Shown: positions 1 to 64,000 of the stretch, in pieces
How positions within the stretch are numbered: position 1 is the first letter of the stretch
Layout of the letters: the number at the start of each line of letters is the position of its first letter
Source: Squalus acanthias
Lineage: Eukaryota
Direction: 5' to 3'
Assembly: GCA_030390025.1 (NCBI GenBank)
Contig: CM059431.1
Coordinates: forward strand, 98,024,001 to 98,088,000
Length of the DNA stretch: 64,000 nucleotides
Made by a program: the position numbers and the translations under genes
The notes under the pieces: generated by a model
Database searches by the model: none
What the model saw: only the letters and a program-made list of their open reading frames with translations
Told to the model about the DNA's origin: nothing

Positions 1-200
1 CACGCACTCTCAGCTGGCTGGATAAACCAGCTACTACCTGCTGCCAATGATACTGGAGGCACCTTCTCAGTAGCTGTGGTGTAATTGCACCCACTGTCCT
101 AATTAGCACTAATCACACGGGCCAAACATGATAGGAGCCAAGCAATTGAAAACAGTTTGTCCTCCTTAACTACCTCTTTCAGATAGGACATTATAAACGA

Positions 201-600
201 AGGCTGTAGAGCTGGAGGAGGTTACAGAGATAGGGAGGGGTGAGGACATGGAGGGATTTGAAAACGAGGATGAGAATTTTGAAATCGAGCTGTTGCCGGA
301 CCGGGAGATAGTGTAGGTCAGCGAGCACAGGGGTGATGGGCGAATGGACTCGGTGCGAGTTAGGACAGGGGGTGATGGGCGAACGGACTCGGTGTGAGTT
401 AGGACACGGGGCAGCAGGGTTTTGGATGAGCTGGAGTTTACAGAGGGTGGAAGGTGGGAGGCCGGCCAGGAGTGCGTTGGAATAGTCGAGTCTGGAGGAA
501 CAAAGGCATGGATGAGGGTTTCAGCAGCGGATGAGCTGAGGCAGGGGCGGAGACGGGCGATGGTACGGAGGTGGGAGTAGGCGGTCTGGGTAATGGAGAA
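201..600 (-). mobile_element. L2-type LINE ORF2 fragment (degraded)
   Basis: Minus-strand translation [28 protein letters not shown] matches the other L2 copies in the window (9349-9785, 30540-30830). Contains a ~37-bp internal tandem duplication (GGGGTGATGGGCGAAYGGACTCGGTGYGAGTTAGGAC). Confidence 0.85.
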
Positions 601-941
601 GATAAGCAGTGAAATGTATATGATCAGACCATAACACAAGGCACTAATCTGCAGTGTGTTGTGAGCAGGGCTACTGGTGCAATGTGACTGATCAAAACAA
701 AATTCCACTTTTATTACATGGGATTCCAAGATATCTGCTGGTGTAATGAGGGCTAATTTTAAACAAGTCAGTTATCTCCATGTACTGTGTACATTTACAT
801 CCTTCCTTGAACACAGATAAACTAAAGTAGCAGTTTCTAGTAGTCTGGGGAACAGCTGAATAAGTAACTCATTGGATGTGAGGCACTAGAGACATAGGAA
901 GGATATGCTACTGTGTGATACAGATACAAGTTCATTGAAAT

Positions 942-2610
942 CCTGACACTAGTGCAGTACTGAGGGAGTGCCGCACTGTCGGACGGGCAGTACTGAGGCA
1001 GCGTTGCACTGTCGGAGGGGCAGTACTGAGGGAGCGCCGCACTGTCGGACGGGCAGTACTGAGGGAGCGCTGCACTGTCGGAGGGGCAGTACTGAGGGAG
1101 CGCTGCACTGTCAGACGGGCAGTACTGAGGGAGTGCCGCACTGTCGGACGGGCAGTACTGAGGGAGCGCTGCACTGTCGGAGGGGCAGTACTGAGGGAGC
1201 GCGACACTGTCGGAGGAGCAGTACTGAGGGAGTGCTGCACTGTTGGAGGGGCAGTACTGAGGGAGCGCTGCACTGTCGGAGGGGCAGTACTGAGGGAGTG
1301 CGACACTGTCGGAGGGGCAGTACTGAGGGAGTGCTGCACTGTCGGAGGGTCAGTACTGAGGAAGTGCTGCACTGTCGGAGGGTCAGTACTGAGGGAGAGC
1401 TGCACTGTTGGAGGGGCAGTACTGAGGGAGCGCTGCACTGTCGGAGGGGCAGTACTGAGGGAGGGCTGCACTGTCGGAGGGGCAGTACTGAGGGAGCGCT
1501 GCACTGTCGGAGGGGCAGTACTGAGGGAGCGCTGCACTGTCGGAGGGGCAGTACTGAGGGAGCGCGACACTGTCGGAGGGGCAGTACTGAGGGAGCGCTG
1601 CACTGTCGGAGGGGCAGTACTGAGGGAGTGCCGCACTGTCGGAGGGGCAGTACTGAGGGAGCGCGACACTGTCGGAGGAGCAGTACTGAGGGAGTGCTGC
1701 ACTGTTGGAGGGGCAGTACTGAGGGAGCGCTGCACTGTCGGAGGGGCAGTACTGAGGGAGTGCGACACTGTCGGAGGGGCAGTACTGAGGGAGTGCTGCA
1801 CTGTCGGAGGGTCAGTACTGAGGGAGTGCTGCACTGTCGGAGGGTCAGTACTGAGGGAGAGCTGCACTGTCGGAGGGGCAGTACTGAGGGAGCGCTGCAC
1901 TGTCGGAGGGGCAGTACTGAGGGAGGGCTGCACTGTCGGAGGGGCAGTACTGAGGGAGCGCTGCACTGTCGGAGGGGCAGTACTGAGGGAGCGCTGCACT
2001 GTCGGAGGGGCAGCACTGAGGGAGAGCTGCACTGTCGGAGAGGCAGTACTCAGGGAGAGCTGCACTGTCGGAGGGGCAGTACTGATGGAGCGTTGCACTG
2101 TCGGGGAGGCAGTGCTGAGGGAACGCTGCACTGTCGGAGGGGCAGTACTGAGGGAGCGCCGCACTGTCGGAGGGGCAGTACTGAGGGAGCGCCGCACTGT
2201 CGGAGGGGCAGTACTGAGGGAGCGCCGCACTGTCGGAGGGGCAGTACTGAGGGAGCGCCGCACTGTCGGAGGTGCTGTCTTTCAGATGAACCGTTAAACC
2301 CGAGGACCTGTCTGCTCTCTCGGGTGAATGTAAAAGATCCCACTGGCACTATTTGAAGAAGAGCAGGGGAGTTCTCCCTGATGTCCTGAGCCAATAATTG
2401 TCCCTCAACCAACATCAATTTAAAAAACAGATTATCTGGTCATGATCTCATATCTGTTGGTGGGAGCTTGCTGTGCGCAAATTGGCTGCCGTGTTTCCTA
2501 CACTACAGCAGTGATTACACTTCAAAAGTATTTCATTGGCTGTAAAGCACTTTGGGACATCCAGAGGTCATGAAAGACGCTGGAGAAATGCAAGTCCTTG
2601 CGTTCTTTGT
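942..2610 (+). mobile_element. 5'-truncated Deu-domain SINE (SacSINE1/AmnSINE1-like) with expanded internal 33-bp VNTR
   Basis: Body TAAAAGATCCCACTGGCACTATTTGAAGAAGAGCAGGGGAGTTCTCCC...CAAATTGGCTGCC...TTCATTGGCTGTAAAGCACTTTGGGAC follows the array. Same body at 17820-18150. Confidence 0.85.
954..2272 (+). repeat. 33-bp minisatellite GCAGTACTGAGGGAGCGCYGCACTGTCGGAGGG, ~40 units
   Basis: Directly visible tandem array. The variant unit GCGACACTGTCGGAGGAGCA recurs at 1201 and 1663 (462 bp = 14 units). Confidence 0.97.
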
Positions 2611-3039
2611 TCTCACTAAGTGGATAACCTTCCCATGACTTCACAGTACTTTTATAAAAGTTACTTTTAAAGCAGATATTTCTGGTGTTAGCTGCAGTGT
2701 CTTGGAAAACTATTACCTGGTTCTAACTTGCATCTTAAATGATTAAAAGCTAGTTCCACGTTGTACTGTAATCGAGAATCTCCAGAGTAATCACTCTTTG
2801 CTTTGTAAATATGTTCAATCTCCCCAAAGTCCTTCACACATTGAGAGATTCAAAGCGTCACTGTAAATGAGCCAGGCAGCTTGCTATCAATCACAGGAGA
2901 CCAGTGAAGGGGAGACTGGGCTCTAGATGTCAGCGTGATGGCGGATCAGTTTCTGGATGAGAATAGTTTGGCAACAAATACGTTGAACCACCTTTGTGTG
3001 TAGAGCAGCGCAGCATAACGAACCTTAGAAAATGATAGA

Positions 3040-3252
3040 ATCGCAATTCTACAGCACCTCTCTCGACCTCAGGGCGTCCCAAAGCCCATTACAGCCAATT
3101 AAATACTATTGAAGCGTAGTCACTGTTGTAATGTAGGAAAAGCGGCAGCCAATTTGCGCACAGCAAGATCCCACAAAACAGCAACGTGATAATGACGGGA
3201 TCATCTGTTTTTTTAGTGCTGTTGGTTGAGGGATCAATGCTGCTCCAGGACA
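3040..3252 (-). mobile_element. Deu-SINE 3' fragment
   Basis: Reverse complement of the SINE tail (CGTCCCAAAG...ACAGCCAAT...GCAGCCAATTTGCGCACAGCAAG...GTTGGTTGAGGGAT). Confidence 0.8.
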
Positions 3253-3422
3253 TTTAGGTCAATAGAGGTCATTGACCAACCCTGCGCTCTCCGTGTGAAG
3301 CCTAACCCTCCGACTGCACCCATTGCAATCTCTCCCGCACTCTGCACTGGTTTTCCCACCGTTCCAGTCTCGGGAAGCAGGTTTCACAGCCTAAGGAGCG
3401 ACCGTCTCTTTTAACGTCCCAA

Positions 3423-3939
3423 GGGCCAAGTTTAACCTTGTCCTCTTGGCGGGGAGGGGGTGAGCGGGCGGTTAAAATGGCGGCCGGGTGCTTCCCACTC
3501 CGTTCCCGACGTACCTCGTTAACATTTAAATATCGACGTAACTAGGATCCCAAAGGGATTTTAACTGACAATCATGGCAGTCGTGCACAGTGCTGGACCT
3601 GCCAGCGAGGTCTGGCGGGAGCGACACTAGACACAGCTCAGGAAAGTACGAACTCCTCCGGGCCCCACAAGGAAACCTTCAGCCTCCTCTTCCCCGAGCT
3701 TCTCTCCCCTTGCCCCGCCCTCCCCCCTCACCATGAGCGACGGGATCATTCCTGCCTGCTGCATGAAATCCCGCTCCCGTCCGCTGGTCAGGAAACAATT
3801 CCCGTCGTGTTTGGGCAGGAGTCTGATTTATGAACATGGGAGGAAGACCCGGGATTTAAAATTCCCTGAGTCACGTGCTGTGGGGGGAGGGGGCAGTTTG
3901 TCGCACACATAACTCCCACCTGGAATTAAAATCCAGCCT
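3423..3939. mobile_element. Possible degraded MITE related to the 21082-21829 element
   Basis: Right end AAAATCCAGCC matches the TIR of the 21082 element. Left end GGGCCAAGTTT is degenerate but is followed by a similar GGCGGG...GGTTAAAAT subterminal segment. No clear TSD. Confidence 0.4.
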
Positions 3940-5699
3940 TATGTATGGAGAGAAAGCGAGTGGCGTCTTTATTGCTTTATGCAAAGTATAAGATTCACGG
4001 CTTTATGCTCTCATTTATCGCTTTACTTAAGTATGGTTTGGTTCAGAATGCTTTTAATCCACCTTTCGAAGAGAGGGGAACCGCACAATGAACAGAGTAA
4101 GAATTCTCTTTGCAATCGTTGCGTCTTGTTATCATTTAACTAGATTGGGCAGAAAAGGGTGCGCCCCGGTCATATGGGACGCGAGGTCCACTCACAGGAG
4201 TGGCCAGTGACACTGAGCTGCGAGAATATCTAATGGAAAAATCCCAAACCAACACACTATAGAATCCTTCTGGAATGTTCACTGCTTCCATCTCTTAATT
4301 CCCCAAATAATCCTTTCTCGACCTTTCTGGATTTGGAAGTTTTTTCTGGTGTGGGAGGGGGAAGGAGATGTTTATGCTGATTGAGGAAGAGAATGTCAGT
4401 TCTGTGGGATGGAAAACCTTTCCAGTTTATTTGTATGGAGTGTCGGGCTGGATATTGCACAGATCGATGCAGTGCACAGCACGCCCTGGTGTTCCTGATC
4501 ATTAACCCCCAAACTCAGCAAAGGGCCTGTACTGAACTGGACAATTATCGACCAAGTATTGGACTGCCGATTGTGAGCCAGTTTGGGTGGAATACTGGGC
4601 AGCTTTATGCAACAGTTTCCTCTTGCACGGCACTTTTTCAGCCTTGGCAGAGAATCTGCATCGAGTGAGGGGCTGTGTTTGACCGCGGACGCATTTTGTT
4701 CTCACCCAGTCCCGAAAGCTCCCCTTATTTTAATCTGAGTAAATCTAGGATTGTCAGGCTGGAATAAGAATCAAATGCTTCCTGATTTTTTGGGGGTGGT
4801 GGTGGAGGAGGAGGGGGAGGAGGGGGAGGGGGGGGAATGAACAATGTTCTTTGCTCAAGGTTCTCACTGATGGGAATGTCTGCACATTTTACTTGGTAAT
4901 ATGAACCATCTGTGCGCGCTATTAAAAAAAAATCACAGCGGCAGTGAGCTGTAAAGTTAATTTCAGGAAAAAAGCTGTCAATGCCAGGGATTCCAGGAGG
5001 CTCTCCTGGTGTAAATACCGCAGTGAGGACTGTGTTACTATACTTTGTGAATTAACCAATCAACCGTGATTGAAACTCAGCAAGAAACCAATTGTGCGGT
5101 GAAGGTGTGAAGTTAAAATTGGTGAAAGGTTTTCCAGGTAAAGTGCTCTCTGCCGGATTTCTCTGGGAATACTGTGCGGGATGGCGGATTCTGACAGCGC
5201 ACTGTAACGCTTTACAAACAAAGCTCACGTGCGGAGGAGAGCTGGAAGAGACCCCTCGTTTAAAAGTTACAAACTCTCCTTCTGGGCGATTGCCAGCCCA
5301 TGATCCTTTTCCAATTTGTTTCATTGCTTACAGCTGCAAGCAAGGAAAGAGAGAGTAAATAAAGCTGCACTAACTGGGCTGGAGACAGCAAGAAGTGCTA
5401 ATAAACAGAACAGCGAGAGTGCTGCAACTGCTCAAACCGCCCCGGTGCACAATGGTGGGCAATTTACTCCACTTTCTAAAGCAAATACAAAACCATTAAA
5501 ATCACGCGGAAGAAAACTCTTTTTGTTACTTCCTGACCTCAAGTAAGTTGGCTTGAACTTGCTACCAGCAAGGGCTGACCCAAGGGAGACTCGCACAACA
5601 CGAAGGTGCAGCCACTCTCACTGCGCAGGTCCGGTGCAGGTCAGGGGGAGCAGGAGCAGGAGCAGGGGTAAAGCCCAGCTGTGATCAGTCAACTCCGCT

Positions 5700-6691
5700 T
5701 CCCCGAGCCCCCCCCCCACCCCGAGCCCCCCTACCCCGAAACCCCGCTCCCCGAGCCCGCCCCCTACCCCGAGCCCCCCTACCCCGAACCTACCCTCCCC
5801 GAGCCCACCCTCCCCCGAGCCCCCCTACCCCGAAACCACCCTCCCCGAAACCCCCCTACCCCGAACTCCCCCTCCCCGAGACCCCCTACCCCGAAACCCC
5901 CCTCCCCGAGCCCACCCTCCCCGAACCCCCCTCCCCCGAGCTCACCTACCCCGAGCTCACCCTCCCCGAGCCAACCCTCCCCAAACCCCCCTCCCCCGAG
6001 CTCACCTACCCCGAGCTCACCCTCCCCGAGCCAACCCTCCCCAAACCCCCCTCCCCCGAGCTCACCTACCCCGAGCTCACCTACCCCGAAACCCCCCTCC
6101 CCCGAAATCCCCCTCCCCGAAACCCCCCTCCCCCGAGCCACCCTCCCCCGAGCCCCACCCTCCCCGAGCCCCCCACCCCAAAACCCCCCTTCCCCGAAAC
6201 CCCCCTCCCCGAGCCCCCCTTCCCCAAAACCCCCCTCCCCCGAAACCCCCCTCCCCCGAGCCCTCCTCCCCGAGCCACCCTCCTCCGAGCCCCCTCCCCC
6301 GAGCTCACCCTCCCCCGAGCCCCCTACCCCGAGCTCACCCTCCCCCGAGCTCACCCTCCCCAAAACCCCCCTCCCCCGAGCCCCCCTACCCCGAGCCCAC
6401 CCTACCCCGAGCCCCACCCTCCCCCGAAACCCCCCTCCCCCGAGCCCCCCTACCCCGAGCCCACCCTACCCCGAGCCCCACCCTACCCCAAAACCCCCCT
6501 CCCCCGAGCCCCCCTACCCCGAAACCCCCCTCCCCCGAGCCCCCCCTCCCCGAGCCCACCCGCCCCAAGCCTCCCCCACCCTGAACCCACCCTCCCCCGA
6601 GCCCCCCTACCCCGAGCCCCCCTACCCCGAACCCCCCTACCCCGAGACCCCCTCCCCGAGACCCCCCTACCCCGAACCCACCCTCCCCCGA
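5700..6691. repeat. C-rich degenerate ~15-16-bp repeat (CCCCGAGCCCCCCTA / CCCCGAAACCCCCCT)
   Basis: About 1 kb of C-runs separated by GAG/GAAA/TA. The minus strand is a dense series of G4-G6 tracts. Confidence 0.95.
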
Positions 6692-6715
6692 GGTGATGGT
6701 TGCATTTTTACATCA

Positions 6716-8645
6716 TACGCTCTCACCGTGGTATACGCTCTCACCGTGGTATATGCTCTCACCGTGGTATACGCTCTCACCGTGGTATACGCTCTCACTG
6801 TGGTATAAGCTCTCACTGTGGTATATGCTCTCACCGTGGTTTACGCTCTCACCGTGGTATACGCTCTCACAGTGGTCTACGCTCTCACAGTGGTATACGC
6901 TCTCACCGTGGTATCTGCTCTCACTGTGGTATACGCTCTCACTGTGGTATACGCTCTCACTGTGGTATACGCTCTCACTGTGGTATACGCTCTCACTGTG
7001 GTATCTGCTCTCACTGTGGTATACGCTCTCACTGTGGTATACGCTCTCACTGTGGTATACGCTCTCACTGTGGTATCTGCTCTCACTGTGGTATACGCTC
7101 TCACTGTGGTATACGCTCTCACTGTGGTATACGCTCTCACTGTGGTATCTGCTCTCACTGTGGTATACGCTCTCACTGTGGTATACGCTCTCACTGTGGT
7201 ATCTGCTCTCACTGTGGTATACGCTCTCACTGTGGTATACGCTCTCACTGTGGTATATGCTCTCACCGTGGTATATGCTCTCACTGTGGTATACGCTCTC
7301 ACCGTGGTATACGCTCTCACCGTGGTATACGCTCTCACTGTGGTATATGCTCTCACCGTGGTATACGCTCTCACTGTGGTATACGCTCTCACTGTGGTAT
7401 ACGCTCTCACCGTGGTATACGCTCTCACTGTGGTATACGCTCTCACTGTGGTATACGCTCTCACTGTGGTATACGCTCTCACTGTGGTACATGCTCTCAC
7501 TGTGGTATACGCTCTCACTGTGGTATACGCTCTCACTGTGGTATACGCTCTCACTGTGGTATATGCTCTCACTGTGGTATACGCGCTCACCATGGTATAC
7601 GCTCTCACTGTGGTATACGCTCTCACAGTGGTATATGCTCTCACTGTGGTATACGCGCTCACCATGGTATACGCTCTCACTGTGGTATACGCTCTCACTG
7701 TGGTATATGCTCTCACTGTGGTATACGCTCTCACCATGGTATACGCTCTCACTGTGATACATGCTCTCACTGTGGTATACGCTCTCACTGTGGTATATGC
7801 TCTCACTGTGGTATACGCTCTCACTGTGGTACATGCTCTCACTGTGGTATACGCTCTCACTGTGGTATATGCTCTCACTGTGGTAAACGCTCTCACCATG
7901 GTATACGCTCTCACTGTGGTACATGCTCTCACTGTGGTATACGCTCTCACTGTGGTATATGCTCTCACCGTGGTATACGCTCTCACTGTGGTATACGCTC
8001 TCACTGTGGTATATGCTCTCACTGTGGTATACGCTCTCACTATGGTATACGCTCTCACCGTGGTATACGCTCTCACCGTGGTATACGCTCTCACTGTGGC
8101 ATATGCTCTCACCGTGGTATACGCTCTCACTGTGGTATACGCTCTCACTGTGGTATATGCTCTCACTGTGGTATACGCTCTCACCGTGGTTTACGTTCTC
8201 ACTTTGGTATATGCTCTCACTGTGGTATAAGCTCTCACTGTGGTATACGCTCTCACCGTGGTATACGATCTCACCATGGTATATGCTCTCACTGTGGTAT
8301 ACGCTCTCACTGTGGTATATGCTCTCACTGTGGTATACGCTCTCACCGTGGTACATGCTCTCACTGTGGTGTACGCTCTCACTGTGGTATATGCTCTCAC
8401 TGTGGTATATGCTCTCACTGTGGTATATGCTCTCACTGTGGTATATGCTCTCACTGTGGTATACGCTCTCACTGTGGTATACGCTCTCACCGTGGTATAT
8501 GCTCTGACCATGGTACATGCTCTCACTGTGGTATACGCTCTCACTGTGGTATACGCTCTCACTGTGGTATACACTCTCACCGTGGTATACGCTCTCACCG
8601 TGGTACATGCTCTCACTGTGGTATACGCTCTCACTGTGGTACATG
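6716..8645. repeat. 18-bp minisatellite TACGCTCTCACTGTGGTA, ~107 units
   Basis: Directly visible tandem array. The period of 18 explains the VVYALT/RSHCGI/YHSESV pseudo-ORFs. Confidence 0.98.
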
Positions 8646-9348
8646 CAAGCAATGGCTGTGTACTCAGTTGCTCACCAATTACGATGACGGATTGCAAGAC
8701 AACATTTCAATTAATTGTTTCCATTGACAATCACCAAGGTGTCTTTCTCAGGAAGTACCTGCACGTGACCTGATCTCTCAGCTGTCCTAACATCACAGCT
8801 CACCACTGCAGGGCCGTGCCATTTGATCCTGCCTCCTCGATTGTGATTGGTTTTACCCATCACTGCGGACTCTGGTAAGGAGGCAGCTTACACACGATTG
8901 GTGGCCAGGTTCCTACATTCCAGATTGCAGCCCAAGGGGCTAAGAAGGAATATTGAATCCCTTGTTTCAGCCTTTCTCCTGACACGGGTCGACACTCGAA
9001 CAGCTGCCTCTCCAGCGGGAGTGTGAATTCAGCCACGATTATCAAATTCAAACCATGCAGTGTTTCTGCAGATGGACCAATGCCTAAAAACGTTCTGGAG
9101 ATGGAAATGTACAAGCCTGAGAATTTAAACATTGAGAAATCTCCCTCTGCCTCATAGATGTTGGCCGAGGGATGACCATGGTACAATCCAGTCATTCTCT
9201 TATTGTGAGAGCTCATAACAACAGCACAATGTTCTTGTAATAGACTAATCCATGGCGATCAGATCTGTCCACATAAAGAGGCGCACATTATATGGAGTTC
9301 CGGATTATACGGCTGTTTCCTCTGGCTATTGGAACCTGCTAAGAGTGA

Positions 9349-9785
9349 CACAACAACAATATCTTGCATTTATGTAGCGCGTTTAACGTAGTAAAACATC
9401 CCAAGGCGCTTCACGGGAGCGATTATCAAACACAATTTGATACCGAGCCACATAAAGAGAAGCATCTTAAAGGAGGAGAGAAAGGCGGAGAGGTTTAGGG
9501 AGGGAATTCCAGAGCTCGGGGCCTCAGCAACAGAAGGCACGGCCGCCAATGGTGGAGCAATGGAAATCAGAGATGCGCAAGAGGCCAGAATTGGAGCAGA
9601 GTTTTGGATGACCTCAAGTTTACGTAGGGTAGAACGTGGGAGGCCGGCCAGGAGTGGGTTGGAATAGCCGAGTCTGGAGGTAACAAAGGCATAGATGAGG
9701 GTTTCAGCAGCGGATGAGCTGAGGTAGGGGCGGAGACGGGCGATGTTACGGAGGTGGAAATAGGCGGTCTTGGTGATGGAGCAGA
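9349..9785 (-). mobile_element. L2-type LINE 3' end with internal deletions
   Basis: (CAA)n tail at ~9349-9360. Minus-strand translation [40 protein letters not shown]. Confidence 0.88.
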
Positions 9786-9999
9786 TATTCAGAGCCACAG
9801 TGCAGGGTTCTACCCTCAGGTCTGTACTAGCTGCACAGGGACAGACAAAGTTCCACACTTTCACACTTACGGAATTAGAAGTGTAGCCGTTTTAGCACAG
9901 CAGGACATTACTCTGACCCATCATACATGTGCTGCTGTTGTCTCTGTACTGGAGACAGAGGCCTCGCACTTTCCACCCTCTGTAAACTTCAGCTCATCC

Positions 10000-10506
10000 T
10001 AAACTCTGCTGCCTGTGTCCTAACTCGCACCAAGTCCCGTTCACCCATCACCCCCTGTACTCGCTGACCTATACTGGCTCCCGGCCTGGCAAGGCCGCGA
10101 TTTTAAAATTCTCATCCTCCTGTTCAAATCCCTCCATGGCCTCGCCCCTCCCTATCTCTGTAACCTCCTCCAGCCCTACAACACTCCGAGATCTCTGCGC
10201 TCCTCCAATTCTGCCCTCCTGAGCATCCCTGATTTTAATCGCTCCACCATTGATGGCCGTGCCTTCAGCTGCCTGGGCCCTAAGCTCTGGAATTCCCTCC
10301 CTAAACCTCTCCGCCTCTCGACCTCTCTCTCCTCCTTTAAGACGCTCCTTAAAACCTCCCATTTGACCAAGCTTTTGGTCACCTGCCCTAATATCTCCTT
10401 ATGTGGCTCGGTGTCAAATTGTGTCTGATAATCGCTCCTGTGCAGCGCCTTGGGACGTTTTACTACATTAATGGCGCTATATAAGTGCAAGTTGTTGTTG
10501 TTGTTG
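10000..10506 (+). mobile_element. L2-type LINE 3' end
   Basis: CTAACTCGCACCAAGTCCCGTTCACCCATCACCC...CTCTGGAATTCCCTCCCTAAA...GGCGCTATATAAGTGCAAG followed by a (TTG)n tail. Confidence 0.9.
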
Positions 10507-11009
10507 TCCCTCCACTGCACACACTGGCCTTGCAAGTTCACACAGGAGGTTTGGCCATTTGGTTAATGTGCTGGGAACCTGCACCACAACACGATTCACT
10601 GTGAAAAGTTTGAACGACCAAAACTCCTGGAAACAAAAAAGTAAATAATAAAACATCTGTCTTCAGAAATTAATCTATTTTTAAAAACGATGCTGATCCT
10701 TTAAAACAGCTGGCAGAGTGAGCTGCTACCTTCCACACACGAGGAACTGATTTGACTATGCTGAAGTTCTCATGACTCTTTCACTATTTCATTTCCTTGG
10801 AATTTTGATTAGGCTTTATACAGAAGCTTGGTTCCTGCTGGTGTTTGTGAGGAGAGGTGAACAGCCGTGTTGTACAGCCTGTAACAATCGCGTAACGTTA
10901 TGTGACATCACCAAAGTGGCCCGGTTGCAAACTGCACTCATCGTCTAAATCTTCCACAAGTCTCACACACAAAGCATGAGCGAGCGCAGGGCAGAGAGGT
11001 CTGACCAAT

Positions 11010-11725
11010 GGTACTGAGGGAGCACTGCACTGTCGGAGGGGCAGTACTGAGGGAGCGTTGCACTGTCGGAGGGGCAGTACTGAGGGAGCATTGCACTGTC
11101 GGAGGGGCAGTACTGAGGGAGCGCTGCACTGTCGGAGGGGCAGTACTGAGGGAGCGCTGCACTGTCGGAGGGCAGTACTGAGGGAGCGCCGCACTGTCGG
11201 AGGGGCAGTACTGAGGGAGCGCCGCATTGTCGGAGGGGCAGTACTGAGGGAGCGCCGCACTGTCGGAGGGGCAGTACTGAGGGAGCGCCGCACTGTCGGA
11301 GGGGCAGTACTGAGGGATCACTGCAGTGTCAAAGGTGCCGTCTTTTGAATGAAAAGTTAAACCGAGGCCCTGTCAGTCTGTTCCTGTGGGTGTTGAAGTA
11401 ATGATGGAATGATCTGAAAGAGAGCAGGGGAGTTCTCATGTTGTCCGGGCCAACATTCCTTCTTCAGGCAGTGCCACTAAAAACAGATTAACAGATCACT
11501 CCTCCCATCAGCTGTTGGTGAGATCTTGCTGTGTGCAAATTGGTGTCTCTGTTTGGCTGTTTGAAGAAGATGTTCTCTCGGTGTCTTGATCAACATTCCT
11601 CCCACAACCAACATCACAAAAAGCAGATCAACCGGTCTCATCTGCTGTTTGTGGGATCTTGCTGTGTGCAAGTTAGCTGCTGCCTTGGGCTTGAGAAGAA
11701 ACTCATTGGTTGCAAAGTATTTCAG
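11010..11725 (+). mobile_element. Degraded Deu-SINE with ~10-unit 33-bp VNTR (11011-11335)
   Basis: 33-bp array followed by a diverged SINE body (GTTAAACCGAGGCCC...GAGCAGGGGAGTTCTC...GCTGTGTGCAAATTGG), part of which occurs twice. Confidence 0.75.
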
Positions 11726-11760
11726 TATAGCCCGAGGAAACGCTAAGGTACAACGGGTAT

Positions 11761-12112
11761 CTGGAGATCAGCACGTGTGTACTTAACGTGTAGCTGGAGA
11801 TCAGCACGTGTGTACTTAACGTGTAGCTGGAGATCAGCACGTGTGTACTTAACATATAGCTGGAGATCAGCACATATGTACTTAACATGTAGCTGGAGAT
11901 CAGCACGAATGTACTTAACATGTAGCTGGAGATCAGCACGTGTGTACTTAACGTGTAGCTGGAGATCAGCACGTATGTACTTAACGTGTAGCTGGAGATC
12001 AGCACGTATGTACTTAACGTGTAGCTGGAGATCAGCACGTGTGTACTTAATGTGTAGCTGGAGATCAGCACGTGTGTACTTAACATGTAGCCCGTGAACA
12101 GCACACGTGTAC
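11761..12112. repeat. Second, unrelated 33-bp minisatellite CTGGAGATCAGCACGTGTGTACTTAACGTGTAG, ~10 units
   Basis: Directly visible tandem array. Confidence 0.95.
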
Positions 12113-13014
12113 TTACTCCACTTATGCTGCTCTACGTAAGAGTTAAGTTAGAGTTAAATCCATTTGAATTGTTTATGTGGTTAACTGAAATAAAATATCG
12201 GTACTTTGTACCCCACCCACGTCATTCCTGATCGCTTCCTCTGGAATGTATCACACAAAGGCCATTCATTAATGACAAATGCAGTTGTCTGGGATTATTC
12301 TAGATATGCCGATCTTTACCATTCATACATTTTCCTCCCTCCCATCCTTCAAATCATTTCCAAATAACTGGCCATTAGCTAAGAACTCTTCCTGGCTTCT
12401 GTCAAAGGTTTTAAACACCCACATTCTGAGAAAATCTCTCATTCCAGGTCCCTAGACACATTTTTTCAGAGAGACATATTCAGCTGAGGAAAAGTACAAG
12501 TGGGTGGAGGCTGAAATCATAATGTTCCACCAATGTCCCAGGATTTGTCCTTGGCAACAAGTCAGCACTTCCTCTCCCACAGTCTCCATAGAGTCTTCCC
12601 TCAGTGTCTTCCAACAGAGATGTTTGAAGATCTCAACCAGTAGCTAAAATTCAAATCTCAAAGTACATTGTACCACAAATTGAGCCATTACAGAAAATAA
12701 ATTCAAATACGTCCAATCTCCGGAAAAAAATCCATTCCTATTGCCAAAATATATCACGCAAATCTGCACATTTTATGTCAGTAACTTCCTGCCTTGATTC
12801 TTAACTTGTCAAGTGAAATCAGCAAGTTATACAACAGGTCTCCTTGTGTTCGAGATTTCAGGCACAATCTGTGGGGAAATGAGAGGACTGGGGTGAGCTT
12901 TGATGGTTCGGTATGGCCTGATACAGGTAATCAAAGCCCGCAGACAGAGCCCTACTCTTATCTCAACGGTTATCAATCCAGCCAGAAAATCTCAATCAAT
13001 ATACACAGGCTTCT

Positions 13015-13330
13015 TAACATAAGAAGAAGAAGAAATAGGAGCAGGAGTAGGCCATTCGGCCCTTCGAGCCTGCTCCGCCATTCAATGAGATCATGGCTGA
13101 TCTTCTGCCTCAACTCCATTCACCGGCCCTATCGCCATATCCCTTGATGCCCTTACTAGTCAGAAATCTATCAACTTCTGTTTTGAATATACCCAATGAC
13201 TAAGCCTTCACAGCCCTCTGGGGTAGGGAATTCCAAAGATTCACCACCCTCTGTGTGAAGAAATTTCTTCTCATCTCAGCCCTGAATGGCCTACCCTTTA
13301 TCCTGAGGCTGTGGCCCCTGGTTCGAGACA
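13015..13330 (-). mobile_element. CR1-type LINE 3' end
   Basis: Minus-strand RTRGHSLRIKGRPFRAEMRRNFFTQRVVNLWNSLPQRAVKA (CR1 ORF2 C-terminus) plus 3' end AATAGGAGCAGGAGTAGGCCATTCGGCCC. Confidence 0.9.
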
Positions 13331-15026
13331 GAGAGAAACAGACAGAGAGAAAGAAACAGACAGAGAGAGAGAGAAACAGACAGAGAGTGTGAGACAGAGA
13401 GAGAAACAGACAGAGAGAGAGAAACAGACAGAGAGAGAGAAACAGACAGAGAGAGAGAAACAGACAGAGAGTGCGAGACAGACAGAGAGAAACAGACAGA
13501 GAGAGAGAAACAGACAGAGAGAGAGAAACAGACAGAGAGAGAGAAACAGACAGAGAGTGCGAGACAGAGAGAGAGAAACAGACAGAGAGAAACAGACAGA
13601 GAGTGCGAGACAGAGAGAGAGAAACAGACAGAGAGTGCGAGACAGAGAGAGAGAAACAGACAGAGAGAGAGAAACAGACAGAGAGTGCGAGACAGAGAGA
13701 GAAACAGACAGAGAGAGAAACAGACAGAGAGAGAGAAACAGACAGAGAGTGCGAGACAGAGAGAGAGAAACAGAGAGTGCGAGACAGAGAGAGAGAAACA
13801 GAGAGTGCGAGACAGAGAGAGAGAAACAGAGAGTGCGAGACAGAGAGAGAGAAACAGACAGAGAGAGAGAAACAGAGAGTGCGAGACAGAGAGAGAGAAA
13901 CAGACAGAGAGAGAGAAACAGACAGAGAGTGCGAGACAGAGAGAGAGAAACAGACAGAGAGAGAGAAACAGAGAGTGCGAGACAGAGAGAGAGAAACAGA
14001 CAGAGAGAGAGAAACAGACAGAGAGAGAGAAACAGACAGAGAGAGAGAAACAGACAGAGTGCGAGACAGAGAGAGAGAAACAGAGAGTGCGAGACAGAGA
14101 GAGAGAAACAGAGAGAGAGAGACAGAGAGAGAGAGACAGAGAGAGAGAAACAGACAGAGAGAGAGAAACAGACAGAGAGAGAAACAGACAGAGAGTGCGA
14201 GACAGAGAGAGAAACAGACAGAGAGTGCGAGACAGAGAGAGAGAAACAAACAGAGAGAGAGAAACAGACAGAGAGTGCGAGACAGAGAGAGAGAAACAGA
14301 GAGTGCGAGACAGAGAGAGAGAAACAGAGAGAGAGAGACAGAGAGAGAGAGACAGAGAGAGAGAAACAGACAGAGAGAGAGAAACAGACAGAGAGAGAGA
14401 AACAGACAGAGAGTGCGAGACAGAGAGAGAGAAACAGACAGAGAGTGCGAGACAGAGAGAGAGAAACAGACAGAGAGAGAGAAACAGACAGAGAGTGCGA
14501 GACAGAGAGAGAGAAACAGACAGAGAGAGACAGAGAGAGAGAGACAGAGAGAGAGAAACAGACAGAGAGAGAGAAACAGACAGAGAGAGAGAAACAGACA
14601 GAGAGTGCGAGACAGAGAGAGAGAAACAGACAGAGAGTGCGAGACAGAGAGAGAGAAACAGACAGAGAGAGAGAAACAGACAGAGAGTGCGAGACAGAGA
14701 GAGAGAAACAGACAGAGAGTGCGAGACAGAGAGAGAGAAACAGACAGAGAGAGAAACAGACAGAGAGTGCGAGACAGAGAGAGAAACAGACAGAGAGTGC
14801 GAGACAGAGAGAGAGAAACAAACAGAGAGAGAGAAACAGACAGAGAGTGCGAGACAGAGAGAGAAACAGACAGAGAGTGCGAGACAGAGAGAAACAGACA
14901 GAGAGTGCGAGACAGAGAGAGAAACAGACAGAGAGAGAGAAACAGACAGAGAGTGCGAGACAGAGAGTGCGAGACAGAGAGAGAGAAACAAACAGAGAGA
15001 AACAGACAGAGAGTGCGAGACAGAGA
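13326..15026. repeat. Compound GA-rich repeat (GAGAGAGAAACAGACA / GAGAGTGCGAGACA)
   Basis: 1.7 kb of almost pure A/G with periodic C, lying between a CR1 and an L2 fragment. Confidence 0.97.
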
Positions 15027-15039
15027 GGCAGATTACAAT

Positions 15040-15280
15040 GCAACAACAAAAACAACTTGCATTTATATAGCGCCTTTAACGTAGTAAAAAAGTCCGAAGG
15101 CGCTTCACAGGAGTGATTATCAGACAAAATTTGACACCGAACCACATAAGGAGATATTAGGACAGGTGACCAAAAGCTTGGTCAAAGAGGTAGGTTTTAA
15201 GGAGCGTCTTAAAGGCGGAGAGAGAGGCAGAGAGTTGGAGAGGCGGAAAGTTAGAGAGGTGAAGAGGTGGAGAGGCAAAG
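15040..15280 (-). mobile_element. L2-type LINE 3' end
   Basis: CAACAACAAAAACAACTTGCATTTATATAGCGCCTTTAACGTAG...CAAAAGCTTGGTCAAAGAGGTAGG is the reverse complement of the L2 tail. Confidence 0.85.
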
Positions 15281-15724
15281 AGTACTTTCTATTGTTCATG
15301 CTGAGAATTTAAAACAATTACTGACAGATTTAATTAAGCAGCCTTGCTAACTATTAGTTAATCAGAAAGGAATGATACAAAAAGCTCTTGCATTGCTGTT
15401 GAATTGTCAGATGAATTGATTTAAGCAACTTTGATTTAAAAGAAGTAAACTTGTGCCAAATTTTTAAGACTTTCAACTCATTACTCATGTGTTACAGGAA
15501 TCCCATAATAAACAACAAGTGCGATCTGTAGCAATCACATTGCCATTAATGAACTGGGGGCCAATCTCATCAGCTCATTCAATACACTGTGCTCTCTTCC
15601 CACACCACATTCTGTGATCCACCATGAGCCTGAACCGGCTCGCAGCTAAAATGAAAGCTCATTATGTTTACTTGTCTTTGAATACACTAGGGACCCAATG
15701 AAGACAGCACTTCTCCAACAGAAG

Positions 15725-16190
15725 TTTACGATGATTAAAGGAATTGATCGGGTAGAGAGAGAGAAACTATTTCCTCTGGTGGGGGGAGTCCAGAACAAGG
15801 GGGCATAACCTTAAAATAAGATCCGGGCCGTTCAGGGGTGATGTCAAGAAGCACTTCTTCACACGAAGGGTGGTGGAAATCTGGAACTCTCTCCCCCAAA
15901 AAGCAGTTGAGGCTGGGGGTCAATTGAAAATTTCAACACTGAGACTGATAGATTTGCGTTTCCCACATTACAACAGTGACTACACTTCAAAAAAGTACTT
16001 CATTGGCTGTAAAGCGCTTTGGGACGTCCTGAGGTCGTGAAAGGAGCTGTAGAAATGCAGGTCTTTCTTTGTTGGGTGAGGATATTAAGGATTGCAGAAC
16101 CAAGGTGGGTAAATGGAGTAAAGATACAGATCGGCCATTGAGTGGCGAAACAGGTTCGAGGGGCTGAATGGCCTCCTTCTCTTCCTACGT
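15725..16190 (+). mobile_element. CR1 3' fragment interrupted by a Deu-SINE tail (~15956-16048)
   Basis: CR1 sequence (CTTCACACGAAGGGTGGTGGAAATCTGGAACTCTCTCCCCC...GATAGATTTG) stops, SINE tail ACATTACAACAGTGACTACACTTCAAAA...GTCTTTCT follows, then CR1 resumes (TTGTTGGGTGAGGATATTAAGG...GGGGCTGAATGGCCT). Confidence 0.8.
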
Positions 16191-17148
16191 TCACTCCAGC
16201 ATTGCTCCCTCAGGTCTATTGTACGCAATAAGTATTCAATATGCATCCTCCCTATCGTTCAGCTGGATTCATCTCAGCCCTGCTAATCTGCCACAGTTCA
16301 ACAAATTACACCTGCTTGTCAAATGCTAACATAAAAATGATTGGTGAGAATTATACACACAGCTGCTGTTCACCAGTCACGAGGATCTGAAATTTGTTTC
16401 TGGACAATAGAATGCTTTTTTTAAACAAATATTTTCTCCGTGTTCGGACTGATCTTGTCATGACAGGGATTCTAGAGAAACTCTCTCCCTGACATTATCA
16501 TTCAAACTCAATGACTATTTTACCAAATGATCAATTTGGAATCGGTTCAGTTATAAATAAGTCAAGGAAAAAATCGAGGCCTTCCAGCCCAACCCAACCC
16601 AACCCTCCGTGAGCAGACAAATGAACTCCTTATTTACAGAACCATCCGGGGGTTGAGTAAACAAGAGTTTGGAGAGATCTGTTCCGGTCTATTCTGTCTC
16701 GCGCCGAGGAGTTGGAGCTGGAGTTGCAGCACGTGTCACTTAGACTACTGAGAGTCCACTTGCTGCCACTTTGGCAACCATTGTAGATCTGGGCTTCCTC
16801 TCTCCACGCACTCGGCACAAATTTGGCCCCCATTAGCCTTGCAAGCCAGAAATTCCCACCGACGCAAGCAACATCTCGATGTTTTATCCACTTGTTGCCA
16901 AACCCTACACCCAATACATCAACTGTGGCCTCACCACTGTCTTGTACAATTTCAAATTCGCTTTTATAAGCAGAGCTGCTGTGTATAAACCCAGAGCCCT
17001 ATTTGCCTATTAATGGCCATTTTCTACCTGCACTTCCACGTTTAAAAATTAATTCTCTCCCCTCAGATTACCACCCTCTGGTTACATTGGTAATTGTCTT
17101 TATAAAAATGGTCTGTGTTGTTGTAAAACAGCCGAGTAACACTGCACA

Positions 17149-18150
17149 GGTGTCAGCTGTGGCTTAGTGGGTCGCACGCTCGCCTCTGAGTCAGAAGGTT
17201 GTGGGTTCAAGTCGCACTCCAGAGACTTGAGCACAAAATCCAGGCTGACATTCCCAGTGCAGTACTGAGGGAGCGCTGCACTGTCGGAGGGGCAGTACTG
17301 AGGGAGCGCTGCACTGTCGGAGGGGCAGTACTGAGGGAGCGCTGCACTGTCGGAGGGGCCAGTACTGAGGGAGTGCTGCACTGTTGGAGGGGCAGTACTG
17401 AGGGAGCGCCGCACTGTCGGAGGGGCAGTACTGAGGGAGTGCTACACTGTTGGAGGGGCAGTACTGAGGGAGCGCCGCAGTGTCGGAGGGGCAGTACTGA
17501 GGGAGCGCCGCACTGTCGGAAGGGTAGTACTGAGGGAGCGCCGCACTGTCGGAGGGGCAGTACTGAGGGAGTGCTGCACTGTTGGAGGGGCAGTACTGAG
17601 GGAGCGCCGCACTGTCGGAGGGGCAGTACTGAGGGAGCGCCGCACTGTCGGAGGGGCAATACTGAGGGAGCGCCGCACTGTCGGAGGGGCAGTACTGAGG
17701 GAGCGCCGCACTGTCGGAGGGGCAGTACTGAGGGAGCGCCGCACTGTCGGAGGGGCAGTACTGAGGGAGTGCTGCACTGTCGGAGGGGCAGTGCTGAGGG
17801 AGTGCCGCACTGTCGGAGGTGCCATCTTTCAGATGAAACGTTAAACCGAGGCTCCGTCTGCCCTCTCAGATGGATGGAAAAGATCCCATGGCACTATTTC
17901 GAAGAAGAGCAGGGGAGTTCTCCCCGGTGTCCTGGGGCCAATATTTATCCCTCAACCAACATCACTAAAACATATTATCTGGTCATTATCACATTGCTCT
18001 TTGTGGGAGCTTGCTGTGCGCAAATTGGCTGCTGTGTTTCCTACATTAAAACAGTGACTACACTCCAAAAGTACTTCATTGACTGTGAAGCACTTTGGGA
18101 CGTCCTGAGGTTGTGAAAGGCGCTATATAAATGTAAGATCTTTTTTCTTT
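17149..18150 (+). mobile_element. Full-length tRNA-headed Deu-domain SINE with ~17-unit 33-bp VNTR (17259-17820)
   Basis: Pol III A-box TGGCTTAGTGG (17160-17170), B-box GGTTCAAGTCG (17204-17214), array, Deu body, and tail AAGGCGCTATATAAATGTAAG plus T-rich end. Confidence 0.9.
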
Positions 18151-18742
18151 AACCAGATGGGTTAACTATGGAGGCCTAGATTCCAAAACTAAATGTTAAA
18201 TGAATGTCCTGGTAAATTGTCTCTGTTAAATTCTGGTGCTTGTGGTGGTACCAGGTTGGATGAATATCATCAGAAGCGTTCAGCTTCTTTATCAGATTAT
18301 TAATCCTTTACCATCCTGTTCTTCCAGTGCCACTTTGTGCACGATAAAGTGTGGTGACCCTCTGACAAGCCCCGATCCCTGGATCGGTGTGCCTTGTATC
18401 CAGGTGAAGGTTATTGCAAAACAAACATGAACGTAAGTGATTTAAGATGCTCCAGATGTGCAAGCCAGCTGCTGTTTCCTCTCCTTGCATTGCGAGAGCC
18501 CAGCAACACCACCGAGGCTGAATCATACCCAGCTGAGAGTGCTGAGGGACTGGCTCGATGCAGGATTCAAGATTATGATGGGCTATAAATAATGACAGAT
18601 TGTTTTCGGTGGTCAGTGAGACATCAACACGAGCAGGAATTCAGGATTCGCTAAAAAAAAAATCAGACGGGGTTAGAATGGGGAATTCTCTGCTACAGCC
18701 CACTGGTGAGACAGAACGTTGCTTGAAAAAGGAGGAATATTA

Positions 18743-20286
18743 GACTAGACTGGGTGGGATATTAAAGGGTACGGGGAGTGAGGCAGGAGAGTGGGATTAG
18801 ACTGGGTGGGATATTAAAGGGTACGGGGAGTGAGCGGGAGAGTGGGATTAGACTGGGTGGGATATTAAAGGGTACGGGGAGTGAGCAGGAGAGTGGGATT
18901 AGACTGGGTGGGATATTAAAGGGTGCGGGGAGTGAGCAGGAGAGTGGGATTAGACTGGGTGGGATATTAAAGGGTACGGGGAGTGAGCGGGAGAGTGGGA
19001 TTAGACTGGGTGGGATATTAAAGGGTACGGGGAGTGAGCGGGAGAGTGGGATTAGACTGGGTGGGATATTAAAGGGTACGGGGAGTGAGCGGGAGAGTGG
19101 GATTAGACTGGGTGGGATATTAAAGGGTGCGGGGAGTGAGCGGGAGAGTGGGATTAGACTGGGTGGGATATTAAAGGGTGCGGGGAGTGAGCGGGAGAGT
19201 GGGATTAGACTGGGTGGGATATTAAAGGGTACGGGGAGTGAGCGGGAGAGTGGGATTAGACTGGGTGGGATATTAAAGGGTACGGGGAGTGAGCGGGAGA
19301 GTGGGATTAGACTGGGTGGGATATTAAAGGGTACGGGGAGTGAGCGGAGAGTGGGATTAGACTGGGTGGGATATTAAAGGGTGCGGGGAGTGAGCGGGAG
19401 AGTGGGATTAGACTGGGTGGGATATTAAAGGGTACGGGGAGTGAGGGGGAGAGTGGGATTAGACTGGGTGGGATATTAAAGGGTACGGGGAGTGAGGGGG
19501 AGAGTGGGATTAGACTGGGTGGGATATTAAAGGATACGGGGAGTGAGGGAGAGAGTTGGATTAGACTGGGTGGGATATTAAAGGGTGCGGGGAGTGAGCG
19601 GGAGAGTGGGATTAGACTGGGTGGGATATTAAAGGGTACGGGGAGTGAGTGGACGAGTGGGATTGGACTGGGTGGGATATTAAAGGGTACGGGTATCGAA
19701 AAGGAGAGTGGGATTAGACTGGGTGGAATATTAAAGGGTACAGGGAGCGAGCAGGAGATTTGGATTAGATTTGGTGGGATATTAAAGGGCGTTGGGAGTG
19801 AGGGGGAGAGTGGGAATAGACTGGGTGGGATATTAAAGGGTACGGGGAGTGAGGGGGAGAGTGGGATTAGACTGGGTGGGATATTAAAGTGTACGGGGAG
19901 TGAGCAGGAGAGTGGGATTAGACTGGGTGGGATATTAAAGGGTACGGGGAGTGAGCAGGAGAGAGGGATTAGACTGGGTGGGATATTAAAGGGTACGGGG
20001 AGTGAGCGGGAGAGTGGGATTAGACTGGGTGGGATATTAAAGGGTACAGGGAGTGAGCGGGAGAGTGGGATTAGACTGGGTGGGATATTAAAGGGTACGG
20101 GGAGTGAGCGGGAGAGTGGGATTAGACTGGGTGGGATATTAAAGGGTACGGGGAGTGAGCGGGAGAGTGGGATTAGACTGGGTGGGATATTAAAGGGTAC
20201 GGGGAGTGAGGGGTAGAGTGGGATTAGACTGGGTGGGATATTAAAGGGTACGAGGAGTGAGCGGGAGAGTGGGATTAGACTGGGTG
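18743..20286 (+). repeat. 51-bp minisatellite GATTAGACTGGGTGGGATATTAAAGGGTACGGGGAGTGAGCGGGAGAGTGG, ~30 units, embedded in a CR1 3' end
   Basis: Tandem array. The unit resembles the CR1 ORF2 end (IKGYGE.AGEWD*), is preceded by GGGAATTCTCTGCTACAG and followed by GATGGGCCAAATGGCCT, as in the CR1 ends at 20860-20975 and 32245-32460. Confidence 0.92.
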
Positions 20287-20859
20287 AATTGGAGAAAAAC
20301 ACAAGTGCGGACTTGATGGGCCAAATGGCCTACCTCAGTGCTGGAGTGTTCTGGGATTCTCTGATTACCCACAGACTCAAATTTCTGCAGTAGGTTTGAC
20401 TATTTATGCTTGTTTTACTTGGATTCGTTGTTTGAATTTATGTTTCAGTCCTTATCGTGTTACTGAGTCCCCTGGTTGCTGCGGCGATAGCCAGAATTTC
20501 AGACAGAGATCTTTTGAAAAGTTTTTACTTCATATCCCAGGAAAAAAATCTGGAAGCCTGCTAATTTTCCATCGTTCAGACCTGCCATCGTCCGGGCTGT
20601 GGGTTGATAAGCCTTGATGCTATCTGAGAAAATAACTTCAAACCACAGTTGCTAAATCCTCATTTAATGCCTCCTTTCTGAACACGGGATTGGGTTAAAT
20701 TCCACTTTCTTCTGAGGAAAAGAGTTCTCCCAATCAAAGGCCCAGCTCACTGATGTTAGGAGTTGTGTAAAATCCCCATGACGCAATCTCAGTTACCGTG
20801 AGAAAATGTGTGATACTCTGACCTGACAACATGGATTTTTCAAAGTCCTGTAAAATTTG

Positions 20860-20975
20860 CAGGGCTAGGGAGGAAATGAACAGGGGGGAGTGGGATTAAT
20901 TGGATAGCTCCACGAAAGAGCCAGCACAGATATGATGGGCGGAATGGCCTCCTTCTGTGCTGTGCCATTCTATGT
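20860..20975 (+). mobile_element. CR1 3' terminal fragment
   Basis: GGAGTGGGATTAATTGGATAGCTC...GATGGGCGGAATGGCCTCCTTCTGTGCTGT...ATTCTATG. Confidence 0.7.
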
Positions 20976-21081
20976 ATGTAACACACACAACTCTCACAGA
21001 GCAGCATCAGGCTTCGGGTCTAGACAAGGCCAGGCTGCTTTCCTCATTGTCTTTTTTTGGGATGTGCATCCCACAACCTTT

Positions 21082-21829
21082 GGGCTGGATTTTCATTGAC
21101 CCGTGGAGGCGGGTTTGGAGGCGTGTGGGGGGTTAAAATTGGGAAAACTGGCGGGCGGGCACAAGTCCACCTCCATCCCGCCTCCACGCAATTTTCATTA
21201 AATCGTGTCTGCTGGTCCCGACTCCGTCCCGCCTTTAAGAGGCGGGATAGGCTGTTAAGGCCCTTAACAAGCACTAAATTGGCTGTATAATGCCATTTTG
21301 AAAGGCCTTTGTGATTTTAACCCTTGATCTGCGTGAAGCACGCCTGTTCTGAACCACGATTGTGAAACCTGGCGGGAGCACATTTGGATAGCTGACTATC
21401 AGCTGCAGGTCCACTATTACAACGGAGATGTGATGAAGGTAGTAGTAGTATTAGGTCTGAAAGTCGCCTCTGATGCTGCTGCATTGAATGTCTTCAGAGA
21501 CTGCCTGGCCTTTGCTGGGAGAGGACCTGGATGCAAAAAAAAATTCTCTCTCTCTCTCTCTCCTTAGAGTTGCTGCTCATTTTGCATCCAGGTCCTCTCA
21601 CAGCAAAGGCCAGGCAGTCTCTGACCTTCAATGCAGCAGCAATGATAACATCATCAGAGGCGACTTTCTGACTGAAAACACTAATTGGTTCATGGGTTCC
21701 CACATGCTGGAACTCAATTGCCCAATTAGGTGAAAATTGCATCAATCTCCCACATCCAATTGCAGGCGGGTGGATAACACGAAATGCGGATGACACGACC
21801 CCAACCCGCCCCGTATCAAAATCCAGCCC
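21082..21829. mobile_element. Non-autonomous TIR element (MITE), probably PIF/Harbinger superfamily
   Basis: Perfect 12-bp TIR GGGCTGGATTTT / AAAATCCAGCCC. TTT on both flanks (21079-81, 21830-32). Inverted subterminal GGCGGGTT. No transposase ORF. Confidence 0.8.
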
Positions 21830-23009
21830 TTTGCGTCCCAATTACTTCTACAATCTCAGCTGCTGCAGACACAGTTGTCTCATTATAGGGATTGGAGAGG
21901 GATATTTTAGTAAGTCCAGAGTCAAGGGGCTGAATCGTGACAGGGGCAGGCTGCGTAGGCGGAGGGGGGGAGGACGGAGGTTTTGTTGGGAAAGCCAAAG
22001 TGTTACTTTCATTTTTTTAAAACACTTCTGTTTATTGGTTCTAAAAATCCTGGCGATGAGAAAAGGCTGTTTGACTGACACTCAAGAACCATCCAATCGG
22101 GTAAGGAAGATTCTGTTCACTTTCCGATTGGCCATGGGAAGGTGGGGCACTGTGAGGATGGACGTGTTGGGCGACCAATGGCGGGAGTGTGGGGGCGGGG
22201 CCATTGGAGGCAGGAGGTCATGTGATGAAACTGCCAGGAATACGTCCCACCTGAGTTGGCGACCCTGAGTGTGGGACGGGACCCTGGATCGGGGAGCTGG
22301 AGATGGAGGACTGGGGCGGGGGATTTGCTGGACTCCACACCCGATTCTCCTTGCAACTTTTATCCTTCAGTGGTACAAATAGGGGGCGAGGGGGGAAAGA
22401 TTTTCCTGTTTAATTACATCGGAGAGGTGGGGAAATGAGTCTGGGAGAAAAGCCGGTAGCTCCCTATCACCTGGTGGCATTTTGCAAGTGCAAGTGATGT
22501 TGGCCGCATGTACCCGGGCGGCTTTATTATAATAAGATGCAAAATGAACGATGACATCTTACGATTTCCCCCCAATTGTGCCTTAGCAACACTGGCTGGC
22601 AGGGAAACCAGCACTACTAATTCTTATTGGCTGGTGCCATCGCCAATAAAAAGGAAGTAAGTGTCCCCTTCGAAAGGGGCCTAACCAATAAACGCAAATT
22701 AAATCGAATTGACAGTAAACTTATCAAATTAAATCAAAATTTTGTTCTGGGGGGATGATGATGCACTCCAGTCACTCCGGAGGCCAGCGGTCGCGGAAGT
22801 CCTGAAGTGAGCTGGTGGACACCGCGTGCTCCCTCTCCAGGGACTCCGGGCGTGGTCACACCACCACTGCTATGGGTTGTGGGGAGAGGGAGGGAGGGGC
22901 TCTGAGTGAAACGGCTGCTTCACATCCATTTAATCACGGTGGAAAATTTCAATTTTGTTCAGCAAGTTGGGAAAGGGCAGCAATGCTGTTACATCATCCC
23001 CATGGTGTG

Positions 23010-23875
23010 CCAGGTTCAAGTCCCACTGCAGAGACTTGAGTGCATAATCAAGGCTGACTCTCCCAGCGCAGTACTGAGGGAGCGCCGCACTGTCGGAGGG
23101 GCAGTACTGAGGGAACGCCGCACTGTCGGAGGGGCAGTACTGAGGGAACGCCGCACTGTCGCAGGGGCAGTACTGAGGGAGCGCCGCACTGTCGGAGGGG
23201 CAGTGCTGAGGGAGCGCCGTACTGTCGGAGGGGCAGTACTGAGGGAGCGCCGCACTGTCGGAGGGGCAGTACTGAGGGAGCACCGCACTGTCGGAGGGGC
23301 AGTACTGAGGGAGCGCCGCACTGTCGGAGGGGCAGTACTGAGGGAGCGCCGCACTGTCGGAGGGGCAGTACTGAGGGAGCGCTGCACTGTCGGAGGGGCA
23401 GTACTGAGGGAGCGCCGCACTGTCGGAGGGGCAGTACTGAGGGAGCGCCGCACTGTCGGAGGGGCAGTACTGAGGGAACGCCACACTGTCGGAGGGTCAG
23501 TACTGAGGGAGCGCCGCACTGTCGGAGGGGCAGTACTGAGGGAGCGCCGCACTGTCGGAGGGGCAGTACTGAGGGAGCGCCGCACTGTCGGAGGGGCAGT
23601 ACTGAGGGAGCGCCGCACTGTCGGAGGGGCAGTACTGAGGGAGTGCTGCACTGTCGGAGGGGCAGTACTGAGGGAGTGCTGCACTGTCGGAGGGGCAGTA
23701 CTGAGGGAGCGCCGCACTGTCGGAGGGGCAGTACTGAGGGAGCGCCGCACTGTCAGAGGGGCAGTACTGAGGGAGTGCTGCACTGTCGGAGTGGCAGTAC
23801 TGAGGGAGCGCCGCACTGTCGGAGGGGCAGTACTGAGGGAGGCATTAAATCGAGGCCCCGTCTGCCCTCTCAGAT
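23010..23875 (+). mobile_element. Truncated Deu-SINE with ~23-unit 33-bp VNTR (23068-23840)
   Basis: B-box GGTTCAAGTCCC, array, then TTAAATCGAGGCCCCGTCTGCCCTCTCAGA, where the body is cut. Confidence 0.85.
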
Positions 23876-23962
23876 GTCAGCACTTCTGTGATCTGAGTCT
23901 CTGGAGCGAAGACTTGAACCCACGACCTTCTGACTCAGAGGTGAGAGAGCCATGGTCGACAC
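23875..23962 (-). mobile_element. Deu-SINE tRNA-like head in opposite orientation
   Basis: GAGTCTCTGGAGCGAAGACTTGAACCCACGACCTTCTGACTCAGAGG is the reverse complement of the SINE head at 17183-17230. Confidence 0.8.
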
Positions 23963-24811
23963 CTGGTGCTGTTGATTCCACTTTCTGTGGTTCTTTTGTG
24001 GAAATTCCGACAGAGAAGGTGGAAAAAAATCCCTCTGGAAATTCACCCCTTTCCTCTCCTGCCCCCCTGCACATTCAGCATAATCCGCCTGTTCCATTCT
24101 CTTCAACGAGGAAAGGCCGATGAGCTTGCAAAGGTCTAAATGAGGCTGCATCAGTCAGCATCTCTGTGAATTCGAACGCTCGATACTGGGGTTAGTCAAT
24201 TCCGCCAGTCTGGGCCGCAATCTGCCTCCTCAGTGTCTGCGTCAAGGGACAGAAGCCAGGCCGCAGCATGCGAGGTTGTAAAGGTTTCTTCCCTGTCCAA
24301 TTACATTCTGGGTTAGGAATGACGGGGATCACTCCCGCTTTTCCCACAGAAAGCCTAGACTGCACTTGGCAAACAGCAAGGTCCAGATGCAGTGTCGAAC
24401 CTCTGATGTTAAACTGCCAGCAATCTCCAGGGAGTTGGCAGGAATCACACATAATCACTCTAATCCCAGCAGGTGTCTTCTCTGGAAGGGCTGTGTCCTT
24501 GGAATCTGAAGTGAACCTATTCTCAGCGAGACAGATTTAGAGCCGATTTGTTGAATTTTACAAGAATTAATTCGCACAGAAATTCAAAACAAACCAAAGG
24601 GCTTTCCAATCTGCTTAATATCTCAGCAGAGTGGCTATCATTTCATGCCAGGCGGAGGCAGTCACTGTGGTAACACAGGCTGCTGCTGGTTCTACAGGAA
24701 AACACTTGACTTTTGGACAAGAACCCCACCAGGTACAGAATACACTGACATTAACTGACAATACAGGCAGTCAGCAATCGTTAATGTAGACACAACAATA
24801 GGAAAAGCTCA

Positions 24812-25206
24812 TTTAAAATTCTCATCCTTGTTTTCAAATCCCTCCATGGCCTCCCCCCTCCCTATCTCTGTAACCTCCTCCAGCCCCACAACCCCCCGAG
24901 ATCTCTGCGCTCCTCCAATTCTGGTCTCTTGCGCTTCCCTGATTTCCATCGCTCCACCATTGGCGGCCGTGCCTTCAGCTGCCGAGGCCCTAAGCTCTGG
25001 AATTCCCTCCCTAAACCTCTCCGCCTCTCTCTCCTCCTTTAAGACGCTCCTCAAAACCTACCTCTTTGACCAAGCTTTTGGTCATTTGTCCTAATATCTC
25101 CTTCTTGTGGCTCAGTTTTATATTTTGTTTGATAATCGCTCCTGTGAAGCGCCTTGGGACGTTTTATTATGTTAAAGGTGCTATATAAATACAAGTTGTT
25201 GTCGTT
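24812..25206 (+). mobile_element. L2-type LINE 3' end
   Basis: TTTAAAATTCTCATCCTTGTTTTCAAATCCCTCCATGGCC...GGTGCTATATAAATACAAGTTGTTG. Confidence 0.9.
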
Positions 25207-25778
25207 ATGCCTCATCAGCTGGTGATGACAGTAGTGTAGGAGCAGGGAGCCGAACCACAATCACACACCCACCAGCCGTGACTACACCAGGGGCAGGCGT
25301 GCACGTGTGTGTACGAGTGTGAGCACCGACTAACGTTACCGACACTTTGACTCACAACCAAGTTTGTGTGATGGAGAAGGGGTTCTTCTTTCACAACACA
25401 CAGGGGTCATTTCCATCTTGAAGGGCGGAGCAGTAATCTGGCCGAGCGGATTGTCCACTCGCGATCGAACCGGGTCCTGTAGTGGGCAGTCTACCCTCTC
25501 CGCCAGTTAACCATGCCGTGGGGGGCGGGAGACGAAAATTACCACCAGATATCGAAAGTACATGAAAGGTTTTGCCGCCAGCGTGCACCTGCAAGTGTCA
25601 CACTTAGTTCCTGTCACACTTTAGGCATCACACGTCAGTGCGTCCTCTGGCTCACCACGAGCAATGCCACCGGAGGTCTGTTTCTTTTCAGCGCCACTGA
25701 AGCTTTTGAATGGCAGCAAATGAGTGTGTTGAGAGTTTGCATTCAGCTGCTGAAGAACCTCCATCACCTTGTGTGTAG

Positions 25779-26670
25779 GTGTCAGCCCTGGCTCAATGGG
25801 CAGCACTCTCGCCTTTGAGTTAGAAGGTTGTGGGTTCAAGTCCCACTCCAGAGACTCGAGCACAAACCCAGGCTGACATTCCAGTGCAGTGCTGAGGGAG
25901 CGCTACACTGTCGGAGGGGCAGTACTGAGGGTGTGCTGCACTGTCGGAGGGACAGTACTGAGGGAGAGCCGCACTGTCGGAGGGACAGTACTGAGGGAGA
26001 GCCGCACTGTCGGAGGGGCAGTACTGAGGGAGCGCTGCACTGTCGGAGGGACAGTACTGAGGGAGCACTGCACTGTCAGAGGGACAGTACTGAGGGAGCG
26101 CTGCACTGTCGGAGGGACAGTACTGAGGGAGCGCTGCACTGTCGGAGGGACAGTACTGAGGGAGAGCCGCACTGTCGGAGGGGCAGTACTGAGGGAGCGT
26201 TGCACTGTCGGAGGGACAGTACTCAGGGAGAGCTGCACTGTCGGAGGGGCAGTAATGAGGGAGCGCCGCACTGTCGGAGGGACAGTACTGAGGGAGTGCC
26301 GCACTGTCGGAGGGGCAGTACTGAGGGAGTGCCGCACTGTCGGAGGAGCAGTACTGAGGGAGCGCTGCACTGTCGGAGGGACAGTACTGAGGGAGCGCCG
26401 CACTGTCAGAGGGGCAGTACTGAGGGAGTGCCGCACTGTCAGAGGGGCAGTACTGAGGGAGCGCCGCACTGTCGGAGATGCCGTCTTTCGGATGCGATGT
26501 TAAACCGAGGCACCGTCTGCTCTCTCAAGTGGATGTAAAAGATCCCACAGCCCAAATTGGCTGCCACGTTTCCTACATTACAAAAGTGACTACACTTCAA
26601 AAAGTACTTCATTGGCTGTAAAGTGCTTTGGGACGGCCTGAGGCCTTGAAAGGCGATGTGAGTCTTTTTT
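25779..26670 (+). mobile_element. Deu-SINE with ~18-unit 33-bp VNTR (25886-26477) and internal deletion
   Basis: Head with TGGCTCAATGG and GGTTCAAGTCC boxes. Array has a locus-specific GGGACAGTACT variant. Body jumps from GATCCCACAG to CAAATTGGCTGCC. Confidence 0.88.
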
Positions 26671-27119
26671 TCTGACGGTTTGGTAAATTTCAGCCAGATG
26701 CTCAGATGGAAGAATTCCTTTACCATGGGCTCCCTGCTTGTTCAGTGATTGTGGCCTTCCACTTTTCTCTCTGCAGTCATCATATTTCTCATTTCCCAGT
26801 AATGAGGCAGATTATTGAAGCCCATTGATTCAATTTCAACTTCCAAACAGCTACAACATCCCCCCAATAAAATATACAATGGCAAACCATCCCTGGGTAA
26901 CAGGCCCCTGACCAGGGCTACTGCTTCTGGGTAACTGAGTAAAGGAAATTCCTTTTTACTACATTGGATTTCAGGACTTTTATTCGTGTTATGGGATCAC
27001 ATTCCGTAATTCAGTTTGTTTTTCGGTGAAAACTGAAACCCAATGGCCTCACGTACGACATATAAAAGGGAGTGCAGCAGGGCATGAACGTGTCATGAAT
27101 TAATCTGCAACTATAAAAT

Positions 27120-27935
27120 ACCTCACGGAGTCACACCTCAGGCATCACACCACACGGGCGTCACACCACACGGGCGTCACACCACAGAGACATCACACCT
27201 CACGGGCGTCACACCACACGGGCGTCACACCTCACGGGCGTCACACCACAGAGACATCACACCTGATGGGCATCACACCACAGAGACGTCACACCACAGA
27301 GACATCACACCTCACGGGCGTCACACCACACGGGTGTCACACCTCGCGGGCGTCATACCTCACGGGCATCACACCACAGAGACGTCACACCTGACGGGCG
27401 TCACACCTCACGGGCGTCACACCACAGAGATGTCACACCTCACGGGCGACACACCTCACGGGCGTCACACCACAGAGATGTCACACCTCACGGGCGTCAC
27501 ACCACAGAGACGTCACACCTCACAGGCGTCACACCACAGAGATGTCACACCTCACAGGCATCACAACTCACAGGCGTCACACCACAGAGACGTCACACCT
27601 CACGGGCGTCACACCTCACAGGCGTCATACCTCATGGGCATCACACCACACAGGCATCACACCACAGAGACATCACACCTCACATGCGTCACACCTCACA
27701 GGCGTCACACCTCATGGGCGTCACACCACACAGGCATCACACCACCGAGACGTCACACCTCACAGGCGTTACACCTCACAGGCGTCACACCACAGAGATG
27801 TCACACCTCACAGGCGTCACACCTCACGGGCGTCACACCTCACGGGCGTCACACCTCACGGGCGTCACACCACACAGGCGTCACACCACACAGGCATCAC
27901 ACCTCACAAGCGTCACATAATAGAGGCATCACGCC
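27120..27935. repeat. Degenerate 15/17-bp compound minisatellite (GGCGTCACACCWCACG / GACGTCACACCACAGA)
   Basis: Directly visible interleaved units. Confidence 0.92.
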
Positions 27936-28543
27936 TCAAACGCAGAGCTTGGTGCATTGAGCAGAAACTGTATGTGATGCATCGACCCCTGTGGCCAAAA
28001 GTACTAGTTTGGGAAATCTACATCGTATGGAACAAGCCCCCCAGCTCCCAGACCGCAGTTTAGCCAGTGTCCTGAGCGAGTCTTTCGGAAGTGTGGCTTC
28101 CACCATCACATCCAGCTGATTCTTTCCCAGCGTCATAATGTGAGCTTGATTTAAGGCACCTGGGCCACTCTTCCCAGACACAGGATGCAACTTAATCCAA
28201 GTTAGTTAAAGTCTTGAAATCTCGGTCATTGCCTTCGAACTAACAAAGTTCATCGGAATTCCTTACAGACAAGTCTTTCAGTAGTGAGGTCTGATTTCAA
28301 TTACTGAGTACAATTTATCAAGCGCCTTCCCATGAGATCCCACTACAGTTCTGTTAATTAAGATTTATGAAACATATAAAAAGAAAGAAAGACTTGCATT
28401 TATATAGCGTCTTTCCAGCACCACTCACCAGCTTGGTATGAAAGGGTAGATTTTATGAATTAGAGCGCTGCTACAGAACCTCGCAGGGTGGGGAGGCATA
28501 CTGGGGTAACAGTAGAAACTCGGGCAGCTTAAAGTAAGAACAA

Positions 28544-28843
28544 AAGAAAGACTTGCATTTCTATAGCGCCTTTCACTGCCTCAGGACGTCCCAAAGTGCT
28601 TCACAGCCAATGAAGTACTTCTGAAGTCTAGTCACTGTTGTAATGTAGGAAACGCGGCAGCCAATTTGTGCACAGCAAGCTCCCACAAACAGCAATGTGA
28701 TAATGACCAGATGATCTATTTTATAGTGATGTTGGTTGAGGGATAAATATTGGCCAGGACACCGGGGGATCTCCCCTGCTCTTCGAAATAGTGCCATGGG
28801 ATCTTTTACGTCCACCTGAGAGGGCAGACAGGACCTCAGTTTA
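28544..28843 (-). mobile_element. Deu-SINE 3' half
   Basis: AAAGAAAGACTTGCATTTCTATAGCGCCTTTCAC...GCCATGGGATCTTTTACGTCCACCTGAGAGGGCAGAC is the reverse complement of the SINE body and tail. Confidence 0.88.
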
Positions 28844-29025
28844 ATGCTCATGATTGACTTTATCTTCTGCTCGGTAATGCACAGAATTGTGTCACACCCC
28901 ACGTGAATATCGAGCCCTGGCCTCTAAGTTGTTTCCAACTTCTAGATTCACATTTACGTGTCAATTTTTCTTAACTTCCTTTAAAAAAAAACTAAATTAT
29001 AGGGTTAAATCTTTACCAAGTGATA

Positions 29026-29582
29026 AGAACATAAGAATTAGGAGCAGGAGTCGGCCATACGGCCCCTCGAGCCTGCTCCACCATTCAATAAGATCATGGC
29101 TGATCTTCGACCTCAACTCCACTTTCCCGCCCGATCCCCATATCCCTAGATTCCCCTAGAGTCCAAAAAACTATCGATCTCTGTCTTGAATATACTCAAC
29201 GACTGAGCATCCACAACCCTCTGGGGTAGAGAATTCCAAAGATTCACAACCCTCAGAGTGAAGAAATTTCTCCTCATCTCAGTCCGAAATGGCTGACCTT
29301 TATCCTGAGACTGTGACCCCTGGTTCTAGACTCTCCCGCCAGGGGGAAAAAGCCTCTCAGCATCTACCCTGTCAATCCCCCTCAGAATCTTGCATGTTTC
29401 AATGAGATCACCTCTCATTCTTCTAAACTCCAGAGAGTATCGGCCCAATCTACTCAATCTCTCCTCATAGGACAGCCCTCTCATCCCAGGAATCAATCTA
29501 GTGAACCTTCGTTGTACCGCCTCTCAGGCAAGTATATCCTTCCTTAGATAAGGAGACCAGAACTGTGCACAGTACTCCAGGT
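29026..29582 (-). mobile_element. CR1-type LINE 3' fragment
   Basis: AAGAACATAAGAA tail. Minus-strand LEYCAQFWSPYLRKDILA motif typical of CR1 ORF2. Confidence 0.9.
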
Positions 29583-30101
29583 ATGATGCTGGGATCAGGG
29601 AGTCACACTCCTGGCAGCTCACATCAGGGAGAGACTCTCCGATGGGGAGTGGACTCACAGATCCAGGCACACAGAGAGGATTCCTGAGAAACTGGTGAGG
29701 CTCCATGTTGAAACGTTCCTGTTGTCCAGCTGGGTGGGACTGCACTCGCCTGGTTCCATTCTTATCTATCGAATTGTAGCCAGAGAATCACCTGCAATGG
29801 CTTCTCTTCCCGCTCCCACATCATTACCTCTGGTGTCCCCCAAGGATCTATCCTTGGCCCCTCCTATTTCTCATCTACATGCTGCCCCTTGGTGACATCA
29901 TCCGAAAACACAGCGTCAGTTTCCACATGTACGCTGACGACACTCAGCTCTACCTCACTACCACCTCTCTTGACCCCTCCACTGTCCCTGATTGGTCACG
30001 CTGTTTGTCCGACTTCCAGTTCTGGATGAGCAGAAATTTCCTCCAACTAAATATTGGGAAGACTGAAGCCATTGTCTTTGATTCCCACCACAAATTCCGC
30101 T

Positions 30102-30481
30102 CCCTGACCACCGACTCCATCCCCTGACCACCGACTCCATCCCCTGACCACCGACTCCATCCCCTGACCACCGACTCCATCCCCTGACCACCGACTCCAT
30201 CCCCTGACCACCGACTCCATGCCCTGACCACCGACTCCATGCCCTGACCACCGACTCCATCCCCTGACCACCGACTCCATCCCCTGACCACCGACTCCAT
30301 CCCCTGACCACCGACTCCATCCCCTGACCACCGACTCCATCCCCTGACCACCGACTCCATCCCCTGACCACCGACTCCATCCCCTGACCACCGACTCCAT
30401 CCCCTGACCACCGACTCCATCCCCTGACCACCGACTCCATCCCCTGACCACCGACTCCATCCCCTGACCACCGACTCCATC
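30102..30481 (+). repeat. 20-bp minisatellite CCCTGACCACCGACTCCATC x19 inside L2 ORF2
   Basis: Near-perfect array (two C>G variants). L2 sequence is continuous on both sides. Confidence 0.97.
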
Positions 30482-31235
30482 CCTCTCCCTGGTAACTGTC
30501 TGAAGCTGAGCCAGACTGTTTGCCACCTTGTATCATATTTGACCCTGAGATGAGCTTCCGACCTTATATCCGCGCCATCACCAAGACCGCCTACATCCAC
30601 CTCCGTAACATCGCCCGTCTCCGCCCTTGCCTCAGCTCATCCGCTGCTGAAACCCTCAACCATGCCTTTGTTATCTCGAGACTTGACTATTCCAACACAC
30701 TCCTGGCTGGCCTCCCACATTCTACCCTACGTAAACTTGAGGTCATCCAAAACTTGGCTCCCCGTGTCCTAACTCGCACCAAGTCCCGTTCACCCATCAC
30801 CCCTGTGCTCGCTGACCTACACCGGCTCCTGGTCTGACAACACCCCAATTTTAAAATTCTCATCCTTTGTTTTCAAATCCCTCCATGGCCTCGCCCCTCC
30901 CTATCTCTGTAACCTCCACCAGCCCCACAACCCCCCGAGATATCTGCGCTCCTCCAATTCTGGCCTCTTGCACATCCCCCGATTTTAATCGCTCCACCAT
31001 TGGTGGCCGTGCCTTCAGCTGCCTGGCCCCCAAGCTCTGGAATTCCCTCCCTAAACCCCTCCGCCTCGCTACCTCTCTCTCCTCCTTTAAGACTCTCCTT
31101 AAAACCGACCTCTTTGACCAAGCTTTTGGTCACCTGTCCTAATATCTCCTTATGTGGCTCGGTGTCAAAAATATTTTTATTGATAATCGCTCTTGTGAAG
31201 CACCTTGGGATGTTTTGCTATGTTAAAGGCGCGAT

Positions 31236-31891
31236 GGAGGAAAAATTCAGTCACGACTATTTTGGGCGCGAACATTTAATTAGCGCCGGTGACCGCGAAA
31301 TTGAGTGTTAGCGCCCCAAGAGGGAAGTGGAGACTAAATCAAGCTTCACTTCTTCTTATGGAGATAATGTCGGAGAGCGGGGCGGAGACTTCAGAAGGGA
31401 AGGGCCATCGCCGCAAGCTCTGCAATACCTGGACCACCAGGACAGCCGCGATCCCGCGCGATCAACCCAGCACTCAAGCAGAAAGCCGGGCTGGTCGATC
31501 GCGGGCAGGAACCCGCCGAAAAACCTGGAACGAGAAAGGTAAGTTTTTTTTCCACTTACCTCAGCTGCCTCGTCTTTAATCTTCGCTCCCGACGCGGCCT
31601 GCCGCCCGGAGCGCGCCTCCTGCAGCTGTCGGTGTATTCGACCGGTGCTGCTGTAGGGGGCGGAAGTGAATTCCGGGTCCGGGGCGCTACTGGGGCGATG
31701 AGCATGGCGATGACGTCACGATCTCCGACTGAAGGAGATCGCGGCACAACACCGTAGCGCCGCCGCAAAACTCCCGCCAAATATGGCGGGAGTCGATGTC
31801 AGCGCCGCGCCCGGTCGCCAAGCCATTTGCACCTTGTGAGCGCCCCCTGGGGGCGCTAACGGGAGGCGCAAAGGCACCCAATTTCACCCGC
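31236..31891 (+). mobile_element. Non-autonomous Harbinger MITE inserted in the L2 tail
   Basis: Ends GGAGGAAAAATT / AATTTCACCCGC. Flanks GAT / TAT split the L2 tail GGCGC-TAT-ATAAAT. Right subterminus GGCGCTAACGGGAGGCGCAA is shared with the autonomous elements. Confidence 0.82.
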
Positions 31892-32244
31892 TATATAAAT
31901 GTAAGTTGTTGTTGTTGTTGTTGCTGACGAGGCCGGGAGACCAGCAACGTTCCGACCATCCAAGCTCGAACACTTGGCAACGACAGCCCAGTGATGGCAA
32001 CACAAGCTACCGCACACCTTTCGTGCCTTGGCAGCACTGGGGGCTGGAGGCTGCCTGTCCACCCCCGGCATCCAGCATTGCCGCGGGCGCTGAGAGGTGT
32101 GGGGGTTGAAAGGTCAAAGTTTATCAGGCAGGACCGACGCGACCTGCTTCGTCAGGCCGCTGGGATCAGAACTTCCAGGATCACAAACCAAGGCTATAGT
32201 TAGAAAAAAAAAATGACTTTAATAAACTAAATTAATTGTTGACC

Positions 32245-32460
32245 TTTGTTATGGTCTGGAATGCGCTGCTTGAAAGGGCGGTGGAAGCAGATTCAATAGT
32301 AACTTTCAAAAGGGAATTGGATAAATACTGGAAAAGGAAAAATGTGCAGGGCTGTGGGGAAAGAGCAGGGAGGAGTGGAACTAATTGGAGAGCTCGTTCA
32401 AAGAGCCGGCACAGGCACGATGGGCCGAATGGCCTCCCTCTGTGCTGTAAGATTCTATGA
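32245..32460 (+). mobile_element. CR1 3' end (second subfamily)
   Basis: VMVWNALLERAVEADSIVTFKRELDKY plus 3' end GATGGGCCGAATGGCCTCCCTCTGTGCTGTAAGATTCTATGA. Confidence 0.85.
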
Positions 32461-32799
32461 CCTCTTTATGGAGATCATTTCTGTTACGCACATACCCAAC
32501 CGCACTGTAAAATCATGTAAGAATTCCCCGTATGGGGTTGAGCAGTTCCACAAGCACCTGATACTTGGGTTGAGCCTGGGGTATATCTCACTGATCCACC
32601 AGAGTGTGGTATTGTCCAGGTTGATCAGGGCAACTCACTGAGGGGTTCTTTGAAGGAAAGCTACAAGCTGCAAGTGGCGATAACATTTAATTTTTAAATT
32701 GCTTATAGTTTGCTACTTATATGTCACAAAGTTGTGATTTAGTCATAATTTGGGAAAATCAGCATCTAAAAAAGAGTTGGCATGTATCAGGTTCAGAGT

Positions 32800-33290
32800 G
32801 GGTGCAACAAAGGTTCACTAGATTGATCCCCGGGATGAGAGGGTTGTCCTATGAGGAGAGATTGAATAGATTGGGCCCATACTCTCTGGAGTTTAGAAGA
32901 ATGAGAGGTGATCTCATTGAAACATATAACATTCTTCAGAGGCTTGATGCTGAGAGGTTGTTTCCCCTGGCTGGAGAATCTAGAACCAGGGGTCACAGTC
33001 TCAGGATAAGCGGTAGGACATTTAGGACTGAGATGAGGAGACATTTCTTCACTCAGAGGGTGGTGAATCTTTGGAATTCTCTACCCCAGAGGGCTGTGGA
33101 TGCTGAGTCTTTGAGTATATTCAAGGCTGAGATCGATAGATTTTTGGACTCTAGGGGAATCAAGGGATATGGGGATCGGGCGGGAAAGTGGAGTTGAGGT
33201 CGAAGATCAGCCATGATCTTATTGAATGGCGGAGCAGGCTTGAGGGGCCGAATGGCCGACTCCTGCTCCTATTTCTCATGTTCTTATGTT
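32800..33290 (+). mobile_element. CR1-type LINE 3' fragment
   Basis: QQRFTRLIPGMRGLSYEERLNRLG...RGHSLRI...FFTQRVVNLWNSLPQ; tail TTCTCATGTTCTTATG. Confidence 0.92.
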
Positions 33291-33777
33291 TACTAAGCAC
33301 CGTTGTCCCGTTTTGTTGATGTGAATACATTGGGTAGCCCAGGGACAGCGCAGATTCAAGGTTCAATACACCGCACGGCTGGGAGGCTGTCATACACAAC
33401 TCAACAACAGCTCTGTGCACCGTGAGCCCTGGGACAAGGGCAGTCAACAAGGACCAGGCTCTATCTCAGTGGGGGTGGAAATATCTGCAGGTGAACGGAC
33501 CAGGGACTTTGTCACACAATTATTACCAGCCGGGCTCCCGATCCCAGCTGTCTTTCTATACTGGTTGGGAAGAGATGGGGTTCTGTGCAGGGTGTGAACA
33601 AGAGCAAAAGCAAACGGGATTTGCTTCAAAAAGAAAAATGTTCTTTTTTTGCAAGTTGGTTTGGTGTTCAGGCCAAATATGGTATTTGGTGGAATTGAGT
33701 GTGAGCTGGTTGGAATTTGAGCAGCTCGCTGAACAACGTGTGTTTGATTTTCTGTCTCCTGTGTGTTTATTGCTCCT

Positions 33778-33930
33778 CATAGGAACAGGAGGAGGGGCCA
33801 TTCAGCCCCTCGCACCTGTTCCACCAGTCAATGAGATCATGGCTGATCTGCGACCTAACTCCATTTACCCACATTTGCTCCATATCCCTTAATAGCCTCA
33901 CCCAATAAAAATCTATCAATCTCAGTATGG
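33778..33930 (-). mobile_element. CR1 3' terminal fragment
   Basis: ATAGGAACAGGAGGAGGGGCCATTCAGCCCCTCG...GATCATGGCTGATCT...CCATATCCCTTAAT. Confidence 0.75.
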
Positions 33931-33943
33931 AAAGCTGCAGTTG

Positions 33944-34293
33944 CGTGTATGTTTGTGTGTGCGTGTGTGTGTATACGTGGGTGTGTGTGCATGTGTGTGT
34001 ATACGTGGGTGTGTGTGTGTGTTGTAGGTGTGTGTGTATACGTGGGTGAGTGTGTGTGCGCATGTGAGTGTGTACTTGAGTGAGTGTGTGTGTGTGTAGG
34101 TGAGTGTGTGTGTGTAGGTGTGTGTGTGTAGGTGAGTGTGTGTGTGTAGGTGAGTGTGTGTGTAGGTGAGTGTGTGTGTGTGTAGGTGTGTGTGTGTAGG
34201 TGAGTGTGTGTGTGTGTTTGTGTGTGTAGGTGAGTGTATGTGTGTGTGATTATGTGTGTGTGTGTGAGGGTGTGTGAGTGTGTATGTGTGTGT

Positions 34294-34333
<40 letters not shown>

Positions 34334-34992
34334 TTGTGTGTGTGTGTGAGTGAGTGAGTGTGTGTGTAGGTGTGTGTGTGTGAGTATGTGTGAGTGTGTG
34401 TGTGTCAGTGTGTGTGTGTGAGTGTGTGTGTGTGTGTGAGAGTGTGTGTGTGAGTGAGTGAGTGTGTGTGTAGGTGTGTGTGTGAGTATGTGTGTGTGTG
34501 AGAGTGTGTGTGTGTGTGTGTAGGTGTGTGTGTCAGTGTGTGTGTGTGTGTGAGAGTGTGTGTGTGTGTGAGTGAGTGTGTGTGTAGGTGTGTGTGTGAG
34601 TATGTGTGTGTGTGTGTGAGAGTGTGTGTGTGAGTGAGTGTGTGTGTAGGTGTGTGTGTGTGAGTATGTGAGTGTGTGTGTGAGTGTGTGTGTGTGAGTG
34701 TGTGTGTGTGAGAGTGTGTGTGTGTGAGTGAGTGTGTGTGTGTGAGTATGTGTGTGTGTGAGTGTGTGTGTGTGTGTGTATGTGTGTGTGTGTGAGTGTG
34801 TGTGTGTGTGTGAGAGTGTGTGTATGTGTGTATGTGTGTGTGTGTGTGAGTGTGAGTGAGTGTGTGTGTGTGTGAGAGTGTGTGTGTGGGTGTTTGTGTG
34901 AGTGATTGTGTGGGTGTGTGGGTGTGGGTGTTTGTGTGAGTGTGTGTGTGTGTGAGTGTGTGTGGGTGTGGGTGTGTGTGAGTGTGAGTGTG
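33944..34992. repeat. Long imperfect (GT)n microsatellite
   Basis: About 1 kb of GT with GA/TAG interruptions. Confidence 0.98.
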
Positions 34993-35947
34993 CATGCTTG
35001 GGATTTCAAACAAGGTATTTTTTATACAGTAAGTGGTATATTTCACTGGAAGAGTCAGACCAGCACTTAATGAAGTTACCGATCTATATTGACTATCTCC
35101 TTAAATCACATCTCTGATGGAATGGATGATCTGTTCAGAACTCTTCCTCACAAAGCTCCACTCCCACCATATTCCCACATTCAACTGAGTGACCTGCAGC
35201 TGGGGTCAATGGAAGTCCCATTCACATACAGACAAGCAGGTCCCTGCAGAGTAATTAAACTGCAAGGATGTTTAGGCTACACTGAAATCCATAGTGCCAC
35301 ACCTCAAAGGCCCAGTTACCCCTAGCCCCAGATCTGGTGCATAATACAGAAATAGCAGAGCTGGGAATCACCCGTACATTAATCGAGGACTCTCCATCAT
35401 CGAGTCCTGGACTCTCCGGAGAGTAACACTGACGTAGAAGCTCATCGCAACATTCCCTCTTTCTCACGAGTTTTGGACAGTCACCCACTGAAGATCACAT
35501 CTTCTGTTCCTGTTCTCAGCTAAAGACATTCACTTCCAAACAGTTGCTTTTTTTATATACACGATTGATAGACTTAATATAAACATATCGGGGGAAAAAT
35601 TAGGTCGCGCCCCGTTTGGGGCGCAAATATCGTCTGGACGCAAATATTAGCGTCTGGCGCTAATTATCGCCACTGACTGGAAACTTCACTTTTACCGCTC
35701 TGGGAGGTGAGTGGAGCGCTAAATCAGGCGCTGCACACCTGTCTTAAGACGCAAAGGCCGAGCAGTGAGGCGCTAACTCAGCGCGCGAGCGCAGCGCAGG
35801 TGCTGCCAGTTAGCGAGGGAACACAGACACACTGGCGCCGGCCAGTTCTTAAAGCGGGGGGGCCAACTTGCTCCCCAACCACACCCTGCTCATTGCAACC
35901 TTGAATCTCGGCCTGGAGAGACCTGTGAATCCATTTTGCTGCCAAGG

Positions 35948-37821
35948 ATGGAGAGGGTGAGAGAACGAGCTCAGCGCTTCACCAAGCGGGCCTTGGATGC
36001 TCTGGTTGGCGCGGTGGAGCGCAGAAGATCTATACTCTTCCCTGAGAGTGGCAGGAGGCCTTTGCCACGCGAGTACAGAAGAGTGTGGAGGGAGGTGGCT
36101 CAGAGCGTCTCCTCCAGGAGCATGGTGCCCAGGACCCACGTTCAATGCCGCAAAAAGTTCAACGACCTCACTCGGGTCGTCAGGGTGAGTGGCTTTTTCT
36201 CAATACCTCTCCATCCCTCCATCTCAACCTCACTCTATGGCCAGAGGGTCTTAAAACCCCAATGCACAACACTCATCCAACACCTATGGCCCTTTCATGA
36301 AACACACACACGCATTCCACACTTTGCATACAGTAAGGGCTATTCACCTATGGGAGGCACATCAGGCAAGACCATGGCTGCATACAGTAAGGGCTATTCA
36401 CCTATGGGAGGCACATCAGGCAAGACCATGGCTGCATACAGTAAGGGCTATTCACCTATGGGAGGCACATCAGGCAAGACCATGGCTGTATATTTACTCA
36501 GATGCTGTCCTTTTACTTGCAGGCCAAGCTGGCGCATAATAGGAGACAGCAGCAACGGACAGGTGGAGGGCGGCCTCAGCTGCAACCCCTCAGCGATCTT
36601 GAGGAGCGCGTCCACAGGATTGTGGCAAGCCGGGTGATCGGTCCCGTCGCCACTGGAGACGCCGACCCCGTTCTGGACAGCAATGGTAAGGTCATCACCT
36701 TTTTGTCCTCTGTCCTTCCACTTGTCCCTCACAACACCAGCCTTTGACACTTTCAATCCAACTTGCTAACTCGCTGCACTTATTCCTCCCTTACTGCCAC
36801 CCTGTCCTCACGCTAAAGCCACTCTTGTACCTCCCTGCTTTCAGATGGTGATTCACCAGCTGAGGAGACGGGCCCTGAAGCTGCCAGTGGGAGTGAAGCT
36901 GCAGCCGAGGAGGAAGAGGAAGCTGGAGCATCAGTGCCACCCTCTCCCGAGGAAGCCCATGCCCACACTGGGAACACGCCTTCCCTGGAGGGGAGCAGGG
37001 GGGAAGGGTCTGATGAGGGTGAAGCTCCAGGACCCAGCGGGCTGCAGCAACGCCATGGGGGTAGGGAAGAACGGGGGCCTTCTCCCCAGAGGGAGAGTAT
37101 GCCAGCGACTCCTACTGCAATGGACGCAGAGGAGGAGCGGCTGATCGCAGAAATGAACACCCAGGCGGTGGGCATCCACACTGAGCTCATAGGTGCAGTG
37201 GGAAGGGTGCCCGAATGCATTGAGTCACTGGCAAGGAGTGTGGAGCACTTCGCTGTAGCACAGGCGGATGCCACACTAAAGCTTAGTGCTGCAATTCAGT
37301 CACTGACTGCCGTGATCCCATCTCTGACTGCTCTCATGCAGACTCAGATTGAGGCCACGTGAGCACTGACTGCTGCCAACCTCGATGTTTCGTTCACATG
37401 TCCCCGGGGCTCTCACCGCGCCGCAGCAGGCCAGCAATCTGTGCTCCAGCAGATTGCTCCGGATGCTGAAGTGCTGCCCCTTGGGAGTGCCAGTGTGTCG
37501 GTCGAGCAGGGAGTTGCTGTCCTCTCTCACGATGACAGCATTCCTGCTGACAACATTGTCACTTCTCCACTGCACTTGCCACTGCCTGTAGGACAGACTG
37601 CTGCCGCCCATGCAGAGTTGGTGCAGTCTGCAGCCGGGCCCTCCAGGCCCAGAAGTGGTCGAGGCCATCCTTCAGGGGCATCTGCAGTGTCAGGGTCTGA
37701 CAATCAGCAGCCTTCCACCAGCCTTGTTGCAGCCACTGAGGTCCCATTACGGAGGAGCAGTAGGGTTAGAAGGGGGGAAGTGCGCAAGGGAAGAAGATCA
37801 CCCTCGAAGGGCAAAAAGTAG
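35948..37821 (+). pseudogene. Harbinger Myb/SANT-like DNA-binding gene, 3 exons (35948-36184, 36523-36685, 36845-37821), premature TGA at 37360-37362
   Basis: Trihelix motif RFTKRALDALV...VWREVAQSVS...RTHVQCRKKFNDL, continuing after a GT-AG intron as AKLAHNRRQQQRTGGG. Splice phases 0 and 1 are compatible. The TGA aligns with CGA in copy 2 and the frame continues to TAG at 37821. Confidence 0.85.
36326..36487 (+). repeat. 54-bp perfect tandem repeat x3 in intron 1
   Basis: GCATACAGTAAGGGCTATTCACCTATGGGAGGCACATCAGGCAAGACCATGGCT, three identical units. Confidence 0.97.
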
Positions 37822-38133
37822 GAGGTGTGACAAAATGCTGGTCATTTTTTTATTAAAGGCCGAGGTTCGTGGTCCAACTTTTGTCTAGTGTTTTGGACAT
37901 TATCTCCAGGTTGTGAGAACCAGTTATGTTAATGACTGTTTTTTTGTGTTTATTTCTATGAGTTTGTCATGAGGAAATGACACACACAGAGTTTGTAAAA
38001 TAAATAAGTTTTTGTATTCAAAATATACATGTTTGGTGTTTGGAATCATTGGTGCCTTGGCCGGCTTAGGGGTTGCGTGCTGGGTTCATTGATGTTGTTA
38101 GCAATGGCAGAAGCCATTTCCACAGCAGGGGCC

Positions 38134-39294
38134 CTAGAAGCGGCTTGCTATCAGCCGTTGATGGACGGCCCTTGCAGTTTCACCATTGTGGGCTGCCCTC
38201 CCGCCTTGGTGCTGCTGATGATCATCCTCCTCGTCCTCTTCCTCCTCTTCCTCCTCCTCCTCTGGTGGTGCGCCAAGGCCTGGTGGCATTGGCTGGGTCC
38301 TGACGATTGCCATGTTATGCAACATGCAGCACACAACTACGAAGTTGGATACTCGCTCAGGCGAGTACTGCAGGGCTCCTCCAGAATGGTCGAGACAGCG
38401 GAACCGTTGCTTCAGCACGCCGATTGTGCGCTCAATGATGTTCCTGGTAGCTTGATGGCTCTCGTTGTACCGCAGCTCAGCAGGGGTGTTGGGCGTACGG
38501 AGCGGTGTCATCAGCCAGGTGCTCAATGGATACCCCTTGTCCCCGAGAAGCCAACCAACTGGCTGATGCGGTGCCTCGAAAAGTTCTGCCACAGTAGTCT
38601 GGCGCAGGATGAAAGCATCGTGGCAGCTGCCAGGATAGTGGGCATTGACAGCGAGTATCAGCTGTCTGTGGTCACAGACCAACTGAACATTCAAGGAATG
38701 GAACCCCTTTCTGTTCCGGAATTCCTCGGCATTCTCATGTGGAGCACGCAAAGCCACATGCATGCAGTCAATGGCGCCCTGCACCATGGGGAAGCCCGCT
38801 ATCCTCGCAAAGCCCAGAGCACGGTCACGCTGCTTGTCTAGGGTCATGGGGAAAGAGATGAACTCTCGTCTCCTTTTAAAGAGGGCATTTGTGACCTGCC
38901 GGATGCAGCAATGCACCGCGAACTGGGAGATATTGGCGAGGTCCCCAGCAGCAGCTTGAAATGAGCCAGTAGCATAGAAGTTGAGAGCCACTGTGACCTT
39001 CACTGCCACCGACAGAGACGTCCTGGACCTCAGTTGAGGCTGCAGATCTGGCTGCAGCAGGTGGCAGAGCTCAGTGACCACCTCCTTGCTGAATCGCAGC
39101 CTTCGCAAACACAGCTCCTCAGACATATGAATGTAGGAGAGCTGTTCATGATATACCCTGGGAGGGTAAGCTCTCCTGTACAGACGCCTGTTGGCCCTCC
39201 TCCGTCTGGCCATCATTGCCACTCTCTCTCTGCGTCTCTGTGTCCTCCGATTCAGCTGGAGCAGGACGACGCCCCCATTCAGTGCAGCCCCCAT
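38134..39294 (-). CDS. Harbinger DDE transposase (HARBI1-related family), 386 aa
   Basis: Motifs GAIDCMHV, NRKGFHSLNVQLVCD, PGSCHD, LLGDKGY, IERTIGVLKQRFRCL and acidic C-terminal tract. Start Met chosen by alignment with copy 2. Confidence 0.95.
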   Translation of the reverse strand: MGAALNGGVVLLQLNRRTQRRRERVAMMARRRRANRRLYRRAYPPRVYHEQLSYIHMSEELCLRRLRFSKEVVTELCHLLQPDLQPQLRSRTSLSVAVKVTVALNFYATGSFQAAAGDLANISQFAVHCCIRQVTNALFKRRREFISFPMTLDKQRDRALGFARIAGFPMVQGAIDCMHVALRAPHENAEEFRNRKGFHSLNVQLVCDHRQLILAVNAHYPGSCHDAFILRQTTVAELFEAPHQPVGWLLGDKGYPLSTWLMTPLRTPNTPAELRYNESHQATRNIIERTIGVLKQRFRCLDHSGGALQYSPERVSNFVVVCCMLHNMAIVRTQPMPPGLGAPPEEEEEEEEEDEEDDHQQHQGGRAAHNGETARAVHQRLIASRF

Positions 39295-39479
39295 AGTCTC
39301 TTTGCAAGCAAAGTTATGAAGGACAGCAACCAAAGTACCAGCGAAGTTAGGATCAGTAGGCAAAACTACCTCACAAAGCGTTGACTCAATGCAGAAGTCT
39401 CTCTTTCTCTCTCTCCGAATCTCTCTCTCTCTCTCAGAACGAGTGGTGCAAAAATGTCAACCACAGAAAAAGACAGGAA

Positions 39480-39640
39480 GAGGCCCCCTTTAAATAGCGC
39501 CCCCCCCCCAGCCCCACAGCGATTGATAGCGTTCCAGTCTTCCGGTCGTTGGATGCGCCAGGCGGTAAGGCAGGGGGCGCCACTCAATTTCCGCTCCGGG
39601 GCGCCACAAGGGCGTTGCACCATGGAATGACGTCACAATC
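39480..39640 (-). promoter_or_regulatory. Putative transposase promoter (TATA-like CTATTTAAA on minus ~39489-39497; palindromic CRE TGACGTCA 39628-39635)
   Basis: Both motifs lie 200-340 bp upstream of the transposase ATG and are conserved in copy 2 (CRE at 59358-59365). Function is inferred only. Confidence 0.4.
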
Positions 39641-39926
39641 TGCGCGCGCAGGTGGTCGCGGCGGTAAAGTTTAGCGCCGCCGCACAATGTCTAGTTAATT
39701 TCCCGAGCGGCGCAAACATCGCTGCGCCCGGGCGCTAGCGGCTTTGCGCCCCATTAGCGCCCTCTTAAGGCGCTAACGGGAGGCCCAACCAACTGAATTT
39801 TTCCCCCATCGTGTGCTCCAGCCCACAGCTCTCATCTCCCTTCAGGGTGTTCCTCCCTCCCCAGCCTGAAAATAGCTTAAAATTAGTTTTAGATTAAATA
39901 ATTCGAGTTATTCGAACTCGCTCCCC

Positions 39927-40452
39927 ACAACACACACACACGCGCGCAAACGCACACACACACGCACGCGAATATATACACACACACGCAAACGCACACA
40001 CTCGCACACACGCACACACGCACACGTGCAAATGCACGCACACGTGCAAACACACACACATATGCACGCACACACATGTACGCGAACACACACTGTACGC
40101 GAACACACACATGCACACACATGTGCAAACACATACACATGCATGTGAACAGACAGGCGCAAACGGACACACATGTGCAAACGCACACACACACAAACAC
40201 ACATGCACAAATGCACACACACGCCCACGCAAACACGCACACATGCACACGCACACACATGCAAACACATGCACACACACACGCGCACACACATGCATGC
40301 GAACACACACACACATGCACAAACGCACACATATGCATGCACGCAAACACACACACACATGCACGCAAACATATGCATACGCGCGCACAAACACGTGTAC
40401 ACACCCGCTCACACAGACTCGCATGCAGGCACATTCGCACGCACACTTGCAC
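39927..40452. repeat. Imperfect (CA)n/(GCAC)n microsatellite
   Basis: Alternating purine-pyrimidine tract of ~520 bp. Confidence 0.96.
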
Positions 40453-40455
40453 GTG

Positions 40456-40670
40456 TCCCCGGTGCCCTGGCCAATATTTATCCTTTAACCAACATCACTG
40501 AAACAGATGATCTGGTCAGTTATCTGATTGCTGTTTGTGGGAGCCTGCTCTTGGCAAAGTGGCTGTTGTGTTTCCCACTTCAAACCAAGTACCTCATTGG
40601 CTGTAATGTGCTTTGGGACTTCCTGAGGTTGCGAAAGGTGCTTTATAAATGCGAGTCTGTCTTTCTTTTA
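40456..40670 (+). mobile_element. Deu-SINE 3' fragment
   Basis: CCCCGGTGCCCTGGCCAATATTTATCC...CTCATTGGCTGTAATGTGCTTTGGGAC...GTCTTTCTTT. Confidence 0.8.
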
Positions 40671-43600
40671 CCTATCTAATAAGCCTCATCAATTGCAGCT
40701 CACAGTTAGCACATTTACCCCAGTGTAGTGCCCCAGTATTCCCACACCAACCTGCTCCTCTATAAGGATTGTCTGTGTAGACCGAATCCAAACATAGAAT
40801 TCCAATGCACAAAATCATCCCATTGTTCCGAGACATAACTTCTCAATGAACCACGACTGGAACCTTTCCTGGGCTTGTTTTGTGTGTTGCCATGCTCAGT
40901 TTGGCCAGCCTGGGAATGGCCTCTTAATACAGCTTCTTAAAGGTTGTACTTTGTTTAATCAAGTACATTGAGCTATATAACAAGTGATTAAATGGGTTAA
41001 CTTACAAATCTTGCCAATGGATTGCATTAGTCTAGTCCAAACCCGCTCCCTGTACAAAACCCGATGAGCTTGCTATGGCACTGGGCGAGATCCAGTTATA
41101 TCACATTGAAGGAGCGTGGCTTTTGTGACACTGCGTTCCGCGCTTATTTCATTTGTTTCCAAACACACACTTGCATCACATTGACCTCTGTATGTGGCAT
41201 CAGCACGAGACACAATACTGCGGCTACTGGCCCCTCCCCAAACATAGAGAGTGGGTGGAAAGAGATTGGCCAGTGAGAGCAGTCACGGAATATCTCCATC
41301 CCGCTCCTTCCATCGAAGGAAACAAGCGCAAGGAAAGCCAAACTACTTTCATATATCACATTTCTTGGCAACATCACCCGGTTTAGTGGCAACCAGGGCC
41401 TCTCTCGTGGGATTGAAAGTCTTTGGCGGGGGGAGAGTGCAGGTGTGTGGAGGCTGTAACTGAGTGAGACGCCCAGCCAGTGAGCTGTTCTGAGACCAGC
41501 ACTCGTCTCACCCACTGACTGTTGTTATTGAAGATCAGACAGCTGTTTGTCTCACTGAACATGGGCCAAGCAGGGAAAAGGGCCTCGCAGAGACCACAGT
41601 TACCTCCAGTCAGTATAGGGAACAAGATATAGATTCACAACGAGAGCAGGTCCTGCTGTATAGAACAATCGCAAACCAGCGGCCTGTCGAGTAAAGGAAA
41701 TGCTCCTCACCAAATATCCAGCACATTGACGGAGGAGGTCAACACGAGAGACATAGATCCCAGCATGCACTGGGCAACCGCCAAGGTGGCCATGACTGTC
41801 GATAAAAAACTCACTTTCAAACACCTGAGAGTGACTGACAGGCTGGAGAGAGAGAGGACTAAGGGAGAGAGGTGACTAAGGGACAGAGGAGACTAAGGGA
41901 GAGAGGAGACTAAGGGAGATGGGAGATTAAGGGAGAGAGGGGACTAAGGGAGAGAGGAGACTAAGGGAGAGAGGAGACTTAGGGAGAGAAGGGACTAAGG
42001 GAGAGAGGAGACTAAGAGAGAGAGGAGACTAAGGGAGAGAGGGGACTAAGGGAGAGAGGGGACTAAGAGAGAGAGGGGACTAAGGGAGAGAGGGGACTAA
42101 GAGAGAGAGGTGACTAAGAGAGAGAGGAGACTAAGGGAGAGAGGAGACTAAGGGAGAGAGGAAACTAAGGGAGAGAGGAGACTAAGGGAGAGAGGAGACT
42201 AAGGGAGAGAGGAGATTAAGAGAGAGAGGAGACTAAGGGAGAGAGGAGACTAAGGGAGAGAGGAGACTAAGGGATAGAGGAGACTAAGAGAGAGAGTAGA
42301 CTAAGGGAGGGAGGTGACTAAGGGAGAGAGGGGACTAAGAGAGAGCGGAGACTAAGGGAGAGAGGGGACTAAGAGAGAGAGGAGACTAAGAGAGAGAGGA
42401 GACTAAGAGAGAGAGGAGACTAAGGAGAGAGGAGACTTAGGGAGAGAGGAGACTAAGGGAGAGAGTAGACTTAGGGAGAGAGGAGATTAAGGGAGAGAGG
42501 AGTCTAAGGGAGAGAGATAACGAAGAGAGACAGGGGACTAAGAGAGAGAGGAGACTAAGGGGGAGAGGAGACTAAGAGAGAGAGGAGACTAAGGGAGAGA
42601 GGAGACTTAGGGAGAGAGGAGACTAAGAGAGAGAGGTGACTAGGAGAGAGAAGAGTCTAAGAGAGAGAGGAGACTTAGGGAGAGAGGAGACTAAGAGAGA
42701 GAGAGGTGACTAAGAGAGAGAGTAGACTAAGGGAGGGAGGTGACCAGGGGAGAGAGGAGACTAAGAGAGAGAGGAGACTAAGAGAGAGAGAGGAGACTAA
42801 GAGAGAGATGAGACTGAGGGAGAGAGGAGACTAAGGGAGAGAGGAGACTAAGGGAGAGAGGAGACTAAGGGAGAGAGGAGACTAAGAGAGAGAGCTGACT
42901 AAGACAGAGAGTAGACTAAGGGAGGGAGGTGACTAGGGGAGAGAGGACACTAAGAGAGAGAGGAGACTAAGAGAGAGAGGAGACTAAGAGAGAGAGGAGA
43001 CTTAGGAGAGAGGAGACTAAGAGAGAGAGGAGACTGAGGGAGAGAGAAGACTGAGGGAGAGAGGAGACTAAGGGAGAGAGGAGACTTAGGGAGAGAGGAG
43101 ACTAAGAGAGAGAGGAGACTGAGGGAGAGAGGAGACTAAGGGAGAGAGGAGACTAAGGGAGAGAGGAGACTAAGGGAGAGAGGAGACTGAGGGAGAGAGG
43201 AGACTGAGGGAGAGAGGGGACTAAGGGAGAGAGGAGACTAAGGGAGAGAGGAGACTAAGAGAGAGAGCTGACTAAGACAGAGAGTAGACTAAGGGAGGGA
43301 GGTGACTAGGGGAGAGAGGACACTAAGAGAGAGAGGAGACTAAGAGAGAGAGGAGACTAAGAGAGAGAGGAGACTTAGGGAGAGAGGAGACTAAGAGAGA
43401 GAGGAGACTGAGGGAGAGAGAAGACTGAGGGAGAGAGGAGACTAAGGGAGAGAAGAGACTTAGGGAGAGAGGAGACTAAGAGAGAGAGGAGACTGAGGGA
43501 GAGAGGAGACTAAGGGAGAGAGGAGACTAAGGGAGAGAGGAGACTAAGGGAGAGAGGAGACTGAGGGAGAGAGGAGACTGAGGGAGAGAGGGGACTAAGG

Positions 43601-43788
43601 GAGAGAGGAGACTAAGGGAGAGAGGTGACTTAGGGAGAGAGGAGACTAAGAGAGAGAGGAGACTGAGGGAGAGAGGAGACTAAGGGAGAGAGGAGACTAA
43701 GGGAGAGAGGAGACTAAGGGAGAGAGGAGACTAAGAGAGAGAGGAGACTAAGAGAGAGAGGAGACTTAGGGAGAGAGGGGACTAAGAG

Positions 43789-44235
43789 AGAACATAAGAA
43801 CATAAGAACATAAGAAATAGGAGCAGGAGTAGGCCAATCGGCCCCTCGAGCCTGCTCCGCCATTCAATAAGATCATGGCTGATCTGATGCTAATCGCCAA
43901 TCTACTATCTACTATCACAGAACCATCTCCTGCATCTAACAGAATTGCACACACGAAATAGGAGCAGAATCAGGCTACACGGTCCCTGGGCCCGCTCCAC
44001 TACCCACAGGGCCATGACCGATCCGAACCTAGACTCATGTCCAAATTCCTGCCCGTTCCCCGTAACCCTTAATGCCCTTTACTTCTAGGAAACTGTCTAT
44101 TTCTGTTTTAAATTTATTTAATGATGTAGCTTCTACAGCTTTTTATGGCAGCATATTCCATGGACCTACCACCCTCTGAGTGAAGTAGTTCATCCTCATC
44201 TCAGTTTTGAAAGAGCAGCCCCTTATTCTAAGACT
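43789..44235 (-). mobile_element. CR1 3' end inserted in satellite, copy A
   Basis: (AGAACATA)x3 tail, AATAGGAGCAGGAGTAGGCC, and ORF2 end ACCACCCTCTGAGTGAAG...CCCCTTATTCTAAGACT. Confidence 0.88.
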
Positions 44236-46699
44236 AAGAGAGAGAGGTGACTAAGAGAGAGAGGAGACTAAGGGAGAGAGGGGACTAAGAGAGAGAGGAG
44301 ACTCAGGGAGAGTGGTGACTAAGGGATAGAGGAGACTTAGGGAGAGAGGAGACTAAGAGAGAGAGGAGACTAAGAGAGAGAGGAAACTCAGGGAAAGAGG
44401 GAACTAAGAGAGAGAGGAGACTAAGAGAGAGAGAGGAGACTAAGGGAGAGAGGAGACTTAGGGAGAGAGGAGACTAAGAGAGAGAGGAGACTGAGGGAGA
44501 GAGGAGACTAAGGGAGAGAGGAGACTAAGGGAGAGAGGAGACTGAGGGAGAGAGGAGACTTAGGGAGAGAGGAGACTAAGGGAGAGAGGAGACTTAGGGA
44601 GAGAGGAGACTAAGAGAGAGAGGAGACGAAGGGGGAGTGGGGACTAAGGGAGAGAGGAGACTGAGGGAGAGAGGAGACTAAGGGAGAGAGGAGACTTAGG
44701 GAGAGAGGAGACTAAGAGAGAGAGGGGACTAAGGGAGAGAGGAGACTAAGAGAGAGAGGAGACTAAGAGAGAGAGGAGACTGAGGGAGAGAGGAGACTTA
44801 GGGAGAGAGGAGACTAAGGGAGAGAGGAGACTTAGGGAGAGAGGAGACTAAGAGAGAGAGGAGACTAAGAGAGAGAGGAGACTGAGGGAGAGAGGAGACT
44901 AAGGGAGAGAGGTGACTAAGAGAGAGAGGTGACTAAGGGAGAGAGGAGACTAAGAGAGAGAGGAGACTTAGGGAGAGAGGAGACTAAGGGAGAGAGGAGA
45001 CTAAGAGAGAGAGGAGACTAAGGGAGAGAGGAGACTAAGGGAGAGAGGAGACTAAGGGAGAGAGGAGACTAAGAGAGAGAGAGGAGACTTAGGGAGAGAG
45101 GAGACTAAGGGAGAGAGGTGACTAAGAGAGAGAGGAGACTAAGAGAGAGAGAGGTGACTAAGGGAGAGAGGAGACTAAGGGAGAGAGGAGACTAAGGGAG
45201 AGAGTAGACTGAGGGAGAGAGGAGACTTAGGGAGAGAGGAGACTAAGGGAGAGAGGAGACTTAGGGAGAGAGGAGACTAAGAGAGAGAGGGGACTAAGGG
45301 AGAGAGGAGACTATGGGAGAGAGGAGACTAAGAGAGAGAGGTGACTAAGGAAGAGAGGGGACTAAGGGAGAGAGTAGACTTAGGGAGAGAGGAGACTAAT
45401 AGAGAGAGGGGACTAAGGGAGAGAGGAGACTTAGGGAGAGAGGGGACTAAGAGAGAGCGGAGACTAAGGGAGAGAGGGCACTAAGAGAGAGAGGAGACTA
45501 AGAGAGAGAGAGGAGACTAAGGAGAGAGGAGACTTAGGGAGAGAGGAGACTAAGGCAGAGAGTAGACTTAGGGAGAGAGGAGATTAAGAGAGAGAGGAGA
45601 CTAAGGGAGAGAGGGGACGAAGAGAGACAGGGGACTAAGAGAGAGAGGAGACTAAGGGAGAGAGGAGACTAAGAGAGAGAGGAGACTAAGGGAGAGAGGA
45701 GACTTACGGAGAGAGGAGACTAAGAGAGAGAGGTGACTAAGAGAGGGAAGAGTCTAAGAGAGAGAGGAGACTTAGGGAGAGAGGAGACTTAGAGAGAGAG
45801 AGGTGACTAAGAGAGAGAGTAGACTAAGGGAGGGAGGTGACCAGGGGAGAGAGGAGACTAAGAGAGAGAGGAGACTAAGAGAGAGAGAGGAGACTAAGAG
45901 AGAGAGGAGACTGAGGGAGAGAGGAGACTAAGGGAGAGAGGAGACTAAGGGAGAGAGGAGACTAAGAGAGAGAGGAGACTGAGGGAGAGAGGAGACTGAG
46001 GGAGAGAGGAGACTAAGGGAGAGAGGAGACTAAGGGAGAGAGGAGACTAAGGGAGAGAGCTGACTAAGACAGAGAGTAGACTAAGGGAGGGAGGTGACTA
46101 GGGGAGAGAGGACACTAAGAGAGAGAGGAGACTAAGAGAGAGAGGAGACTAAGAGAGAGAGGAGACTTAGGGAGAGAGGAGACTAAGAGAGAGAGGAGAC
46201 TGAGGGAGAGAGGAGACTGAGGGAGAGAGGAGACTAAGGGAGAGAGGAGTCTTAGGGAGAGAGGAGACTAAGAGAGAGAGGAGACTGAGGGAGAGAGGAG
46301 ACTGAGGGAGAGAGGGGACTAAGGGAGAGAGGAGACTAAGGGAGAGAGGAGACTTAGGGAGAGAGGAGACTAAGAGAGAGAGGAGACTGAGGGAGAGAGG
46401 AGACTGAGGGAGAGAGGAGACTAAGGGAGAGAGGAGACTTAGGGAGAGAGGGGACTAAGGGAGAGAGGAGACTAAGGGAGAGAGGAGACTGAGGGAGAGA
46501 GGGGACTAAGGGAGAGAGGAGACTAAGGGAGAGAGGAGACTTAGGGAGAGAGGAGACTAAGAGAGAGAGGAGACTGAGGGAGAGAGGAGACTAAGGGAGA
46601 GAGGAGACTAAGGGAGAGAGGAGACTAAGGGAGAGAGGAGACTAAGAGAGAGAGGAGACTAAGAGAGAGAGGAGACTTAGGGAGAGAGGGGACTAAGAG

Positions 46700-47146
46700 A
46701 GAACATAAGAACATAAGAACATAAGAAATAGGAGCAGGAGTAGGCCAATCGGCCCCTCGAGCCTGCTCCGCCATTCAATAAGATCATGGCTGATCTGATC
46801 CTAATCGCCAATCTACTATCTACTATCACAGAACCATCTCCTGCATCTAACAGAATTGCACACACGAAATAGGAGCAGAATAAGGCTACACGGTCCCTGG
46901 GCCCGCTCCACTACCCACAGGGCCATGACCGATCCGAACCAAGACTCATGTCCAAATTCCTGCCCGCTCCCCGTAACCCTTAATGCCCTTTACTTCCAGG
47001 AAACTGTCTATTTCTGTTTTAAATTTATTTAATGATGTAGCTTCTACAGCTTTTTGTGGCAGCATATTCCATGGACCTACCACCCTCAGAGTGAAGTAGT
47101 TCCTCCTCATCTCAGTTTTGAAAGAGCAGCCCCTTATTCTAAGACT
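46700..47146 (-). mobile_element. CR1 3' end inserted in satellite, copy B (duplicate of A)
   Basis: Same breakpoints and flanking satellite variants as copy A, offset 2911 bp, ~8 substitutions. Confidence 0.88.
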
Positions 47147-50100
47147 AAGAGAGAGAGGTGACTAAGAGAGAGAGGAGACTAAGGGAGAGAGGGGACTAAG
47201 AGAGAGAGGAGACTCAGGGAGAGTGGTGACTAAGGGATAGAGGAGACTTAGGGAGAGAGGAGACTAAGAGAGAGAGGAGACTAAGAGAGAGAGGAAACTC
47301 AGGGAAAGAGGGAACTAAGAGAGAGAGGAGACTAAGAGAGAGAGGAGACTAAGGGAGAGAGGAGACTAAGGGGGAGAGGGGACTAAGGGAGAGAGTAGAC
47401 TTAGGGAGAGAGGAGACTAAGAGAGAGAGGGGACTAAGGGAGAGAGGAGACTTAGGGAGAGCGGAGACTAAGAGAGAGAGGGGACTAAGGGAGAGAGGAG
47501 ACTAAGAGAGAGAGGAGAATAAGGGAGAGAGAAGACTGAGGGAGAGAGGAGACTTAGGGAGAGAGGAGACTAAGGGAGAGAGGAGACTTAGGGAGAGAGG
47601 AGACTAAGAGAGAGAGAGGGGACTAATGGAGAGAGGAGACTAAGGGAGAGAGGAGACTTAGAGAGAGAGGTGACTAAGGGAGAGAGGGGACTAAGGGAGA
47701 GAGGAGACTAAGAGAGAGAGAGGACTAAGGGAGAGAGGAGACTAAGAGAGAGAGGGGACTGAGGGAGAGAGGAGACTAAGGGAGAGAGGAGACTGAGGGA
47801 GAGAGGAGACTTAGGGAGAGAGGAGACTAAGGGAGAGAGGAGACTTAGGGAGAGAGGTGACTAAGAGAGAGAGGGGACTAAGGGAGAGAGGAGACTAAGA
47901 GAGAGAGGAGACTAAGGGAGAGAGTAGACTGAGGGAGAGAGGAGACTTAGGGAGAGAGGAGACTAAGGGAGAGAGGAGACTTAGGGAGAGAGGAGACTAA
48001 GAGAGAGAGGGGACTAAGGGAGAGAGGAGACTTAGAGAGAGAGGAGACTAAGAGAGAGAGGAGACTAAGAGAGAGAGGGGACTAAGGGAGAGAGGAGACT
48101 AAGAGAGAGAGGAGACTAAGAGAGAGAGGAGACTAAGGGAGAGAGGTGACTAAGAGAGAGAGAGGAGACTAAGGGAGAGAGGAGACTAAGGGAGAGAGGA
48201 GACTAAGGGAGAAAGGAGACTAAGAGAGAGAGGAGACTTAGGGAGAGAGGAGACTAAGGGAGAGAGGAGACTTAGGGAGAGAGGATACTTAGGGAGAGAG
48301 GAGACTAAGAGAGAGAGGGGACTAAGGGAGAGAGGAGACTGAGAGAGAGAGGAGACTTAGGGAGGGAGGAGACTAAGGGAGAGAGGTGACTAAGAGAGAG
48401 AGGAGACTAAGGGAGAGAGGAGACTAAGGGAGAGAGGAGACTAAGGGAGAAAGGAGACTAAGAGAGAGAGGAGACTTAGGGAGAGAGGAGACTAAGGGAG
48501 AGAGGAGACTAAGGGATAGAGTAGACTGAGGGAGAGAGGAGACTTAGGGAGAGAGGAGACTAAGGGAGAGAGGAGACTTAGGGAGAGAGGAGACTAAGAG
48601 AGAGAGGGGACTAAGGGAGAGAGGAGACTAAGGGAGAGCGGAGACTAAGAGAGAGAGGAGACTAAGGGAGAGAGGAGACTAAGAGAGAGAGGAGACTTAG
48701 GGAGAGAGGATACTTAGGGAGAGAGGAGACTAAGAGAGAGAGGGGACTAAGGGAGAGAGGAGACTTAGAGAGAGAGGAGACTAAGGGAGAGAGTAGACTG
48801 AGGGAGAGAGGAGACTTAGGGAGAGAGGAGACTAAGAGAGAGAGGGGACTAAGGGAGAGAGGAGACAAAGGGAGAGAGGAGACTTAGGGAGAGAGGAGAC
48901 TAAGGGAGAGAGGAGACTAAGAGAGTGAGTAGACTGAGGGAGAGAGGAGACTAAGGGAGAGAGGAGACTTAGGGAGAGAGGAGACTAAGGGAGAGAGGAG
49001 ACTAAGGGAGAGAGTAGTCTGAGGGAGAGAGGAGACTTAGGGAGAGAGGAGACTTAGGGAGAGAGGAGACTAAGGGAGAGAGGAGACTGAGGGAGAGAGT
49101 AGACTGAGGGAGAGAGGAGACTAAGGGAGAGAGGAGACTTAGGGAGAGAGGAGACTAAGGGAGAGAGGAGACTAAGGGAGAGAGTAGACTGAGGGAGAGA
49201 GGAGACTTAGGGAGAGAGGAGACTAAGGGAGAGAGGAGACTAAGGGAGAGAGGAGACTAATAGAGAGAGGTGACTAAGGGAGAGAGGAGACTAAGGGAGA
49301 GAGGAGACTAAGAGAGCGAGGGGACTAAGAGAGAGAGGAGACTTAGAGAGAGAGGAGACTAAGGGAGAGAGTAGACTGAGGGAGAGAGGAGACTTAGGGA
49401 GAGAGGAGACTTAGGGAGAGAGGAGACTAAGAGAGAGAGGGGACTAAGGGAGAGAGGAGACTAAGGGAGAGAGGAGACTAAGAGAGAGAGGAGACTTAGG
49501 GAGAGAGGAGACTAAGGGAGAGAGGTGACTAAGAGAGAGAGGAGATTAAGGGAGAGAGGAGACTAAGAGAGAGAGGAGACTTAGGGAGAGAGGATACTTA
49601 GGGAGAGAGGAGACTAAGAGAGAGAGGGGACTAAGGGAGAGAGGAGACTTAGAGAGAGAGGAGACTAAGGGAGAGAGTAGACTGAGGGAGAGAGGAGACT
49701 TAGGGAGAGAGGAGACTAATAGAGAGAGGGGACTAAGGGAGAGAGGAGACTTAGGGAGAGAGGAGACTAAGAGAGCGAGGGGACTAAGAGAGAGAGGAGA
49801 CTAAGAGAGAGAGGGGACGAAGAGAGAGAGGGGACTAAGGGAGAGAGGAGACTAAGGGAGAGAGGAGACTTAGGGAGAGAGGAGACTAAGAGAGAGAGGG
49901 GACTAAGGGAGAGAGGAGACTAAGGGAGAGAGGAGACTAAGAGAGAGAGGAGACTTAGGGAGAGAGGAGACTAAGGGAGAGAGGTGACTAAGAGAGAGAG
50001 GAGATTAAGGGAGAGAGGAGACTAAGAGAGAGAGGAGACTTAGGGAGAGAGGATACTTAGGGAGAGAGGAGACTAAGAGAGAGAGGGGACTAAGGGAGAG

Positions 50101-53100
50101 AGGAGACTTAGAGAGAGAGGAGACTAAGGGAGAGAGTAGACTGAGGGAGAGAGGAGACTTAGGGAGAGAGGAGACTAAGAGAGAGAGGGGACTAAGGGAG
50201 AGAGGAGACGAAGGGAGAGAGGAGACTTAGGGAGAGAGGAGACTAAGGGAGAGAGGAGACTAAGGGAGAGAGGAGACTAAGAGAGAGAGGAGACTTAGGG
50301 AGAGAGGAGACTAAGGGAGAGAGGTGACTAAGAGAGAGAGGAGACTAAGGGGGAGAGGAGACTAAGAGAGAGAGAGGAGACTTAGGGAGAGAGGAGACTA
50401 AGGGAGAGAGGAGACTAAGAGAGAGAGGAGACTAAGGGACGGATGAGACTTAGGGAGAGAGGAGACTAAAGGAGTGAGGTGACTAAGAGAGAGAGGAGAC
50501 TAAGAGAGAGAGGAGACTGAGAGAGAGAGGAGACTAAGAGAGAGAGGAGACTGAGAGAGAGAGGAGACTGAGAGAGGGAGGACAGTAAGAGAGAGAGGAG
50601 ACTAAGGTGAGAGCGGAGACTAAGAGAGAGAGGGGACTAAGGGAGAGAGGAGACTAAGAGAGAGAGGAGACTAAGGGAGAGAGGTGACTAAGGGAGAGAG
50701 GTGACTAAGAGAGAGAGGAGACTTAGGGAGAGAGGGGACTAAGAGAGAGAGGAGACTTAGGGAGAGAGGGGACTAAGAGAGAGAGGAGACTGAGAGAGAG
50801 AGGAGACTGAGAGAGAGAGGAGACTAAGGGAGACAGGAGACTAAGAGAGAGAGGAGACTGAGAGAGAGAGGAGACTAAGAGAGAGAGGAGACTTAGGGAG
50901 AGAGGAGACTAAGAGAGAGAGGAGACTATGGGAGAGAGGAGACTAGGGTGAGAGGAGACTGAGAGAGAGAGGAGACTAAGGGAGAGAGGAGACTAAAGGA
51001 GAGAGGCGACTAAGGGAGAGAGGAGACTGAGAGAGAGAGGAGACTAAGGGAGAGAGGAGACTAGGGTGAGAGGAGATTAAGAGAGAGAGGAGACTTAGGG
51101 AGAGAGGAGACTAAGAGAGAGAGGTGACTAAGAGAGAGAGGAGACTAAGGGAGAGAGGAGACTAAGGGAGAGAGGAGACTTAGGGAGAGAGGAGACTAAG
51201 AGAGAGAGGGGACTAAGGGAGAGAGGAGACTAAGGGAGGAAGGAGACTAAGAGAGAGAGGAGACTTAGGGAGAGAGGAGACTAAGGGAGAGAGGTGACTA
51301 AGAGAGAGAGGAGACTAAGGGGGAGAGGAGACTAAGAGAGAGAGGAGACTTAGGGAGAGAGGAGACTTAGGGAGAGAGGAGACTAAGAGAGAGAGGGGAC
51401 TAAGGGAGAGAGGAGACTTAGAGAGAGAGGAGACTAAGGGAGAGAGTAGACTGAGGGAGAGAGGAGACTTAGGGAGAGAGGAGACTAAGAGAGAGAGGGG
51501 ACTAAGGGAGAGAGGAGACGAAGGGAGAGAGGAGACTTAGGGAGAGAGGAGACTAAGGGAGAGAGGAGACTAAGATGGAGAGGAGACTAAGGGAGAGAGG
51601 AGACTAAGGGAGAGAGGAGACTTAGGGAGAGAGGAGACTAAGAGAGAGAGGGGACTAAGGGAGAGAGGAGACTAAGGGAGAGAGGAGACTAAGAGAGAGA
51701 GGAGACTTCGGGAGAGAGGAGACTAAGGGAGAGAGGTGACTAAGAGAGAGAGGAGACTAAGGGGGAGAGGAGACTAAGAGAGAGAGGAGACTTAGGGAGA
51801 GAGGAGACTAAGGGAGAGAGGAGACTAAGAGAGAGAGGAGACTAAGAGAGAGAGGAGACTAAGAGAGAGAGGTGACAAAGAGAGAGAGGAGACTTAGGGA
51901 GAGAGGAGACTAAGAGAGAGAGGTGACAAAGAGAGAGAGGAGACTTAGGGAGAGAGGAGACTAAGAGAGAGAGAGAGGTCACTAAGAGGGAGAGGAGACT
52001 AAGGGAGGGATGAGACTTAGGGAGAGAGGAGACTAAGGGAGTGAGGTGACTAAGAGAGAGAGGAGACTGAGAGAGAGAGGAGACTGAGAGAGAGAGGAGA
52101 CTAAGAGAGAGAGGAGACTAAGAGAGAGAGTAGACTAAGAGAGAGAGTAGACTAAGAAAGAGAGGAGACTAAGAGAGAGAGGAGACTAAGAGAGAGAGAG
52201 GAGACTGAGAGTGAGAGGAGACTGAGAGAGAGAGGACAGTAAGAGAGAGAGGAGACTAAGGTGAGAGCGGAGACTAAGAGAGAGAGAGGGGACTAAGGGA
52301 GAGAGGAGACTTAGAGAGAGAGGAGACTAAGGGAGAGAGGTGACTAAGGGAGAGAGGTGACTAAGAGAGAGAGGAGACTTAGGGAGAGAGGTGACTAAGA
52401 GAGAGAGGAGACTTAGGGAGAGAGGGGACTAAGAGAGAGAGGAGACTGAGAGAGAGAGGAGACTGAGAGAGAGAGGAGACTAAGAGAGACAGGAGACTAA
52501 GAGAGAGAGGAGACTGAGAGAGAGGAGACTAAGAGAGAGAGGAGACTTAGGGAGAGAGGAGACTAAGAGAGAGAGGAGACTATGGGAGAGAGGAGACTAG
52601 GGTGAGAGGAGACTGAGAGAGAGAGGAGACTAAGGGAGAGAGGAGACTAGGGTGAGAGGAGATTAAGAGAGAGAGGGGACTTAGGGAGAGAGGAGACTAA
52701 GAGTGAGAGGTGACTAAGGGAGAGAGGAGACTAAGGGAGAGAGGAGATTAAGAGAGAGAGGAGACTAAGGGAGAGAGGAGACTAAGGGTGAGAGGAGACT
52801 AAGAGAGAGAGGTGACTAAGAGAGAGAGGAGACTTAGGGAGAGAGGAGACTTAGGGAGAGAGGTGACTAAGGGAGAGAGTAGACTGAGGGAGAGAGGAGA
52901 CTTAGGGAGAGAGGAGACTAAGGGAGAGAGGAGACTTAGGGAGAGAGGAGACTAAGAGAGAGAGGGGACTAAGGGAGAGAGGAGACTAAGGGAGAGCGGA
53001 GACTAAGAGAGAGAGGTGACTAAGGAAGAGAGGGGACTAAGGGAGAGAGTAGACTTAGGGAGAGAGGAGACTAAGAGAGAGAGGGGACTAAGGGAGAGAG

Positions 53101-55639
53101 GAGACTAAGGGAGAGAGGAGACTAAGAGAGAGAGGAGACTTAGGGAGAGAGGAGACTAAGGGAGAGAGGTGACTAAGAGAGAGAGGAGACTAAGGGGGAG
53201 AGGAGACTAAGAGAGAGAGGAGACTTAGGGAGAGAGGAGACTAAGGGAGAGAGGAGACTAAGAGAGAGAGGAGACTAAGAGAGAGAGGAGACTAAGAGAG
53301 AGAGGTGACAAAGAGAGAGAGGAGACTTAGGGAGAGAGGAGACTAAGAGAGAGAGGTGACAAAGAGAGAGAGGAGACTTAGGGAGAGAGGAGACTGAGAG
53401 AGAGAGGACAGTAAGAGAGAGAGGTGACTAAGAGAGAGAGGAGATTAAGAGAGAGAGTAGACTAAGAGAGAGAGTAGACTAAGAGAGAGAGGAGACTAAG
53501 AGAGAGAGGAGACTAAGAGAGAGAGGAGACTGAGAGAGAGAGGAGACTGAGAGAGAGAGGACAGTAAGAGAGAGAGGAGACGAAGGTGAGAGAGGAGACT
53601 AAGAGAGAGAGGGGACTGAGAGAGAGAGGAGACTGAGGGAGAGAGGAGACTGAGGGAGAGAGGACAGTAAGAGAGAGAGGAGACTAAGGTGAGAGAGGAG
53701 ACTAAGGGAGAGAGGAGACTAAGAGAGAGAGGAGACTGAGGGAGAGAGGTGACTAAGGGACAGAGGTGACTAAGAGAGAGAGGAGACTTAGGGAGAGAGG
53801 GGACTAAGAGAGAGAGGAGACTTAGGGAGAGAGGGGACTAAGAGAGAGAGGAGACTGAGAGAGAGAGGAGACTGAGAGAGAGAGGAGACTAAGAGAGACA
53901 GGAGACAAGAGAGAGAGGAGACTGAGAGAGAGAGGAGACTAAGAGAGAGAGGAGACTTAGGGAGAGAGGAGACTAAGAGAGAGAGGAGAATATGGGAGAG
54001 AGGAGACTAGGGTGAGAGGAGACTGAGAGAGAGAGGAGACTAAGGGAGAGAGGAGACTAAAGGAGAGAGGAGACTAAGGGAGAGAGGAGACTGAGAGAGA
54101 GAGGAGACTAAGGGAGAGAGGAGACTAGGGTGAGAGGAGATTAAGAGAGAGAGGAGACTTAGGGAGAGAGGAGACTAAGAGAGAGAGGTGACTAAGAGAG
54201 AGAGGAGACTAAGGGAGAGTGGAGACTAAGAGAGAGAGGTGACTAAGGGAGAGAGGAGACTAAGGGAGAGAGGAGATTAAGAGAGAGAGGAGACTAAGTG
54301 AGAGAGGAGACTAAGGGTGAGAGGAGACTAAGAGAGAGAGGGGACTAAGGGAGAGAGGAGACTAAGAGAGAGAGGAGACTGAGGGAGAGAGGTGACTAAG
54401 GGAGAGAGGTGACTAAGAGAGAGAGGAGACTTAGGGAGAGAGGGGACTAAGAGAGAGAGGAGACTTAGGGAGAGAGGGGACTAAGAGAGAGAGGAGACTG
54501 AGAGAGAGAGGAGACTGAGAGAGAGAGGAGACTAAGAGAGACAGGAGACTAAGAGAGAGAGGAGACTGAGAGAGAGAGGAGACTAAGAGAGAGAGGAGAC
54601 TTAGGGAGAGAGGAGACTAAGAGAGAGAGGAGAATATGGGAGAGAGGAGACTAGGGTGAGAGGAGACTGAGAGAGAGAGGAGACTAAGGGAGAGAGGAGA
54701 CTAAAGGAGAGAGGAGACTAAGGGAGAGAGGAGACTGAGAGAGAGAGGAGACTAAGGGAGAGAGGAGACTAGGGTGAGAGGAGATTAAGAGAGAGAGGAG
54801 ACTTAGGGAGAGAGGAGACTAAGAGAGAGAGGTGACTAAGAGAGAGAGGAGACTAAGGGAGAGTGGAGACTAAGAGAGAGAGGTGACTAAGGGAGAGAGG
54901 AGACTAAGGGAGAGAGGAGATTAAGAGAGAGAGGAGACTAAGTGAGAGAGGAGACTAAGGGTGAGAGGAGACTAAGAGAGAGAGGTGACTAAGGGAGAGA
55001 GGAGACTAAGGGAGAGAGGAGATTAAGAGAGAGAGGAGACTAAGGGAGAGAGGAGACTAAGGGTGAGAGGAGACTAAGAGAGAGAGGTGACTAAGGGAGA
55101 GAGGAGACTAAGGGAGAGAGGAGATTAAGAGAGAGAGGAGACTAAGGGTGAGAGGAGAGTGAGAGAGAGAGGAGACTAAGGGAGAGAGGAGACTAAGGAT
55201 GAGAGGAGACTAAGAGAGAGAGGTGACTAAGGCAGAGAGGAGACTAAGGGAGAGAGGAGACTATGGGAGAGAGGAGACTGAGGGGTAGAAATTAGGTCGC
55301 GCCCCATGTGGGGCGCAAATATCGTCCGGACGCAAATATTAGCGCCTGGCGCTAATTATCGGCACTGACAGGAAACTTCACTTTTACCGCCCCGGGAGGT
55401 GAGTGGAGCGCTCTAGTAGGCGCTGCACACCTCTCTTAAGGCGCAAAGGCCAAGGAGTGAGGCGCTAACTCAGCGCACGAGCGCAGCGCAGCTGCTGCCA
55501 GTTAGCGAGGGAACACAGACACAATGGCACCGGACACTTCTTAAAGCGGGGGGGGGCCACTTGCTCCCCAGCCACACCCTGCTCATTGCAGCCTTGAATC
55601 TCAGCCTGGAGAGACCTGTAATCCATTTTGCTGCCTAGC

Positions 55640-57570
55640 ATGGAGAGGGTGAGAGAACGCGCTCATCGCTTCACCGAGCGGGCCTTGGATGCTCTGGTTG
55701 ACGCAGTGGAGCGCAGACGATGCATGCTGTTCCCGGAGAGTGGCAGGAGGCCTTTGCCACGCGAGTTCAGAAGAGTGTGGAGGGAGGTGGCTCAGAGCGT
55801 CTCCTCCAGGAGCATGGTGCCCAGGACCCATGTTCAATGCCGCAAAAAGTTCAACGACCTCACTCGGGTCGTCAGGGTGAGTGGCTTTTTCTCAATACCT
55901 CTCCATCCCTCCATCTCAACCTCACTCTATGGCCAGAGGGTCTTAAAACCCCAATGCACAACACTCATCCAACACCTATGGCCCTTTCATCAAACACACA
56001 CACACATTCCACACTTTGCATACAGTAAGGGCTATTCACCTATGGGAGGCACATCAGGCAAGACCATGGCTGCATACAGTAAGGGCTATTCACCTATGGG
56101 AGGCACATCAGGCAAGACCATGGCTGCATACAGTAAGGGCTATTCACCTATGGGAGGCACATCAGGCAAGACCATGGCTGCATACAGTAAGGGCTATTCA
56201 CCTATGGGAGGCACATCAGGCAAGACCATGGCTGTATATTTACTCAGATGCTGTCCTTTTTCTTGCAGGCTAAGCTGGCTCATAATCGGAGACAGCAGCA
56301 ACGGACGGGTGGAGGGCGGCTTCAGCTGCAACCCCTCAGCGATCTGGAGGAGCGCGTCCACAGGATTGTGGCAAGCCGGGTGATCGGTCCCGTCGCCACT
56401 GGAGACGCCGACCCCGTTGTGGACAGCAATGGTAAGGTCATCACCTTTTTGTCCTCTGTCCTTCCACTTGTCCCTCACAATACCAGCCTTTGACACTTTC
56501 AATCCAACTTGCTAACTCGCTGCACTTATTCCTCCCTTACTGCCACCCTGTCCTCACGCTAAAGCCACTCTTGTACCTCCCTGCTTTCAGATGGTGATTC
56601 ACCAGCTGAGGAGACGGGCCCTGAAGCTGCCACTGGGAGTGATGCTGCAGCTGAGGAGGAAGAGGAAGCCGGAGCATCAGTGCCACCCTCTCCCGAGGAA
56701 GCCCATGCCCACACTGGGAACACGCCTTCCCCGGAGGGGAGCAGGGGGGAAGGGGCTGATGATGGTGAAGCTCCAGGACCCAGCGGGCTGCAGCAACGCC
56801 ATGGGGGGGGTAGGGAAGAATGGGGGCCTTCTCCCCAGAGGGAGAGTATGCCAGACACTCCTACTGCAATTGACACAGAGGAGGAGCGGCTGATTGCAGA
56901 AATGAACACCCAGGCGGTGGGCATGCACACTGAGCTCATGGGTGCAGTGGGAAGGGTGCCCGATTGCATTGAGTCACTGGCAAGGAGTGTGGAGCACTTC
57001 GCTGTAGCACAGGCGGATGCCACACTAACGCTTAGTGCTGCAATTCAGTCAATGGCTGCCGTGATCCCACCTCTGACTGCTCTCATACAGACTCAGATGG
57101 AGGCCACGCGAGCACAGACTGCTGCCAACCTCGATGGTTCGTGCACATGTCCCCGGGGCTGTCACCGCGCCGCAGCAGGCCAGCAATCTGTTCTCCGGCA
57201 AATTGCTCCGGATGCTGAAGTGCTGCCCCGTGGGAGTGCCAGTGTGTCGGGCGAGCAGGGAGTTGCTGGCCTCTCTCACGATGACAGCATTCCTGCTGCC
57301 AACACTGTCACTTCTCCACTGCACTTGCCACCGCCTGTAGGACAGACTGCTGCCGCCCATGCAGAGTTGGTGCAGTCTGCAGCCGGGCCCTCCAGGCCCA
57401 GAAGTGGTCGAGGCCGTCCTTCAGGGGCATCTGCAGTGTCAGGGTCTGACGAGCAGCAGCCTTCCACCAGCCTTGCTGCAGCCACTGAGGTCCCATTACG
57501 GAGGAGCAGTAGGGTTAGAAGGGGGGAAGTGCGCAAGGGAAGGAGATCACCCTCGAAGGGCAAAAAGTAG
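55640..57570 (+). CDS. Harbinger Myb/SANT-like protein, 3 exons (55640-55876, 56269-56431, 56591-57570), predicted 459 aa
   Basis: Donors AGG|GTGAGT and ATG|GTAAGG, acceptors TTGCAG| and TTTCAG|. 237+163+980=1380 nt with no internal stop. N-terminal trihelix motif, acidic low-complexity middle, helical segment and basic C-terminus (RRSSRVRRGEVRKGRRSPSKGKK). Confidence 0.88.
56018..56233 (+). repeat. 54-bp perfect tandem repeat x4 in intron 1
   Basis: Four identical units, identical to the three units in copy 1. Confidence 0.97.
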
Positions 57571-57864
57571 GAGATGTGCCAAAATGCTGGTCATTTTTTT
57601 ATTAAAGGCCGAGGTTCATGGTCCAACTTTTGTTTAGTGTTTTGGACATTATCTCCAGGTTGTGAGAACCAGTTATGTTATTGACTGTTTTTTTGTGTTT
57701 ATTTCTATGAGTTTGTCATGAGGAATTGACACACACAGAGTTTGTAAAATAAATAAGTTTCTGTATTCAAAATATACATGGCTGGTGGTTGGAATTATTG
57801 GTGCCTTGGCCGGCTTAGGGGTTGCGTGCTGGGTTGATTAGTGTTTGTAGCAATGGCAGGGGCC

Positions 57865-59025
57865 CTAGAAGCGGCTTGCTATTAGTCGTTGACGGACGAC
57901 CCTTGCAGTTTGACCATTGTGGGCCGCCCTCCTGCCTTGGTGCTGCTGATGATCATCGTCCTCGTCCTCTTCCTCCTCTTCCTCCTCCTCCTCTGGTGGT
58001 GCTACAAGGCCTGGTGGCATTGGCTGGGTCCTGAGGATTGCCATGTTGTGCAACATGCAGCACACGACTACGAAGTTCGAAACTTGCTCAGGCGAGTACT
58101 GCAGGGCTCCTCCGGAATGGTCCAGACAGCGGAACCGTTGTTTCAGCACGCCGATTGTGCGCTCAATAATGTTCCTGGTTGCTTGATGGCTTTCATTGTA
58201 CCGCAGCTCAGCAGGGGTGTTTGGCGTACGGAGCGGTGTCATCAGCCAGGTGCTCAATGCGTACCCCTTGTCCCCCAGAAGCCAACCAACTGGCTGATGC
58301 GGTGCCTCGAAAACTTCTGCCACAGTAGTCTGGCGCAGGATGAAAGCATCGTGGCAGCTGCCCGGATAGTGGGCATTGACAGCGAGTATCACCTGTCTGT
58401 GGTCACAGACCAACTGCACATTCAAGGAATGGAACCCCTTTCTGTTCCTGAATTCCTCTGCATTCTCTCGCGGAGCACGCAAAGCCACATGCGTGCAGTC
58501 AATGGCGCCCTGCACCATGGGGAAGCCCGCTACCCTCGCAAAGCCCAGAGCACGGTCACGCTGCTTGTCTGGGGTCATAGGGAAAGAGATGAAGTCTCGT
58601 CTCCTTCTGAAGAGGGCATTGGTGACCTGCCGGATGCAGCGATGCACCGCAAACTGGGAGATATTGGCGAGGTCCCCAACAGCAGCTTGGAATGAGCCAG
58701 TGGCGTAGAAGTTCAAAGCCACTGTGACCTTCACTGCCACCGACAGAGACATCCTGGACCTCAGCTGAGGCTGCAGATCTGGCTGCAGCAGGTGGCAGAG
58801 CTCAGTGACCACCTCCTTGCTGAATCGCAGCCTTCGCAAACACAGCTCCTCGGACATATGGATGTAGGAGAGCTGTTCACGATATACCCTGGGAGGGTAA
58901 GCTCTCCTGTACATGCGCCTGATGGCCCTCCTCCGTCTGGCCATCATTGCCACTCTCTGTCTGCGTCTCAGTATCCTCCGATTCAGCTGGAGCAGGACGA
59001 CGCCCCCAATCATTGCAGCCCCCAT
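57865..59025 (-). CDS. Harbinger DDE transposase (HARBI1-related family), 386 aa, intact
   Basis: GAIDCTHV, NRKGFHSLNVQLVCD, PGSCHD, LLGDKGY, IERTIGVLKQRFRCL; uninterrupted ORF. Confidence 0.96.
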   Translation of the reverse strand: MGAAMIGGVVLLQLNRRILRRRQRVAMMARRRRAIRRMYRRAYPPRVYREQLSYIHMSEELCLRRLRFSKEVVTELCHLLQPDLQPQLRSRMSLSVAVKVTVALNFYATGSFQAAVGDLANISQFAVHRCIRQVTNALFRRRRDFISFPMTPDKQRDRALGFARVAGFPMVQGAIDCTHVALRAPRENAEEFRNRKGFHSLNVQLVCDHRQVILAVNAHYPGSCHDAFILRQTTVAEVFEAPHQPVGWLLGDKGYALSTWLMTPLRTPNTPAELRYNESHQATRNIIERTIGVLKQRFRCLDHSGGALQYSPEQVSNFVVVCCMLHNMAILRTQPMPPGLVAPPEEEEEEEEEDEDDDHQQHQGRRAAHNGQTARVVRQRLIASRF

Positions 59026-61644
59026 ATTCTCTTTGCCAGAAAAGTAATGAGGTACAGCAACTAAAGTAGCACCAAAGTAAGGATGAACTAGGCAAAACTA
59101 CCTCACAAAGCGTTGAGTCAATGTAGAAGTCTCTCTCTCTCTCTCTCCGAATCTCTCTCTCTCTCTCAGAACGAGTGGTGCATAAATGTCGACCACAGAA
59201 AAAGACAGGAAGAGGCCCCCTTTAAATAGCGCCCCCCCCAGCCCCACACCGATTGATAACGTTCCAGTCTTCCGGTCGTTGGAAGCGCCAGGCGGTAAGG
59301 CAGGGGGCGCCACTCAATTTCCGCTCCGGGGCGCCCCAAGGGCGTTGCACCATGGAATGACGTCACAATCTGCGCGCGCAGGTGGTCGCAGCGGTAAGTT
59401 TTAGCGCCGCCGCACAATCTCAAGTTAAGTTCTCGAGCGGCGCAAACAGCGCTGCGCCCGGGCGTTAGCGGCTTAACGCCCCATTAGCGCCCTCTTAAGG
59501 CGCTAACGGGAGGCGCAACCAAGTGAATTTTTACCCCTAAGGGTGAGAGGAGACTAAGAGAGAGAGGAGACTAAGGGAGAGAGGAGATTAAGAGAGAGAG
59601 GAGACTAAGAGAGAGAGGAGACTTAGGGAGAGAGGAGACTAAGGGAGAGAGTAGACTTAGGGAGAGAGGAGACTAAGGGAGAGAGGAGACTTAGGGAGAG
59701 AGGAGACTAAGAGAGAGAGGGGACTAAGGGAGAGAGGAGACTAAGAGAGAGAGGGGACTAAGGGAGAGAGGAGACCAAGAGAGAGAGGAGACTGAGGGAG
59801 AGAGGAGACTAAGAGAGAGAGGGGACTAAGGGAGAGAGGAGACCAAGAGAGAGAGGAGACTGAGGGAGAGAGGAGACTAAGGGAGAGAGGTGACTAAGAG
59901 AGAGAGGAGACTAAGGGAGAGAGGAGACTAAGAGAGAGAGGAGACTTAGGGAGAGAGGAGACTAAGGGAGAGAGGAGACTGAGGGAGAAAGGACACTAAG
60001 AGAGAGAGGTGACTAAGAGAGAGAGGAGACTAAGAGAGAGAGGAGACTTAGGGAGAGAGGAGACTAAGAGAGAGAGGTGACTAAGAGAGAGAGGAGACTT
60101 ATGGAGAGAGGAGACTAAGAGAGAGAGAGGTGACTAAGAGAGAGAGTAGACTAAGAGAGAGAGGGGACTGAGAGAGAGAGGAGACTAAGAGAGAGAGGAA
60201 ACTGAGAGAGAGAGGAGACTGAGAGAGAGAGGAGACTAAGAGAGACAGGAGACTAAGAGAGAGAGGAGACTGAGAGAGAGAGGAGACTAAGGGAGAGAGG
60301 AGACTCGGGTGAGAGGAGACTGAGAGAGAGAGGAGTCTAAGGGAGAGAGGAGACTGAGTGAGAGAGGAGAATAAGGGAGAGAGGAGAATAAGGGAGAGAG
60401 GAGACTAAGGGTGAGAGGAGACTAAGAGAGAGAGGAGACTGAGAGAGAGAGGAGACTAAGAGAGAGAGGAGACTAAGGGAGAGAGGAGACTAAAGGAGAG
60501 AGGAGACTAAGGGAGAGAGGAGACTAAGGGAGAGAGGAGACTAGGGTGAGAGGAGATTAAGAGAGAGAGCAGACTAAGGGAGAGAGGAGACTAAGGGTGA
60601 GAGGAGACTAAGAGAGAGAGGTGACTAAGGGAGAGAGGAGACTAAGAGAGAGTGGAGATTAAGAGAGAGAGGAGACTAAGGGAGAGAGGAGACTTTGGGA
60701 GAGAGGAGACTAAGAGAGAGAGTAGACTAAGAGAGAGAGGAGACTAAGAGAGAGAGGAGACTAAGGGAGAGAGGAGATTAAGCGAGAGAGGAGACTAAGA
60801 GAGAGAGGAGACTAAGGGAGAGAGGAGACTAAGTGTGAGAGGAGACTAAGAGAGAGAGGAGACTAAGAGAGAGAGGTGACTAAGGGATAGAGGATTCCAA
60901 GGGAGAGAGGAGACAGAGAGAGAGGAGACTAAGGGAGAGAGGAGACTAAGGGTTAGAGGAGACTAAGAGAGAGAGGAGACTAAGAGAGAGATGTGACTAA
61001 GAGAGAGAGGAGACTAAGGGAGAGAGGAGACTTAGGGAGAGACTGAAAGACTAGAATAAAAAGCGAGCAGTTTCAGGACAATGCAGTGAGACGGAGTGGA
61101 ATTGTGAATTGTGAATTGTGCTTCATCTCCTGGTTTTGGCTCTTGGGCTGATTTATTACAGGAATGCTGATAAACTGCAGCCTCAAACCAAATAAAGAGC
61201 GCGATCAAAGGGAAATCTGGTACATTCCACAGAGTTGCAGAAATGCCCAGTCCCTTGCGCAGCATCGCGATTTACATATTTGGGAACATCCAGTGCATTC
61301 CAGACAGGTTTCAGGACTTTGCTCCGTGTTCCTTTATAAGGCCGAGAGATCGGGGATTGTGTGGTTGGAATGGACCCACATTCTCTCAGCAGAATGTTGC
61401 CCAAATGATACGTCTTTAATGTTTTACCCGAAGTCCCCCAGCAATTGGCTGCAGGAATCTGCCTCTCACCATTCCACAGCTCTGTGAATTTCAGAGCTCT
61501 GGCATCAGCTGTGTGCACAGATCGCTCCTCTTCATTCAAAGTTCTTTCATTGAAGTTATCTGATAACTCACATTGTGAATCCTTCAGCCGTGTCACTCAC
61601 GTTGCTTCATTCAAATTATTGGAGAATTCATATTTTCTTCGCAT

Positions 61645-62005
61645 AAAATTCTCATCCTTGTTTTCAAATCCCTCCATGGCCTCGCCCCCCTCCCTATCTC
61701 TGTAATCTCCTCCAGCCCCACAAACCCCCGAGATCTCTGCGCTCCTCCAATTCTCGCCTCTTGAGGATCCCTGATTATAATCGCTCCACCATTGGCGGCC
61801 GTGCCTTCAGCTGCCTGGGCCCCGAGCTCTGGAATTCCCTCCCTAAACCGCTCCACCTCTCTCTCCTCCTTTAAGACGCTCCGTAAGGTCTATCTCTCTG
61901 ACCAAGCTTTCTGTCCTAATATCTCCTTCTCTGGCTTGGTGTTAATTTCTGCCTGATTTACGCTCCTATGAAGTGCCTTGGGACGTTTTACTAAGTTAAA
62001 GGCAT
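61645..62005 (+). mobile_element. L2-type LINE 3' end
   Basis: AAAATTCTCATCCTTGTTTTCAAATCCCTCCATGGCC...GGGACGTTTTACTAAGTTAAAGGC. Confidence 0.88.
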
Positions 62006-62014
62006 AAAAACATC

Positions 62015-63081
62015 AGAACATAAGAATTAGGAGCAGGAGTCGGAGTCCGCCCCTCCAGCCTGCTCCGCCCCGCCAGCCTGCTCCGCCCCTCCTGCCTGCT
62101 CCGCCCCTCCAGCCTGCTCCGCCATTCAATAAGATCATGGCTGATCTTTGACCTCAACTCCACTTTCCTGCACTATCCCCATATCCCTCGATTCCCTTAA
62201 TATCCAAAAATCTATCGCTCTCTGTCTTGAATATACTCAACGACTGAGCACCCACAGCCCTCTGGGGCAGAGAATTCCAAAGATTCACCACCCTCTGAGT
62301 GAAGAAATTTCTCCTCATCTCAGTCTTAAATGGCCGACCCCTTATCCTGAGACTGTGATCCCTGGTTCTAGACTCCCCAGACAGGGGAAAACATCCTCCC
62401 TGCATCTACCCTGTCAAGCCCTGTAAGAATATTATGGGGGAAAATTCGGTCGCGCCCCATTTGGTCGGTAACTTTTTCGGAGTGCTAAAAGTAGATTCAA
62501 CGGTAGCGCCCCATGCAGGAGGCGGGGCTACTGGAAGCGCTCCCCCTCCTTCCTGGGGCGCTACCAGTGAATATCGCGGCACTATGTGCAACAGCGCCAC
62601 GTGCGTCAGGACGTAGCGCCGCGGTACTGCAGGCCTCCCTCCCCTGACTCCACTCAAGAGGAGTGCCGGGCTGACCGAGCGCGGCCGGCACCCCGCGTGA
62701 GGAAGTGGAAGGGGGCAGGTGCTGGCAAGCGGCACAAAAAAAAAGGCCGCCCGACACCTGCCCTTTGACTTGCGCCGCTGTGGCCGCAAAAACGCCCCCT
62801 GACCCTGTCGGACATGGTGTCCGGCGGTAGGTCAGGGGGCGCAAGCGACATTTACATCCGGTGCGCGAGCGGGACGCTGCGCACGGCGATGACATCATCG
62901 CCGGAGGCGCAGCGCCACGGGGCGATACCGGCTACCACCACCGCTAACCTCCCACTGAATTTTGCAGGAGGCGTTAGTGCCGCCGCGCCCAGGCGCTAGG
63001 GGCTTTGCGCCCTGTTAGTGCCCCCCGGGGGTGCTAACGGGAGGTGCAAGAAAAGCCAATTTTTCCCCCTCTATGTTTCAA
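62015..63081 (-). mobile_element. CR1 3' fragment (62015-62435, resumes 63070-63081) split by a MITE
   Basis: Minus-strand RTRDHSLRIRGRPFKTEMRRNFFTQRVVNLWNSLPQ; AGAACATAAGAA tail; short internal expansion of CCTGCTCCGCCCCTCCAG at ~62047-62122. Confidence 0.88.
62436..63069 (+). mobile_element. Non-autonomous Harbinger MITE inserted in CR1
   Basis: Ends GGGGGAAAATTCGGTCGCGCCCC / AATTTTTCCCCC match the autonomous copy 1 ends. Flanks TAT / TCT split CR1 AGAATAT-TAT-ATGTTTCAA. Confidence 0.88.
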
Positions 63082-63468
63082 GGCGTGTTGTAAAGGAAAG
63101 GATGCTAAAGTTTCAGCAGCAGATTGCAGTTTGAGTGCAGGCCAGCTCTCGTGGCTTGGAGCGTTCCAGGGAGATTCGGTGGGGAGCAGGTGCTGAATAA
63201 TCATTCAGATAGGGAGAGCACCCTTCCAAATATTCCAGCCACTGGCAGTCTGCCACCAGTAATAATTCACAATCCCTGAGGATCGGAGTCAGCCCGTGTC
63301 CACGCAGTACGAGGTCAGTAAGGAATAGTTCTTGTCTCTATTGCTCCACTCACAGTAGCAAGGGACTCGTTAAAGTATTTACTCTGGTGCTGGATAAAAA
63401 TTTTCACTCTGCCAGATGGGATTATAGAAATTGCACCATAGAAGGAGGCCCATTCAGCCTCTTGTGTG

Positions 63469-64000
63469 AAATACTGCGGGAGCGCCACACTGTCGGAGGG
63501 GCAGTACTGAGGGAGCGCCACACTGTCGGAGGGGCAGTACTGAGGGAGCGCCGCACTGTCGGAGGGGCAGTACTGAGGGAGCGCCGCACTGTCGGAGGGG
63601 CAGTACTGAGGGAGCGCCGCACTGTCGGAGGGGCAGTACTGAGGGAGCGCCGCACTGTCGGAGGGGCAGTACTGAGGGAGTGTTGCACTGTCGGAGGGGC
63701 AGTACTGAGGGAGCGCCGCACTGTCGGAGGGGCAGTACTGAGGGAGTGCCGCACTGTCGGAGGGGCAGTACTGAGGGAGTGCCGCACTGTCGGAGGGGCA
63801 GTACTGAGGGAGTGCCGCACTGTCGGAGGGGCAGTGCTGAGGGAGTGCCGCACTGTCGGAGGGGCAGTGCTGAGGGAGCGCCGCAGTGTCGGAGGGGCAG
63901 TACTGAGGGAGTGCCGCACTGTCGGAGGGGCAGTACTGAGGGAGCGCTGCACTGTCGGTGGGTCAGTACTGAGGGAGCGCTGCACTGTCGGAGGGGCAGT
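63469..64000 (+). repeat. SINE-derived 33-bp minisatellite, at least 16 units, runs off window end
   Basis: Same unit as 954-2272. Confidence 0.95.

Follow-up and report, generated by a model that had tools for sequence, protein, structure and literature searches.

The window analyzed here comprises 64,000 nucleotides of the Squalus acanthias genome (contig CM059431.1), and its positions 55282–59537 are a full-length two-gene PIF/Harbinger-type cut-and-paste DNA transposon of 4256 bp, referred to below as copy B. Both of its genes are unbroken, and it is bounded by terminal inverted repeats (TIRs). The original prediction of a vertebrate Harbinger element with two genes at this place was right, and both frames are open. 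The 12-bp left TIR (55282–55293, plus strand), which starts with GGGG, matches the 12-bp right TIR (59526–59537, minus strand) at 11 of 12 positions, and the single mismatch that had been predicted is thus real. It lies at position 7 of the left TIR, which departs from the right TIR of copy B and from both TIRs of a second copy in the window (copy A), which match each other at 12 of 12 positions. At position 5, both TIRs of copy B have T and both TIRs of copy A have G. Both copies have the short TIRs starting with G or A that are expected of PIF/Harbinger elements. The right terminus at 59537 is marked independently by the loose ends of contigs from sequencing runs X17 (five contigs) and X8 (two contigs), and the exact pattern of the left terminus had no matches in the metagenome contigs. 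The genes lie tail to tail, with the Myb-like gene on the plus strand and the transposase gene on the minus strand.

The transposase gene is an intronless frame of 386 residues on the minus strand (57865–59025), running from an ATG at 59025 to a stop codon at 57865 without an internal stop. The Pfam profile DDE_Tnp_4 (PF13359) matches residues 175–327 over its full length (profile positions 1–158, E 2.5e-39). D176, D252 and E288 are all present, and from the motif we take them to be the catalytic triad. The uninterrupted transposase with all DDE motifs is thus borne out, and in this respect copy B has what defines a PIF/Harbinger transposase. In the AlphaFold model (pLDDT 87.7), D176 lies in a strand, D252 follows a strand and E288 lies in a helix, which is the layout described in the available text of PMC4482050. 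Of 145 conserved columns, 10 hold a non-consensus residue in copy B, compared with 7–10 in its best homologues. Residue 256, four residues after D252, is alanine in copy B; none of 41 homologues has alanine there, and 29 have proline. We found no solved structure for the family: a PDB sequence search with the transposase gave 0 matches, and Foldseek gave no fold match to the model at E 0.001. DDE transposases and integrases, such as TnsB, piggyBac, Mos1 and retroviral intasomes, made up most of the top Foldseek rows (E 0.01–0.1); because of these E values and the Spt6 chains mixed among them, they are a weak pointer. Among 602 stretches of viral contigs, none was related to the transposase.

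The Myb-like gene (plus strand) has three exons, at 55640–55876 (residues 1–79), 56269–56431 (residues 80–133) and 56591–57570 (residues 134–459), assigned from the frame together with Pfam for exon 1 and homology for exon 2. Both introns, at 55877–56268 and 56432–56590, are of the GT-AG type, and intron 1 holds 4.1 copies of a 54-bp repeat. The spliced frame of 1380 nt encodes 459 residues and a stop, and the cleanly spliceable gene that had been predicted is confirmed. Exon 1 carries the Myb/SANT domain that the second gene of a PIF/Harbinger element is expected to have (PF13873 on residues 7–79, E 1.3e-9, above the cut-off). The product of exon 3, with an acidic low-complexity stretch, an Ala/Leu-rich middle and a basic C-terminus that is possibly a nuclear signal, had no Pfam match. 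A search for longer relatives of exon 1 gave one match among 158 candidates.

Evidence for splicing differs between the introns. The joint of intron 2 was seen at a depth of 264 in run X17 and of 52 in run X19, two of the runs (X17–X20) that we guess to be RNA-like; it was not seen in X1 or X8, both of them DNA runs. For intron 1 splicing is indicated by homology: protein P0007, a fusion of Myb-like and transposase parts matching exons 1 and 2, aligns without gaps across the exon 1/exon 2 junction (residues 2–113). The intron 1 joint was absent among the matches listed (15 of 40 joints), and two RNA-like contigs read through its donor. Spliced transcripts are thus seen in RNA-like runs for intron 2, but not for intron 1 among the joints listed. 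The expressed exon 1 contig of X17 has the letters of copy A and not those of copy B.

Both ends of the element are CpG-rich. The left subterminal region (55294–55639, plus strand) contains five short GC-core motifs and a TATA-like word at 55539, and is a candidate for Myb-binding sites and the promoter of the Myb-like gene. The right one (59180–59525, minus strand) contains seven such motifs, a TATA-like word at 59221 and TGACGTCA at 59358, and may hold the transposase promoter. The motif is concentrated at the ends (five within 359 bp on the left, seven within 358 bp on the right) as compared with the body of copy B (1 in 3539 bp) and the rest of the window (9 in 53,307 bp). Between the stop codons lies a 3′ region common to both convergent genes (57571–57864) with candidate polyadenylation hexamers at 57601 and 57748 on the plus strand and at 57598 and 57698 on the minus strand.

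Copy A (35590–39807) is a second full-length member of the family, 15 kb upstream of copy B, in the same orientation and 93.1% identical to it. It has perfect 12-bp TIRs, a perfect ATC target site duplication (TSD) and an open transposase frame, and its Myb-like gene has a TGA at codon 307. Two non-coding relatives were recognized by likeness: a MITE-like element of 634 bp (62436–63069) with similar TIRs and flanks TAT/TCT, and an older element of 656 bp (31236–31891) with decayed TIRs and flanks GAT/TAT. The original prediction mentioned neither copy A nor these two elements.

Copy B interrupts a 17-bp GA-rich satellite, found by repeat search, with about 784 units on the left (41845–55281) and about 89 units on the right (59538–61042). 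On either side of the empty site, the marker of the satellite unit is spaced by 20 bp, that is, 17 + 3, and this phase supports a 3-bp duplication, with TGA at 55279–55281 and TAA at 59538–59540 (plus strand). The predicted TSD holds as a 3-bp duplication, but the two triplets differ at one of three positions. At the corresponding place in the left array, TAA occurs 330 times and TGA 62 times among the eight commonest triplets listed. The 3-bp TSD of PIF/Harbinger elements is thus seen as a perfect ATC/ATC in copy A and by phase, with one mismatch, in copy B.

Vertebrate Harbingers show a target preference of 15 bp that extends beyond the TSD, and we scored the target half-sites against the published target of zebrafish Harbinger3_DR (available text of PMC3016246). 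Copy A scores 9/12, which is reached by 0.16% of 25,595 background sites, and copy B 7/12, reached by 0.7% of 14,890 satellite sites. The joint probability is 3e-5 for copies A and B, and 1e-4 against the window background for copy A with the MITE-like and the older element; these values come from four elements, two of them with boundaries set by eye, and are partly post hoc, the likeness having been noticed before scoring. The consensus of the X17 loose ends has a target score of 5/6. An extended preference is therefore present, at small n. The central triplet is more variable: ATC (copy A), TAA/TGA (copy B), TAT/TCT and GAT/TAT (the non-coding pair). The TWA duplication of the PIF/Harbinger group in the narrow definition of Han et al. 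(2015) would fit copy B if its original triplet was TAA, but copy A has ATC and the relatives TAT/TCT and GAT/TAT; the CWG of NuwaI is found in 0 of 4 elements. Membership in NuwaII, suggested by the flanks of copy B, was rejected, since its target C|TNA|G occurs in one of four elements (copy B alone) and CTNAG is found at 5% of satellite positions.

The family is abundant and has transposed many times, leaving deletion derivatives. In DNA run X1, 30,393 contigs match the element and 6,202 of them are at least 99% identical to copy B, so close relatives of copy B are numerous, although summed contig depth is not taken as copy number. Internal-deletion joints occur in X1 contigs (for example 55412–59200 and 56344–59223), and contigs show other flanks at 59537. 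The catalytic core of the family was under purifying selection in the past: between copies A and B, dN/dS is 0.24 for the transposase, 0.09 for residues 175–327 (p 3e-9) and 0.25 for the Myb domain. For exon 3, dN/dS is 1.8 (p 0.14), and positive selection was considered there and rejected.

The introns differ little between copies A and B (4 of 497 sites vs 209 of 3700 elsewhere, p 8e-8). Special conservation of introns was nevertheless rejected: the low divergence is one tract, 55768–56632 (12 of 811 vs 201 of 3386), inside which exon and intron are not significantly different (p 0.07, or 0.25 without the 54-bp array), and the tract would be explained just as well by recombination or conversion between subfamilies. 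The rejection is not complete, as 12 of the 98 synonymous sites in exons 1 and 2 distinguish the two copies.

The first 64 of 120 listed transposase homologues are all elasmobranch. In a tree that takes in database homologues only, copies A and B fall inside an elasmobranch clade of 36 rows (support 100/99), with a branch of 0.059 for copy B and 0.028 for copy A. No listed protein is more than 66% identical, and the family is therefore not among the annotated proteins found. It was found under nine organism labels (coded); five DNA runs of organism A contain 0.80–0.89 of the words of copy B, and the best runs of the eight other labels contain 0.56–0.69 of the sampled 31-mers.

With good probability, copy B is an ordinary member, complete in length, of a Harbinger family that is abundant and resident in elasmobranchs, and it has drifted since its insertion. 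Against seven of eight listed X8 pieces it shows 23 differences in 2524 nt (about 0.9%), a comparison with the contigs of another organism rather than with a true family consensus and drawn from the 40 of 242 variant rows that were listed; drift since insertion would be near 1%. By analogy with Harbinger3_DR and rice Ping/Pong, promoters in both CpG-rich ends would give convergent transcripts, and the spliced Myb-like protein would bind the repeated subterminal motifs and the TIRs, bind the transposase and carry it into the nucleus, where the DDE transposase would cut at the TIRs. Insertion would be into a palindrome of about 15 bp with outer arms like those of the Harbinger3_DR target, the 3-bp center being duplicated. 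Copy B may have inserted into a satellite site that ranks among the best of this kind and then drifted by about 1%, both frames staying open with no need for selection.

On a rival reading, copy B, or the subfamily to which it belongs, is autonomous today: both proteins would work and it would still transpose in the germ line. Copy B may well be competent, since its frames, splice sites and triad are intact and its departures in conserved columns are like those of the best homologues; family transcripts with intron 2 spliced out and the many near-identical X1 contigs point the same way. However, 39–41% of copies simulated without selection at 0.9% drift keep their frames open, and where mutation is slow such frames say little about activity. 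Copy B also has private changes in its Myb-like protein (R211W and M227I), a valine at residue 238 where most depth in all four runs reads leucine, P256A near the catalytic D252, the TIR and TSD mismatches and a longer branch than copy A, and the expressed exon 1 contig is not of its type. Present competence is thus unlikely, though well worth entertaining, and the claim of a potentially autonomous element, a candidate active element or tool, is unsupported for copy B. If copy B or its subfamily is active, mechanistic work or engineering would gain a naturally occurring vertebrate Harbinger whose target preference is extended.

The other readings are far less probable. Recent horizontal transfer into the lineage, or among the nine labels, as for Harbinger-Snek in sea kraits, would account for the shared 31-mers and for a low-depth copy in organism C about 99% identical to copy B, and such transfer is reported for Harbingers among marine animals (PMC8437027, in the text available); but the nearest proteins are all elasmobranch among the matches listed, X8 covers the satellite flanks too, as expected of a close relative or cross-contamination, and shark mutation is slow (7e-10 per base per generation, PMC10587355), so that high identity among relatives is expected. 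We regard it as very unlikely. That the genes are a domesticated, immobile host pair like HARBI1/NAIF1 is highly improbable. Homologues are annotated as ‘putative nuclease HARBI1’, the catalytic core shows purifying selection, and short-branch cross-order clades in the homologue tree suggest domesticated relatives; yet domesticated pairs are single-copy, without TIRs and conserved in position, whereas this family is multi-copy and bounded by TIRs at duplicated targets, with two copies at unrelated sites within 64 kb, one with a nonsense codon, with variant contigs that number in the thousands, and with deletion derivatives. Just as improbable are frames made intact by assembly, as the consensus of many copies collapsed inside the satellite. 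Assemblers can err in a 15-kb array, the TSD is mismatched and no listed contig spans the whole element or the satellite–TIR junction. A collapsed consensus would, however, show majority letters, and copy B has non-majority ones, including one at 56821 at single-locus depth (48 of 1.03 million in X1); the word content of the organism A runs also argues against collapse.

Elements of this kind are known, and copy B is one copy among many; intact vertebrate Harbingers have been published already. The best-known relative is zebrafish Harbinger3_DR/Harbinger3N_DR (Sinzelle et al. 2008, as cited in the available text of PMC2836001, PMC3016246 and PMC9392472); both proteins are required in PIF/Harbinger elements and excision is precise, according to the text available of PMC2836001. 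Copy B resembles Harbinger3_DR, as judged from published descriptions and the published target, in its DDE transposase and Myb-like genes, 3-bp duplication and palindromic target with matching outer arms. It differs in that the central triplet is never CWG (0 of 4 elements) and in being naturally open, whereas Harbinger3_DR was rebuilt from a consensus. The implied rarity of intact natural copies was mistaken: the available text of PMC8437027 gives 269 fully intact copies of Harbinger-Snek in Laticauda colubrina and one in L. laticaudata, and that of Han et al. (PMC4482050) gives 88 + 11 + 22 families with both frames intact across eukaryotes. Like Harbinger-Snek as described there, the present family is a large, transcribed, two-gene vertebrate Harbinger with intact natural copies and short non-autonomous derivatives, but its relatives are elasmobranch, whereas Harbinger-Snek came by horizontal transfer from a source like marine invertebrates. 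NuwaI and NuwaII (PHIS superfamily, animals; available text of PMC4482050) share the DDE and Myb/SANT frames, TIRs of 12–61 bp starting with GG(G) and a length of about 4.5 kb, and copy B has the C|TNA|G flanks of NuwaII; CWG of NuwaI is absent, and C|TNA|G is in copy B alone.

Our literature search (subscription journals, Repbase and Dfam lay beyond it) turned up no paper specifically on Harbinger families of sharks and none on heterologous tests in human cells. Etchegaray et al. (2022) report, in the available text of PMC9179366, no Harbinger in elephant shark and consider other cartilaginous fish worth checking; copy B fills this small stated gap. It is rather doubtful that copy B is competent as found in nature and still mobile in cartilaginous fish, keeping the palindromic read-out of about 15 bp known from Harbinger3_DR with a relaxed central triplet (ATC, TAA, TAT vs CWG). 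If so, copy B would be a two-component vertebrate transposon that needed no reconstruction and integrates with sequence selectivity, and it would pair naturally with Harbinger3_DR for mapping the residues that read the arms versus the center. Shark proteins annotated as ‘putative nuclease HARBI1’ (for example P0001 and P0002, Pristiophorus japonicus) are 60–66% identical to the transposase and have the same Pfam domains.

Copy B, the element under study (55282-59537), is a full-length Harbinger-type element of 4256 bp, with terminal inverted repeats (TIRs) of 12 bp at both ends that differ by one mismatch. On the minus strand it carries an intronless transposase ORF of 386 aa (59025-57865), convergent with a plus-strand Myb-like gene of three exons (55640-55876, 56269-56431 and 56591-57570) and GT-AG introns that, once spliced, encodes 459 aa without an internal stop. 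The uninterrupted transposase with DDE motifs, the cleanly spliceable partner gene and the singly mismatched TIRs of the original prediction were all recovered, and the profile searches it had proposed matched the whole of Pfam DDE_Tnp_4 at transposase residues 175-327 (E 2.5e-39) and Myb_DNA-bind_5 in exon 1 (E 1.3e-9). From the motif and general background on such transposases we take D176, D252 and E288 to be the catalytic triad; the same residues occur in 32, 31 and 20 of 41 homologues, respectively. In an AlphaFold model (pLDDT 87.7), D176 lies in a strand, D252 after a strand and E288 in a helix, a modelled placement like the superfamily layout given by Han et al. (PMC4482050). Judged from open frames, splice sites and triad, the potential autonomy of copy B is putative.

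The target site duplication (TSD) was overstated. The trinucleotides flanking copy B are TGA (left) and TAA (right) and not a perfect repeat, but the phase of the 17-bp satellite hosting the element (41845-55284 and 59537-61042) supports a 3-bp duplication: a satellite unit marker repeats at a spacing of 20 bp across the empty site, so 3 bp were duplicated on insertion. One TSD copy has been changed or exchanged since then, and copy B is a real, correctly identified two-gene Harbinger element.

According to two papers that cite Sinzelle et al. 2008 (PMC2836001 and PMC9392472), Harbinger transposition requires both proteins and excision is usually precise, the Myb-like protein binding the TIRs and the transposase N-terminal end and importing the transposase into the nucleus. 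In copy B, a plausible Myb-binding site is a short GC-core motif present 5 and 7 times in the two ends, once in the 3.5-kb body and 9 times in 53 kb of other sequence, and the Myb-like protein has a basic C-terminus that could plausibly act as a nuclear signal. Polyadenylation-like hexamers are seen on both strands at 57571-57864, so the convergent transcripts should overlap at their 3' ends, possibly providing double-stranded RNA.

A second full-length copy, copy A (35590-39807), is 93.1% identical to copy B in the same orientation, with perfect TIRs, a perfect ATC duplication, an open transposase, and a Myb-like gene in which a CpG-type change has turned codon 307 into a TGA stop. Because its flanks are non-satellite, copy A is better suited than copy B to an empty-site test. 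Between the copies, dN/dS is 0.24 for the transposase overall, 0.09 for the catalytic core (19.5 synonymous and 6.5 non-synonymous changes, p 3e-9) and 0.25 for the Myb domain; in Myb-like exon 3 (56591-57570), 33.5 non-synonymous and 6.5 synonymous changes give a value of 1.8 that is not significant. TIR position 5 is T at both ends of copy B and G at both ends of copy A, the pattern that transposition of each subfamily after the change would leave. Across 55768-56632, which includes both Myb introns (4 of 497 intron sites differ), the copies differ by 1.5%, compared with 5.9% elsewhere. This tract fits recombination between subfamilies, which does not account for the seven differences in exon 2 within it. 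Intron 1 contains a 54-bp tandem repeat (56017-56238, 4.1 units, in copy B; 36325-36492, 3.1 units, in copy A), each unit with one GTAAG donor-like word.

The element was found in 20 runs of the 24 listed, which span 13 studies and nine organism labels, one carrier run being label-less; five DNA runs of organism A held 0.80-0.89 of sampled element words, and the best runs of organisms B-I 0.56-0.69. Contigs were compared with copy B in four carrier runs, the DNA runs X1 and X8 and the RNA-like runs X17 and X19, the latter two being RNA by guess. With 55% of X1 read, 30,393 contigs align to copy B (6,202 at >=99%), and joints left by internal deletions, for example 55412-59200 and 56344-59223, have depths of 30-110. 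Loose contig ends exactly at 59537 in X17 and X8 indicate that the family has other insertion sites. Summed contig depth is not copy number; single-locus joints near depth 30-60 set against summed depths of 1e5-1e6 roughly suggest hundreds of copies or more.

Probable spliced transcripts, on which the original prediction partly hung, were seen for one intron. The intron-2 joint (GT..AG, 159 nt) has a depth of 264 in X17, a run of organism A, and of 52 in X19, a run of organism B. Each of these runs shows it in a single contig whose sides are short (19 and 29 letters), and it is absent from X1 and X8. The intron-1 joint was not found among the 15 of 40 joints listed, and contigs cross its donor unspliced (55589-56046 in X17; 55834-55990 in X19). 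Intron 1 is supported by homology, because P0007, a database protein fusing Myb-like and transposase parts, aligns gaplessly to the spliced product at aa 2-113 and to the read-through only at aa 2-79. The X17 exon-1 contig has A-type letters and thus reflects expression of the family, not of copy B.

In the part of the variant table that was listed (40 of 242 rows), all four runs read another letter at all or most depth at nine copy B positions: 56821 (R211W), 56871 (M227I), 56964 (E258D), 57052 (L288M) and 57269 (V360G) in the Myb-like protein, 58314 (L238V) in the transposase, and 55636, 59336 and 59449. In X1 the copy B letter at 56821 accounts for 48 of a total depth of 1.03 million. Seven of eight listed X8 pieces differ from copy B at 23 of 2524 nt (0.9%); the eighth, left out, differs at 13 of 204 nt; it overlaps another piece and looks like a different subfamily. 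The copy B-like X8 pieces may reflect cross-contamination. At the rate of another species, the epaulette shark (7e-10 per base per generation, PMC10587355), such drift would roughly correspond to up to 13 million generations on one lineage, a count that would fall if it splits between two lineages or if CpG decay inflates it. In a substitution-only simulation at 0.9% (2000 trials), frames, starts, splice sites and triad all stayed intact in 39-41%, so open frames imply neither selection nor youth. In 10 of 145 conserved columns copy B does not carry the consensus residue, which puts it level with the best homologues; the sole departure absent from copy A, P256A, lies four residues past D252 (P in 29 and A in none of 41 homologues), and may be private or a subfamily trait.

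According to PMC3016246, the consensus target of Harbinger3_DR is a 15-bp palindrome centred on CWG. Scored over six bases beyond each TSD (12 in total), copy A matches at 9/12, reached by 0.16% of 25,595 non-repeat sites, and copy B at 7/12, reached by 0.7% of 14,890 satellite sites (jointly p 3e-5); for the two non-coding relatives the counts are 8 and 5 (p 1e-4 together with copy A). These statistics come from a small sample in which the likeness was noticed before scoring. A consensus built from five X17 flanks matches at 5/6, and the two X8 flanks match at 3/6. The outer arms resemble those of Harbinger3_DR, whereas its CWG centre is missing from all four elements of the window, the central triplets being ATC (copy A), TGA/TAA (copy B), and TAT/TCT and GAT/TAT (relatives). 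The element would behave like Harbinger3_DR but could not be assigned to one of the TSD-defined subgroups of Han et al.: centres vary, none is CWG, and only copy B fits TWA or C|TNA|G. The boldest reading, in which this shark Harbinger is naturally active and reads a 15-bp target with a relaxed centre, we judge unlikely.

Natural intactness of vertebrate Harbingers has already been published, and the modest novelty lies in the host group, cartilaginous fish. The literature reports 269 intact copies in Laticauda colubrina and one intact transcribed copy in L. laticaudata (PMC8437027), both ORFs intact in 88 PIF/Harbinger, 11 NuwaI and 22 NuwaII families (Han et al., PMC4482050), spontaneous PIF/Harbinger insertion in the animal Caenorhabditis inopinata (PMC13668399) and abundant coelacanth Harbingers, as cited in PMC3750513. 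Etchegaray et al. (PMC9179366) record no Harbinger in elephant shark and call for further species, and our search of partly available literature found no paper on shark Harbinger families. The best 64 of 120 protein matches listed are all from sharks and rays (top identity 60-66%), and in a 43-protein tree copies A and B fall inside a 36-row elasmobranch clade (100/99), the seven rows outside being six bony-vertebrate and one unnamed. This suggests that the host is a cartilaginous fish and that the lineage has long resided in that group. Short-branch HARBI1-like clades spanning several shark and ray genera (P0039/P0040; P0022/P0026/P0066; P0010/P0012; P0004/P0005; P0009/P0015/P0021/P0023/P0031) are candidate elasmobranch-specific domesticated Harbinger transposases.

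Of the two shorter non-coding relatives, the one at 62436-63069 is MITE-like and 634 bp long, with TIRs of the family type and inverted repeats in its interior. The other (31236-31891) is old and was inserted where a dispersed repeat ends; its left flank aligns with other window repeats up to 31235, and its flanks, we presume, resemble a LINE 3' tail. The word TGACGTCA, which we take to be CRE/ATF-like, occurs three times in the window (59358, 39628 and 31711), always in right ends of related elements that are only ~68% alike, with a variant at 62890, and is possibly a promoter element. A 33-bp minisatellite forms six arrays (954-2272, 11011-11330, 17259-17819, 23068-23841, 25887-26477 and 63472-64000), and the long ORFs inside them are repeat artefacts.

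Follow-up and report, generated by a model that had tools for sequence, protein, structure and literature searches.

Exchange of segments between copies is an ordinary process for DNA transposons, and Fischer et al. are said to have described it in 2003 for dispersed Tc1 copies in C. elegans. Regulation through an intron is known from the P element of Drosophila, in which retention of the third intron yields a repressor. Among the closest described cases of exchange, a report on Pokey in Daphnia documents a recombinant, mosaic DNA transposon (PMC3575242), and an account of fish transposons raises possible recombination between Harbinger lineages (PMC9179366).

The locus described here lies in a 64-kb stretch of the genome of Squalus acanthias (the whole of the DNA that was analysed, hereafter the window). 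As in mosaic transposons, its segments differ greatly in divergence, the tracts concerned are a few hundred bases long, and a short discontinuity occurs inside the tract; unlike in those transposons, the pattern is known here from two copies alone, and the tracts happen to cover both introns of a gene. Control like that in the P element would account for an intron that is conserved along with the adjoining end of the exon before it, and retention of intron 1 would truncate a DNA-binding protein; unlike in the P element, the conservation is of a blanket rather than a motif-like kind, and both the retained isoform and the regulator are hypothetical here. The element itself resembles other two-gene PIF/Harbinger elements in having a DDE_Tnp_4 gene and a Myb/SANT-like gene arranged tail to tail, short inverted repeats and a 3-bp duplication, but differs from the annotated ones in that the C-terminal two thirds of its Myb-like protein have no detectable relative and in that the family is extremely abundant in the sequencing runs.

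Two insertions of one PIF/Harbinger element

Sensitive blastn and a global MAFFT alignment revealed two full copies of one element in the window, both on the forward strand: copy 1 at 35590-39807 (4218 bp) and copy 2 at 55282-59537 (4256 bp), the latter with both genes open. A third copy is absent from the window, as judged by sensitive blastn and by tblastn with all four protein parts, and transposase-based scans of viral, metagenome and genome contig collections gave no relative. In alignment, the flanking sequences show no relationship between the copies, which are thus independent insertions. Copy 1 is flanked by a perfect 3-bp duplication (ATC/ATC), and the flanks of copy 2 (TGA/TAA) match at only two of three bases. 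The usual target of PIF/Harbinger is TWA, which is present on one side of copy 2 only; this copy sits inside a 17-bp satellite that resumes at 59537. As inverted repeats, the terminal 12-mers agree at 11 of 12 positions; motifs containing GCGC recur close to either end of the element, and the introns are free of them.

The transposase gene of copy 2 is a single exon on the reverse strand (57868-59040) that matches the Pfam family DDE_Tnp_4 (PF13359) with E = 2.6e-39 and 134.8 bits against a cut-off of 24.8. Its nearest annotated transposases are the 'putative nuclease HARBI1' of sharks and rays, at no more than 66% identity. Overall, the DDE_Tnp_4 transposase, the Myb/SANT-like second gene, the 3-bp duplication and the short inverted repeats place the element in PIF/Harbinger.

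The Myb-like gene of copy 2, on the forward strand, consists of three exons. Exon 1 (55640-55876; 79 codons) encodes a Myb/SANT-like domain, assigned to Pfam Myb_DNA-bind_5 (PF13873) with E = 1.3e-9 and 38.3 bits against a cut-off of 21.7. It is followed by intron 1 (55877-56268; GT..AG, 392 bp), exon 2 (56269-56431; 163 bp), intron 2 (56432-56590; GT..AG, 159 bp) and exon 3 (56591-57570), which is open for 335 codons in copy 2 and carries in copy 1 one TGA at a site where copy 2 has CGA. The region 55877-56590, to which the initial annotation had drawn attention, comprises exactly the two introns and the exon 2 between them.

The joint of intron 2 was recovered, with exactly 159 bases skipped between GT and AG, in two contigs, one from run X17 and one from run X19. 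These runs come from two studies and two organisms, and their RNA status is a guess; the shorter side of the joint measures 19 and 29 letters in these contigs. Among the 15 joints listed, of 43, it does not appear for the DNA runs X1 and X8. Intron 1 is supported by homology, since the sawshark protein P0007 (523 residues) aligns without a gap over spliced residues 5-113 at 47% identity, spanning the junction of exons 1 and 2, and the translation with intron 1 retained aligns to this protein only up to residue 79. The protein of exon 3 found no homologue among proteins of 178-569 residues and no Pfam match. Exon 3 is a weakly constrained, fast-evolving tail.

Divergence between the copies, part by part

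The two copies differ by 213 substitutions in 4197 aligned bases of the global MAFFT alignment. Divergence amounts to 8.7% at the 5' end (31/357), 5.5% in exon 1 (13/237, 11 of the 13 lying in its 5' half), 4.3% in exon 2 (7/163, five of them synonymous and six in the 5' half), 4.2% in exon 3 (41/977), 5.4% in the spacer between the genes (16/297), 5.8% in the transposase coding sequence (68/1173) and 6.7% at the 3' end (33/496). Intron 1, by comparison, has three substitutions in 338 aligned bases (0.9%) and one additional 54-bp repeat unit, and intron 2 has a single substitution in 159 (0.6%). The hand counts of the initial annotation for the first two exons and both introns were thereby reproduced exactly. 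Taken together, the introns have 4/497 substitutions, i.e., 0.8%, against 4.2-8.7% in each other part; they differ significantly from the rest of the element (binomial P = 1.0e-8; Fisher p = 8.4e-8) and from its other non-coding parts (Fisher p = 5.6e-9). When the two-intron geometry was slid over 3543 offsets, a median of 26 substitutions was obtained, and four or fewer were found at 48 offsets only, all of them between -45 and +2 from the true position. The low divergence of the introns between the two copies is therefore confirmed as real.

Base composition offers a conceivable explanation of these numbers, namely that CpG-poor, AT-richer introns mutate less, with chance as its companion. 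It is true that intron 1 contains no CpG at all and intron 2 contains two, whereas the exons are CpG-rich. Nonetheless, when CpG was set aside, 3 of 490 positions differed in the introns against 146 of 3278 in all other parts (counted with exon-1 borders that were one base off), the CpG-poor spacer (39% GC) has diverged like the exons, and the binomial probability and the rarity of matching offsets given above stand against chance. A CpG-content effect, which the initial annotation had named as an ordinary cause that would undo its observation, was rejected on the counts outside CpG and on the spacer, and composition or chance as the whole explanation has a probability close to nil.

The coding sequences reveal under what conditions the differences accumulated. 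Between the copies, the transposase shows dS 0.14, dN 0.037 and dN/dS 0.26, and exons 1 and 2 together show dS 0.13 and dN/dS 0.20. With ratios this low, most of the differences arose in lineages still selected for function and not by decay after insertion, on which the 0.8% divergence of the introns places an upper limit. That two selected lineages carry near-identical introns is a genuine puzzle. In exon 3, dN is 0.048 and dS 0.026; this low dS had made exon 3 a candidate for a 'young' segment, which was rejected, as its divergence at CpG sites (15/84) matches that of the transposase (27/130).

Reads from elsewhere in the family add a wider view. In the DNA run X1, 32409 contigs match the element, which points to a very large family. 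At 40 variable places, examined out of 334, the other letter was that of copy 1 in 36, mostly at intermediate shares; the introns hold one of these 40 places against 5.2 expected. It is to be noted that the 40 places are dominated by the two lineages of the copies and are not independent evidence either way. Variation within the family extends into the first of the low-divergence tracts described below. At 55832 and 55833, two positions that are identical in copies 1 and 2, other letters make up roughly half of the depth of X1, and 11 other letters occur in a single contig of that run over 55821-55945. A four-gamete check on contig 9 of X17 and contig 26 of X8 found three haplotypes per pair of sites, which is no proof of recombination.

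The size of the family, with 32409 contigs from one DNA run, also gives some footing to the idea of an artefact of assembly or polishing, whereby ambiguously mapped reads would have pulled both copies to one consensus. This idea gives no reason for a confinement to 0.9 kb; letters specific to each copy persist elsewhere in both copies; and the intron bins of X1 have no extra depth, contig depth being a poor measure that cannot rank the parts of a gene. We consider such an artefact very unlikely. The same absence of excess depth led us to reject the idea that the introns belong to some more abundant repeat.

Tracts of low divergence and the splice sites

Blocks of low divergence were fitted to the alignment by maximum likelihood. 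The two-block fit placed tract 1 at 55768-56260, covering the 3' end of exon 1 and intron 1 with three differences in 439 aligned bases, and tract 2 at 56347-56632, which runs from the 3' half of exon 2 through intron 2 to 42 bp into exon 3 and has two differences in 286. Jointly, the tracts hold five differences in 725 bases, in the manner of a uniform blanket. Between them lies a divergent patch (56261-56346) with seven differences in 86 bp, which starts 8 bp inside intron 1. The log-likelihood rose from -842.4 for a uniform rate to -826.9 for blocks set exactly at the introns, -825.0 for the best single block and -817.0 for two free blocks; the last is thus better by 25 units than a uniform rate, by 9.9 than the exact introns and by 8 than the best single block.

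Relative to the four splice sites, the edges of the fitted tracts stand at -109, -8, -85 and +42 bp, ignoring the borders of exon and intron on three of four sides, and with two copies and one difference per 18 bp they can be placed to about 50-100 bp at best. A low-divergence block with edges off the splice sites had been named beforehand as the outcome that would speak for ordinary gene conversion; the fitted positions and the gain of 9.9 units in log-likelihood agree with it in part, but their significance depends on the null model. The advantage of free blocks was reached in 4.4% of 1000 simulations in which the introns were low and the rest uniform (P = 0.044), and in 47% when the exons were given a lower rate (P = 0.47).

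The exons themselves are similarly divided. Under a predefined partition of exons 1 and 2, the 5' halves have 17 differences in 199 bases and the 3' halves three in 201 (Fisher p = 0.0011). Synonymous change in these exons, in a post hoc comparison, amounts to 1.0 in 56.8 sites inside the tracts against 11 in 51.5 outside (Fisher p = 0.0013). In each case, conservation in the 3' half of the exon before an intron equals that in the intron. The contrast thus follows the tracts, and 'introns versus exons' is no more than an approximation to it. The inversion of the usual pattern that had first attracted notice thus holds for the introns, which are indeed low, but not as a clean contrast with the exons, given the mere 3/201 in the 3' halves of exons 1 and 2.

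The same positions bear on the notion that spliced cDNA from a divergent lineage served as the template for conversion of the exons and left the introns untouched. In its favour, no more than 10 bp separate the 3' splice site of intron 1 from the start of the high-divergence patch of exon 2. In cDNA, however, the last 109 bp of exon 1 (one difference) and the first 78 bp of exon 2 (six differences) are adjacent, and conversion from such a template should not have set them so far apart; moreover, the difference at 56261 that belongs to the patch lies inside the intron, and divergence is no lower in the spacer, in the transposase gene or at the ends that are not transcribed. Conversion by cDNA is therefore highly improbable.

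Turning to the content of the introns, Tandem Repeats Finder detected in intron 1 a 54-bp minisatellite that makes up more than half of its length, with 4.1 units at 56017-56238 in copy 2 and 3.1 units at 36325-36492 in copy 1, both on the forward strand. The consensus unit is identical in the two copies, and the units match at 99%. From its sequence, the array appears to be young or homogenised, and it could hardly predate a split of 5-13% unless every base were essential. The ratio of observed to expected CpG is 0 in intron 1, 0.29 in intron 2 and 0.30 in the spacer, a depletion that resembles that of sequence left to evolve freely for a long time.

No Rfam family matched inside the introns at E<=1; two matches at this threshold occurred elsewhere, far below the gathering scores. 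Folding of the forward strand revealed no stable structure, shuffled sequence folding better than either intron (z = +2.33 for intron 1 and +1.40 for intron 2). A structured intronic RNA was rejected on these two results. The near-identity of the introns is, in addition, a uniform blanket and not motif-like. The suggestion of the initial annotation that the introns carry a function at the level of nucleotides thus found no positive support, in view of the Rfam searches, the poor folding, a minisatellite of variable copy number and the want of a motif-like pattern.

Proposed mosaic ancestry and possible control of splicing

The reading that we favour, with a probability of roughly 55%, is mosaic ancestry: two subfamilies, both under selection, would recently have exchanged about 0.9 kb or undergone patchy gene conversion over that length. 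The two copies would represent two lineages of one very large PIF/Harbinger family, which would have diverged while both were selected for a working transposase and Myb domain, as the observed coding selection and the preponderance of lineage differences suggest. Over 55768-56632, the copies would share a much more recent ancestor. The event that we infer behind the observed tracts was probably ectopic gene conversion, or a switch of template while an excision gap was being repaired, and the divergent patch at 56261-56346 would have been left unconverted, as in a discontinuous conversion tract. Both introns would simply happen to lie in the exchanged stretch, which would make them look far more conserved than the exons. 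Of the different histories of exon and intron proposed at the outset, a recent exchange between subfamilies is therefore the version retained, and the version mediated by cDNA is set aside, as the end of exon 1 and the start of exon 2 show opposite divergence.

Several observations argue for this exchange. First of all, a uniform blanket such as the five differences in 725 bases is what recent shared ancestry predicts. Secondly, the tract edges lie off the exon and intron borders on three of four sides. The near-identical minisatellite array, with its units at 99%, points to youth and hence to exchange, the CpG depletion of the introns is like that of the spacer, and the family varies within tract 1; each of these favours exchange as well. 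Against it, both introns lie wholly in the tracts, and the sole divergent patch is almost wholly exonic; by a rough estimate, the chance that a random patch in an 865-bp tract would give such a placement is about 1 in 10. There is also an odd regularity, in that the 3' half of the upstream exon goes together with the intron, twice. The exchange reading is built on two copies, from which neither a donor nor a common breakpoint nor a conflict between trees can be shown. As a separate remark, a coincidence of this kind is likely to be picked out by anyone who scans 64 kb for oddities.

That regularity fits a different proposal, in which the introns, each with roughly the last 100 nt of the exon before it, are near-invariant in active lineages because they regulate splicing; retention of intron 1, for example, would yield a truncated protein consisting of the Myb domain only and ending at 56383. 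The polarity of 3' exon half plus intron, seen twice, fits control by the upstream exon, and the return to high divergence is sharp, no more than about 10 bp from the acceptor site of intron 1. Synonymous sites near the 5' splice sites are almost unchanged (the 1.0 per 56.8 sites quoted above), and in neither copy does a stop interrupt the frame of exon 1 anywhere in intron 1. Contigs of X17 (55589-56046) and X19 (55834-55990) cross the border of exon 1 and intron 1, and their RNA label is again a guess; they may come from DNA, or from thousands of copies by read-through without splicing, and the joint of intron 1 does not occur among the 15 of 43 joints listed.

The demands of this proposal are considerable. 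Constraint would have to maintain about 99% identity over 725 bases, i.e., to be stronger than that on the replacement sites of the transposase (dN 0.037), and the near-invariant region includes a minisatellite of which the number of units differs between the copies. The introns gave neither a stable RNA structure (z = +2.33 and +1.40) nor an Rfam match, and both substitutions in the unique part of intron 1 alter the protein that retention would produce (E/Q and R/H). Constraint through control of splicing is thus doubtful. More specifically, self-regulation of a vertebrate Harbinger in the manner of the P element, by regulated splicing and a truncated Myb-domain protein that would compete for the ends of the element, is somewhat harder still to credit and in our view unlikely.

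The two leading readings differ in what they would mean. Constraint, if true, would indicate for the first time that a vertebrate Harbinger may regulate itself through splicing, and would provide a rare case in which introns are under stronger constraint than the transposase. Mosaic ancestry, which we prefer, would represent a clear but ordinary instance of reticulate evolution within a very large family of DNA transposons; if it is true, its chief use is as a warning that ages and subfamily trees in this family have to be worked out separately for each segment.

Reading frame and a possible chimeric transcript of the Myb-like gene

The Myb-like gene of copy 2, the PIF/Harbinger element at 55282-59537, carries two introns, and the reading frame of its exon 1 (55640-55876) does not close at the first of them. 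In copy 2, as in copy 1 (the second insertion, at 35590-39807), this frame is open across all 392 bases of intron 1 (55877-56268), and when read through the intron it extends over 55640-56383, ending within exon 2 (56269-56431). The 54-bp minisatellite repeat of intron 1 (56017-56238 in copy 2), translated in the same frame, gives an 18-residue repeat. At 56431, the last base of exon 2, one contig of X19, a run guessed to be RNA, departs from the element and continues into 29 unrelated letters; this loose end may represent a chimeric transcript, in which the exon-2 donor was spliced to a foreign exon.

Divergence and homology of exon 3

Across 57081-57570, the latter half of exon 3, the differences between copies 1 and 2 number 2, 13 and 6 at codon positions 1, 2 and 3, respectively, and 7 of the 21 are a T in copy 1 against a G in copy 2, which is an odd spectrum. 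The exon-3 part of the Myb-like protein (56593-57567, 325 residues) had no match in a Pfam search, and no homologue of it was found among the searched proteins of 178-569 residues; by contrast, the transposase (57868-59040, minus strand) had 394 matches.

Element ends and the surrounding satellite

When contigs of the DNA sequencing run X1 were aligned to copy 2, their summed depth, although contig depth is a poor measure, was 2-5 times higher over the element ends (55282-55423 and 59400-59537) than over the interior. A single X1 contig joined 55412 to 59200, skipping 3787 bases. Together, the end-heavy depth and this joint suggest many internally deleted or MITE-like derivatives. Weak similarity to the right subterminal region of the element was found at 31655-31871 (68%) and 62981-63069 (75%), two stretches that may represent termini of related elements or MITEs. 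Copy 2 itself is inserted within a long satellite of 17-bp units (41845-55281 and 59537-61042), the right side of which alone comprises 88.7 units with 87% matches; the array appears to start at about 41.8 kb and to restart near 44.2 and 47.1 kb.

Occurrence in several organisms

At least half of the sampled 31-mers of the element (55282-59537) were present in 18 runs, representing nine coded organisms (A-I), and near-identical copies therefore occur in several organisms. The explanation is that these organisms are close relatives, that the element was active very recently or that it was transferred horizontally.

Follow-up and report, generated by a model that had tools for sequence, protein, structure and literature searches.

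A tandem array of perfect 54-bp units, carried in the first intron of a transposon-encoded Myb/SANT gene, is probably a passenger minisatellite (VNTR) lodged in a young and abundant elasmobranch PIF/Harbinger family whose copies would have recently shared their Myb block. This reading is supported because a microhomology bounds the array, because an absence of change in its units has a probability of 0.09-0.14 at the local background and an open frame through the intron one of 0.17, because neither folding nor Rfam gives a signal and because the differences found in the intron are all non-synonymous in the retained frame (3/3). Against it stand the missing intron-1 joint beside a detected intron-2 joint, the two donor-like motifs present in each unit, the dS of exon 2, the contigs of one public organism (organism H) and the implied presence of at least two units in two organisms.

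Two Harbinger elements and their Myb/SANT gene

The window, that is the whole stretch of 64,000 nucleotides that was analysed, is repeat-rich eukaryotic DNA holding two sister elements, e1 and e2, of which e1 sits 20 kb upstream of e2. Their main features are as follows.

55282..59537: e2, a PIF/Harbinger element of 4256 bp inside a 17-bp satellite, with TGA on its left flank and TAA on its right
55282..55293, plus strand: left TIR of e2, 12 bp, with one mismatch to the right TIR
59526..59537, minus strand: right TIR of e2
35590..39807: e1, the sister element of 4218 bp, with perfect 12-bp TIRs, an ATC duplication and a stop at codon 306 of Myb exon 3
57865..59025, minus strand: DDE transposase of 386 aa (PF13359), intact in e1 and e2
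55640..55876, plus strand: Myb/SANT exon 1 of e2, 79 codons, covering most of PF13873
55877..56268, plus strand: intron 1 of e2, 392 nt, GT-AG, phase 0, placed from the homolog junction, with no spliced joint in the RNA contigs
56269..56431, plus strand: Myb exon 2 of e2, coding in the homolog model for the rest of helix 3 and a further helix
56432..56590, plus strand: intron 2 of e2, 159 nt, with a spliced joint in two RNA-like runs
56591..57570, plus strand: Myb exon 3 of e2, the complete spliced product being 459 aa
36185-36522, plus strand: intron 1 of e1, 338 nt

With a DDE transposase, a Myb/SANT ORF, short TIRs and a 3-bp duplication, e1 and e2 belong to an elasmobranch-type PIF/Harbinger (PHIS) family. 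The transposase matches PF13359 (E=2.5e-39) and finds its best matches among elasmobranch proteins named 'putative nuclease HARBI1', the top one being 66% identical. The second ORF carries the Myb/SANT domain PF13873 (E=1.2e-8, residues 7-79), and in each element the transposase and the three-exon Myb/SANT gene are convergent; no third, VANC-like ORF was detected among the open reading frames examined. The 3-bp target duplication reads ATC/ATC in e1 and TGA/TAA in e2 (one mismatch), ATC not being among the duplications named for PHIS elements in the available part of PMC4482050, and the flanks of e1 (35583-35589 and 39808-39814) and of e2 (55275-55281 and 59538-59544) both fit A-N-N-Y-[3 bp]-R-N-N-T. 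A subterminal motif, TTAGCGC/GCGCTAA, occurs three times at each element end and is absent from the interior, array included; it could be the binding site of the element's own Myb protein.

At least half of the sampled element words were present in 18 of the 24 listed public runs, under nine organism labels, and the Harbinger family is therefore young and widespread. A search for the transposase locus in metagenome contigs, collections in which shark DNA is not expected, confirmed none of 622 candidates. Compared with the zebrafish Harbinger3_DR/PIF/Harbinger elements, as described in the accessible portions of PMC9392472 and PMC4482050, the elements are alike in their DDE transposase and Myb/SANT gene, their short TIRs starting with G, their length of about 4.2 kb and their 3-bp duplication, but differ in their intronic tandem array, in the ATC duplication of e1 and in their nearest transposases, which are elasmobranch HARBI1-like (for background, see also the accessible part of bioRxiv 10.1101/2021.04.08.439009).

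Regarding their setting, the 17-bp satellite is purine-rich, amounts to about 15 kb between 41845 and 61042, and is interrupted not only by e2 but also by other short inserts close to 43800 and 46700. At about 31236-31890 and 62437-63069 lie two short non-coding elements, rich in CpG and with ends of Harbinger type; they show 68-75% similarity to e2 at its right end and are probably MITEs.

The junction between exons 1 and 2 is backed by homologs, most of the 24 Myb homologs listed going on with exon-2-like sequence at this point and none of these 24 having an intron-encoded peptide after its exon-1 equivalent. Among Myb-like homologs, the proteins P0122 and P0123 have three and two tandem Myb modules, respectively.

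The 54-bp array and its local background

The array is present in intron 1 of both elements.

56017..56232, plus strand: 54-bp minisatellite in intron 1 of e2, four identical units that lack CpG, then an imperfect partial unit of 6 nt (56233-56238)
36325..36486, plus strand: the same 54-bp minisatellite in intron 1 of e1, three identical units

The original prediction had described seven identical units, three in one element and four in the other, and these counts were confirmed at 36325-36486 and 56017-56232, with all seven units (7/7) free of mismatches; it had found the same array in e2 with coordinates one base off (56018-56233), and its distance of about 35 bp to the exon-2 acceptor measures 36 nt. 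A tandem-repeat call gives a period of 54 with 3.1 and 4.1 copies, arranged head-to-tail and with no spacer between units, and a 30-mer of the unit occurs seven times in the window compared with zero times in 100 shuffles. Outside the two arrays, the unit is absent from the window, and exact-match scans returned zero hits in metagenome contigs (30-mer) and in viral contigs (19-mer), where shark DNA is not expected. The unit numbers of three and four come from the only two arrays observed whole.

The array is bounded by a 6-nt imperfect direct repeat, TGCATA/TGTATA (one mismatch), and such ends fit the slippage origin of a minisatellite. Indeed, the consulted part of the review PMC6947457 presents a model of minisatellite origin seeded by flanking repeats of 5-10 bp and reports that many minisatellites reside within mobile elements. 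The array is similar to these TE-embedded minisatellites in being short, in having short direct-repeat ends, in lying in a mobile element and in varying in unit number between copies; those treated in the same portion of the review (PMC6947457) reside in retroelements and MITEs, whereas the present one lies in the intron of an autonomous-type Harbinger, a word that is absent from the review. In the mainly open-access literature covered, no description of this family, or of a tandem array within the intron of a Harbinger-encoded Myb gene, came up, and the word 'tandem' is absent from the main text of PMC9179366 and PMC13668399.

For a passenger minisatellite, the history would begin with a 54-bp intron segment with 6-nt imperfect direct repeat ends, duplicated in an ancestral element by slippage or unequal exchange. 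Units would later have been gained or lost, presumably by the same mechanisms, giving the three and four units that the two copies display. A different origin, namely the capture of a fragment from a host satellite or an insertion target, is in our view very unlikely: the unit does contain one A-N-N-Y-nnn-R-N-N-T site, but about 0.8 such sites per unit are expected by chance, the microhomology accounts for an origin in place, and the unit is found nowhere else in the window. Furthermore, comparison of the unit with the TIRs, the two insertion sites, the 17-bp satellite and the rest of the element gave no similarity beyond that of shuffles.

The identity of the units had initially been set against a divergence of about 5% between the elements. 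This figure holds for the elements as wholes (213/4197 aligned sites, 5.1%) but is the wrong baseline for judging the array. The Myb introns (55877-56590) are much more alike between e1 and e2 than are the termini or the transposase, with 3 differences in 174 sites of non-repeat intron 1 and 1 in 159 of intron 2 (together 4/333). When non-CpG differences are counted, the introns (3/327) do not depart from the synonymous sites of exon 3 (3/221, p=0.69), whereas both lie far below the synonymous sites of the transposase (20/237; p=1e-5 for the introns and p=0.0004 for exon 3); Myb introns and exon-3 synonymous sites thus differ by about 1%, compared with 8% for transposase synonymous sites. At this local background, the probability of no change in the arrays is 0.09-0.14. 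With so few differences in the neighboring intron DNA (4/333), the identity of the array is unremarkable and within chance: its units look perfect since they are CpG-free and lie within a stretch differing by about 1% between the elements.

Two explanations of the quiet introns were tried and rejected. CpG content alone does not account for them, non-CpG differences being 3/327 in the introns versus 71/1019 in the other non-coding parts. An overlapping ORF was likewise discarded: introns 1 and 2 each have stops in five of their six frames, and exon 3 is not spanned by any long alternative frame. The simplest reading would be that e1 and e2 are mosaic elements with a recently shared Myb block. 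However, exon 2, flanked on both sides by a quiet intron, carries 7 differences over its 163 nt, with a dS of 0.12, which counts against a mosaic. Constraint on both introns as a whole, in which nothing singles out the array, would also fit the contigs of organism H, where the contigs that contain introns show 2 differences from e2 in 814 sites and those of exon 3 show 12 in 866 (p=0.013).

It is in this context that a DNA-level cis element has to be weighed, in which the array, or the whole quiet intron, would be bound either by the element-encoded Myb protein or by some host factor and act in enhancement or anti-silencing, by analogy with VANDAL transposons of Arabidopsis. In the available text of PMC5735166, the targets of VANC are tandem repeats lying in the introns of a DNA transposon; their units are gained and lost, and their arrays are homogeneous internally and change in concert between copies. 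The introns studied here are, for their part, unusually invariant. Nevertheless, VANDAL belongs to another superfamily and its repeats are bound by VANC (PMC5735166, same portion), whereas e1 and e2 have no detected VANC-like gene, their array has no CpG to demethylate, and the subterminal motif, whose role as a Myb site is putative, is missing from it. We regard such a cis element as quite improbable.

Concerning exon 3 (56591-57570 versus 36845-37821), its differences are mostly amino-acid changes: non-CpG differences amount to 23/667 at non-synonymous and 3/221 at synonymous sites, an excess with p=0.16 taken alone and p=0.008 against synonymous and intron sites together. Several departures from e2 in exon 3 are likewise frequent among public runs, and the pattern may reflect diversifying selection on the helper protein.

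Splicing of intron 1

Four of the 24 listed public runs (X1, X15, X17 and X19), all in the form of contigs, were compared over 55282-57600. None of the listed runs is recorded as RNA, and X17 (organism A) and X19 (organism B), which come from two organisms and two studies, were treated as RNA-like solely for their intron-2 joint; this joint links 56431 to 56591 with GT..AG ends and is absent from X1 and X15. No intron-1 joint was found among the joints listed, which are 15 of a total of 16, in contigs that are unstranded and drop rare forms, and the intron-1 donor is bridged unspliced in both X17 (record 18, 55589-56046) and X19 (record 28, 55834-55990). Taken together, this is a weak hint that intron 1 is poorly spliced or retained, weak because the contigs are unstranded and lose rare forms and because intron 2 is also covered unspliced in X17 and X19, as expected from read-through of many copies.

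Record 18 of X17 and records 11 and 12 of X15, which enter the array from one side or the other, end after about 30 bases of it. This is where a 31-mer graph fails on a repeat, which suggests an array of at least two units in organisms A and H; 31-mer contigs cannot give the unit number, and contig depths were used neither to count units nor to rank parts. Two further observations were made in these runs. One contig of X19 departs from exon 2 exactly at the intron-2 donor (56431) and continues in unrelated sequence, pointing to the splicing of a Myb exon onto an exon of the host. In X15, contig depth sums to 72-209 across the 5' portion of intron 1 (55828-55983) versus 1-35 in all other bins, and this piece may be shared with another, commoner repeat in organism H.

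Scored against the splice-site consensus, the unit holds two donor-like motifs.

56022..56030, plus strand: GT donor-like motif ACA/GTAAGG of unit 1, present in every unit; its use would shift the frame, and no use was seen
56055..56063, plus strand: GC donor-like motif CAG/GCAAGA, 7/9 to consensus, present in every unit; its use would shift the frame, and no use was seen

Both motifs occur together in a unit in 0.14% of shuffles, a post hoc test chosen after the motifs had been noticed, and an AG/TAA overlapping the GT motif could serve as an acceptor with an immediate stop. The predicted products are 247 aa upon retention, 129 or 140 aa with the cryptic donors and 79 aa with a 32-nt cassette running from the internal AG to the GC motif; in all the non-canonical outcomes checked, the protein is cut short downstream of its Myb domain.

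These features bear on the best rival to a passenger, which extends the copy-number switch first proposed: the units would be decoy 5' splice sites near the branch point and the acceptor, and more units would mean less splicing of exon 1 to exon 2. More truncated Myb-only or degraded RNA would then be predicted, which would limit transposition in the way that retention of P-element IVS3 does. Such a brake on splicing has in its favor the intron-2 joint of X17 and X19 with no intron-1 joint listed and the intron-1 donor bridged in both, the two motifs of each unit, the truncation common to the outcomes checked, and the precedents of P-element pseudo-5' sites and of the ABCA7 intronic VNTR, in the portions of PMC7776569 and PMC5954066 consulted. 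We nevertheless hold it to be unlikely. Indeed, contigs attest only that a sequence is present and miss rare forms, the pattern could be mimicked by read-through or antisense transcripts of many copies, with unspliced intron 2 present in the same runs, and the donor-motif test is post hoc. Moreover, no joint using a cryptic donor site was found among the joints listed, and the true donor and acceptor of intron 1 look near consensus. A masking of this donor by a hairpin was rejected, as 19% and 36% of shuffles pair the donor equally well, as for intron 2.

In Drosophila P-element IVS3, as reported in the accessible part of PMC7776569, splicing is repressed through pseudo-5' sites, and the form made on retention acts as a repressor. 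The likeness is that retention would truncate a DNA-binding protein and that pseudo-5' splice sites lie near the intron; in contrast, the P-element silencer is exonic, single and proven (PMC7776569, same portion), whereas the candidate motifs considered here are intronic and repeated and the gene encodes a helper, not the transposase. Similarly, in the intronic VNTRs of ABCA7 (PMC5954066) and TERT (VNTR6-1, PMC11830802), to the extent that the available texts describe them, the length of a VNTR could tune splicing, but these lie in host genes and the TERT array has tens of units, as opposed to three or four units in a transposon. P-element, ABCA7 and VANC thus illustrate ways in which the array could work, and membership of none of these systems is claimed. 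A bolder version is that the variable decoy-donor array constitutes a heritable dial, more units blocking intron-1 splicing and yielding a Myb-domain-only repressor, and copies tuning themselves by slippage; we judge it distinctly unlikely.

Retained frame, repeat RNA and significance

Retention of intron 1 would give the following reading frame.

55640..56383, plus strand: retained-intron ORF of e2, 247 aa, with a stop 48 nt before the last exon junction

The original prediction that a retained intron 1 keeps the exon-1 frame open was borne out, with an 18-residue repeat peptide following the Myb domain, except for the ORF lengths: counted from the first ATG, these come to 229 and 247 aa and not 233 and 251. 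As the intron measures 392 nt in e2 and 338 nt in e1, neither of which is a multiple of three, retention puts exon 2 out of frame and leads to a stop at 56381-56383. The exon-1 frame stays open through the intron in 16.7% of 5000 shuffled introns, a single unit has no stop in any one given frame in 49% of cases, and a period that is a multiple of three is a one-in-three chance, arrays of period 15, 18, 33, 39 and 51 sharing the window. The open retained frame and the period are hence within chance.

A short Myb isoform had been put forward; a functional one with a selected repeat peptide is unsupported, since the three differences between e1 and e2 in intron 1 all change amino acids in the retained frame (3/3) and no real homolog of the peptide came up. 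A HMMER scan of 1.84 billion proteins returned 68 matches, of which nearly all fall on the Myb domain; the repeat region drew few matches, all weak (best E 6e-8), and the one inspected is an unrelated repeat protein. A word-seeded protein search confirmed 0 of 6421 candidates for the 247-aa ORF and 1 of 158 for exon 1 alone. In the structural model of the retained product, residues 11-80 are confident and form a three-helix core, the repeat tail being mostly at pLDDT <50. In the model of the closest full-length homolog, P0125, helix 3 extends 13 residues beyond the exon-1 boundary and is followed by another confident helix, so that both would be lost on intron-1 retention; judging from these models, the retained product would keep the three-helix core and lose part of helix 3 together with the next helix. 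The frame is open in both copies, residues 11-80 are predicted to fold, and the stop 48 nt before the last junction is just inside the limit of 50-55 nt within which a stop escapes NMD. Against this, an open frame has a probability of 0.17, the intron differences are non-synonymous, the tail is poorly modeled, retention would remove the end of helix 3 and the helix after it, and homologs of the repeat region are as weak as described. We consider this protein highly improbable.

The repeat RNA suggested at first fares no better. Identical tandem units in an intron and a loose hammerhead-like motif seen by eye on the minus strand could point to a structured, catalytic or guide-type RNA, but a comparison with Rfam allowing E values up to 10 gave no match over the array, and the unit folds no better than shuffles on either strand (z-scores of -0.98 to +1.68 for eight array-containing segments). 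The hammerhead-like and other RNA readings were ruled out on these grounds. The features of a CRISPR- or TIGR-like guide array were not found either, the units abutting without spacers and having no match or complementarity to the insertion sites or the TIRs. An RNA of this kind is extremely unlikely.

Returning to the passenger minisatellite, its array would simply be spliced out with the intron, without a job of its own, and its open frame and period would be fortuitous. Should the array instead prove to be a splicing brake, a vertebrate DNA transposon would be endowed with a fast-mutating control of its own helper protein, which would offer a simple system of 0-4 units for the dose effect of decoy donors and be relevant to adapting Harbinger elements as tools; if it were a dial, a P-element-like autoregulation would have been made from a minisatellite in a vertebrate Harbinger. 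As a passenger, it would be one more minisatellite spread by transposons, useful only as a subfamily marker in a little-studied elasmobranch Harbinger family.
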